Assembly (NCBI RefSeq): GCF_011386835.1
Contig: NC_088803.1
Location: 54,808,001-54,872,000, forward strand
DNA length: 64,000 nt
Reading direction: 5' to 3'
Origin: Chrysemys picta bellii
Lineage: Eukaryota
In this document: positions 1-64,000 of the stretch, in pieces
How positions within the stretch are numbered: position 1 is the stretch's first letter
How the letters are laid out: each line of letters opens with the position of its first letter
The notes under the pieces: model-generated
Told to the model about the DNA's origin: nothing
What the model saw: the letters and a program-made list of their open reading frames with translations, nothing else
The model's database searches: none
Program-made: the position numbers and the translations under genes

Positions 1-1505
1 TTTAGATGCTAAGAAAGCTTTGCAGAAATAGAAATCACTGAAGCCTTAAGTGAGAGAAGAGCCAGAGTCTGCCTCCTGCATCAGTTCCAGCCATCTTACG
101 AAGCCCTAGTGAACATTCTGAGGCAACTTGCCTGGTACTGCAACTGCCCCCAACAGCTTCCAGCCTAGAGGGCCGACGGGGAAAAAGATATTGATTCACA
201 TTCTGAGCTGGACACAGGCCCTCCACAAAAGGTGTGGTCCAGTCCAGGAATAACATGAGAGGTTGCTTGCTACCAAAGTTGCTCATTAGAGCATTGGGGT
301 CCTGTTAGATCAAAGTAGGTTTAATGATTGATAATTGCACATGCAAACACATGAGTCAGGTTCAAAATATCATCCTAGGACTGAAAAGCCTGCACAGCAG
401 CGCGTATCTTATCTCCCTGTGTTTGGACATTCACAGAACTAACTCAAAACAACTAGCAGAGAAACCACTGGATTTTAGCCTTGGTACCAAAATAATCTGA
501 ACTTTAAGCCAGTGAAACAAGGGAAGGCTTCCCCTACATCGATAAGTCACTCTTCTGCCTGTTCCATAGTTACAGTTGTTCTTTGGTTTTACTGTAGTGC
601 TGTACATGTGGCCTCACATCTAGAATCCAGGTATCAGCCAATAAGCACTGATCCATTACAACAAATGTGGCATGTTAGCCAGCATAGCAATTCTTATGTT
701 ACTAGCCATTAACATGTCAGGAGTTCTTCCACAGCCTCCTTGTCTCACTTAGTACTTCGCCTCTCTAAGGTAGTCAATGAGGTGACTAATTAGCGATGGT
801 GGATTTTGTGACATGGCCACCTGTCCCATCAGGAATTTGACTGAGACACCAAACTGATTGCACACCTCGTCCACTGAACAGCTTTGCGATGGAAATGACT
901 TTACCACTACTGGAGTGGGCTGGATGGCCCCATACCCACTATCCCTATCTATGAACATCTTCACCAGAGGCCGTAACACAGGAGTCCCTGGATGTTCTGC
1001 AGGACATAAATGGCAACACACTGTTTCTGCTCCCTGCACCCAAACCTCAGCCCAGAACTGCCTCTCCAAGCTGATCCCAACTTGGAAATGTCACAAAAAT
1101 GAGAGCAGGCAGGAGCTCAGAGACGATAGGTGGGCAGGGCAGGGCAGGGAGGCAGAAACTAGAGCTATGGAGATCAGGACACAGAGGTGAGAGCCTCAGG
1201 AGTGTAGAGAAAAGAGGCTGGAAGGTCAGACAAATGAGTGTTGGGGAACCTGAGCTAGGTTCTGATTTTCAGGGCTGAAGCTGTATCCAGCAGGAAATGA
1301 GTGCTTTCTCCCGTCTAATCTGTCAGTCTTGTGCTCAGCACCATGGGAGCTGAGCTTGTGCCCCTGGGAGACTGTGACATTTAATCTTACTGGATTTAAG
1401 TAGTTTTTTTGAGCCCCACCGCACTCTGATCTCCCTGAGCTCTGATCCAGCCAGAGGGGCCTGTCCAGGATGGTTCTACAGGGAGGGGAGGAAACAGATA
1501 CCTAC

Positions 1506-2184
1506 AGCCATATTCCACTTGGATGACACGGACGCTCTTGGTTGAAGCAAAGACATCGATCACTGCATAGAGTGGGCGGGAGGCAGGGAGGCTCCTGGCA
1601 CTCGGTCCCATGTCCTCTCCATTGATGATGATGTGCATGTCTGCCATCCCGTCAGACCGGACGGCATACAGCACCCCAATCCTGCTCCTCCGGGCTGTCG
1701 GGGGCAGCACATTTGTCTTGTACAAGTCATCCAGCATGTGGCTGTACTGGCTGGGCCTGCTTCGTCCCACCAGCTTGTCTCGGGGAATCCTGACTTGTTC
1801 TATGAGCAGGTAGGGGTCTGAGAGGAAGCCTTGGACCCGAGCCTCCGAGCCATCTGGAATAACACGGTTGTGATGCCTGGTGATGGCAAAAACCCAGGTG
1901 TCCCCCATATTGACCAGGTCTGGGAGCGAATACTCGGGCACCACATCCAGGCTTCTTGGGTCATGTGCTGTTAGCCCCACCCGCAAGTGGCCACACCAGC
2001 CCAGCTCCTTCTCCTCAATCTCCACTAGGAAGATCTGCCCAGGCTCCAGGGGCTCCTGGCTGAAACATAGCCCGTTGGCAAAGCTCTCCACCCGGGTGGC
2101 CTGAGTGTGCGAGGGGTCGATGCAGATGTTGGTGCCATGGACGTGGTGGAATCGGGTGGGTGGGTGGCAGGCAGCGGCAGCCAT
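1506..2184 (-). CDS. NEURL2: Neuralized-like protein 2, first coding exon (NHR/neuralized domain); the SOCS-box exon is not in the window
   Basis: Translation MAAAACHPPTRFHHVHGTNI...FSQEPLEPGQIFLVEIEEKELGWCGHLRVGLT...DVFASTKSVRVIQVEYG matches recalled vertebrate NEURL2. Phase-1 donor GGCT|GTAGGT at 1506/1505. A further in-frame ATG lies at 2289. Head-to-head with CTSA, as in human. Confidence 0.93.
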
Positions 2185-3105
2185 CTCTGTGGCATTCCCC
2201 CAGAGCACGGGGTTGTGGCTATTTTTAAGCAGGCCAGTCAGGCTCGAGCACCTGGCACTGTACAGCTGTTGTGGGGAGAGTGGTGACATTTGTACACTCC
2301 TAGTAGGGAACGCAGAGCCCCAGTGAAGCGCTCAAGGGTCCTAGTGCTAGTGAGAGCCTGAGCGAAGCTGGAGAAAATGAACCAGCCTCGTGTCCTGTCA
2401 GCCTGAGCAGGGGGGCGCTCACCTCCCTCCTGGGGCTGTGGGGGGCTCTGCCGGGCTCCGGGCTGGCCCAGGCTCGCTGCACCGGGGAGCTCAGCGTGGG
2501 GCCGGGCCTGGCGAGCTGTGCCCGGGAGCTTGGGGCACAGGCCCAGCCCCTTCTGCGGCCAGAGGGAGACCTGGGCAGGTTGCGCTGGGCCCCCCCCCCA
2601 GCCGCCCCGTGTGTCTACCCCGGCCAGCGCCTGACTCCTCCGCCAGGCGGCGCTGCTCCCGCAGGGCCTCGCGCGCCGGCCAGAAGCCGGAATTGAGGGT
2701 GGAGACTGGGAGCCGCTGGGCTCTGATTGGCTCTATTCGGGATTGGCCCCGCCCCTCCGCGATCAGCTGCGCCCAGCGTCACGTGACCGCCTTGGTTCAT
2801 ATGGACGGGAGTCACGTGCCTTGTTCCCTACTCAAGGGGAACCTGCTGCCGGGAGGTGAGAGCCGGGCGGGGCTGGGGAGCTCGGGCCGCGGCAGCCTGG
2901 GCTGGGGGGTCCTGGGCCGGGTCTGGCTGGGCCGCGCTGGGGGGTCCTGGGCCGGGCCGGTGGGAGCGGGTCTGGCTGGGCCGGGCCGGGCCGGGTCTGG
3001 CTGGGCCGGGGGGAGCGGGTCCTGGGCCGGGTCTGGCTGGGCCGCGCTGGGGGGGTGCCAGGCCGGGGCTCCCCCCGCCGGGCTGACTCTCGTCTCCGCC
3101 CGCAG

Positions 3106-9793
<6,688 letters not shown>

Positions 9794-10470
9794 GAGCCTG
9801 GCAGAGCAGGGCCTGCACTACTGCCTGGGGCAGCTCCCCACCCCTTCCCGGGCCACAGGCCACTGCCTGGCAGGACCAGGGCCTCTCACTGCTCAGCGAC
9901 TGCACTAGATACGGGTTTTCCACAGTGCTGAGTGCACTGGGTGCTGGCACAGGCCAGTGGGTGTCCGACTGCTCCCTAGCTCCTCCAGCGGGGGAAAACT
10001 GACCTGGGTTTCCATGCTTCTGGGGGGGTGGGGGGTGCTGCCCTTCACCTCTAATGGGGACCCCTGCCTGTAGGCCGTGCAGGCTTGGTGTCAGTGCACT
10101 GCAGGGGTGGGGGCTAGAGCTGAGTGGCTGGGCAGCTGCTGGTTTTGCTCCTGCTGTGGCCTTTACCTCCTGGGGCTCTCCTGCCTCTTGCCCTGGGCCT
10201 TGGAGCTGCCATCTCACCTTGGGGTGGAACAGTACCCACCCCATGGCCTTGTTTTGCTCCGAGGCTCCCTGCACGTGTCCCCTGGGGCTGGCTTAGGCAT
10301 CACCCTGTGCCTGCAACAGGCCTTGCTGTAGCCAGCAGCCACCTGTGCTGTGTCTCAGGTCTGCCCTGCGAAAGTTCTCAGGTGTCCTGATGAAGGAGGT
10401 GTGAAATGAAGACATTCCCAGCCCTGCCCCCACTCACTCCCTAGGGCATGGGCTGCTCCCTGGGCCTTGC

Positions 10471-10476
10471 AATAAA
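10471..10476 (+). terminator. Probable CTSA polyadenylation signal
   Basis: First AATAAA seen downstream of the stop at 9793, followed by GT-rich sequence. Confidence 0.7.
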
Positions 10477-10874
10477 ATGTCACAGCTGAACCTGGATCCT
10501 TGTGACTGTTGCTCATTTCCCCCCAGCTCATGGTGCCTGGGCTGGGAGCCTGGATGTTTAGGGGCCCCTGTGGCTGGGGGAGACCTTCCTGGTCCCCCAC
10601 ATTTGCCCTTCCGGGAGGGACTGTGCATGAGGAGGCTGGGAGGGCCTCACCTGTACCCCAGCTGGGCCCTGTCCTGCTACTAGCAGCCGGGCCATACAAT
10701 GCAAGCCTCTGCAGCAGCCGAACGGCTCGGAGGGCCCCGGCGTGAAGGGGGCAGCCTGCAGCAGGGCTGGGGTGATGCCATTCCAGCCAGTGTGGGGAGG
10801 GAGCAGCTGGGCTCCTACTACTCACTGCCCAGAGCTAATCGCTCTTCCCTCCAGCTGGGATGGGGTGGCAATAG

Positions 10875-11358
10875 TAGGGTTACCATACGTCCGGATTTTC
10901 CCGGACATGTCCGGCTTTTGGGGGCTCAAATCCCCGTCCGGGGGGAAATCCCCAAAAGCCGGGCATGTCCGGAAAATCGGGAGGTCGGCCGGGCCCGCGG
11001 GGACCCCGGCCGGCGGGGAGCTGCGTCGGCCGGGCCCGCGGGGAGCTGGGGGTTTGCCGGGCCGCCGGGGGCCGGCAGTGCTGGGCGGGCCGGGGGTGGT
11101 CGGCCGGGGCCGGCACCCCAGGGCCCGAGCTGACCCAGGCTGGAAACGCCGGGGGCCCAGCCTGGGCCGCGCCTCCTCCCCCCACACCTCCCTTACCTGC
11201 TTCAGGCTTCCTGCGAATCAAATATTCGTGGGAAGCAGGGGAGGGGGCGGAGACTTTGGGGAGGGGGCGGGGTTGGGCAGGGGTGTGGGCGGGGCTGGGG
11301 GCGGGGCCGTGGGCCTTGGAGTGTCCTCCATTTGGAGGCACAAAATATGGTAACCCTA
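10875..11358. mobile_element. Non-autonomous hAT element (MITE) between the convergent CTSA and PLTP 3' ends
   Basis: TIRs TAGGGTTACCATA / TATGGTAACCCTA with a perfect 8-bp TSD GGCAATAG (10867-10874, 11359-11366). Confidence 0.9.
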
Positions 11359-11745
11359 GGCAATAGGGGCTGGCTCCAGAGGCCCTGGGTTCAAAGGAAC
11401 GCCTCCCTCTGGAATCTGAGAACTCCCCTGCCACTGCAGCTATGCTCCAGGGGGTCCTTGGGGCCAGCATGGAGCTGAGCTGGAAGGTTGGGGGGAGGGG
11501 AGGGAGGAGAGAAGAGCCCTCTGGGGAACTCTGGGTCTCCAGTCCCCAATCACAGGGGGGGGCTTGGTTACTGCAAGGGCTGCTTCAGCTGCTGGGGCCT
11601 GCAGGTGCACGGTCTCCCCCAGCTGGCTCTAGCACCAGTTCCCAGGCCCCCATCAGCTGTACGGGCAGGGGGAGCAGTCTGACAGCTGCTGGGAAAGGCC
11701 CCGTGGCCAGTGATGCCCAGACAGCCCAGGCAGTGTCTAACCCTG

Positions 11746-11751
11746 TTTATT
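11746..11751 (-). terminator. Probable PLTP polyadenylation signal
   Basis: TTTATT on + (AATAAA on -), about 90 bp after the PLTP stop. Confidence 0.7.
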
Positions 11752-11839
11752 AGTGTCACAGTGCAAGTGCTGCCATGCCTCCCCGAGCAGCTACAGCCAG
11801 GGGCTGGCTCCTGGCGCAGGCCGAGCAGGTGGGTGCTTT

Positions 11840-14800
11840 CTAGCGAAGGCTGGCCTGGGGCTCCGTAGTGTTGAAGGAACTCGGCAGGGGAGGGTCAGAG
11901 CCACTTGGCGCTGTTTCCGGGCTTGGCAGGCTCGTGTTAAAGGAACTCGGCAGGGGAGGGTCAGAGCCAGTTGGGGCTGTTGGTTGCGGGCTCGGCAGGC
12001 GGCTGGCCCGGGCAGGCTGGTATTTCTCAATCACCTCCCGAAGTCCCTGGGAGAAATGGAGATCTGCCCCCACCGTGATGAATCCCTGCAGAGTGAGAAG
12101 GGAAGGAGCGTTAGCCCAGCAGGGGCCTCACCTCTCCCCCCATCATCCCTGAGCCAAAGAGTTGCAGGGGCCTGGCCCTCTGCCACTTCAGTGCCTGAAC
12201 TGGGCTGGCCTCGGGGGCTGCAGAGAGCTCAGGATAGCACTGTGGGGCCCTGAGCTCTGCATGGTAACTGGGTCCCCTGTCTGGGGCAGGTGCTGGGCCC
12301 CTCCTACAAGGCACACGTACCACATGGCTGGTGACTACCTCCTTGGTGAAGTCCATGCCCTCAGGCAGGGGGATCGGGACACCCTTCTTTGTCCTCTCTG
12401 CAGAAAAGAAAAGGGAGCGTTTGAGTGTGTGTCCTGGGCCAGTGCCCCACCCCCGCCTGCAGCACAAGTCCCTACCATTAAGGATGGGCATGATCATCAG
12501 CTGCAGCAGTGTCTTCAGGGGGGCCTGCAATGGGAAGAGCTGGGGGAGAGAGGAAGAAGCGTTAGAGCTGCGATGGGCCCCATGGCTCCCCCTGCATGCC
12601 CACCCCGGCCCCTGGGAAAGGCCAGCTGGTTTGGCCCAAGCCGAGTCTCCACAAAAACAGGAAACCCAAGAATAAGGGGGGATTTCAACTCTCCCCACAG
12701 TCCCGGGGAACATCTTGCCTCGGGGGGGGGGGATAGAGACCACATTTCTAGCCTACCGGCTAGTCCAAGAAGTCACAAGGGGGGGCAATTCCAGTAGTGC
12801 CCAGATCTAGTCCAAGAGGTGACTCTAACAGTTGCCCAGTAACAGCACTCCTCATGTCATTCAATTTATTATCCGGGGGGGGGGGGGTCAAAGAAACCCA
12901 TCCCTGTAGCATTAACTTCAGAAAGGGGAACTACACCGAAATGAGGCAGCTCGTTCTATGGAAATTAGAAGTAACAGTCGGGCGTGAAACGACTGCAAGC
13001 TGCATAGAAACTCCATAATAGAGGCTCAAACGAACTGTAAATCCCAAATAAAAACAGGCAGAGGACCGAAAATGCCCCCTGGCTAACCAGAGGAAGACGG
13101 GGGGGTAGAGAGGAAAAGGCCCCTTTCAAAATTAGAAGTCAAATTCTCCTGAGGACCAGAGAAAGGAACAGAAACTCGGGCATGTCAAGCGTAAAAGTAG
13201 AATTAGGCAAAAAAGACTTTGATGAGGAACTAGCAAAAGCTGCCCAAGCTGACAGTTCAGTACATCAGAAAGGGGAAGCTGCCAACCGGCCCGCGGGACA
13301 GTCCAGGGCCTGACGACACGGCTGCTGCGGAGAAACGACATGAATTCTTTGCTGCAGAGCTGGGAGGAGATTCCCACACCTGAGAGAGTCTTTTGAGGTG
13401 ACAGAGCTGAGGAACTGTCCCGTAGAGGAGCTTTTGGAACATATTTTTAAATTCAAGGGTAATAAGGCCTGGGACTGGTTGGCATTTACCCACGAGTTCT
13501 GAAGAAACTCAGCTATGAAATTGCAGAACTACTGACTGCTATGCAACCTGTTGCTTAATTCAGCCTCTGTACCCCTAGGCGCTGACTCCCCACTTTCCTG
13601 GGGGTGCTCAGCTCCCCCTCTCTGCCCCTGGCCCTGCCTCCACGCTACCCCTTCCATGAGGCCCGGCCCTGCCTCTTCCCACCCCTTCCCCAACTCTGCC
13701 CCCTCCCAGCCAATATTCCAAATCCCCGCCTCCTCCCCTGAGCGCACCACGTTCCCACTCCTCCCGCTCCCTCCCGGAGCCTGCTAACACAGGCGGGAAG
13801 CGCTGGGAGGTAGGCGGAGGAGCGGGGACGCAGCACGCTCAGGGGAGGAGGTGGGGTGGGGGTGAGGGGAGCTTGGCTGCCGGTGGGTGCAGAGCACCCA
13901 CTAATTTTGCCCCATGGGTGCTCCAGCCCCGGAGTCAGCGCCTATGTCTGTACCAGATGATTGGTGGATAGCTAATTTTTTTTTAAAGGCTCCAGGGGTG
14001 ATTCTGGCAATTACATGCTGGTGACCCTAATTTCAGTACCAGGCAAACTGGTTGAAACTACAGTAAAGAACAGAATTAGCAGACACATAAATTAATACAA
14101 TATGTTGAAGAGGCACATGGATTTTGTAAAGGGAAATCATGCCTCCCCCATTCATTAGAATTCTTTGAGGGGTCCACAAATGTGGAAAAGGGTGACCCAG
14201 TGGATATAATGTACTTGGACCTTCTGAAAGCCTTTGACAAGGTCCCTCACTAAAGGCTCTTAAGCAAAGTCAGCAGTCATGGGAGAAGAGGGAAGGTTCT
14301 CTCATGGACTGGTAACTGGTTAAAAGATAGGAAACAAAGGATAGGAATAAATGGTCAGTTTTCACAGAAGAGGGGGGAAGGGAAAGTGAAACTAAACCCC
14401 ACAGCGTGACGGAGGGGAAAGGGCTGGCGCAGGTGCCGCTTCCAAACGCCAACCCCCCTGGTGGCACTGTGCCAATGCGGGGAGCCGGCCCTGATCCCCA
14501 GGGAGATCCCTACCTGCTCCCTGGGAGAGCCCGGCTCTGCCCTCCTTGCCCCTGAATCCCTCCTGGAGGGCAAAGTACTCAGAGCCTGGGAATGTTTAGA
14601 GACCCTGCGCGCTGGGGGCATTCTCAGCCTCCTCCTTGCTCATAGGTTCCCCGGGCCAGAAGGGACCGTTGTGATCATCTCCTCTGACCCCCTTGTTCTA
14701 ATGAACAATGCCACATTATGCAGTATGCATTTTTGAAAGTTTATAATAAGCGATGCTCTGGGGGGAAAGGAGGGTGGCACAAGGTGGAAATTTCGCCTCA

Positions 14801-17800
14801 GGTGCAAAATATCCCTGCACCGGCCCTGGTGGGAGGTCTAGGTTGGATATTAGGAAACACTATTTCACTAGGAGGGTGGTGAAGCACTGGAATGCGTTAC
14901 CGAGGGAGGTGGTGGAATCTCCATCCTTAGAGGTTTTTAAGGTCAGGCTTGACAAAGCCCTGGCTGGGGTGATTTAGTTGGGAATTGGTCCTGCTTTGAG
15001 CAGGGGGTTGGACTAGATACCTCCTGAGGTCCCTTCCAACCCTGAGATTCTATGATTCTATGACTAGGACTGTTCAGCTTGGAAAAGAGACGACTAAGGG
15101 GGGATATGATAGAGATCTATAAAATCATGACTGGTGTGGAGAAAGTGACTAGGAAGCATTATTTACCCCTTCACATAACACAAGAACCAGGGGTCACCTG
15201 ATGAAATTACTAGGCAGCAGGTTTAAAACAAGCACAAGGAAGTACCACATCACAGAGTCAGCCTGTGGAATGCGTTGCCAGGGGATGTTGTGAAGGCCAA
15301 AACTATAACTGGGTCCAAACAAGAACTGGATAAGTTCCTGGAGGACAGGTCCATCAACGGCTTTTAGCCCAGATTGTCAGGGATGCAACCCCATGCTCCG
15401 GGTGTCCCTAAGCCTCTGACTGCCAGGCGGGATGGATCACTCAGTAATTGCCTGTTCTGCTCATTCCCTTTGAAGCGCCCGGCGCTGGCCATTTGGCCAG
15501 GCAGACTGCTCTTGTGCCCTTTGTGCTTGGCCTGGGTAATAGGTTTGCTGGACCAAGGCCTGCGGTGGGGTCAGGGCACAAGACATAGCAGTTTAGGGCC
15601 AAGCAAGGGCAGCTGCAGGCCTTGGGCTGGGGGTTCTTTTTTTAAGTGAGAGCCCCCCCAATCTTTTCCACACGCTGCCCCATTTTAGGCATCCCCCCCA
15701 CCCACACCTGGACGTTTCCCCACTCCCCCTTCTTTCCCCTCACCACCGCAGGGGCTTCCCATTGCTCTCCCCAAAGCCCTTGGTGGATTTTCCCTGGGGA
15801 TGGAGGGAGAAGAGCTGGTCCCCTGTGGCTGTGCCACAAGGCCAGGGGCTCCCCGCCCAGCCCGGTTCTGCTGGATCGGGCCCATCTGTTTGATGCCCTG
15901 GGCTCCATGCAGGCTGTGTTGCCCCACTCACCGCCAGGGACTCCAGTGCCGACTGCTTGGAGTAGATCCGGAACCTGCCCGGGGGAGAGAGAGAGCACTG
16001 TGAGCACAGCTTCGAGGTCCAGCCCTGGGACGGCTCTGCAGTCTGGCCTTGGGATGCTGCCCAGACGCTCCAGCGAGGGGCTCCCAGGGACAGGGGAGTT
16101 ACCTTCGCAGATCCAACTGCACCTGCAGCGCTTTCCCTCGCAAAGACATCTTGGCACTCAGCTTGGCATCCTGGAGGGGAGACAAGGCCACAGCCCCATT
16201 ACTGCCTACCCCACAGAGCAGACAGCCCTGCCCCATGCCACCCTGCCGTTCTGCAACGGCAGGTTCGCTGCTGGCCATGGGCTCATGGGACCAGGTTCTG
16301 CACAGCTGCACGAACTGCAACAGGTGGGGCTGGGCTCCCTGCTGCGCCCGCCCGGGGAGCAGCTCACCATGGTCATGCTGGAGAGCTGGATGGCGGGATG
16401 GTCGACGGGCACCAGGGAGATGTTAAGGACGGCAATGACCGAGACGGAGGTGCCCGAGGGCTTGATTGTCCAGAGTGGAGGAGCCGACACCTGCAGCACC
16501 AGCTTCAGGGGCGCGTCCACCACAGCGGGGCTCTGCCGGGAGAGAGCAGGGTCAGGGGAGCAGGGGGCAGGCAGCACAGGGCTGAGCCGGGGCCCTGAAG
16601 GCAGACGGCTCTTCTCACTAGCAGCCCCATTGCCATCCTCCTGGGCCCACACTGGACCTCCGGTCCAAGGAGCTGCACCCCCTCCACGGAAACGGCCTCC
16701 TCCCAGGGTCGCCCGCCCCATGGCCACCGCTCTCACCAGCATGATGATGCTTCCGAAGAACGAGGCTCTCAGCAAAACCTCCAGATCCTTGGGCACCTGA
16801 AAAACATGCAACCGTCCTGGGTAAGGAGATTGCCCTGCAGTACACTGCTGTTACCCCGCCCCTCCCCCCACCTGCGCTCCTAGTGTCCCTGCCCCTCCTC
16901 CCCCCATCAGCCTGCCCCTCCCCCATCTGCATGCCCCTCCCCCCTCCACGCCTGCCACCTCTGCCTCTCCCCCATCTGCATTCCTAGTGTCCCTGCCCCT
17001 CCTCCCCCCATCAGCATGCCCCTCCCCTCTGCACACCCAGCACCCCTGCCCCTCCCCCATCTCCACACCCAGCACCCCTGCCCCTCCCCCATCTGCATGC
17101 CCCTCCCCCTCCACGCCCACTACCTCTGCCCCTCCCCCATCTGCATTCCTAGTGTCCCTGCCCCTCCTCCCCCCATCAGCATGCCCCTCCCCTCTGCACA
17201 CCCAGCACCACTGCCCCTCACCCTCACCCGTCTCCACGCCCACCACCCCTGCCCCTTCCCCCATCTGCACTCCTAGTGTCCCTGCCCCTCCTCCCCCCAT
17301 CAGCATGCCCCTCCCCCTCGCCCCGCTGCACACCCAGCACCCCTGCCCCTCCCCCCATCTGCACGCCCACCACCCCGTCCCTCCTCACCTCCTCCCCTGC
17401 AATCTCCATGCTCAGCACCCCCGCCTGGTAGTAGGCATCCATGGCAGAGTTGAAGAAGTACTCGGAGAAAGCCACGTAGACCATGCGCTCCGTCTCCTTG
17501 ATCACTGGTGCCACCGCCTGGTTCGGCAGCGTCTCGTTCCACCGATAGTAGAACATGCCCTGGGCAGCACAGAGCTAGTGAGCGCCGGCCCCCGCCCCGG
17601 CCCCACAGAACAGGCTCCCCTGGGCACTCAGCCATTGCAGCCCCGGGCTGGGGCCCGGCGTCCCCACGCACTGGTATCCGCGTGCATGGTGGGCCGACCC
17701 CGCGCACCCCGGAGCCAGGGCATCACAGACGTGGCCCAGTGGCTCCCGCGGCCACGCTGGAGCTCCTACCCCCCCCCCCCCCCCGTTACCTTGAAGTCCA

Positions 17801-20800
17801 GATCGAGGGTGTCAGGGGAGACGACGGGGTTGCTGAGGAGGGAGTAATCGATGCTGATGTGCTCGTCCACCGGGCTGCGCACTGTGCCCAAGGAAGGCAG
17901 AGTCAGTCGCCCAGCGAGGCCTGAGCTTGGCCCAGCCAGGCTGACGCCCCCTCCGCCCCGTCTCTGGGCCCCTCAGTCCTGCCCCCGGCTTCTCGAGCAG
18001 AGCAGCCGCTGGGCCTAGTCTGTTACCACGGCTGCAGCCCACTGCCCCCCAGCGTGGACCTGCCCCCCAGCATGGACCTGACGCCCCCTCCGCCCCATCT
18101 CTGGGCCCCTCAGTCCTGCCCCCGGCTTCTCGCGCAGAGCAGCCGCTGGGCCTAGTCTGTTACCATGGCTGCAGCCCACTGCCCCCCCAGCACGGACCTG
18201 CCCCCCAGCACGGCAGCACAGTGCAGCTCTGCACCCAGGCTGAGCTGGGCCCAAGTCTGGTCTCGTCAGCCCAAGCCCCCGTGGCGGCCGCAGGGCCGCG
18301 GACTCACCCGACACGGTGTCCAGCAGCGAGTTCAGCTGCACAAGCCCCGCGTAGCGCAGCGCTGGGCAGATCTGAAACAGACACCACAGGCTGGGTCGGG
18401 GTCGGCGGGACGGGGGCCCCAGCACACAGCCAGGGAGCGGGATCGCCTGACGGGTGCCCCTGCAGCCTCCATGGGAGCCTCTCCCACTCCCGGGGCCCAG
18501 CCACCGACCCCCATGGGAACTGGGAACATCCTGCTCGTGGCTCCAGGAGCTGCTCGTCCTAGTGCGTCAAAGCCACAGCACAGGACAGGACTCGCTGCTG
18601 CCCCCCAGCACCAGCTCCTCTGAGGCTGCTCCGCCTGCGCCCCACCACCCCGACCCACAGCCCCCTCCCACCCCGACCTGCAGCCCCCTTCCCCCCCACC
18701 TGGCCCCCGCTTCACCTGCGCCCCACCACCCCGACCCGCAGCTCCCTCCCCGCCTGCGCCCCACCACCCCGACCCAGAGCCCCATTCCACCCCGCCTGGC
18801 CCCACTCCACCTGCGCCCCACCACCTCGACCCGCAGCCCCCTCCCACCCTGCCTGCCCCCGCTCCGCCTGTGCCCCACCACCCCGACCCATAGCCCCCTC
18901 CCACCCTGACCCACAGCCCCATTCCACCCTGCCTGACCCCTCCCCGCCTGCGCCCCACCACCCCGACCGGCAGCCCCCTTCCACTCCGCCTGGCCCTGAC
19001 TCTGCCTGTGCCCCACCACCCCGACCCCAGTTCCCTTCCATCCCGTCTGGCCCCCGCTCTGCCTGTGCCCCACCACCCCGACCCGCAGCCCCCTTCCACT
19101 CCAACCCACAGCCCCATTCCACCCCGCCTGCCCCTGTTCTGCTGACACCCCACCACCCTGACCCCAGTCCCCTTTCACCCCGCCTGCCCCCGCTCCGCCT
19201 GCACCCCACCACCCCGATCTGCAGCTACTGCCCTCATGCTGACCACAGTTCATGATTTGGGGCTGGGGGCCTGCAAGGGGGAAGTACCCGCAGTTGATAC
19301 CACTCCCTGCCTGCTGCAACCCCACTGTTTGACCCCTGTCCCGGCCCCAAGGGGGATGTCTCTGCCCACAGCGTACCTGCCGGTTGACAAGGAAGCGTAT
19401 TCCTGTGGTGGCGAAGGTAGACAGGAATTCATAGACCTTCCTGTGGAGACAGAATCACAGTCCTCAACCCCCTGCCCTCCTGCTAGGGGACCCGAGAGCC
19501 TCCTGGCCTGGGAGCAAAGGTGGCCTGGGGGGCGATGGGGCTGCTGACCAGTGGTTGGGGGCAGGGCACCGTGGGGTGGTCCCCCAGGCAGTACCTGAGT
19601 GTGCCTGTGAAGCCAGTCTGCATCCTGGCAATGGAGGCGTTGCAGGAGATGTTGGAGATCTTGAGGCGCCCGACCTTGTTCATGGACAGCTTCAGCTGGG
19701 TGCGGATGTTGACGCCTTCGGCAGAGGCGTTGATGGAGCCAATATCGTAGCTGGGAAGCAAACGGTTAAAGCAGGTGAGCAGCACCCAAGCAAACAGGCA
19801 CCTCCCCAGGGCGCCGCTGCCCCAGAGCCTGTGTGAGGGGGAGAGAGCTGAGGGGTGGGGGGCTGGCCCAGCCAGAGCCCAGTCACAGGCCCAGCACGGT
19901 GGGCATCGAGAACCTGAAGGCAAACGTCCGAGTGAGCGTCTGATCCCAACAAGGGGGAGGCCTGACCGCCCCTGGGGGGGAATGGGGAGAGGACCCAGGA
20001 CCGAACCCCGCGCGGGGGGGGGAGTGGAGGTGGAGAGGCCTGACCCCGCGCTGGGGGGGCAGAGCGGAGGGGGGGGACCTGACCCCACGCTGGGGGGCAG
20101 AGCGGAGGGGGGGAGGGGACCTGACCCCGCGCTGGGGGGACGAGCGGAGGGGGAGGGGACCTGACCCCGCGCTGGGGGGGCAGAGCGGAGGGGGGGAGGG
20201 GACCTGACCCCGCGCTGGGGGGCAGAGCGGAGGGGGGGAGGGGACCTGACCCCGCGCTGGGGGGACGAGCGGAGGGGGAGGGGACCTGACCCCGCGCTGG
20301 GGGGCAGAGCGGAGGGGGAGGGGACCTGACCCCGCGCTGGGGGGGCAGAGCGGAGGGGGGGAGGGGACCTGACCCCACGCTGGGGGGCAGAGCGGAGGGG
20401 GGGGGGACCTGACCCCACGCTGGGGGGCAGAGTGGAGGGGGAGGGGACCTGACCCCGCGCTGGGGGGACAAGCAGAGGGGGAGGGGACCTGACCCCGCGC
20501 TGGGGGGGCAGAGCGGAGGGGGTGGGGACCTGACCCCGCGCTGGGGGGGCGAGGCAGCTCACAAGAACCAGTAGAGCAGCTGGCGCCGGAAGCGCAGGCT
20601 GATGGAGGCGTTGTTGATGTTGAAGGCGAGGTGCTGCGGGGACCGGAAGTGCAGGTTGGAGAGCGCCAGCTGCAGGTCCGTCACCTTCACCCTGCGGGGG
20701 CACAGGCAGCGTCAGGCCCACGCCCCAGCCCGGTCCCCAGCATCTCTAGCTCGTGCTGAGCCATGTCGGAGTCACTGCCGTGGGAGAGGCCCCTGCACCC

Positions 20801-21608
20801 CTGGGCGGTATCACGCCCTAGAGCCTGGCTCTTCAGGGCTGCACCTAGTCCAGTGCTACCAGCCCCTCCCTGGCACCTTCCCTCCACCCACCTCCGCCCA
20901 TCCCGCGAGTCACACCCACCTGCCAGCTCCTTGCCCCTTGGCAGGCCCAGCCCGTTACACACGCTGCTGTCTCGGCCCCTCCAGCCCCAGGTCCTGCCTG
21001 TGCCTGCCCCCCCCCCCCCCCGCCCTCACTTACCCGCTGATGTTGTACTGGAACTGCCCTTCCTTCCCGTGCAGGTCAGGGATGCTGATGTGCTCCAGCT
21101 CCTGCTCCACAAAGCGCAGCCCTTCCTGCTTCACTGCAAAACAACAGCCCTGCTCTGCCCCGGCCTTGGCTCCACGGGGAGGAAAGGAGGCCCCGGCCCT
21201 TCCCCCCAACCCACCCTTCAATCCCAGGGCACTGGCCAGGCCAGGCAAGTCCTTTTCCTGGCAACCCGGATGTATGTAAACAGCCCAGACTTGCCCCAGC
21301 CCCGCTGGGCTCCTTCCCTCCCCAGGGCGGGTGGGCTAAGGACAGCGAACCATCCTGCTCCACCCCGCCGGCTCAGCACCAGCGGCAGGGAGCGTCAGAA
21401 CAGGGGGCACGCCCTGATCTGCTGCCACCCGGGGGTGCTGCTCCGGCAGCTTGTGGTTCCTGACCAGGCCAATGGACTCGGGCTCCCCCAGCTCCTTACC
21501 CAGCTCCAGGCCCTTGGAGGTGATCCGGATCTTGCACCCAGGGGTAGCAGCTCGCCCTGCAGTGACCAGCCAGGGCAGCAGCAGGAGCAGGAGGCTGCAC
21601 AGAGCCAT
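11840..21608 (-). CDS. PLTP: Phospholipid transfer protein (BPI/LBP/CETP family), 535 aa, 15 coding exons
   Basis: Exons in transcript order: 21608-21500, 21133-21034, 20691-20563, 19750-19595, 19440-19377, 18371-18308, 17881-17790, 17559-17389, 16796-16737, 16532-16368, 16170-16103, 15974-15932, 12539-12476, 12397-12321, 12085-11840. All are GT-AG and in phase (1608 nt). Signal peptide, [37 protein letters not shown] and [16 protein letters not shown] match recalled PLTP. Confidence 0.96.
12900..14365 (+). mobile_element. Degenerate CR1 ORF2 (reverse transcriptase region) in the large PLTP intron, interrupted by a MITE
   Basis: Broken-frame motifs [25 protein letters not shown] and [13 protein letters not shown], with stops and frameshifts. 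Boundaries are approximate. Confidence 0.8.
13574..13946. mobile_element. hAT MITE inserted in CR1
   Basis: TIRs CCTAGGCGCTGACTCC / GGAGTCAGCGCCTATG with a perfect 8-bp TSD TCTGTACC (13566-13573, 13947-13954). Confidence 0.88.
14829..15063 (+). mobile_element. CR1 3' end fragment with (ATTCTATG)n tail
   Basis: [46 protein letters not shown], then GGTCCCTTCCAACCCTGAGATTCTATGATTCTATGA. Confidence 0.9.
15064..15500 (+). mobile_element. Second CR1 3' fragment
   Basis: GGACTGTTCAGCTTGGAAAAGAGACGACTAAGGGGGGATATGATAGAG... is homologous to the 3730-4299 copy. The end is approximate. Confidence 0.8.
16850..17375. repeat. C-rich (G-rich on the PLTP sense strand) minisatellite filling a PLTP intron
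   Basis: Repeated CCCTGCCCCTCCTCCCCCATC / TGCATGCCCCTCCCCCTC / CACACCCAGCACCCCTG units between exons 16796 and 17389. Confidence 0.85.
17941..18210. repeat. ~137-bp tandem duplication in a PLTP intron
   Basis: CTGACGCCCCCTCCGCCCC...GCAGCCCACTGCCCCCCAGC occurs at 17941 and again at 18078. Confidence 0.85.
18630..19220. repeat. C-rich minisatellite in a PLTP intron
   Basis: Repeated GCGCCCCACCACCCCGACCC(G/A)CAGCCCC units between exons 18371 and 19377. Confidence 0.85.
20036..20550. repeat. ~40-bp G-rich VNTR (about 13 units) in a PLTP intron
   Basis: Unit GACCTGACCCC(G/A)CGCTGGGGGGCAGAGCGGAGGGGGAGGG; length varies only in the G-runs. Confidence 0.92.
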
Positions 21609-22513
21609 GGCACGTCTGGTCCTGGGGGAGACCAGAGCAGGGCTGTGAGACCGGCTGAGCAGGCAGCCGGGCACCATTCTCAGGCGCCGCGTCACTGCAC
21701 CTTCCCGCTGATGGGAGATGCCAGTGCGCCCGGCTCCCCAGTGGGCGCGGGCGGCCGGGGTGAAGGAGGCCTCCTAGCCCATTACCATCCATTGCTAACA
21801 GACTCTCGCCCAGGACCCTGGGAGCCCCCCAAGCGCCGTGGTTCCCTCCCCCTGGCAGGGAGCCTTGGCCAGACCCTCCGGCATCCTCCCTTGGTGCCCC
21901 CCTGTGACTGGCTCCCCTTCCTCCCATGCAGGTCACTTGGCTTCCCGGGCCGGGCCGGGCCCCCTGGGCCCCCTCGCCAGGGGTCTCAATGCGCAGCCCA
22001 AGAGGGGCCCGGGGAGGGACAAGGGCAGCCGCAGCGGGGCGGGGTGTGTGAGCTGCCCCGGGGGAGCCCGGCCGAGCTGGGGGGGGGGGGGTGCTGTGCG
22101 CCGCCGGCCCTGGTGCCGCACCCGAGTCCCGGGCACGGGGGTCCCCGCCTCTGGCTGCGGGCTCCGGCAGGACGAGCCGCGCTCAGCCGCTGCCCCGATC
22201 TCCCGGCCGCCTGCGCGGGGCGGGGGCTCGGCTCGCCGGCCCCTTCCCCGCCGCGGGGCCCGGCGCTGTGCCCCGGCGTCCTGCGCCCCCCACCCCGGCC
22301 TCGCGCCTGCCGCGGGGAGCCAGGGCCCGGGGCCGCGTCCAGCCCGCCCCCCCCGGCCGGCTGCAGCCCGCCCCTCCCGCGGCCTGCCCCCCCGCCCGCA
22401 CTTGCCTCTGTCCCCAGGGGAACCGGCGCTGGGCTCGGAGCGCAAAACAAATGGCTGGTGCCAGCCAGCTCCCCGAAGCAGCGCCGGGAGGGCCACGGGC
22501 ACCCCCGGGGGGG

Positions 22514-22870
22514 ATGATGGGCACCCCATCCCACAGGGGGCTATGGCCATGCCCAGACCGGGAGGGAGAGGCCATGGGCACCCCACAGGGGGCTATGGCC
22601 ATGCCCAGACCGGGAGGGGGAGGGTATGGGCACCCCACAGGGGGCTATGGCCATGCCCAGACCGGAAGGGGGAGGGTATGGGCACCCCACAGGGGGCTAT
22701 GGCCATGCCCAGACCGGGAGGGGGAGGCCATGGGCACCCCACAGGGGGCTATGGCCATGCCCAGACCGGGAGGGGGAGGGCATGGGCACCCCCAGAGGGG
22801 GGAGGGGATGATGAGCACCCACAGCGGGCTATGGGCATGCCCAGACTGGGAGGGCATGGGCACCCCCAGA
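22514..22870. repeat. 52-bp VNTR upstream of PLTP
   Basis: Unit ATGGGCACCCCACAGGGGGCTATGGCCATGCCCAGACCGGGAGGGGGAGGGT starting at 22574, 22626, 22678, 22730 and 22782, with degenerate flanking copies. Confidence 0.92.
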
Positions 22871-24098
22871 GGGGGGCCTGCTCTACCCACAGGTGTCCTG
22901 GATGCAATTGAATCAGGTTTAAAAGTGGAGCAGAGAGGGTGGGTTCCGCCCACCTGCGCCACCCAGTCCATTGGGCTTTGTTCCCGCGAGGGGCTGCGCA
23001 TTGCGCTGTACGTATCTGGGGTCGATCAGGACTGCGCGGAGCAGCTTGGAGCTTTGCCCTGGCCAGAGCTTCCCACACTCTGCCCCAGCGCCCCACGCCT
23101 CCTCATTCCCTGTCCAAGCCGGCCCATCACCCCTGCCTCCCCCTTGCTGCCTCACGTGCTCCTGGCTTTAACGCCAGCGGATTTGGGCAGATTGACATTC
23201 TTTGAAAATCCCCTTGAATCCTTGGCCCCCTCTGGGGGCTGATTATCCACAGCTGCGACAGGCCAGAGTTGTGTCAGCCTGCCCCCCAGGCACTGTGGGC
23301 AGGTCGCTTGCTCTTCCACCAGAGCTGCCAGGTCCCTCCCCAGCCCCTGCACCCAGACGTGCTCTGGAAACCAGGCTGGGGCTGGAGCAGGGGCCCCGTC
23401 CTGTAGTGCTGGGCACACTCAGAAAGCAGAAACAGGGCAGGGGGAGCTGGCTGAGCTTGGTCTCCAGGCATAGCTGCTGCGTAACCCCTCTCCATGCCCG
23501 TTTGCTGGGCCGGGAGCAGCCAGCCAGTCCACACACGTGCTTGTGAATCTGCAGGATTCAGCACACGCCATGGCAAGCAGGAGAGTGCTGCAGCCATGGG
23601 TGCCGTCACCATACCCGGCACCGGCACCAGGCTGGGCTGGCCACTGGCAGCAGCGCAGAGAGATCCGTCCCATCCCCTGCCCCGTGCTGGACACCTGATG
23701 AACAAGTTCTCCCCCAGATCCGCCTTCTCACAGCCTCACCCCCACTCATTCCAACCCGCACCTTAGCAATCGCAGCCCCAGCCAGCGCTCTCACGTCGGG
23801 ACGAGGTGAAAATCTCAGCTCTCCAATGAGGAATTCCCCCCATCCATCCAGACACCCCCGGCCGCACAGCCACCCTCCAACGGGGCGCCCTGTGCACACA
23901 GCACCTTCCACAAACACCCCCAGCTGCCCCTCTTGGGTTGTAACAGGAGCGGGGTCCTTAGCTAGCACTGGCCCTCGGGATCCCTGCAGGCACTGTACAG
24001 GGACCCCCCCTCTAGTGGGGCCCTCTCCCTCCTCTCTCTCTCACTGGTCTCTACAGCGTCTACTGGGCTCTGGCCATGGAAAGAACTTTGGGACACCC

Positions 24099-24207
24099 CT
24101 GTAGCCCACAAAAGCTTATGCTCTAATAAATGTGTTAGTCTCGAAGGTGCCACAAGTCCTCCTGGTCTTTTTGCGGATACCGACTAACACGGCTGCTCCT
24201 CTGAACC
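24099..24207 (+). mobile_element. Short terminal fragment of a Penelope-like element
   Basis: CTGTAGCCCACAAAAGCTTATGCTCTAATAAATGTGTTAGTCTCGAAGGTGCCACAAG...CTAACACGGCTGCTCCTCTGAACC resembles the abundant turtle Penelope terminus (recalled, not searched). Confidence 0.6.
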
Positions 24208-27200
24208 CCCCCCAGACACACACACTTCCCTATCTGCTTACAAAGGGCTGTCTGTGCCTGCCCCCTTTGTGTGGGCCTGGGGATTTGCCTGGCTGCACAA
24301 TACCAGCTTAATTTCTTGTACTTACAGTCCCCTGGGGTTACTTTTTCCTGGCTCTCCCCGTGCTGGGAGGCTGAATCACGTGGAGGGAGGCAGGGCAGAA
24401 GAGAACCACTGGCTCCAACAGTTTCTCAGGGGCTGGCTGTGCTTCCCCTTCCTTTATATATCCCACTGTCTGCCACTCCTCGTGAGCCCAGGGCTGGGAG
24501 GAGACAGTGGCCTGGGAGGCAGTGAGAGGCTGAGAGGATGCAGGTCTCAGGCATGCCGAGACCAGACTCTGCAAAGCCACTTTCCCCTGCCCACGGGCTG
24601 CCTGCCCAGGGCACAACGGGCCTGGGCTCACAAACATCAGCTGCCTGAGCTGCACATGCAGCCGCCTGCCCTGCTCCTTGGGGCACACAATTGCTCAGCG
24701 TGTGTGTGCAATGGCTGTGAGCACGTGTGCAAACCACAGGGCGCGGGCTCCCGAGGCCACAGCAGCACTTGCTCTGGTGCAGGGGGTGTGAAGCAGCCGG
24801 GGGTGAGGGTGGGGGCTATGTCTGCACTTAGGGGTCAGACGCGCGTTACGCTCCCCTCTATTCGCGTGTCTGAAGCGAATTCAGTGCTGGGGCCGGGTCC
24901 CTCGAGCCTATCCCCAGAGCAGGCCCAGCACAATCAGCGTCCCACCTCCATGCATCAGGCCTGACCTGGGGCCACCTCCAGGGGCAGAGGCGACCACCGA
25001 TGGGCTGGGCCCCGCTGAGGCCAGCTTGTGCTGCTCGCGAGGCAGGAGCCCGCTGGGAGCAGCCTGGTGCCCAGTCGATTGGAGCTACGCATTCAGCTCC
25101 CTAGGGGCTCTGGACACACTCCTCTGCCCAGCCCCACCCCTGCCTGTTCCCCGTGAGCCCAAAGGGAGGTGCCCAGGGCAGAGCTGAGGTTCTTAACCCC
25201 GCAGTCACCAGGGCTACCCCAGGAATGTCCATGCTCCATGCCAGAGCTGCCCCACACCCGGGTCTCACAGTCACAGGGAAAGACTCCCCAAGTGGGGTTT
25301 CCCTGGGATGGCTCCTGCTGGTTCCTTCAGTGACACTAGTGCAGATGCCACAGACTGTACGGAGAGAAACAACCTGTTGGGAGTTCTGCTCCTGGCCACA
25401 CTCCTGTCCCTGCACTGCACACAGTCACAGACTGCCAGGCCCCCTGCTCTCTCGGCTCCGTACGGTCCCTGGAAGGAACCCCCCTCAGGGTGACAGCCCT
25501 CCGTGGGGGTTAGACCCTCTGCCCAGGCCACCTCCTGGGACTGCAGCACCTCTGAGCCTTCTGCACGCCCAGCTTTCTCTGTGGGCCTCCACGGGGAGTC
25601 CCTCACTCTGGGGCCTCCCCACCCAGGGGCAGCAATGCCCCCCCGCTCTCTAGCCTGCAGTGGCCCTCAGCCAGCGTAACACAGGAAGGTTTCTTGTACA
25701 TCCGAACACAGCACAGGAAGTTCTTCGGGCCTAGAAACTCTCAGCACCATCCATCTGGGTCTGCCTCCATCCAGCAGCAACCTCCTTCCAACTGACCACC
25801 CTATATCCCCTTCCCTAGCCCCTCCTCCACCTGGGCCCGCTCTCTTCCCTCCTTTGTTCCCACTGGCCAGAACCAGCTGCCTTCCAGATCCCCAGGGTCC
25901 TCTCTCCTCAGCCCTTTGTCCTCCCACTGGCCAGAACCGGCTGGCTTCCAAGGGGGTGGGCCTCTGGGTCACCAGTTGCTACGTTCCACCCACCTGTCTA
26001 GGCCATTGTCCGGGGTCCAGGCTGCTAGGTGAGTCACAGCTGGTCCTCTGTAGCAACAAACACCCTCTCCCACCACCTCATTACACACACAGCACATGGG
26101 GCAAAGTGAGACACACACAATGTTCACGCAAAACACTAAGAAAATCCCCCTCCCTTCATCTCACACACACACAATTAGAACAATTGTGCAAGCAAATGTC
26201 CACATGGGTCTGTGTCTGATCTGCACACGATTATCACGTGCAGCTGGATAAGTGCAGGACTAATTACGAGTCTTTGTGGTAACATCACAGTAATTGCTTG
26301 TGCGTTAGCACAGCTCATGTTGCCTAAAATCTGATCCTAAGAGCCTAATAAACAAAAGGAGAATTAACAAATAAACAGCAAACTGCTATTTGCCAGGTCT
26401 GGTGCTGCAGGAAGAGCTCAGGGAATCCCATTCCCATGGAAAGCAGGAGGAAAACAGTGACTTCCCAGGTTGTTGCAAGGTAAATTTTACTAATTTCTGT
26501 TCAACTTTAGGTGCATTTGAAAGTAGCTAAACTGGGGAACCCACTGGGAAACACCACAAAAAGAGCAGTTCCCAGCGACAGGGCTGCCAGAAGTGCTGAG
26601 GGGTATTCGGAAAATCCCTTTAGGATATTTGTATGTAGAACGTCTGACTTTCCAGAGGGATGTAATGACCAGTGTGGGCATCCGAGGGCTCGGGAGATGC
26701 TGATGTGGTTTCCTGGCGCAACTTGGCCTAGCCAATGGTGGAAAGGCTGCCGTTTGGTGTGACCCAGAGGAGACCATTAACAGTGCTTTGTCTCACTCTC
26801 TCCATCTCCTTGGCTGGCAGCCCCAGCTCCCTCCTACAGGCTGGCTGTCAGGACTTCAAAGCTTCTTTGGTCAACTGGCTATTTGCAGACTAACCCTCTG
26901 TTTATGTGTGTGTGAGGGGAACCACCCATCCAGGCAGCAGGAGGCTGAGACATGTGATGAAGCCCAGCGGCTTTTGTGCAGAAAGTCCAGCGGAGCAGCA
27001 GCCATGGGTGGGCTCAGCCTCCCTCTGCAGGGAGACTCAAGGTGCGGGAGAGGACCACGTTTTAATTCTAGACGTTAAACTACCAGGGATCTAACAATTA
27101 AATCCCGAAAAGAAACCAGCCCATTGAATGTGACCACAGGGACGGAGCAAAGGGCGCTCGTTAGCTAAATGAGAGGTTCCACAACCCTAAATAGACTGGA

Positions 27201-27496
27201 GTGCTGCCGCAGGAGCAGCTGGCTGTGGGTTCCCCAAAGAACACCGCACTCTGCCCCCACCTGCAAAGTACATGCTGCAGTTCCCTCTAACCACGAGGGC
27301 AGGGCAGGCCCGTACTGGGGTGGCACTATAATCCCAGGTCCCCAGGGCCAGGTGCACACCAGCGTGTCCAAACTCTCCTTTGCTGTGAGGCCTACACAAA
27401 AATTCACAGAGGCTGGGCTGCTTGTGAGCTGAGCCCACTGCCCATCACGCAGCCCCATACTGTCTGTTTCCTTGGGCTCTCCCATCATTCTACTCA

Positions 27497-27765
27497 GGGT
27501 GTCTACACTTAAACTGCTGCAGCAGTGCCACTGTAGTGCTTCAGTGTAGACACTATGCGGATGGGAGGGCTTCTCCCATCGCTAGGTAACCACCTCCCTG
27601 AGGCGCAGCTAGGTCAGCGGAAGAATTCTTCCATGGACAGAACGCGATCTACATTAGGGCTAGATCACTCTAGCTGGGTCTCTGGTGTATGTGTGTGTGT
27701 GTGTATTTTTCACCCCCCCCCAGAGTTGTAGCTACACCAAGGTAAGTTCCTAGTGTAGACAGGCC
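27497..27765. mobile_element. PIF/Harbinger-type MITE
   Basis: Ends GGGTGTCTACACT / AGTGTAGACAGGCC, flanked by TCA/TTA. Confidence 0.6.
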
Positions 27766-27972
27766 TTAGATCGTAAGCTCTTTGCGTCAGGGACTGTCCT
27801 TTGTATTTGTACAGTACCTAGCCCCTGGGGGTGCTCTGATAATACAAATAAATAATACTGTCACCCAGCCAGCCCCACTCCTGGTTTTTTGGGTTGCTGA
27901 GCTAGCCTCACTCTGCACTATTGCATTAAAGTGAACCTTCATCTGCTTTAGTAAATGAGACACTGGAGAGGA

Positions 27973-28228
27973 AGGCCTCGTCCACACTAGGCATTTACTT
28001 TGGTATAGCTACATCTCTCAGGGGTGTGAAAAACGCAGCTATACCGACCTCATCCCCGGGGTAGCCCAACGCTAGGAGAATTCTCCTGTCAACCTAGCTA
28101 CTTCCTCTCAGGGAGGAGAATTACCTACGCCGACGGGAGAACACCTCCTCGTGGTGTGGGGAGTGTCTACATTGAAGCTCTACATAGGGGAGTTGCACTG
28201 TTGCAACGTTTTAAGTGTAGACAAGCTC
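27973..28228. mobile_element. PIF/Harbinger-type MITE
   Basis: Ends GGCCTCGTCCACACT / AGTGTAGACAAGC; degenerate TIRs of the same family. Confidence 0.55.
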
Positions 28229-28663
28229 AAAGGGTGGGCTAGTGGTCCAGGCATGGGTCTGGGGTCAGGATGCCTCGGTTCCATTGGCAGGTTCAGGAGA
28301 AAAGTGAAGTAAAGTGTTTAGAGCAGGAGCACAGAGGCAGTTGACTGGGTTTCCCATCTGACAGGCTTGCTTGGGCATTTCACAACTCTTTGCCTCAGTT
28401 CCCCTCTCTCTGAAATGGGGCTGATGATACCACTTAAGGGTGGATTTATGGGATTAATTAATGTTTGGGACATGGGTTCTCAGGGTTGATTCTGGTGTAC
28501 AAGGACCTTCACAGGGAGGAAATATTCAGTAGTAAAGGGCTCTGCAGTCTAACAGAGAAAGGTATAACAAGAACTAGGGGCCGGGAGATAAAGCTAGGCA
28601 AATTCAATTTAGAAATAAGGCACAGGTATTTAACAGTGAGGGGGATTAACCACCGGAACAAAC

Positions 28664-30027
28664 TGTGACACTGTCAGACCAGGTGCCAGCTCAGGCCAAG
28701 GTCCCCATTCCTCAACTGAACCCTGACAGACACCTAGCTGGAGCCAGTCCGGCCCGCCTGGGTGTTAGTAATGTTAAAATAGGAAGTATAGGAACGTGTT
28801 GAGAGTTTAGTCTATTGAAGGCTGGAGCATTAATCTCACATGTAGCATCTGTATCCCATAGTGTAAGGAAATGCTTGAGCATTTGCATTGTAAGCCGTTG
28901 TAACTGTAACTCTCCAGGTAGGAGAGGGACAGGAACCAGTGTGAAATGCTGGTCTCCAACACGTGTTATGTCCTGCCTGACAGAGAAGGCCCAGTAACAC
29001 CTAGGGTGACCAGACAGAAAGTGTGAAAAATCGGGACGGGTGGTAATAGGTGCCTATATAAAAGAAAGCCCCAACTATCGGGACTGTCCCTATAAAATCA
29101 GGACATCTGGTCACCCTAGCAACACCAGATGGACTGAAGTGGAATGTTAGAGAGGATACAGAGTTTGCTGTTTACTCTCCCCCTTCCCTCCCCCATGAAG
29201 ATGAGTCTTGCAAGCACGGCTTAAATTCAGCCGGAGCCCACCGCAGCAGGAGCTCTGGTAAATATTTTCAAACTCCCAGGAGCCCTGGCACCTCCCACAG
29301 GGTTTCAGCCTGCAGAAGGCCCCAGGGCTTGTGGCCTCAGCCCTGCAGTGCGTGCTGGGACTCAGGGCTTCAGCCCCAATGTGAGCCCCCCCCCACTCCC
29401 CCCACGGGGCTCCAGTAAATAATTGTCGAGAACTTAAGCCCCACTTGCAAGTGAATTCCTCCCATCAACTGAGCTTGCAGTTCAAAGCAGAAGTGGAAAA
29501 GGGAATAAAAACCCCTGACAAGGAGTATCTTTATGCTGCTTGGACTGTGGGGACAAGATTTCTAGGCATAAGCAAAAAATTCCCAGTGCTTTGCTTGGGT
29601 TAGCCCTAAAGGACATCTAGAGCTTGCTTATTGTAGAAGTTTCTGTTATTTTTGAAGCTTGAGGTTTGTGTGTGTTTGCCTGCTTTAACCTTGTAAATAT
29701 CTCCTATTTCCTTTTCCTAGTTAATAATCTTTAGCTAGGTTATTATAGTATTGACTACAAGCAATGTCTGTGGTGTGAGATCTAAAGTACAATTGACCTG
29801 GGTAAGTGACTGGTCCTTGAACCCAAATGTTGCTGTGATACTCAATGTAAGGGACCATGTCACAAAGGCAGGGTCCCCTGGGTGGCGAGACAGACCAGAG
29901 TGCCCACGGAGACGCTGTGATGCTCTGGTTAGGCTGTTACGGAGTTTGCACTTGATCGCTGGTTGGGAACAGTCTGCCCTGAGCTTAGTACTCACTCTCT
30001 TGAGCCTCTGCAGGACAGTTTGCCACA
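28664..30027. mobile_element. Probable solo LTR
   Basis: Begins TGTGACA and ends GCCACA, flanked by (A)AAC on both sides. It cleanly interrupts the CR1 fragment and has no coding capacity. Confidence 0.6.
29002..29118. mobile_element. 117-bp hAT MITE inside the LTR
   Basis: TIRs TAGGGTGACCAGA / TCTGGTCACCCTA; TSD GTAACACC / GCAACACC (1 mismatch). Confidence 0.85.
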
Positions 30028-30799
30028 AACGACTAAGGGAAGTGCAGGATTCTCCACTTCCTGACACCTTCAGAGCCAGACTAGAGGCCTTTCGGGAAGA
30101 TGCTTTAAGGTATGTCTCCGCTGCATGCCCAGCTAGCATGGCTATAAATAAATGCTAGAAATGGCAGTGTGAACAGGGAGGCTTAGCTTGGGCAAGTAGA
30201 GCACCCTACATGCTTGAACCCTAGTGTATACATCCCTACACGGCTCCCTGCACACCCACGCAGCACCTCCCATGGCTACACTGCTAGTGTTGGCAGCAGA
30301 GCATTCTGCTGCCAGGGCCTGACCCCGTGGCAGGGACGGGCAGAGGGGGGAGGCTCCGGTGGGTCCCTGCTGTGGAGCTTCTCACCACTGCATCCAGCCT
30401 CGTGTCCCACCCAGGCCAAGCCCCAGGGATGCACAAGTTCCCATGTGCCATGCAGGGGCGCAGGGATCCAGCTCCACGACCCAATGGGGCTTGCAACCTT
30501 CGACTCTACGAATCACTAGCCCAGAGGAGAACCCAGGAGTCCTGGGCAGTGCTTCTATATCCTGATGCCAACTTTTCCCAACCTAGCGCTCAAAATATCC
30601 TAAATCTGGTGAAAAATTCCCAGATAAAGTTTTTTATTTCAAAATGTGAAAGGAACGTAATATGTGTGTTTTTAATAACTATATAATATATATTATATCC
30701 AAATTCTTCCTATTCGTTCAAGATATTTCACATTTATTATAATTTTTATACAGATAGACGTGTTTTTAAATTTTAAACTTATAGAATTAGAATGAATGA

Positions 30800-30982
30800 A
30801 GATATCCCATCTCCTAGAACTGGAAGGGACCTTGAAAGGTCATCGAGTCCAGCCCCCTGCCTGCACTAGCAGGACCAAGTACTGATTTTGCCCCAGATCC
30901 CCAAGTGGCCCCCTCAAGGACTAAACTCACAACCCTAGGTTTAGCAGGTCAATGCTCAAACCACTGAGCTATCCCTCCCCCC
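30800..30982 (-). mobile_element. Tortoise Pol III/SINE (tRNA-derived head, CR1-like tail) nested in the hAT element
   Basis: Reverse complement reads GGGGGAGGGATAGCTCAGTGGTTTGAGCATTGACCTGCTAAACCTAGGGTTGTGAGTTT... (A box, degenerate B box) and ends ...GGTCCCTTCCAGTTCTAGGAGATGGGATATCT. Confidence 0.85.
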
Positions 30983-31241
30983 ATGTTACTTATACAGTAA
31001 ATAAAATATTTAACACATGAGTAGGATTGAAATGATAGAAAACAATGTATTTTACACAAATTTCACAATTTTAAAAACAAAAGTATTAATAAGTACAGTA
31101 TGTGCCCTACAGTGTACTGTACATCAAAGTTACTTTGAAAAAATAAAAAGTAAACATATGATTATAAAATAAGATAAAAAAGCAAACAGAACAAATAACA
31201 CTCTTTTATATAATTTTCCTTATTATTATAATCTTTGAGTT

Positions 31242-32565
31242 TTATCCATTTTCTGACTCATGGTCTGAGTCGTCACTAGGAACATCATTACCATCATTAA
31301 TATTTTTATCACTATCATTTTTACTGTACATATTTTTACAATGTAAATACAAGTGCTTAATAGTAATTACAAAATTAAAACATTGATCTTGCTTTGCTTT
31401 CCAAGCTGACCTTATAACTACACTAGAATTGAGTGTTTTGGTTGTCATACAGTTTCTTGTTGTGGTTTTTATGTCAGTTACCATGGAAAAAAATCTTTCA
31501 CATGCTGCATTTGAATGCGGTAATGTGAAAACCTGTTTTAGCCAGTTCAGATATATTTGCAAACATGAATTGACCTGAATAATCTAAATTCATTAACTTT
31601 CAATTTTTCTACAAGTTCCTCAGTCTAAGTTTGCGCCAAAACATTGCTAATTATAGCAGTACATTTATCTTTCTTTAATGTTACAGCCTCAGCAATTTTG
31701 GAATCAGGGAAACATTTTTTAGCTACTTCAGTCAAGTGTTCTACAGATTGAACACTGACATTATGTTTGGCAAAGTAACAGGCCATTCTAATCTCTGCAT
31801 TTTTAACTTGCTCTTCAAAGTTTTGTGCTTTTTTATTTTCACAATCTTGTTTATTAAACATATCATCAATTTTCTTTGTATTAGATACTGTCTCAACCTT
31901 TTGTTTATGTTTTTTACCATTAGCATGCTTATCTAACTCACTAGTACAGGGGTCGGCAACGTTTGGCACGTGGCTCGCAAGGGTAAGCACCCTAGCGGGC
32001 CGGGCCAGTTTATTTACCTGCTGACGCGGCAGGTTCGGCCGATTGCGGCCCCCACTCGCCGCGGTTCGCCGTCCTGGGCCAATGGGGGTGGTGGGAAGCG
32101 GCGCGGGACGAGGGATGTGCTGGCCGCGGCTTCCCACCGCCCCCATTGGCCCGGGACGGCGAACCGTGGCCAGTGGGGACCGCGATCGGCTGAACCTGCC
32201 GCATCAGCAGGTAAATAAACTGGCCCGGCCCGCTAGGGTGCTTACCCTGGCGAGCCGGGTGCCGAACGTTGCCGACCCCTGCACTAGTACCTGCCTGGAT
32301 TTTTACATCACAACATTTGCAATAAGCTAAAAAACAATTGTTTTCTATTTTCTGCAGCCAGTCTTTGTATTTACCTTCTTGAAGCCACAAGTCTTGAAAG
32401 GCTTTTTTGAAAGTAGATGGCTTCTCTTCTGGTGTAAGTTCACCCCGAGTCCTCAATACGGGGGGGGGGGCTATCCCATTGTTTTCGTTTCGACGTGGAC
32501 GGATCTTTGTCTACTCCTGCAGTCCTCTTCCTCTTCTCACCAGCCGTACTGGTCCCTTTAGTCAT
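31242..32565 (-). pseudogene. hAT transposase remnant: basic N-terminus, Zn-finger-like region and C-terminal dimerisation motif; central catalytic region deleted
   Basis: MTKGTSTAGEKRKR..., WLQEGKYKDWL...AYCKCCDVKI...ELDKHANGKKH, HNVSVQSVEHL...FPDSKIA, and LPHSNAACERFFS. There is a frame break at the G-run near 32460 and a stop after NVLAQT. Confidence 0.85.
31947..32281. mobile_element. hAT (Charlie-like) MITE inserted in the transposase ORF
   Basis: TIRs CAGGGGTCGGCAAC / GTTGCCGACCCCTG with a perfect TSD CACTAGTA (31939-31946, 32282-32289). Confidence 0.92.
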
Positions 32566-33300
32566 TTTTTATGTTAGATAAAAAATGGAAAGAGATCTCC
32601 GAAATAATGGAATGCGATAATTAGTATAATGTATATTTCAATTTATATTTAAATCAAAGAAGGGAACATATTATATATTATTACCCAACACAGTAGGCGA
32701 AGATATTTAATATTTGCCTGGAGGAAGGTGCTGTTACAAATTTATGAACAGCCGAACGCTCTGGTCCACATTCTCTATGCAACTGCAAGCACGAAATACA
32801 AAATTGTAGGGATTTAATGACAGATCAAGAAACTACTCATAATCAGTAAGTATTGCAATATATTTAATTATTGGAAGAAACCTTACCTAGAAGATAAATT
32901 TGATAACCATCGTCTCATTACCTGCCAGCCAGCTGTCGCTGAGGTTGGTTTGTTGCGAGTGCATGTGCGCACTTGTCACTTCACTTGTGCCGTCATGATA
33001 TAGTACGTTGAAGCACCACCAATAGGAGAGCGGCACGGCCCGATTATGAATATCACGTGACAAATATTCACCAATCGAAGAACGTATTTGGGGGAAATTT
33101 AAAAGAAGTGCAAATATTTTACTTTTGATGAAAACTTCCCAGGATTGTTGAGATTTGGAAAGTTTTTTACTTTTTATGAAATTTTCCCAGGATTATTTAG
33201 GTTTTGAATGAAAATTCCCAATTTCCCAAGTTGAAACATTTTACTCAAAAATTCCCAGAGTTTGGGAAATTTCCCAGGCTATAGAAGCACTGGTCCTGGG

Positions 33301-34400
33301 GACTAGCGCTCCGCCCCCCAGCCGGCCTCTGTGCCTGGCCCCGCCCAGAGGGGAGGAGCCTCCCAGGAGTTCCAATAAGGCCACACTAAAGATGGCGCCA
33401 GGAAGGCAACAGGGCGCTGCTGGATTAGCGCATGCGTATTGTTGGCATCTGAAGCGCGAGTCTAGCTTCTACCCATGCGCATTGCCTGAGGCTGGGGCGT
33501 GGAGAAAGTCACGCCTGCGCAGTGTCTGAGTTCGACAGCGGCGCCTGCGCAGTACCCGGGGCGGGGCGGCCCAGCGGCTGCGCACTGGCTGCTCCGGGTC
33601 CCGACACAAGATGGCGGCGGAGGGGAGGGCGCGGTGGAGGCGGGACGGTAGCAGGAAGCGGAGCGCTCTCCGGTGCCCCCAGCCCCTGACCTCACACGCA
33701 GGTACCGGCCGCGCCCGGGTGGGCAGGGGCCGCGCCCCGGGAGATGAGGCGGGGCCGGGCCGCGCCGCCGGGAGGGGGGGGGTGAGGGACCCGCGCGGCT
33801 GAGGGGGAGGCGGCCCCGGGTCCTCGGCCGCCATCTTAGAGTCCTGCGCGCCCTGCCCCCGGCCGCCGCTGTCCGCGCGGGGCCCGGCCGCGGGCTCCCT
33901 CTGCCGCCGCGGCCTGGGGCCCGGGAGCGCGTCCCCGCGCCTGCGCACTCCGGGAGCCGGGCAGCAAGCGCGGGCGCGTGAGCAGGCCGCGGGCCCCCGG
34001 CGCGGGCAGGGGCGGGCGGGCACTAACGCGGCCTGTTCTCGCCCCGTAGCGCCCGCCGCGGGCCAGGCGCGCCCCCGCCCGCTGTGAAGATGCGGCCGCA
34101 GCCCCGCGCAGCGCACGGCGTCGCTGGAGAGGAGCGCGAGGCCCGCGACCCAACCCGCAATTGTAAGTAGCTCGGCGGCGCCCACGGAGCTCCGCGACCC
34201 CGGCCCGGCTGGAAGCCGCCCGGCAGCGGGGAGCCGGGCCCTGCTGCTCCGCGTGTCCTGGCCGGCGAGGGACGGCGCCTCCGAGCGCGGGATCTCCAGC
34301 CTGCTGCCTCCGCCTCCGGGTATCGCCGCCTCCGCCGCCGCCTGACCCTGCACCAGCCGCCCCGCGCCGCGCCGCCGGCGCGCACTGCCCCTGGCTGTAA
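33301..34400 (+). promoter_or_regulatory. PCIF1 CpG-island promoter and probable non-coding first exon (donor at 33701/33702)
   Basis: YY1 motifs AAGATGGCGCC at 33389-33399, CAAGATGGCGGC at 33607-33618 and the reverse at 33827-33837. NRF1-like GCGCATGCG at 33428-33436. Donor CAG|GTACC. Confidence 0.75.
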
Positions 34401-37292
34401 CGGGCCCTTTCAGACTGTACGTTAGGCTCGTGTCATTTCTGTTTGATGTTCATGTGAGTTAACACAAGCGCATTCTTCTGCTTCTTGCCAATGACCTTCC
34501 CATGTGTTACCCATTAAAAACAACAACCAAATCATTAGTTTGTCAGTGTCGTTCTCAATAGAAATAGCCCGGGGGCCAGGAGGTACACACTCTGGTATTG
34601 AGCAATTACAGTTCCATGGGCTGTGCGGCCAGACTGACACCCAAAAGCAGTGCAGGGATGAGTTGTGATGGTGTTCGACTTTCCCAGCCCCAGCGAGCAG
34701 CCCTGCCTTTGGGATGACAGGAAATATCTCCAAAATTTCTCCCCCCTCTGCTGCTCATTCCTAATGGTTGCATCCCTCCTGTCTGATTATAGAGCGAAAC
34801 ATGTAAAATCCCCTATTGATGAAGTGGAACAAATCATGCTCCTTCTGGCTGTACTCCCTTGCTGTGTGTCTTCTTCCACCTTACTGTACTCTGTTTTGGT
34901 AGTTACCACTTCCAGGTTATAAGTCTTTGGGGCAGGGACCAGATCTTATGTCTGTAAAGTACTGTACACAACACTGATAACATAACCAATATATAATGGT
35001 TATTTTGGATCCATTTTAAGTCCAAGCATTGGTGAGATACAGGCCAAAGTGCTCCTCCAAATATTCCCATCAGCATGGTCCACTGGAGAGAGAAGGGGAC
35101 TGGGTATAAGGGACCTGGGTTTATAGTCTACTCAGCCACACTTTCTTCAGTGAGTTGGGAAGAATCACTCTCTCTGCTTCCATTTTCCTGTCTGTAAATG
35201 GAGATAGCACTTCATTTGTTAAGTACTTTAAACTCTATGGATGAAAAGCATTAGCTAAATATTATATACGCCACATTTCAAACCTTGCACCAACTTCTGT
35301 CATTTTATTGAACACTTTGTAGCCTGTAAATAGCTGTAGCTTCTTGAAGTCCACACCTGGTTTATTTTGGGCCTTACCCCACTACATTTAAGTATAATGC
35401 ACACAATCTATAACCGAGGACACACCAGCAATCCTATTGAATAAGCATAGGCTTGGGTCTTTTACATATTTTTCTAAAGAGGAAGGATTAAAAGCTTTTA
35501 GAAGTCAGACAAGATGGGTGATTAATGTAATGGACGATGCAATGAAGCTTGTGAGGCCGGCGCCCTGTGAAACACAGATTCCAACTATGGGCTGGTGCAT
35601 GAAAGTGACTTTAGCGCGGGGCTGAACTGTTGCTTTTCCAGTTTTGCAGCCTCTGCTCACTCCTGGTTAGGATGACTGTAGAGGTCACCCTGGGGTTAGA
35701 GTGGAGGAAACAGCACAGATATGCAAAATTAATAGAACTTCTCCACTTGCTGAAGGGTACAAATATTTGTATGTTGTGGTGCAGGCTAATAGGTGCTCTC
35801 GGATAATATACAGCCTTTCAGCTGTGGGCTTGTCTCTTGCCTGGCTCTGGAGAATCAAGACTTCTAGAAGACCTGCACACTTCCATTAACCCACTATATT
35901 GCCTTTACTGGGAGAAGGAAGGAGGGTGGTTCCCTCTTTGTGGCACCTCCCCCGCCAGGCATGCCTACCAATACACTTCAGTTCTGACCTGCACCACATT
36001 CTCCTTTTGTAGTTAGCACCACAGGCAGCCAGTGCTCATTCCTGATTCATAGAACTTCCTTCTATTCCACTTCTGCTGAACGTACTGCCTGTTGTGAAAT
36101 GTGCAGGAAGGGAGTAGACTGAGTGACCACCAGATTTATCACGTGACCCAGGATTTTAACATGGATCTCTATAGATGAAAGATGAGAGCATGGCCACTTT
36201 GCACTATTATTTTATATTAGTGCCACTTAAATAAACTTCTTTAATGGCAAAGAGGTGCCACTGTCTTAGATACTGAATTGGGGGGGGGACAGAAGGGTGG
36301 TGAAATACAAAGGCACCTGCCCAGTTGGAGTTGGAAAAAGGGGGTAACTGCTGAAAACTCCTTAACATTCATCCCTTTTTCCTTGCTTCACTGTAGAGCC
36401 AGCATGTTTAGGTTTGATAGAGAAGCCATCTCTGATACTTGACCCAGGATAAGTGTTTTGATCGCTTCACAGGGAGGGTTGACTGAGAAGAGAAGAGCCT
36501 GTCTCTCCAACTGACAACATTTAATAATACTTACAGGATGCTTTAGCAGTATGACCTAATTAACCTCCACGTTCCCTTTTGTGGATAGAGATAGGAGTGT
36601 CACCCCCATTTTGCAGCTCAAGAAATTGAAGTACAGAGAGGTGCGGTAGCTTGTTCAAAGCCCTGGAGCAAGTCAGTGACAGGACCAAGGAGTTCTTGCC
36701 TCCCAGCCTGTGTTTGCTTGTGGATCTCACAGGTTGTTTTTCTAAGAGCACTGGAGTTATTTTATGTAGTACTTGAATGTTTAATAGATGCCTCAAGTTT
36801 AAAGCTAACAAAGTTTGTGTGTGTATGTATTGTTTTAAGCCAATGCTATCTTATAAAGATTACGGGAGCAGATGAGGGTGCACTCTGTTCCTGGTATGGT
36901 TGAGATAGGGGAGGGCTGCATATGTTCTCAGGTGAGAAGTGGTTTCTCTTCCAGGTAGGCCAGTAGGGTATCAGACACTTGACCTTTCTGATGAGGTCTA
37001 GTTGTAAGTTGTGTGTTTTTTAATGCTGCTAAGTGATTCCCCTCTTGTGTGCTGTTCAGAGTTAAAAGTTCCTATTAATCAGTGTGTAATTAGGTTAACA
37101 GCCATCTGTAACAGCGTTCTGCCGTGGAGTCAGGTGCTCCCCACCCCGTTTCAAGCCCTCTGTTGTTGCTGATACAGGATTGTATTGCTAGAGCTAAGCT
37201 GTTGATCTGGCTCTGGGCACAGGGCCAGCCTTGCACAAATCATATTTTGATGTGCTGTTTGTGTATATTTTCTCTAGTGCATGTTCTGAGAA

Positions 37293-40200
37293 ATGGCCAA
37301 TGAGAATCACGGTAGCCCTGGGGAGGAAGCTTCTCTGATGAGTCACTCACCTGGTACCTCTAACCAGAACCAGCCCAGCTCCCCGAAACCCATCCGACTG
37401 GTGCAGGACCTGCCAGGTACTTGTTCTGCTGTTTAGGGGGTCAGGGATATGATTCTGGAGCCCTGTGGCAGCAGAGAGGGAGAGGAGAAAGTTTAGGGTA
37501 AGGAGCCTCTCGGAGCGGTAGAGGGGATTTTGGGATGATATTTCCCCCTTCCCAGCCCCCCACCCCTAGTTTAGCATGTGCTGTGACAGTGATGGGGACT
37601 GGAGCAGCAGGGTTGCTGTCCAGGGCTGCTCTTGTGCTGATACTTTTCCTGTCTCCTAGATGAGCTGGTGCAGGCTGGCTGGGAGAAGTGCTGGAGCAAA
37701 CGGGAGAATCGCCCTTACTACTTCAACCGTTTCACCAACCAGTCTCTGTGGGAGATGCCTGTCCTGGGACAGCACGATGTCATTGTGAGTAACTGTTTGC
37801 CTCAGGTGGTCATAGTGGTGCAGGGATGCCCTACTGGGATTTATATGGCACTCCTGTTGGAGTGGTATTATAGAGAGAGAGCTCCTCTTCTGAGGGTCTG
37901 CTCCTCTCTTGGGATGAAGGTGTCTGGTACTGGCAGGACACTGTGGGGAAGCAGCTTACCCTGCTACAGGTGTCTTTTCTGGCCTTGGCTAGGCATTTCT
38001 CTTTTTGGGGTGGGGACACTGCTGGAATTACCTACTCTCTTCATGTGTCAACCTATAATGCCCCAGTTTCTCTCCACTTGAGAGATTGGGGCAATGAAAT
38101 GGGGAAGACGAGAGCTTGTTCTCTCCAGTTGGAGTTGTGGAAGGCTTGTGAACTAATGATTCTTGTTGTAACTATCCTCTTAGTCGGATCCTCTGGGATT
38201 GAATGCTGCTCCAATGCCTGCGGAAGGAGGAGTGTTGGAAACCACTCCGGAGAGCAAGCCAAGGAAGAGGAGACTCTCTGAGGAAGTTCAGCCCAGTGGT
38301 AACAGCGTGAAGAAAGCTAAGGTGGGTCCTAGTTCTCTGTAAGGTGTCCTTAAGCACATCCAGGTTGGACTAAACACTAGAATTAATGTCAAATATAGTT
38401 TAAGATTAGACAGAAGGAGGGCGGCTACTAAAGAATTGGCCAGCAGATGACAGAGCTGAGTTACTCATGGAAGCTCCTACAAGAACTGAAGATTCTGTGG
38501 CGACACATTTTGAATATTGAGGAAAAACCTGGGTTGCTGAGGGAAAAGGGAGTGGAACTGAGGCAGTCTGCACTGGGCTAAGGCTGCTGAATGCCTGGGG
38601 AGCAGAGAAACGCTTACAAAAGGGATTAAGGTGACAGGATGACTCCAAATTTCTGACTGTCTCATACCACAGATAATGTGTCTAAGTACAGTGCAGCAAG
38701 TGGGCAGAGCCGTGTGTATCAGCCTGCTGGGCCTGCGAGGGGCATGCTCAGGATCTAACTGATCCCCATATGTGGCATTGGGAAGGAATTTTCCCTCTAG
38801 TCATGTTAGCAGTGATCTTGGGGAGGGGTAGTTCGCCTTTTTCTGAAACATGTGGGTGTGGGTCACTTGCCAGGATTATCTGGATATATCTCACTTAATC
38901 ATTTCTAAGCCATTGCAGAGGCCTGGGGCACTTGTGCCCCTAGTTCCCTCCTATTCTTTCCCCGTGCACAGAACAGTCTGGTCTCCTGTGGGCTGTGATA
39001 CTTTAATCGAATTTTGGTTCCTGGGTTAGTGTGTGGGTGCTGACTGGTGTTGGTGGCCTGCGATGTACAGGTGGTCAGACTGGATGATCTGGTGGTTGTT
39101 TCTGGCCTTGCATGCTGTGCCTCTAAAGGGAAGGTTTCCTGTCAAACCAGCCTGAAAGTAACCACTCCTACCAAACCAGGAAGTCAACTGAAAGGTGCTT
39201 CCAGTAATGAAAGGCCAAAAATATCCGATTCCGTAGTGCACAGCAGATGGGAGGCTGTGTCCCAAGAGAGTGAGGCATTCGTTTGAGGGAGGTGATGAGG
39301 GCTGAAAAGCACAGGCCAAGGTGAGAGAGAGAGCACACAAATCTTGCTGCTGTTGATCAAAACTGCAGCAGCTGAATCTGGGAGCATTAGCAAGCACAAA
39401 CCAGTTGGCAAAGAGAAGATTCTTCCTAGCTGTTGTTTTTGTGAGATGGTGACTGGGCTGTGAAAGAGAACCTGTCAGGGAGGTGTCCTGGAGGACTTTA
39501 CAGCCAAGAATCTGTGAGTGAATCTCTGTGAATTGCAACATTCTCTGAGGATTGAGTAAATGGGAGGACTAAGGATAGGAATACGATGGGAGGATAAGCT
39601 GAAGGTAAGCTTTGAGATCATTGTGTTCAAGTGAAAGATGTTCAGTTGTTGCTGATGTTAAGAGTTAACGTTTCTGTTCAGAAGAGTTTTACAAAGTGGT
39701 GGTCGCGGCGCTGTGACAGGAAAATTCCTAGAGTGGCACAGAGTAAGTAACCCTAAAGGAATGGCTGTACAAAGGCACTGTCTTCACTGTGTGTCCCTTC
39801 CTTCCATGGGTGAGACTTGTATTAGAAACCGAAATCAAGGGGGCCTGGAACTTGATCTCAGAGTCACCTGAACTGTTCAAGGTCAGAGGACAGCCCCAGT
39901 TACTGTCTAGTAACTCAGCCCCATGTCGCTTGGCACCCAAAGAACAGGAAAATCGGACTCAGACCTATGCCCAATAGTTATTGTACTTGTGGCGGTGAAG
40001 GAATTGTGTGTGCCTCTGTGCTGGGAGCTGGGCTATGACTGAACAACGGGGTAATGTAGGTGCCCATATTTGTGTATGCCAGAGGCAACGTGAACATACT
40101 CTGTCTCTAGCCATCAGCTGGGCATCCTGAGTTCTGCACTGTTGAGGGAGTGATTTGGGGGATAATCGGCATGGTGCCCCAGTGCCTTATTTTCTAGGGT

Positions 40201-43200
40201 AATGACTGGCATTTCTCACTCTCAGGTGGATGTTCCAGCGACCCCTACTGCCCAGCCAGTCCCCAGTTCTCCCAGTATTCCGGGAACCCCTATTTTAAAG
40301 TTGTGTGGTATTACACCCGAAGATAAACAACAGGCAGCTCTTTTACGACCAACTGAGTGAGTTGTCTCCTCTTTGCTTCTGCTCTTTCCTTGTTACCAAG
40401 TTGGGGACAGCAGACTTCCCCCATGCCTGTGAAGGGGAACTTGGCAGGCTCCAGGTTGGGGAAGTCTGGGTGGTTCAGTCTTCCGACTGCTGGTACGTCC
40501 CAAGGTGACTTCTTTAAGGGGAGACAATTGGTTAAATATCTGACCATCCTGACGACCGTTCCTTCTGCCGCAGAGTATACTGGGACCTGGATATCCAAAC
40601 AAATGCAGTGATTAAGCAAAGGGCACCCTCTGAAGTGCTGCCTCTGCACCCCGAGGTGGAACTGCTTCGATCCCAGCTCATACTGAAGCTGCGGCAGCAT
40701 TACCGGGAACTCTGCCAGCAGCGAGAGGGTAAATTCTTGTCTCTCTCTCTCTCTCTCTCTTTCCCCTACCACTGCAGTGCCTTGTTTTCCTTCCTTCTGT
40801 CTCATCTTCATCTGCCCCTCTAGTCTGTCTCTCCTCTTCCCTGTTCTTTGCCTTCCTTATGTGGCTCTCTAAAATTGTGTCAAAGAGCATAAGATTGTAG
40901 ACTCCTCAAGCAGAGCTTGCACGCAGCAGGATGAGACCCTGATCCAAGCATCTGGGCAGTGCCATAATTAGGGCTCTACCAAATTCATGGTCCATTTTGG
41001 TCAATTTCATGGCCGGAGGATTTTAAAAATCAAAATTTCATGATTTCTGCTATTTAAATCTGAAATTTCAGTGCGTTGTAATTGTAGGAGTCCTGACCCA
41101 AAAAGGAGTTGTGGGGGCAGTCGCAAGGTTATTGTAGGGGGGTTGCGGTACTGCTACCCTTACTTCTGTGCTGCTGCTGGTGGCGGCGCTGCCTTCAGAG
41201 CTGGGCAGCACGAGAGCGGTGGCAGCTGGCCAGGAGCCCAGCTCTGAAGGCAGAAGTAAGGATGGCATGTTGTGATATTGCCACCCTTGCTTCTGCGCTG
41301 CTGCTGTTGGGGCACTGTTTTCAGAGCTGGGTGCCCGGCCAACAGCCGCCGCTCGCCAGCCACCCAGCTCTGAAAGCAGTGCAGAAGTAAGGGTGGCAAT
41401 ACCGCAACCCCACTAAAATAACCCTGCGGCACCCCCCACCACACCCTTTTGGGTCAGCTCCCCCAATTTGAGAAATGCTGGTCTCCCACGTGAAATCTGT
41501 ATAGTATAGGGTAAAAGTACACAAAAGACTAGATTTCATTGGGGGAAGACCAGATTTGACAGTCCGTGACGCGTTTTTCATGGCTGTGAATTTGGTAGGG
41601 CCCTAACCATAATACTAATATTAAATAGTAATAAGCAAACTTTTTTTCTTTTCCTCTAGGGATTGACCCTCCACGGGAATCATTTAATCGCTGGATGTTG
41701 GAGCGGAAGGTAGTGGATAAAGGGACAGACCCTCTGTTACCAAGCAACTGTGAGCCAGTAGTCTCTCCTTCCATGTTCAGAGAAATCATGAATGACATTC
41801 CCATCAGGTACTGCTCAAGCAAAGTGCACCTGTGGCGTTTCTGTTCTTAGGGGATTTTTTACTGCTGAGTTTCACTTTCCCCAGTGGAGAAGCAGCAAGC
41901 TTGAGTGAAGGGTGGGAGCTGGCCCTGATGCTTCCTGCTCGGCGTGGTAACTGGGAGCTGACTGGGATACGTGTGTATTTGTATTTGTTTCAGATTATCC
42001 CGAATCAAGTTCCGTGAGGAAGCCAAGCGACTGCTATTCAAATATGCCGAGGCTGCGAAACGGCTTATTGAATCCAGGTTGGGATTGTCTCTTGCAGTTT
42101 GTATTATTAGCTTCTGAGAGCAGAGAATATTCTAAAGCCTTTCTAGAAGTGGCAGTTGCATCCCCACCTTGAATTCTTCTCAGTATTGGTCACCTCTTCT
42201 CAGTAAGAACGAAGCAGGACTAGAAAAGACCCCCAAGAAAGGCAATGAAAATGATCGGCAGCATCCTGGGGGGAGCAGATCAGTAGGGCATGAGTTTGGA
42301 AAGATTTATGCTATTGAGATAGTGAGAATCTGTGAAATGCCTGGCACAGAGAAGGCCAACTGGGTGCTGTGTATCCTTGTGATAAGACAAGAACAGTAGC
42401 ACCTATGGTAGGAAAAGGCAACCAATTTAAAATGGATAAAAGGTAATATTACACAGCGTGTGAATGCTCTGTGGAACTCTCCATTACAGGATAGTATTGC
42501 GACAAATAGGTCAATCCTTTATTTTTGCTAGGCTTTCTATTAATGAGGATAGTATGTGCACAAGTTAGGTTAAAAATGATAAGAGCTAAAGATACTTCAG
42601 GATCAGGAAGAAAGAACAAATTCCTGGCTGAGGTACAGAATGGCACAGTGAGATGCCATATTACTTTTCATTGAGCAGCATTGGTGGCTGAAGCAAGGCA
42701 GAGCCCTGCCCCAAGGAGCTCAAAATTTAAACCCTATACAGATAGTCCAGTCCAGACATGGTAGAACAGTGGTCCCCAATCTTTTTCGTCTGGCGGGTGC
42801 CAGACGAGCCACGGAGGACCATGGCGGCGGATGAACATCCGCCGAAATGCCGCTGACAAGCGGCAACATCAATAGGCGTCGCTGCCGAAATGCCACCAAG
42901 AAGCAGCGTCATCTAGAGGCATCACCGCCAAAATGCCACCGAAAATCGGCGGCATTTCGGCGGCGACGCCTCTGGATGACGCTGCTTCTCAGCGGCATTT
43001 CGGCGGATGCTTGTCCGTCGGCCAGTATGCTGGTGCTCTTAGATGCCCCAGCAGGTGCCATGGGGCCTGCGGGCACCGCGTTGGGGACCCCTGTGGTAGA
43101 AGGTTGCAGCTCCCATTGATTTAGTTTTAGTTCATTGGGGAGTGGAGGATTTTATGCCTTTCCTTGAAGCTTCCAGTAGTGGACACCTTTGGAGATGAAA

Positions 43201-46200
43201 GGACTATTAGTCAGTTAGGACAATTCCTTTACTTACCTCTCCTGTTGCAGAGAGGAGAGCAGCCATCTACATTGTCTTGGAGACAGCATGGCAGGTCCTG
43301 ATCAGGCAGGCATCTGAGAAACTGCCCACAGGAATCCTGGATGGCAGTGAGAGGGCACTGCATTGTGGAAGACACGGCTGCCACATTTCCCCCACTGATA
43401 GGGGGGCCTGTGTTGGGAAGGGACATGTCACAGCAGCTGTGGGGTAAATTCCTATTTCCCCATTGTGTGCAGGAGTGCGTCACCAGACAGTAGGAAAGTT
43501 GTGAAATGGAATGTGGAGGACACCTTCAGCTGGCTGCGACGGGACCATTCAGCCTCTAAGGAGGACTACATGGTCAGTATCCCCTTTCCAGCTCGGTACA
43601 ACTGAATGCACTGAATTGAAGAAAAGGTAGAGGGCAAGGAAAAGCCCCTCGTTGGATAGTTTGTGGTTGTCTTCTCACTTACAGCTGCTTTGTGAGATAG
43701 AAGTGTTACCTGCACAAAATTCTCTGTTACTCACATACTCTAGGGGCACTCACCCTTACCCTGTTCCTAGGGCTCTGGTGTAACCCTGCAGTCTGTGGGT
43801 TTGCAGGGTCTATTACCAGTGAAAGAGCCTTACACGGTAATATCCTGCTTAACCTCTATTTATTAACAGTCACCAAAATAGAATGCACCCGCTATGCAGA
43901 CAGTGCTCACCACTCCCAATAAGGCAGATGATGGCCAGTCAGGATCAGGCCATCTAAGGGACTCCAGCTTCTGCACGGTGTGGTGGTTGGCAGCGTGTTG
44001 AGGTCTGGCAGCTGATCTTGGGACTGTGTCCCGGAGTTGCTCATTTTACTAAAATATTACTAAACAATTTTCTAACCAATCCTAACATATCAAAGAACTA
44101 GACACAGACCATACAGATTAAACCAGAGAAATAGGGGCCAAAAGGCAAAACAATAAAGTATAGATTTTACAATCACAACTGTTAAGTGATTTCTTGCCCG
44201 ACAGAACGCCATCAAACCAAGTTTTCTGTAACCATCTGAAGCTCTGTTTCTGTATCTGGTGATGGTGGCGCTATTAGGACAGGAGCCTTCTTAGCAGCCC
44301 GGTATTACATTGATTTGAGGCCATTTAGATGGAATGTGAGGATGTGACTTTCTGCTTCTTGGCTAATGTCTGCTGCTCTCCTAATATGGCTGCAGACAAA
44401 GGCCTTGTCCGTACAGAGGAGAGAGCCTTGGGGGGGAGGGGGAGGAGCGTAACCCCGAGAGAGAGTGGACCCCCAGGAGAAGGACTGTCACAGTGAAAGG
44501 GGCACCCCCACACACCGCACGGGGCCAAGAATGGGTACGATCTGTGAGTCTGAGACACCTTGTTAGAAGCCCGTGTGAATTTGGTGAAAGGCTGGTGGAG
44601 AGGTGGTGATGGTGGTGTGTAAGGGCCTCTCTCTCTCTGACCCTGCAGGACCGCCTAGAGCACTTACGTAAGCAATGTGGGCCCCATGTGTCTGCTGCAG
44701 CCAAGGACTCTGTTGAAGGCATCTGCAGTAAGATTTACCACATATCGCTCGAGTATGTCAAGCGGATCCGGGAAAAGCATCTTGCCGTCCTCAAGGAGCA
44801 CAATATATCTGGTAGGCAGCAAGCGCTGAAGAGGCACAGTACAGTGCAGCACATGACAACAGAATGATGGAATGCAACCTAGCCTGTCCTAGTCAAATGC
44901 AACTCGTTGTAGTGCGGGGCGGTGTGCTTTCTGAATCCTAGGGGCCATGTTCGATTAGGGTAGACCTGGTGGGTCCAGTGGTAGCTCAAGTGACAATAGC
45001 ACAGTAGGAGAGCATTGTCTGGTTCTCCTTCCTTCCCCGCCACCTTCCACCTGCATCTTGAAGACTAGATGGCCAGTATCCTCTAATGCCTCCCAGATGT
45101 CTGCTTCCCGCTCCACCATTTCTCCATCCCCTCCTCCTGGCCCCTACTTCCTCCCTTACAAACCTGCTATCTTATTTCTGTTAGGCTATGTCGACACTAG
45201 TGATCTTACATGCGGCACAGCTGTACCGCTGCAGATGCACTGCTGTGGGGTCCCCCATGTAGCCGGTCTATGCCGACGGGATAATTAAACTACTCCCAAT
45301 GAGTGACAGTAGCGATGCTGGCGGGACATGCTCTCCTGCCAAGTCACTCGGGTATGGGGTTTGTTTTTGTTTTTTTTCCCCACCCCTGAGCAATAAGTTT
45401 TTTGCTGACATAAGTGTTAGTGTAGACATGGCCTTAGACTCCAGTTTATAATCTTCCCTGGGCCCCACAGCAAATTAAGCAGCTGTTGCTGATCTGCGTA
45501 GACATCAGCAGGGGGCAATAGAGAGATTCTTCTTGCAGCACCAGCCTGGGGGCCTTGATTTTCCTCTTAATCTGGCTTGTCTAGTGTTCCAGTTTACATC
45601 AAAAGCCATAGCTTTGTGTCTATGGATGCCCAGAACATTCCCTGAAATCTTGGGATTGATTGGCTACAGTGTCTAGAGTTATTGTGTTACAGGCAGAGGA
45701 GTGCCATTGAGGTGAGTGTAGGGACTTGCTTCACTTGGCCAACAAGTATTTAAAATAAGCTGCAGGTTCAGCTCTTAAGTGGGTGCCTGAGTGGACTGCC
45801 TGGTTGACCTGTGATGTGGCCACCCCAGTCCTGTCTCCTTATGTGTTTGGAGTGGGGGCCTACTGCCGTCGCTCCAGACCCATCACTCCTGTCTTTGGGG
45901 TGGAGGTGGGGCCTGTCCCCTTAGTGTGCTTGGGTTCTAATGTGACTGTCTTTCTCTGTCTCCCATATAGCCGAGGTAGAAGCACCAGAGGTCCAGGACC
46001 GGCTTGTATACTGTTACCCAGTGAGACTGGCCATCCCTTCCCCACCAGTCCCCAATGTCGAAATGCACGTGGAGAACAATGTGGCATGTGTTCGGTACAA
46101 GGGGGAGATGGTGAAAGTGAGCCGCAACTACTTCAGCAAGCTGGTAAGGGCTGTACTTCAGTCCTGCTGAGCAAGAGAAACACTCACCCTTGTGAATTGC

Positions 46201-49200
46201 CTTTTAATGGGAGCGGTCTGCCTTCTCCTTGCCGTCTGAGAGGGACTCTGAAACAGCCTGGTCTCTTTCCACACTGCCAGGGGAATTCTGCCCAGTGGTG
46301 GTTGCTTGACTTTGAGAGAGAGTTTGAGAATTCAGAGATCCAGCGGGGAGTGGGGGGAAGAATGTAGAGGCCAGAGCAGGCCTCAGTGTATGACAAGGAA
46401 CTACACAAACAATGAAGTATTTATGGACTGGCCTATGGGCTCCGAATGCCGAAGGGTCTAAGTGAAAACTGATCATTGCCTGCTGTTACCCAGCCCTTCA
46501 GTATTAGGCCACTCGTTAAAAGGCCATCCATTAAAACTTAGAGTGCAGGATATTTAGAGCCAATAAAAGGCAGCAATTCCTCCATGTGTAGGCATCCTGT
46601 GAAACACGTGTCATTACTGGTCACCGAGTGAAGGACCATGGCTAGGTCATTTTATGACCACTAACATGGAATAATGCAAACTAAAATCACAAGTTCACCC
46701 GTTTCAGGGTGTTAGCTGATCAGTGGTGGGGTCAGAAAGGAATCGCCCTCCCCATATGAGCAACGTTGCTCAGTTGGCCGGGTGCCTCATTAGCTTTTTG
46801 CCTTTGAAGCATCAGCTATTGGCTGCCTGTGCTGGACTCGACGGGCCAGTGGTCTGATTAGAGATGATCGGCCTGCACAAATGTATAATGAGGGACAGTC
46901 CATGCCCTGAGGGAGAAAAGAACCTGGAGCGGGGCCGGCTCTTCGTTACATGTTTGTCCAGTGCCTAGCGCAGTGGGCCCCTGACCTGGCAGAAGCCTCT
47001 AGCTGCTACTGCAACAGGAGTGTTAAATAATAATACCTGCTGAAGTCAGGACAGCTCCTACTGTCTGTGGGGAGGCTTATCTGAAGAGTGGTGTTAATAG
47101 GCCCCCAGGGTCCCGATTTGTGTCACATGCCCACCCCACAGCAAGCCCCACTCTGGATGTGGGGTCCGTGGTGAAAAGTAAGTTCCCTCTAGTGTCTAGC
47201 CTGCAGTGTGCCACATTAAAAGTTGGAGTTCCTGAAAAATGCTACAAAACTCTCTAACATCTCTACCTCTCCCATCACCTCAGTGTCTGCTTCGCTCAAT
47301 GGATGGGATTGTACTAGCATCCACCATCTCTGATTCCTTATAACTTCAGTCAGCATCCTGTGGCTCTCTAACTCTCCTGCTTCCTTTACTGCTAGTTTTA
47401 ATGACCTGGGTTTCTCTTCCAGTGGCTTCTCTATCGGTACAGTTGCATTGACGACTCTGGCTGTGAGAGGTTTCTGCCCAGGGTTTGGTGCCTTCTCCGT
47501 AGATATCAGGTACTGGTTCCTTCTCCGCTTTTGGGCAGCAGGCAGCTCTGGTGGAATTGTAATACTGACACTGTGAGCAGTGCTCTGGGAGACCCAGCAG
47601 AAAACTATGAACAATCGATCCAGAAGTGGAGCAGAGTTGGGCTAAAACAGTGTTTTCTCCGAGATTTTAGGGTAGGGTGCTACGCTGGGGAACAATCATG
47701 TTGTCTTGACATTAGCCCTCAAGCTTGGAGAAGTGCACACATTTACCAAATGAACCTGAGTTCCAGGTGAGGGGAGCTTCCTAGGAAGGAATGTGTGGTG
47801 ATTGGTGATGTGTGATGGTGGGGCCCAGTTGGACGAAGTGTCTAGAGGGCAGTCTTGACTGGAGACTTGAGAGTGTGGGGCAAAGAAGGGGTGCTGTCAG
47901 CCTGGTGAAATGGGGTATGTGGCCCTGGGTCAGAGTGCAGTGAGAGGGAAGCAATGGTGGTGCTCAGCTCTTATGGGAATCACTCACAGAGGGTTTGCTC
48001 TCCTCAGATGATGTTTGGTGTTGGTCTGTATGAAGGAACTGGCCTGCAGGGGGCACTCCCGGTGCATGTCTTTGAAGCCCTCCACAAGCTCTTTGGAGTG
48101 AGTTTTGAATGCTTTGCCTCGCCCCTGAACTGCTATTTTAAACAGTACTGTTCGGCCTTCCTGGACACAGATGGGTATTTTGGATCCAGGGGGTGAGTCT
48201 TGCATTCTGTTGCCCTTGCCATATGTATACCTATGTGCATGCATTTTTGGCTGGGGTGGGAACTCTATCCTGAACTTAAATTCTCATTGATGACATCAAA
48301 AAGGCTGAGTTGTTCATTGCTATTTTGCTTCAGTCGTCACTTAAAAAGATGAGTGGTGACCAGATATTCAAATAGTTAATCTGGACAGCAAGAGGGGAAG
48401 AACACAAGCCAAAGTCTGGAAAGAAAAGGTAAAGAATCTGAAGCAATCTCAGAACTTTTAGCAGTTCTCTTTGAGAACTCATGGAGGACAAGTGAGGTAT
48501 CACAGGACTAGAAAAGGGCAAACATTGAACCTGTCTTTAAAAAGGAGAACAAAGAGGACCTGGGAAACAGTGGATTGCTTACAATTTGATTAATAGTGTC
48601 AAAATTAGGCTATTAGACGATAATAGCAAATCTATAGGAATAGCTAGGATAGATTTGTCAAGAACAAATCATGTCAAACCAACCTAATTTCCTTCTTTGG
48701 CAGGATTACTGGCCTACTGGTTGTGGGTGGTGATATATGTTGATTTTTAGTAAGGCTTTTGGCACGGCCCCACATGACATTCTTATAAGCAAACCAGGGA
48801 AATGTGGTCTAGAGATGGAATTACTATAAGGTGGGTGCACAGCTGGTTGAAGGACTGTACTCAAAGAGTAGTTATCAATGGTTCGCTGTCAAACTGGGAG
48901 GATGTATCTAGTGAGTTCCCACAGGATTCAGTCCTGGGTCTGGTACTAGTCAATATTTTCATTAATGACTTGGATAATGGAATGGAGATGTGCTTATAAA
49001 ATTTGCGGATGACTCTAAGATGGGAGGGGTGGCAAGCACTTTGGATGGCCAGGATTAGAATTCAAAATTAGCTTGATAAATTGGAGAATTGATCTGAATT
49101 CAGCAACATGAAATTCAGTAAAAACAAGTGCAAAGTACTTCTTTTAGGAAGGAAAAATCAAATGCACGGCTGCAAACTGGGGAATAACTGGCTAGCTGGT

Positions 49201-52037
49201 AGTACTGCTGAAAAGGTTCTGGAGGTTCTAGTGGATCACAGATTGAATGAGAGTCAGGAATGTGATGCAGTTGTGAAAAAGGCTAATATCCTTCTGGGGC
49301 GTATTAACAGGTGTGTCGTATGTAAGACACAGGAGGTAATTGTCCCGCTCTGCTCAACACTGGTGAGGGCTCAACTGGAGTCCTGTCCCCAGTTCTGGGC
49401 ACCGCACTTTAGGAAAGATGTGGGCAAATTTAAGAGAGTCCAGAGGCAAGCAACAAAAATGATAAAAGGTTTTAGAAATCCTGTTGTATGATGAACGGTT
49501 AAAAAAAACTGGGCCTGTTTAGTCTTGAGAACAAACAACTGAGGGGGGACTTTTTAGAACAGCCCTTTACAGATGTGAATAATGTTATAGACGACGCTGA
49601 CCAATTGTTCTCCATGTCCACTGGAGCTTGGACAGGAAGTATCTGCAGCCATGGAGAGTTAGGTTAAATACTTGGAAAAACGCTCTAATTCGAAGTGTAG
49701 TTAAACTCTGGAATTGGCTTCCAAGGGAGGTTGTCAAATCCTCATAACTGGAGGTTTTTAAGAACAGGTTTGACAAACACCTGTCAGGGATGGTCTAGGT
49801 TTACTTGGTCCTGCCTCAGTACAGGGGGCTGGATTTGATGACTTTTTGGGGTCCCTTCCAGGCCTACATTTCTGTGATTTACTCCAGGCCTGGTTGTGAG
49901 GGTATATGGGCATGGATTGGCTATGAAATGAACAGGACTGTGTTGCAGGCCCTGGATTTGGCTTGTTCATTAGGTCTGTGGATATATGCCCCTCTCGTTC
50001 TGAAGGAAGAGGGAGCCTCAAACAAGAGATTGAAAATAGTGAACTTGGAGCCAAGGAATGTCGGCCTACAGGTTCCCAGGTGAAGTCTCTCTCCTTGGTG
50101 ACCGTTTGTGCCACAGGGGAAGTAAATGTGGCAGGCCCTGCCCTGCTAGGAAGTCAGGTTGCATGTGGCTGCCCTTTCACAGATGCTGATGGTTTCTAAG
50201 ATGTTTGAATTAACAGTTGGTCCTCCCTAACTGGGATCTTTTCCCTTGTTCCCTTCAGCCCATTCCTGGATTTCATCCCCATAAGTGGCTCTTTTGAGGC
50301 AAATCCTCCATTCTGTGAGGAACTGATGGATGCCATGGTCTCTCACTTTGAGGTACGTTCACTTATCCCTGTCACTGTGCTTGGACTGGGACAGTCCTCT
50401 CTCTCCCCTCTGCTGCTATCCCGCATCCCCATGGCAGGGTTACAGATCAGCAGGCCACCGAGGACTGGGGCAGCTCTTATGCTGGTCTCAGAGAAGGGTG
50501 CGTTTCCTTCTCACAGAGCCTGTCGTGCTTGTCGTTACTTGATCAAAAATAAGAATCTTCTTTCCTTTTCCTTGTGGATTAGAAACTGCTGGAGAGCTCC
50601 AATGAGCCCCTCTCCTTCATTGTCTTCATCCCTGAGTGGAGGGACCCTCCGACACCAGCCCTGACCCGCATGGAGCAGAGCAAGTTCAAGCGGCACCAGC
50701 TCATCCTGCCAGCCTTCGATCATGAGTACCGCAGCGGGTCTCAGCATATCTGCAAAAAGTAGGTCTTTCTCGCAAGTCTGGGTTGGGATGCTCTTGAGAT
50801 GTACTGCATTTTAGAGAGGCCCTTGGCAGGAATCCCCTTCTCCGAGGTGACATTGGTTGGGGTATGGAACAGGCTAAGAAAAAAGCAAAGTGATGTATCC
50901 AAAATGAACCTCGAGCACATCTCAGATTGGGCTCAACAGACAGTATCAAGGCTCACCGTATTTGTGTATATTTCCCAACTATTAAAAATTGACGTCAGCC
51001 TCTCCCTCAGGGACATGTCTCTGACCTGTGTATGTCAGATCGCACTGTGGAGAAGAGCCATGTGCCACTCGCCAGCATACAGTCTGAGGTGCGGCTGGCT
51101 GAGCAGAGTAACTTTCTGGGCTTGTCAAGGTCCTGTGGCCTCTGCCATTCAGTAACAGTTAAAAAGAAGCAGAAGCTTGGGCCAGTTTTCACTATTGGCG
51201 TCTGTATGGCAGGCTAACAGCTTGCTTGGTGGGCAGCAAGTTGGTTGGCCCAGGATGTCTGACAACATGATTTTTCGTAGCTGGGATGGTAGGAATTCCC
51301 AGCTGTGTATGTTGGAGTAGGAGCTGCGCTGCAAGATCTGTACAGTGTTCCCTCTTCTCTGACTTGTTGAGCTTCTTGCAATCTTCCTGTTCCCCAGGAG
51401 CTAATGGTACTGCAGTATGTAGTTAGCCAGAGCAGCCCTTGTAGTGTCCATGGGAAGTAACACACACTGATTCTCTGAGGTTCTCCTTTGGAAGCCTCTT
51501 GACCCCATGTGGGCACCACAGAGCTCGCAGTGGGGTCCTAGCTATAGAGCTGTATTGGCACGTCAGGACAGATACCTCCCAAGTGAGGGGCTGTGTGCTG
51601 CATCTTTGAATTTTAACTCACCGGTATGGCTTTCTTTTAAGAGAGAATGGCTGTTCCTCAGTACGACACAAGGGAAGGGAGATGGGGAGGACATTAGTGT
51701 GGGAGGATCCAGGTGCAGCTGAGCGACTGGTTGGACAGGCCCATGAAGCGAGAACTAAGCACCTGTCGTCTTCCCTTGCAGAGAGGAGATGTACTACAAA
51801 GCCGTGCACAACACTGCTATCATCTTCCTACAAAACAACGCAGGCTTCACCAAGTGGGAGCCCACGCCAGAGCGGCTGCAGGAGCTCGTCACAGCCTATA
51901 AGCACTCGGGACGGACCCTCAGTTCCACAGGTTCCTCCTCCACCTCCTCTTCCTCCTCCACCTCTTCCTCGACAGCAGAGAAAGATCGGGAGACGGGCGG
52001 AGAGCAAAGCACCAGCCGGGAGACCAATGCCAATTAA
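37293..52037 (+). CDS. PCIF1: PCIF1/CAPAM, cap-specific adenosine N6-methyltransferase, 712 aa, 15 coding exons
   Basis: Exons 37293-37416, 37660-37784, 38184-38321, 40226-40356, 40574-40728, 41660-41807, 41994-42077, 43473-43572, 44649-44811, 45971-46143, 47423-47509, 48008-48192, 50259-50352, 50583-50758, 51782-52037. All are GT-AG and in phase (2139 nt). MANENHGSP start, WW domain ([28 protein letters not shown]), ECFASPLN and the catalytic NPPF motif are present. Confidence 0.97.
40969..41605. mobile_element. hAT MITE in a PCIF1 intron
   Basis: TIRs TAGGGCTCTACCAAATTCA / TGAATTTGGTAGGGCCCTA; TSD GCCATAAT / ACCATAAT. Confidence 0.85.
42767..43093. mobile_element. hAT (Charlie-like) MITE in a PCIF1 intron
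   Basis: TIRs CAGTGGTCCCCAA / TTGGGGACCCCTG with a perfect TSD TGGTAGAA. Confidence 0.88.
45184..45433. mobile_element. PIF/Harbinger MITE in a PCIF1 intron
   Basis: TIRs GGCTATGTCGACACTA / TAGTGTAGACATGGCC with a TTA target-site duplication on both sides. Confidence 0.85.
48430..49870 (+). mobile_element. Degenerate CR1 ORF2 and 3' end in a PCIF1 intron
   Basis: [12 protein letters not shown]...[37 protein letters not shown] and [11 protein letters not shown] motifs with frameshifts, ending GGTCCCTTCCAG. Boundaries are approximate. Confidence 0.85.
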
Positions 52038-52870
52038 TCTGCAGAGAGCAGTGTGTGGGGACAGACAGCAGGGGGCGAAGGGAACAGTGCTCCAGAGGAG
52101 GGGAGGTTTGATGTGGCAGGTGGAGAGACTGCTGGCTGTGTAGTGCCAGGCCTGGGGGACTCTCTTCAGGCAGCTCCACACTGCTTGCTTTCCTCTGTAA
52201 ACCTGCAAGGCCACTTTCCTCACCCGAGTGGAGGGAGATTCCCTCGCCTTATGCCCCGTGGGAAGAAGATCGGCTGCTGCCCTAGACGAGGGGCAAAGAA
52301 GCCAAACGTCGCAGTCATAGGAAGAGTCTGTAGCCCCTTCAAACACTAAAGCTCTGAGGAAGAGGCAGCTGGAGCTGGGACGGATGAAGGAAGGACGGAC
52401 GGACTGACAGACAGAGCTGTGGCCTAGCAGGTCCCTGGCAGCTGGCTGAAGCCTGTCGTTTCCAAGAGAAAAGCCGGCAGGGGCCAGAGGCTCTTCCTGC
52501 TGGCCGGGCACAGAACCCAGCTCCGTGTTCACAGTGTAAATAGTTCTGTCCGTGGCGACCAGGCTCCCTGCAGGGTTTGTTTCCGTAGCGTCCATGTTTC
52601 CTTTCCACATGTGCGAGTTCCGTGTTTGCCGAAGCTGTTTACCATATACAAGAAAAGCAGAGAAAAGGAATTTCTTTTTGTGTGTAAAAACGTCTTTGCA
52701 GCTGTTTTGTAGTCGTTGTGGTTTTTACCCAGAGCCCACTGGGCTTTATTTAACCTCCTTGGGTTTTGTTTTTTAAGGATTAATTTAACACCGCTAACCG
52801 TTTTATTACTTTTATCAAAGAAAGCAAAGGAAAGTCTATTTTTGATTTTTGTTTCCTAGTTCTTAGGGAC

Positions 52871-52876
52871 ATTAAA
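52871..52876 (+). terminator. Probable PCIF1 polyadenylation signal (ATTAAA)
   Basis: ATTAAA preceded by U-rich elements. An AATAAA also occurs near 53142. Confidence 0.6.
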
Positions 52877-53839
52877 AACCAGCATTACAGCTCCCCTTGG
52901 TGTCGGTGCTATTCCTCATCTGGGGGGCTGGGGACTGTCTGTGGGAGGCAGGGCCTGCCCTGCCCGCCCTCAGATTCACTGCCTTCTCCTGTGCCCCTGG
53001 ACTGGGTGAACTCTAGGAAAATGATCATTTCTTACGGAATTACACTTTGAATCTGTTTATCTGTAGGGTTTGTGCGTTGAGTTGGGCAGAGTTGTGTGCA
53101 GCATTGCTAAAACACAGTATATCCAAAATGTCTGGGAGTTAAATAAAACTGGTCCAACGATAAATAGCAGAGACTGAGGGATAGGCAAGGGAAAAGAGAC
53201 CATTTTGCTGAGATTTAAAATGGCACGTCAGTGAGAGGGAGAGATGGTAGGCACTCTAATACATCGGCCATAGGCTCCTTAGAACCACACCAGAGAGGGG
53301 CTTTCACTCCAGTAATAGAAAGAATGTTTCAGAGGACATGGAGGGGGAGGTATCAGCGTTCTGTTAGTGAAGTCGAGTAGGGAAAATTTGAACTGGCTCT
53401 TAGAATAACGGGGGAATCAGCTAATAGTGCTGAGGATTGTGGGTGACATGAGCTCCCTTCTTTGTATTTGAGGAGAAAGGGGCAGAAGCACTCTGCATAT
53501 GCTGGAATCTGAGGTACTGGGACTTACAGAGGCCTTGGAAGAGGAAATTGCTATAGTTCAGGCAAGAGGAGAGAGGCCTGATACAGTGTAGTTGAGACCA
53601 TTGTGAATGAGATCCTGTTCAGCCAGGGTGCAAATGTGGGTGAAGATGATGTCAGGACTGGAGACCATGATGGCAGCCAGAGATACATGAGAGGATGGAG
53701 TTTGGCTTGGGGAGGCACCTGCCCAAGAGCAGCTTTTTGGGGTTTGGGACATTTAACTGAAATGATATAAAGCCACAGCTATGTTGGTCAGAGAGGCCTA
53801 GAGGGCAGTCCGGGAGGATTTATAGATTGGTGGGGCCAT

Positions 53840-54290
53840 TGTGTTTATCTAATTTGATTTTCTGTATAATCCTGCCTTTTCCTGCATTAAACCCATAACG
53901 GCTGGCTCAGCTAAGGCTTATCTTTTAGATTTAAAGACTCCAAATATTAGCGCATCCACCACATCCCTAGGTAAGTTCCAGTGATTAATTCTCCTCTGTG
54001 TTAAAATGTGTGCCTCATTTCCAGGCTGCTTCCAGCCATTGGATCTTGTGCTGTCTTTGTCTGCTAGATTGAAGAGCCCTTTTCCCCAGGCAGGTACTGA
54101 CAGACTGAGCGAGTCACCTCTTAATCTTCTCTGATCTAAATGGATTGATCTTCTTGGGTCATACGCTGTAAGGTGTAAAGGCAGGTTTTCCAGGCCTCAA
54201 ATCATTCTTGTAGCTCTTTTCTGAACCATTCAGATTTTTCAGGATCCTTTTTTAAGTGTGGCCAGGAGAACAAGACTGTATCCAGTAATG
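53840..54290 (-). mobile_element. Old CR1 fragment
   Basis: Reverse-strand CR1 3'-region sequence (TCCACCACATCCCTAGGTAAGTTCCAGTG...). Boundaries are approximate. Confidence 0.55.
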
Positions 54291-56174
54291 AACTCACTAG
54301 GAGTCACTGGAGATCCCTAAATATGCACCTGAGTATTGTCAGGACAAGGGGGTAGCTAAGGTTAAAGGCAAAGATCTCGTGCATTGCGGGAGAGGGTAGA
54401 TAAGAGAGCAGAGTTGCCTTGTGGCTCTATAGAGGAGGAGGCAGTGACAGCGGTCTGCCTCAGGCTGAAATGTTTGGAAAATTTCAGCCAAAATGATTCA
54501 GCCCTTTCTTAGAACAAAGCAAGAGGGAAATACGTTGTTTTGCCCGTGTTCATAAATTCTGACACCATTCCTTTGAAAAGCTCTAGGACCTCCCTGTTTT
54601 GGAGCAGACACTTGAACTACGCCAGGCAGGTAACCGCAGTGTTGTGGAAAGGATGGACCTTTACGCCGTTATTGTGAAAATCCAAATTCGGCCAAGTTAT
54701 GTAAACCTTTGGGGAAATGGCAGTTTGCACATGCCTGGCAGAGATTTCTTTGCTTTTAGCAGTTGTTTCAAGATTCCATCCTCACTGAGCGGACTTGTGC
54801 CGTCTCCACCGAGCAATCGAGCTTGTTCCCGCCTCTCCGCTCCTACTGGACTGCCTGTGCACCAGCTCCCCAAGTGACTGAACACGATCCAGTACAGGAT
54901 TTCCTGTAAAGATTATTCCCATCTGCTCCAGGCTGGGCACTGGAACTGAGAGCAGGGAGCCTCTCTCCTGTGCCCTCAATGATCCCCCTGCGTGTAGCAG
55001 CTGTCTGATCTGAATGAAGAGGGGACAAAAGCGAGATGAAAAGTAGATTGGAACCAGGAGTCTGGGAGGGATGCTTGTGCAAGGAGACTGGGGAGCCAGT
55101 GTGGTAAATGGGGGGACAAGACGGATCAGATGACTTGGCAAGGGGTGGAATTGCTGGCTGGATAAGCAGACTGGAACTAGGAACTAGTGGGAAGGGAGAG
55201 AAGAGAGCTGAGATGAGAGAACTGGGATTTGCTGTTCAAAGAGACTGGAACCAAGAGCTGGGTAGGGGTTTGGGGAGATGATTGAGATTGGATTTGGAGG
55301 AAGTCTGTCAGTGGCAGGGGAAGAGATGAGGTGCTAGGAGGGGTATTGAGGCTGGCTAAGATAAGGAAACGGAGCTGGAGGAGGGGGAGCTGTGATTTGT
55401 TGGGCTTTGGGACTGGGATGAGAAACTTGAAGAGTAGTGACTGTGACTGGAGAGGCAAGGGGAATGAACTGGGGACAAGGAGCCAGGGTTGTGGAAGAGA
55501 CAAACTTAGGGAGAATGGGCTGAAGAGTCTGTGCACTACAGAACACGTCTCTACGGAGTGTGGAATGGAACCCAAGATCTTAGAGTCTCACCACTCGTCT
55601 GCTGTCTGAATATCTGTGAAACCCACTGGCAAAGTGTGACACCCTCTCTAGTGCTGGGCCAGGTGGAAGGTGACAACCCACTACTGCTATCAGTTACTCC
55701 GTTAGTTTAAGTGGCAGAGGTCTGTGGTGGATATACAGGTTCTAGCCCTACTGATGAACCATGCCAATGTCACTATGATGCCATATGATGGAATTTCGAG
55801 GGGGGACTGTTTCTGTTTGCTCTTTTAAATACCTAGGAAATTATACACACGTGCGCACACACAAGCTACATTAAAAGAACATTAAGGTTGCAAAGTCAAG
55901 CACTCAAAACCCAGTAAATGCCAGAATAAGGTTGCCCATGGAACCTTAACTCTGCCCTCTTGGGCATATGCATTATGATACAGTCTTCAATTACATGATC
56001 ACATACTATTTCTTTCCGCAGGACCCTGCCTCATTCAGTGTGCAGAATGGACCTGCTCTGGGGATAAATCACAGGTGTAGGGAAGGAGGCAGACACATCA
56101 GCCTCATTTGTTGCACAAGTTGGAAGGTGTGTAGTGAATGAAGCAGGGAATTTCAGGAAAAGAAAGGATGGTCT

Positions 56175-57430
56175 CAGCCTTAAGTCTGGAAAGGACCATC
56201 ATGATCATCTAATCTGACCGCAGGCCACAGTATCTCTCCCACCCACTCCTGTAATAGATGCCTAACCTCTCGCTGAGTTACTGACGTCCTCAAACCATGA
56301 TTTAAAGACTTCAAGTTACAGAGGATGCACTATTGACACCAGGTTAAACCTGCAAGTGACCCGTGCCCCACACTTCAGAGGAAGGTGAAAAATCCCTAGT
56401 TTCTCTGCCAATCAGACGTAGAGGAAAATTCCATCCTGACCCCAGGTATGGTGATCAGGTAGACCTTGAGCATGTGGGCAAGACCCACCAGCCAGACACC
56501 TGGAAAGAATTATCTAGTAACTCTCAGCCCTCTTCAAGGAGTGCCCCATCTCTGGCTGTTAGGGGATATTTGCTGCTATCAGTCACAGATAGGGCACACG
56601 CCATTGTAGGCAGTGCCATCATACCATCAGCTCCATAATCGAGCTCAGTCTTGATGCCAGTTACATTTTTTGCCCCCTCTGCTCCCCTTGGGGGGCTGTT
56701 CCAGACATTCACTCCTCTGATTTCTAATTTCAAGCCTAAACTTGTTGACGGCCAGTTTGGATCTATCTGTTCTTGTGCCAAGTGGTCCTTTACTTAGGTA
56801 ACCCTGCTGTCTGTCTCTCTGATGTATTTATAGGGAACAATCACCTCTCCCCTCAGCATTTGTTTGGTTAGGCTAAACAAGCCAAGCTCCTTGCGCCACT
56901 TCTCCTAAGGTAGGTTTTCCATTTCTCGGTTCATCCCAATAGCTCTTCTCTGCACCTGTTCCAGTTTGAATTCATCCCTTTTAAACATGGGGAAACCAGA
57001 ACTGCACACAGTAATCCAGATAACGTCTCACTAGTGCCTTGTATAATGGCAATACCTCGCCTGTTTCCTCCTAGGATTGCATTAGCCTTTTTCCACAGCC
57101 AGATCACATTGGCGGCTCATAGCCATCCTGTGCTCAACCAGTACAGTCAGGTCTCTTCCTCTGCCTCTTGCAAGTGATATGCCCCCAGTTTCTAACATCA
57201 ATTCTTGTTGTTAGTCCCTAACTGCATGATCTTGCACTTTGCACTATTAAATTTCATCCCATTTCTATTACACTAGTTTTCAAGGTCTTCCAGATCCTCT
57301 TGCGTGATATCCTGGTCGTCCTCTGTATTGTCGGTGCCTCCCAACTGTGTGTCATCCACAGATTTCAGTAGCATGCTCCCACTTTTTGTGCCGAGGCCAT
57401 GAATGAAAATGTTAAATTAAGATTGGTCCC
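56175..57430 (-). mobile_element. Old CR1 fragment (ORF2 C-terminus plus 3' UTR)
   Basis: Reverse complement of a CR1 tail (GGAAAGGACCATCATGATCATCTAATCTGACC...) plus degenerate KCKIMQL and DEMGEQ-type ORF2 remnants. Boundaries are approximate. Confidence 0.7.
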
Positions 57431-59199
57431 AAGACCAATCCCTGAGGAACTCCACTAGTAACTCCACTCCCTCCAGCCTGACCCTTCACCTTTCAGTACT
57501 GCCCGTGGTAGTCTCCCCTTTAACTCACGGTTAAGGGAGTTGAATGCTGCCCTGGAGAATTGGATTCTGTCCCTGCCTGAGCCACGAAGTACTTTACTGT
57601 TACACGGGGCAAGTCATTGAAACCAGACTTTTCACATGTGGCCACTAACTGTATTCCTCATTTTTTTGGGTGTCTGGTGTGAGATGGTTGGGTCTGCAGT
57701 GCTCAGAGCTGAACTGAAGTCACCGAGAGCGATGCTTTGAACATAAACAGTGCTCTATAATGCTAAGCACTCTGAAAAACCAGATACCAGTGTCTCAAAT
57801 TGGGCACCAAAATTAGTGGGAAGTTTTGACCTTAGCCGCCCTGTGCCTCAGTTCCCCATCTAGGAAATGAGGATAATTATGCACCCATCTCCTACTCCCC
57901 CGCCCCCCGGCGCTTAGGTGTTCAGGTCAGTTTCTACTCTCTCCCTCCTGTCCTCAGCACTGCTGCCTCGCTAGCTTTGTGCTGTCTCCCTGGCAGCTGC
58001 ACGGGCAAGGAGGGGTGTTTGCAATGCTGTCTCCGCCTCTGTCTTGTAGGGCTGTCGATCCAGCACCCTTCATCAGCACTGGATTTCACTCCAAATGTGC
58101 GACAGAACTGATCTGGGTGGGAGCTGCTGCAGCTGCCCTTCCACCTGAGGGAGCCAGGCTGCCTGACATCCTTTGCCCCGAGCTGATCCTGGTGCATAAA
58201 GAGGGGTGCGAAAAGGAATTGGGTTGGTTTGAGCTCCAGCAGAAACTCGACAGCGAAAGTGCAGTGTGCCAATGGGGAAAGGGGGCCAGGGCAGAGAGCT
58301 GGGCCATGGTCCTGCCTCAGTCCCGGGGAGGAGCTTGGATGCCCCAGTGGTAGATTACATCTGTGATGGAGTCCTAGGCTGCAGGCAGGTTTGTGCTGGG
58401 TGTGGGGCTCTTTAGTTCCCTAGAAATCCCAGGTGCTTTGAGTGGAGTGTTTCAGGTCTGGGATCTAGGACAGATGGCACGTGTCTGAGTCACCTGCGCC
58501 CCTTACGTTTTCATTCCTGGGGCGGGCTCCCTGCAGCCCCTGGGAGGAGAGACCGAGGAGCGGCCAGGCGGGATTGGGCTCAGGCTTGTCTGTTGCAATA
58601 TCTTCCTAGAGTCAGGCGCGCCACCAGCGTTTCTGCCGCCCTAGGCGCCAGAAGGTCCTGCCCTGAAATGCCGCCGCGGTCGCCACCCACCACATTGTAG
58701 CACTCTAGGCCACCGCCTAGGTCGCCTAATGGGTTGTGCCAGCCCTGCCTGGAGTGAAAGCCTTGTGCTCGGAGAACCGCCCTTGGCCTGGCCTGGGGGG
58801 TGGCACAGCACCACCGTAGCTCCGGGAAAGCAGCATGTGTTGGGCCCAAGGCCTAGGAAATGAAGAGGGTTTATTCTGCACTTGCATAACGTGCCCCTAG
58901 GCCGCTGGAGTGCAGCTCTGAGGATGGGAGCTGGGGCCCTGCTCACCTCCAGGCCTGCCACGCGCGGCTGAGGCTGGGTCTGCCCTGCGAGCTGGAGGGA
59001 TGACTGAGGCCCAGGGGTTAGTCGTTATCAGCCCTGTCGCAGCTGAGCAGGGCTGCGGAGCGACGCTGGACTAAGCCCTGCTGGAGCTGCCTGCAGCCGC
59101 CTCTGCCCCAAGCCAACCACTGAGTGGGGGTGGGAGTTAGTGTTTGTACAGCGCCGGGCACAGCGGGGCCCTGGTCTGAGCAATACAAGTAACGGTTCA

Positions 59200-59900
59200 A
59201 GCGGCGTTTTACCAATTCTCCCCCCCACCACGCGCGCTCGTCTCCCTTCCCCCGCCCAACAGCCCGTCTGCGTCCTGGCGAGGGGGCAGGGCTGGAGCAG
59301 CGGCGGGTGGCGGGGCGGCCCCTTCCCTTCCCCAGGGGCTGAGCCGGGCCGGGCCGGTCCCCCCAGCCCCTCCGCTCCTCGCTGCCATGCCAACGCCGGG
59401 GCGGATGCTCGCAGCCTCCGTGCGTCGGGGGCCGGCTGCGCGCGGGGCCGGGCAGGGCTCGGCCGGCGCCACGGGGCGCGCACACGGCCCCGCCGCAGCC
59501 CGGGCTCCCGGCGAGCAGGTGAGCGGCCCTGGCCCGCGGGGGGACCCGCCGGCCGCGGGAGGAGGGGGCCGGGCTCCCCCGCCCTGCCCCGGGCCGCTCC
59601 GGCACGCCCTGCCCGGCTCCAGCGCCGCGTCCGGCGGGAGGGGCGCAGACGGGGGTCTCAGGCCTCTGCCTCGCTCCCCACGGGGCCCCGGGTGCCCGGC
59701 GCTGCCAGGCCTGGCCTTTGGCGCGGGCTCCTGCTTCTACCTGAGAGGCGGCAGCCCCAGGTTCTCGAAACCGGCCGGTGCCCGGGGAGCTGGGCAGCCC
59801 TCGCCGCGCCATGCCCCAGCCGTGCCGGGCACACGCAGGCGCTGCAGTGTCCCAGCCTGGGTCGCACAGCGGCTGGGCCCTGCACAAACCTTCTAGGCCC
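59200..59900 (+). promoter_or_regulatory. CpG island, probable promoter and non-coding exon 1 of the RNF182-like gene
   Basis: Dense CpG and GC boxes, donor CAG|GTGAGC at 59518/59519, and acceptor CTTCTCTCCAG| at 60289, 30 nt before the ATG. Confidence 0.65.
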
Positions 59901-60319
59901 CTGGCTGAGCCGGGGGGCTGGTCGCTGCCGCCCCAGGGAGGGAGCTCAGAGCCTCTGCCCAGGCAGCTGCCACGGCTCGGTGCAGGGGCAGCAGGTGCCA
60001 GCTCTGATGACGTCCTGTGATGTGCACACCTGCCAGGAGGCCGGGGCCGCACGCCAGCCCAGGCGGGATAGGGCAGGGTCCGAGCGAAGGGCTCTCCTTG
60101 GCTCCCTGCACTGCACAGCCCCCTGAATTGCTGCCCCGAACGAGGCCCCTCACCCTTTCTAGCCTGGGGTGGCTTTGCTGGAGGCCCCGAGGGAGGGGCA
60201 GGGCACTTGGGACTCTGCTTACAAACCCTTTACTCATGGAGGTCTCCCCGTCCCTCTCCCCAGGCTGGGCTCTAGGACCTTCTCTCCAGGAGCTCCGAGC
60301 GGCTTCCGGAAGGGAGACC

Positions 60320-61051
60320 ATGAGCCACAAGGATGGCAAGCTGGAGAGCTGCCAGCCGCTGGTGTTCACGGCGCACGAGCTGGAGTGCAAGATCTGCTAC
60401 AATCGCTACGACGCACGGGCCCGCAAGCCCAAGCTCCTCAGCTGCTGCCACCGGGTCTGCGCCAAGTGCCTGCGCAAGATGGTGGCCATGGGGGAGTCCT
60501 CGCCCCGCCTGCTCAGCTGCCCTTTCTGCCGGCAGGAGACCCAGGTCCCCGAGGAGGACGTGCAGCTGCTCCAGGATGACAGCAAGGTGCTGGCAGTGCT
60601 GACATACCACGAGCGGGCACAGAAGCGAGGCACTCTGCCCTCCCCTGAGGTCATCCTGTGCCCCAGCGTCCTGGAGCCCTCCCGCAGCTCCTCTGACTGC
60701 CTGGTCATCACCATCCTGGAGGTGCCAGAGGACGTGGCGCCCCCCGAAGGCCTGGGCATGCTGGACATGATACGCCTGTACCGCCCCACCAGCCTGGACT
60801 CGCTGCCCTGCCGCGGCCCCATCCAGAAATGCCGCTCTTGCACCTGGCATGCCATACCCCACTTCATCCTCTGGATGCTTTGCCTCATCTACTTCAGCTC
60901 CCTGCCCTTCGGCATCTACCTCCTGCTCATTGAGCGCCACAACCTGGGCATCGTGCTGGTCAGCCTGGTGCCCTCCACCCTCCTTCTCTGTGTCTTTTAC
61001 AGCTTCTGCCAGTGTCTGTGCCGTGAGATCTTCGAGTTCCCCTCCACCTGA
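60320..61051 (+). CDS. RNF182-like RING-HC E3 ubiquitin ligase with two C-terminal transmembrane helices, 243 aa, single coding exon
   Basis: ELECKICYNRY...KPKLLSCCHRVCAKCL...CPFCRQET (C3HC4), SSDCLVITILEV, LYFSSLPFGIYLL and VSLVPS...FCQCLC closely parallel recalled human RNF182. Good Kozak context (ACCATGA). Orthology is uncertain, so no symbol is given. Confidence 0.92.
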   Translation: MSHKDGKLESCQPLVFTAHELECKICYNRYDARARKPKLLSCCHRVCAKCLRKMVAMGESSPRLLSCPFCRQETQVPEEDVQLLQDDSKVLAVLTYHERAQKRGTLPSPEVILCPSVLEPSRSSSDCLVITILEVPEDVAPPEGLGMLDMIRLYRPTSLDSLPCRGPIQKCRSCTWHAIPHFILWMLCLIYFSSLPFGIYLLLIERHNLGIVLVSLVPSTLLLCVFYSFCQCLCREIFEFPST

Positions 61052-61208
61052 GCCTGCTGCTCCCCTGTGTCCTGCAGGCACCAGGCCCTGGCCCTGCACT
61101 GCCTGGACCTCCCCGAGGCTGTGCCCTGTGCCTGGGGCTGGCCGAGAGCATCCCCTCTCAGGGCTTGCCAGCCCCCACAGTTACTGCAGGGAGACGGGAG
61201 ATGGCAGG

Positions 61209-62487
61209 GTGGGAGGGTCCAGGTGCAGCTGAGCGACTGGTTGGACACGAAGCGAGTACTGAGCACCTGTCGTCTTCCCTTGCAGAGAGGAGATGTACTA
61301 CAAAGCCGTGCACAACACTGCTATCATCTTCCTACAAAACAACGCAGGCTTCACCAAGTGGGAGCCCACGCCAGAGCGGCTGCAGGAGCTCGTCACAGCC
61401 TATAAGCACTCGGGACGGACCCTCAGTTCCACGGGTTCCTCCTCCACCTCCTCTTCCTCCTCCACCTCTTCCTCGACAGCAGAGAAAGATCGGGAGACGG
61501 GCGGAGAGCAAAGCACCAGCCGGGAGACCAATGCCAATTAATCTGCAGAGAGCAGTGTGTGGGGACAGACAGCAGGGGGCGAAGGGAACAGTGCTCCAGA
61601 GGAGGGGAGGTTTGATGTGGCAGGTGGAGAGACTGCTGGCTGTGTAGTGCCAGGCCTGGGGGACTCTCTTCAGGCAGCTCCACACTGCTTGCTTTCCTCT
61701 GTAAACCTGCAAGGCCACTTTCCTCACCCGAGTGGAGGGAGATTCCCTCGCCTTATGCCCCGTGGGAAGAAGATCGGCTGCTGCCCTAGACGAGGGGCAA
61801 AGAAGCCAAACGTCGCAGTCATAGGAAGAGTCTGTAGCCCCTTCAAACACTAAAGCTCTGAGGAAGAGGCAGCTGGAGCTGGGACGGATGAAGGAAGGAC
61901 GGACGGACTGACAGACAGAGCTGTGGCCTAGCAGGTCCCTGGCAGCTGGCTGAAGCCTGTCGTTTCCAAGAGAAAAGCCGGCAGGGGCCAGAGGCTCTTC
62001 CTGCTGGCTGGGCACAGAACCCAGCTCCGTGTTCACAGGGTCAATAGTTCTGTCCGTGGCGACCAGGCTCCCTGCAGGGTTTGTTTCCGTAGCGTCCATG
62101 TTTCCTTTCCACATGTGCGAGTTCCGTGTTTGCCGAAGCTGTTTACCATATACAAGAAAAGCAGAGAAAAGGAATTTCTTGTTGTGTGTAAAAACGTCTT
62201 TGCAGCTGTTTTGTAGTCGTTGTGGTTTTTACCCAGAGCCCTCTGGGCTTTATTTAACCTCCTTGGGTTTTGTTTTTTAAGGATTAATTTAACCCCGCTA
62301 ACCGTTTTATTACTTTTATCAAAGAAAGCAAAGGAAAGTCTATTTTTGATTTTTGTTTCCTAGTTCTTAGGGACATTAAAAACCAGCATTACAGCTCCCC
62401 TTGGTGTCGGTGCTATTCCTCATCTGGGGGGCTGGGGACTGTCTGTGGGAGGCAGGGCCTGCCCTGCCCGCCCGCCCTCAGATTCAC
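61209..62487 (+). other. Direct duplicate of PCIF1 terminal intron end + last exon + 3' UTR + poly(A) signal (source about 51699-52978)
   Basis: Exon copy 61286-61541 encodes the same C-terminal peptide as 51782-52037 (offset 9504). It has an intact CCCTTGCAG acceptor and ATTAAA at 62375-62380. I counted 7 substitutions over about 1.18 kb. Confidence 0.97.
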
Positions 62488-62877
62488 CCTCTTCTGCTCT
62501 CTCCTGCTGTGCCCCTGAGCTCGCTGACCCGGCTGCTGGAGCATGGGGGGGATGGAGGAGGAAGCCCCCAGCCCATGTGATCATTATTTTCACTCTTTGT
62601 CTTGGAGCGTCTTCCGGTGCAAACCACAGGCTTGTTGCTAGCCGTGTCTGCCCTGCGTGTTACTGGGGCTGTTGGCCGGCCAGACCCTTCTACAGAGGTG
62701 AGGCTGCGTCCTGCCCTGCTGGCTTTGGGACTCCCCAGCAGCTGCGTGGTCTCCACGGTCCGCAGCCGGGCTATAATCTAGACCCCACCACGGCTGTAAT
62801 GGACGGTTCGCTGCAGTAGCAGGAGGATTTATATCCCCGGTGAGCCACACACGGCCATGGAGCTGTGGAGCCCGGCC

Positions 62878-63205
62878 CCGGAGAACCGGGTGCTGGAGAA
62901 CTCAGACCCAGAGAGCTCAGCTCCGGAGAACCGGGCGCCGGAGAACTCAGCCCCGGAGAGCTCAGCTCCGGAGAACCGGGCGCCGGAGAACTCAGACCCA
63001 GAGAGCTCAGCTCCGGAGAACCGGGCGCCGGAGAACTCAGCCCCGGAGAACTGGGCCCCGGAGAACCGGCGCCGGAGAACTCAGATGCAGAGAGCTCAGC
63101 TCCGGAGAACCGGGCGCCGGAGAACTCAGATGCAGAGAGCTCAGCTCTGGAGAACCGGCGCCGGAGAACTCAGCCCCGGAGAACCGGGCCCCGGAGAGCC
63201 CGGCT
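62878..63205 (+). repeat. 15-bp minisatellite, 22 units, with a 45-bp higher-order pattern
   Basis: Units CCGGAGAACCGGGCG / CCGGAGAACTCAGCC / CCAGAGAGCTCAGCT. Two units are 14 bp (near 63058 and 63147). Confidence 0.93.
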
Positions 63206-64000
63206 CATGGCCATGTTGGCACTCGTGCTGGCTGTCACAGGGAGGGCTGTGCAAAGCATTTGCCCACAGTAGGATGCCTGTCCTTCCCACCCTGCAGCCC
63301 AGGATCAGCCCCGTGTGCCAGGAACCCTCAGCCATCAGCGAGGGGGAGGGAGGGGGGTCTCCATGCTCCACCCCCCAGCTCGTGCTGCTCCTGCGGCTAA
63401 GATGCCCTTTGCCACCAGTGAGAACTGAAGCCACACAAGCCTGAAACCTGCCCCAGCCTCTCCAGGTCCCTCACCCCATCTGCTGCCTGGCTCTCAGTGC
63501 CCCCAGGACGCTCCGCTGGCTGGGGGTTGCCCATGGGGATGTCTGTGGGGAGTGGGGCTGGCTGGGCCTGCAGAGGGGAGCGTGGTGGAACAGTTCTGTT
63601 GCTGCATGTGGCAGGCAGCTGTTTCTGGGAGGGGGAGCCCCTGACTTTGGGGGCAGGAGCTCATGGGGAGACCTGACCAAAACTCAGACAGCGTCAGCGC
63701 GGAATGGGGCGGCCCCGGCGCTGCCTCTGGCCTGTGGGGTCCCCGGTCAGCTCCCTGGGGCAGCGCTCTCCGCTGCCAGAGAAACTGCAACGACCCCCTG
63801 CTAGCTCTCAACGCCGGCCCCCAGCCCGCCCCATGGAGTAACCCCCAAGGCCCCTGGGGGGAGCCATTGCCCAAGACACCTGGGTGCTGGGAGGCCTCTT
63901 GTGACTGGCTGTTCCATAGGCTTTTCCTGCCCCATGGATGTTTGAGCCCCATAGGCCGGTGGGGGGGGGGGCAGCGGTGTGGGAACTGGGGGTGCTGCAC

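What the first reader, a model, noticed from the sequence alone, without database searches (positions are those of the whole stretch)
61052..62380. The RNF182-like gene appears to borrow its 3' UTR and poly(A) site from PCIF1
Seen: only ~157 bp of unique sequence separate the RING-gene stop (61051) from the duplicated block, and it has no AATAAA or ATTAAA. The first signal is the duplicated ATTAAA at 62375-62380. Inference: two unrelated mRNAs, a cap methyltransferase and a membrane E3 ligase, would carry near-identical ~0.85 kb 3' UTRs. They would share miRNA and RBP sites and could be co-regulated or compete. The ligase mRNA would also carry a silent downstream ORF (61293-61541) for the PCIF1 C-terminal peptide. 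Practically, 3'-tag expression data would confound the two genes.
Basis: partly seen in the sequence, partly recalled or inferred. Interest (0 to 1): 0.7.

Follow-up and report, generated by a model that had tools for sequence, protein, structure and literature searches.

The report
PCIF1 tail copied behind RING gene
In the painted turtle, a 1.27-kb copy of the last exon, 3'UTR and poly(A) site of PCIF1 sits 154 bp after the stop codon of the neighbouring RNF182-like ligase gene; other turtles and birds have the same copy, kept nearly identical to the original by repeated gene conversion since before turtles and birds split, but I could not test whether the ligase mRNA ends there.

Summary
Window 61206-62473 (copy B) matches 51696-52969 (copy A) at 98.7% over 1274 columns. 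Copy A is the PCIF1 intron tail, last exon, 3'UTR, ATTAAA and about 95 bp beyond. Copy B starts 154 bp after the stop of a 243-aa RING/two-TM RNF182-like gene (60320-61051). Its ATTAAA (62375-62380) is the only canonical plus-strand signal from that stop to the convergent TGIF2 coding sequence.

New here: this is not a recent turtle duplication. Copy B lies at the same position, behind an orthologous spacer, in Mauremys, kiwi, duck, kittiwake, owl and song sparrow. Two squamates lack it. Within each species A and B are 86-99.6% alike, against 72-86% between turtles and birds. The tree pairs A with B by species, and a B-only clade is rejected (AU p = 3e-32). That indicates one old duplication followed by recurrent gene conversion.

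Copy B is not constrained as copy A is. Duck and sparrow have lost the hexamer, and B-derived changes hit PCIF1-invariant columns as often as variable ones.

The only hint is four runs, guessed to be RNA, that hold 94-99% of the CDS-plus-spacer words. The borrowed 3' end is therefore plausible in turtles, while selected co-regulation is unsupported.

An earlier scan note (s1-318373) recorded the same duplication on this window.

The parts
37668..38078 (+). ORF holding the PCIF1 WW-domain exon
   Evidence: Pfam WW, E = 8e-10
47954..48193 (+). ORF holding a PCIF1_WW (catalytic region) exon
   Evidence: Pfam PF12237, E = 7e-27
51696..52969 (+). Copy A: PCIF1 last-intron tail (about 86 nt), last exon (from about 51782), stop codon ending 52037, 3'UTR, and about 95 nt past the poly(A) signal
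   Evidence: The gene call ending here is a 712-aa product.
52871..52876 (+). PCIF1 poly(A) signal ATTAAA (copy A)
   Evidence: It is conserved in lizard, gecko, turtles and birds.
60320..61051 (+). RNF182-like CDS: 243 aa, N-terminal RING, two C-terminal hydrophobic helices
   Evidence: Pfam zf-RING_5 28.1 bits against a cutoff of 27.9. Homologues are named RNF182 or RNF182-like. Hydropathy peaks at about 179-205 and 207-234.
61052..61205 (+). Unique spacer between the RING stop and copy B; 70% GC, no poly(A) hexamer
   Evidence: It is orthologous in Mauremys and birds.
61206..62473 (+). Copy B: duplicate of copy A, 98.67% identical
   Evidence: It is present at the same place in 6 other archelosaur species.
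61293..61541 (+). Silent ORF in copy B, identical to the 82-aa C-terminal peptide of PCIF1, preceded by an intact acceptor-like ttgcag at 61280-61285
62375..62380 (+). Copied ATTAAA; the only canonical plus-strand poly(A) signal from the RING stop to the TGIF2 CDS
62400..62414 (+). GU-rich stretch (cttggtgtcggtgct) 20-34 nt after the hexamer; the likely downstream element, inside the duplicated block
   Evidence: Read directly; its function is inferred

Best explanation
Shown: before turtles and birds split, and after squamates branched off, one partial duplication put a copy of the 3' end of PCIF1 about 135-155 bp downstream of the stop codon of the next gene on the same strand. The copied segment was the intron tail, terminal exon, 3'UTR and poly(A) site. 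The receiving gene is an RNF182-like membrane RING ligase. Since then the copy has repeatedly been overwritten from the PCIF1 original by interlocus gene conversion over 5-9.5 kb. As a result the two copies are 98-99.6% alike in most species, although turtle and bird sequences differ by 15-28%. Between conversions copy B drifts freely. It collects nearly all the differences, has suffered deletions, and in duck and song sparrow has lost the hexamer.

Inferred: in the painted turtle the RNF182-like pre-mRNA, which has no other canonical signal, runs through the 154-nt spacer and the silent PCIF1 exon copy. It is cleaved about 12-20 nt after the copied ATTAAA. That gives a 3'UTR of about 1.35 kb whose last 0.86 kb is near-identical to the PCIF1 3'UTR. 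The shared sites are a by-product of conversion and need not be a selected co-regulation device.
For: Duplication.

Same position and orthologous spacer in Mauremys, Apteryx, Anas, Rissa, Melospiza and Bubo. The spacer is about 136 nt in turtle and about 135 nt in duck.

Absence in Podarcis and Eublepharis, which do have the PCIF1-RING adjacency.

Concerted evolution:
- The tree pairs A with B within each species: support 100/100 duck, 100/99 sparrow, 100/99 turtle, 93/90 kiwi.
- The AU test rejects a B-only clade, with delta lnL 509 and p = 3e-32.
- Identity is mosaic. In owl the distal UTR is 99.6% identical while the coding remnant is 73% by BLAST; the segment table gives the other species.

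Direction A to B: A branches are about zero and B branches longer in 4 of 5 pairs. In the exon and UTR, 6 of 7 turtle differences are B-derived relative to Mauremys.

Poly(A) use: the B hexamer is the only canonical plus-strand signal between the RING stop and the TGIF2 CDS in 5 of 7 species. The full module (hexamer, CA, GU-rich stretch) lies inside the block. Runs X1-X4, guessed to be RNA, hold 0.94-0.99 of the words of 60250-61205, which includes the whole spacer.
Against: Runs X1-X4 are only guessed to be RNA.

Duck and sparrow have no canonical plus-strand signal anywhere between the RING stop and TGIF2. This gene can therefore evidently do without one, and the same could hold in the turtle.

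There is no hexamer-specific conservation in copy B. In kittiwake the intact hexamer among 6 flanking changes has a chance probability of about 0.26 by my estimate.

B-derived changes are not depleted at PCIF1-invariant columns: pooled OR 0.82, p = 0.32; sparrow 49/300 against 27/146.

The duck contigs are colinear with the genome and may be DNA.
Confidence: 0.6

Rival explanations
1. Copy B is a functionless relic that stays similar only because conversion is frequent in this GC-rich, closely spaced, same-orientation pair. The RNF182-like mRNA ends at a non-canonical site or elsewhere and does not depend on the copied poly(A) site.
For: - The hexamer is lost in duck and sparrow, which have no canonical signal at all in the interval.
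- B branches are longer than A branches.
- Copy B has deletions of the proximal UTR (Neoaves) and of the coding part (kiwi).
- B-derived changes are not depleted at A-invariant columns.
Against: In 5 of 7 species the B hexamer is intact and is the sole canonical signal before the convergent TGIF2 CDS. The spacer has no common variant hexamer either. Runs guessed to be RNA cover the spacer right up to the block.
Confidence: 0.27
2. Copy B is, or is also, an alternative terminal exon of PCIF1. Transcripts that skip the first poly(A) site would splice from the penultimate PCIF1 exon over the RING gene to the intact acceptor at 61280-61285, giving the same protein.
For: In turtle and duck the acceptor-like sequence and the whole coding tail are intact and encode the identical peptide.
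Against: The coding part and acceptor have decayed or been deleted in kiwi, kittiwake, owl and sparrow, so this use is not conserved. Intactness in turtle and duck is explained by conversion tracts. Gene calls end PCIF1 at copy A in all species.
Confidence: 0.07
3. Independent recent duplications arose in each lineage, or the duplication is an assembly artefact.
For: High within-species identity taken alone.
Against: - The junction, the orthologous spacer and the orthologous downstream flank are the same across species.
- Neoaves share a deletion of the proximal UTR.
- At the intron-tail edge, window B matches Mauremys B rather than window A.
- Seven separate assemblies show the copy, and eight duck contigs from other runs break 30 nt into copy B while a ninth runs through it.
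Confidence: 0.03

Closest known systems
BEX / WEX / GASP genes on mammalian Xq22: a shared 5'UTR element kept by gene conversion (Winter & Ponting 2005, PMC1274310)
   Same: A non-coding transcribed segment is shared by genes whose coding regions are unrelated or highly diverged. It is homogenised independently in different lineages by gene conversion, producing 'chimaeric' genes whose UTR and CDS have different histories (abstract).
   Different: - Here the segment is a 3' end (terminal exon, 3'UTR and poly(A) site), not a 5'UTR motif.
- There are two copies only, not more than 20 genes.
- The donor is a conserved housekeeping-type gene.
- The clade is turtles plus birds.
- Expression of the copy as a UTR is not yet shown.
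Interlocus gene conversion between tandem duplicates, e.g. CYP21A2 and its pseudogene (PMC3843699, title and abstract only)
   Same: Closely spaced, same-orientation copies; within-species identity exceeds between-species identity; mosaic tracts; one copy acts mainly as acceptor.
   Different: Those are whole-gene paralogues. Here only the 3' terminal module of one gene was copied, and it lies behind a non-homologous gene.
Chimeric genes made by partial duplication that recruit a foreign 3'UTR or poly(A) site (general knowledge, not tested here)
   Same: A partial duplicate supplies the 3' processing signals to a neighbouring or fused coding region.
   Different: No coding fusion occurs: the RING ORF stops 154 nt before the copy. 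The copy has been kept like its source by conversion and has not diverged.
RNF182 (RING plus two-TM E3 ligase family)
   Same: N-terminal RING, two C-terminal hydrophobic helices, about 245 aa, single coding exon. The best homologues are annotated RNF182 or RNF182-like.
   Different: This is the PCIF1-linked 'RNF182-like' gene seen in fishes, amphibians and sauropsids. No mammal appears among the 120 listed hits, and I did not test this further. Ligase activity is untested.

Membership tests
RNF182-like RING E3 ligase | RING-type zinc finger near the N-terminus | tested here: met
   Pfam zf-RING_5, residues 22-72, 28.1 bits against a cutoff of 27.9. zf-RING_2 scores 27.1 against 27.3, just under. 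TRIM RING domains in PDB match at E = 3e-9.
RNF182-like RING E3 ligase | Two C-terminal transmembrane helices | tested here: met
   Kyte-Doolittle 19-residue windows above 1.6 at about 179-205 and 207-234. This is hydropathy only.
RNF182-like RING E3 ligase | Full-length homology to proteins named RNF182 or RNF182-like | tested here: met
   269 hits. Mauremys 93%, Gopherus 91%, Apteryx 83%, fishes about 60%, all at about 100% coverage.
PCIF1 (cap-specific adenosine methyltransferase) as source of the block | WW domain plus PCIF1_WW region upstream on the same strand, with the gene ending at copy A | tested here: met
   (WW and PF12237). The 712-aa gene call ends at window 52037. Orthologous calls carrying PF12237 end at copy A in Anas, Podarcis and Eublepharis.
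Concerted evolution by interlocus gene conversion | Paralogous copies within a species are more alike than orthologous copies between species | tested here: met
   Identity matrix and tree. AU rejects a B-only clade, p = 3e-32.
Concerted evolution by interlocus gene conversion | Single origin: same insertion point and flanks in all species | tested here: met
   Spacer alignment, orthologous flanks, and a deletion shared by Neoaves.
Concerted evolution by interlocus gene conversion | Mosaic identity with tract boundaries | tested here: met
   Owl: 99.6% over 509 bp beside a 73% coding remnant. Kittiwake: 94% beside 75%. At the turtle intron-tail edge, B follows Mauremys B.
Concerted evolution by interlocus gene conversion | GC-biased substitution pattern or polymorphic tracts in populations | not tested
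   No population data were at hand.
Functional poly(A) site used by the RNF182-like mRNA | Hexamer, cleavage dinucleotide and GU-rich downstream element | tested here: met
   ATTAAA 62375-62380, CA 62392-93, GU-rich 62400-62414.
Functional poly(A) site used by the RNF182-like mRNA | Transcripts from the RING exon that end there with a poly(A) tail | not testable with these tools
There is only an indirect hint from runs guessed to be RNA.
Functional poly(A) site used by the RNF182-like mRNA | Conservation of the signal in copy B across species | tested here: inconclusive
   Kept in 5 of 7 species; lost in duck and song sparrow.

The most novel reading that the evidence does not exclude
Selection, and not merely frequent conversion, keeps the two 3'UTRs alike. 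On this reading PCIF1 and the RNF182-like ligase form a post-transcriptional regulon that has shared the same distal-UTR elements since before turtles and birds split. Those elements would include the near-invariant UUUUAU-rich 110 nt before the poly(A) site. Conversion events would be favoured because they restore those sites.
Probability: 0.1. Interest if true: 0.75.

Novelty: new member of a known kind. Interest (0 to 1): 0.5.

Why it matters
If the ligase mRNA really ends at the copied site, this is a clean natural case of one gene's 3' processing and regulatory module being donated to an unrelated neighbour. It would then have been kept in step with its source by gene conversion across turtles and birds. 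That makes it useful for measuring how long conversion can hold non-coding copies together, and for asking whether shared UTRs couple two genes.

There are practical consequences too. 3'-tag and short-read quantification of PCIF1 and the RNF182-like gene will be confounded in turtles and many birds. Gene predictors already call spurious small proteins from the copied exon, such as the 130-aa product in Mauremys. Orthology or age estimates taken from the copies' similarity would be wrong by two orders of magnitude.

Tried and rejected
No depth, ends, joints or copy-specific letters were obtained.
- The first sequencing-run run failed. The second worked, but no holder is on record as RNA.
- Gopherus protein P0002 is not on record for a locus.
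- The window's own RING protein is found only in the genome record, with no Logan contig.
- The duck Logan contigs are all colinear with the genome. Eight of nine break 30 nt into copy B. The ninth follows A-like letters and stops where A and B diverge. They cannot tell RNA from DNA.
- Rfam found nothing near a gathering score in 59000-64000.
- Pfam on the 82-aa tail ORF gave only a weak low-complexity hit.
- No paper links PCIF1 and RNF182 beyond one carp QTL list. The painted-turtle genome paper has Iso-Seq data, but no supplements are held.
- The gar locus has no PCIF1 within 10 kb and no homology to the block, so it cannot polarise the origin.
- I considered whether TGIF2 on the minus strand needs the AATAAA that copy B offers on that strand. 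I rejected this as a general explanation, because TGIF2 has its own proximal signals in 6 of 7 species.
- A test for depletion of B-derived changes at PCIF1-invariant columns was not significant.

Full report
**What is in the window**

[quoted passage not shown] The exact RING protein is found only in record GCA_011386835.2 CM062330.1. That accession is tied to this species in PMC13077969.

On the plus strand lies PCIF1. Pfam finds a WW domain in ORF 37668-38078 and PCIF1_WW in 47954-48193. The 712-aa gene call ends at 52037.

Downstream on the same strand is a 243-aa gene, 60320-61051. It has an N-terminal RING (TRIM RINGs in PDB) and two C-terminal hydrophobic helices. Its homologues are annotated RNF182 or RNF182-like in turtles, birds, squamates, amphibians and fishes. 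TGIF2 follows on the minus strand, just beyond the window.

**Checking the observation**

blastn of 60000-64000 against the rest of the window gives one hit: 61206-62473 = 51696-52969. Identity is 98.67% over 1274 columns, with 11 mismatches and 2 gaps.

Copy A comprises about 86 nt of the last PCIF1 intron, the last exon, the stop at 52035-52037, a 3'UTR of about 0.85 kb, ATTAAA at 52871, and about 95 nt beyond. Copy B carries all of this:
- the acceptor-like ttgcag at 61280-61285;
- an 82-aa ORF (61293-61541) identical to the PCIF1 tail, with one synonymous difference;
- ATTAAA at 62375-62380;
- a CA at 62392-93 and a GU-rich stretch at 62400-62414.

There is no AATAAA or ATTAAA between the RING stop and 62375. 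None follows up to 64000, nor up to the TGIF2 coding sequence. The empty 154-nt spacer is not informative in itself, since composition predicts 0.002 hexamers. The duplication is the real feature.

**The arrangement is old and shared**

I fetched the orthologous loci through the RING protein. Copy B follows the RING gene in all of these:

| Species | Locus | A and B coordinates | A-B identity |
|---|---|---|---|
| Mauremys mutica | L001 | B 10890-12178 | 93% to both window copies |
| Apteryx | L002 | A 5541-6454 = B 11717-12623 | 97.9% |
| Rissa | L003 | A 5694-6209 = B 11778-12281 | 94%; coding remnant 75% |
| Anas | L005 | A 5375-6404 = B 10899-11929 | 98.7% |
| Melospiza | L007 | A 7370-7769 = B 11032-11418 | 85.7% |
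| Bubo | L020 | A 6126-6634 = B 11075-11583 | 99.6%; coding remnant 73% |

The spacer between the RING stop and the copied intron tail is alignable across turtles and birds. It has nearly the same length in turtle and duck, about 136 and 135 nt. Downstream flanks are orthologous. Three Neoaves share a deletion of the proximal UTR in copy B, and kiwi lacks the coding part.

Two squamates, Podarcis (L004) and Eublepharis (L018), have PCIF1 followed by the RING gene but no copy B. Their RING genes are followed by their own AATAAA 1.1-1.7 kb after the stop.

Hence a single duplication occurred after squamates branched off and before turtles and birds split. By general knowledge that is roughly 250-280 million years ago, which I did not compute here. 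Loss in squamates is the alternative polarity, and the gar locus could not decide it.

**Concerted evolution**

A tree of the distal 3'UTR pairs A with B within every species. Support is 100/100 for duck, 100/99 for sparrow, 100/99 for painted turtle and 93/90 for kiwi. Forcing the six B copies into one clade costs 509 log-likelihood units, and the AU test gives p = 3e-32.

Within species the distal UTR copies are 82-99% alike in that alignment, while turtle and bird sequences are 74-86% alike. With a single origin established by the junction, the only reading is repeated interlocus gene conversion.

The identity is mosaic. The distal 450 nt are 97.9-99.8% alike in five species, next to decayed or deleted segments. 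At the 5' edge of the turtle block, window B agrees with Mauremys B against window A. That is what is expected outside the latest tract.

A branches are about zero and B branches are longer in four of five pairs. In the exon and UTR, six of seven painted-turtle differences are B-derived. PCIF1 is therefore the donor and copy B the acceptor.

**Is copy B used or selected?**

In favour of use:
- In five of seven species the copied ATTAAA is intact. It is the only canonical plus-strand signal between the RING stop and the convergent TGIF2 coding sequence.
- Four runs of the window's organism, sized like transcriptomes and guessed to be RNA by the tool, hold 0.94-0.99 of the sampled words of 60250-61205. 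They could not reach that share without covering the whole spacer.

Against selection:
- Duck has mutated the hexamer (AGTGAG in the multiple alignment), and sparrow has lost homology about 25 nt before it. Neither has any canonical plus-strand signal in the interval.
- B-derived changes fall on columns invariant among the six archelosaur PCIF1 UTRs as often as on variable columns. Sparrow shows 49/300 against 27/146, and the pooled OR is 0.82 with p = 0.32.

So nothing shows that the RING gene needs the PCIF1 elements. The likeness looks like a by-product of conversion.

**What could not be done**

Transcript ends, continuity and copy-specific letters are therefore untested.

The duck Logan contigs are colinear with the genome and break at the repeat boundary. 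They do not distinguish RNA from DNA.

The painted-turtle paper reports Iso-Seq from 12 tissues, which would settle the matter, but its files are not held here.

**Comparison with what is known**

The closest precedent I found is the BEX/WEX/GASP cluster. There a 5'UTR element is shared among unrelated coding regions and kept by lineage-specific gene conversion (PMC1274310). This case has the same logic at a 3' end, with two copies and a conserved donor gene. Partial duplications that donate 3' ends, and conversion between tandem copies, are both well known. I therefore file it as a new member of a known kind.

No paper in the library links PCIF1 with RNF182-like in this way. I verified it independently.

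**Verdict**

The main added value is the evidence of an ancient origin and sustained gene conversion.

Noticed in passing
window 62249-62254 and 62306-62311 (inside copy B); same letters in copy A: TTTATT, which reads AATAAA on the minus strand and faces the convergent TGIF2 gene. In duck the only canonical minus-strand signal between the TGIF2 stop and the RING gene lies inside copy B. In the other six species TGIF2 has its own signal 121-603 nt after its stop. Copy B might serve as a distal TGIF2 poly(A) site.
   Followed up: partly
window 52780-52890 (copy A) and 62284-62394 (copy B); L004 1150-1260; L018 about 7640-7906: The last 110 nt or so of the PCIF1 3'UTR are almost invariant from gecko and lizard to turtles and birds. 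They contain two UUUUAU-type motifs (TTTTATTACTTTTATC) close to the hexamer, which look like cytoplasmic polyadenylation elements. Function untested.
   Followed up: no
window 62878-63197: A tandem array with a 15-nt unit (GGAGAACTCAGCCCC, about 20 copies) and a 45-nt super-unit, about 0.4 kb downstream of copy B. It gives long ORFs in three frames. It aligns only partly with Mauremys.
   Followed up: no
window 16800-22850: Several GC-rich (67-71%) tandem arrays with periods of about 41, 52, 57 and 137-165 nt (families D1, D3-D5, D7; composition). Their nature is unknown.
   Followed up: no
L003 (Rissa) 10870-11600: About 700 bp lie between the copied intron tail and the rest of copy B, and a 263-aa gene is called across it (10960-12021). 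This is probably an insertion that yields a spurious ORF.
   Followed up: partly
L001 (Mauremys) 10885-11277: A 130-aa 'gene' is called on the copied PCIF1 exon in copy B. Such calls are likely annotation artefacts of the duplication.
   Followed up: partly
L006, L010-L017 (duck Logan contigs): Eight of nine contigs from five studies end exactly 196 nt after the RING stop, which is 30 nt into copy B. Three of them start within 30 nt of each other (L005 9661-9690), which might mark a transcription start if those runs are RNA.
   Followed up: partly
window 60262-60267: An acceptor-like ctctccccag about 55 nt upstream of the RING ATG. The kiwi model has an extra upstream coding exon (341 aa). The RING gene may have a spliced 5' leader.
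   Followed up: no
The search for homologous proteins list: No crocodilian and no mammal appears among the 120 listed RNF182-like hits. This could be gene loss or missing annotation, and it was not checked.
   Followed up: no
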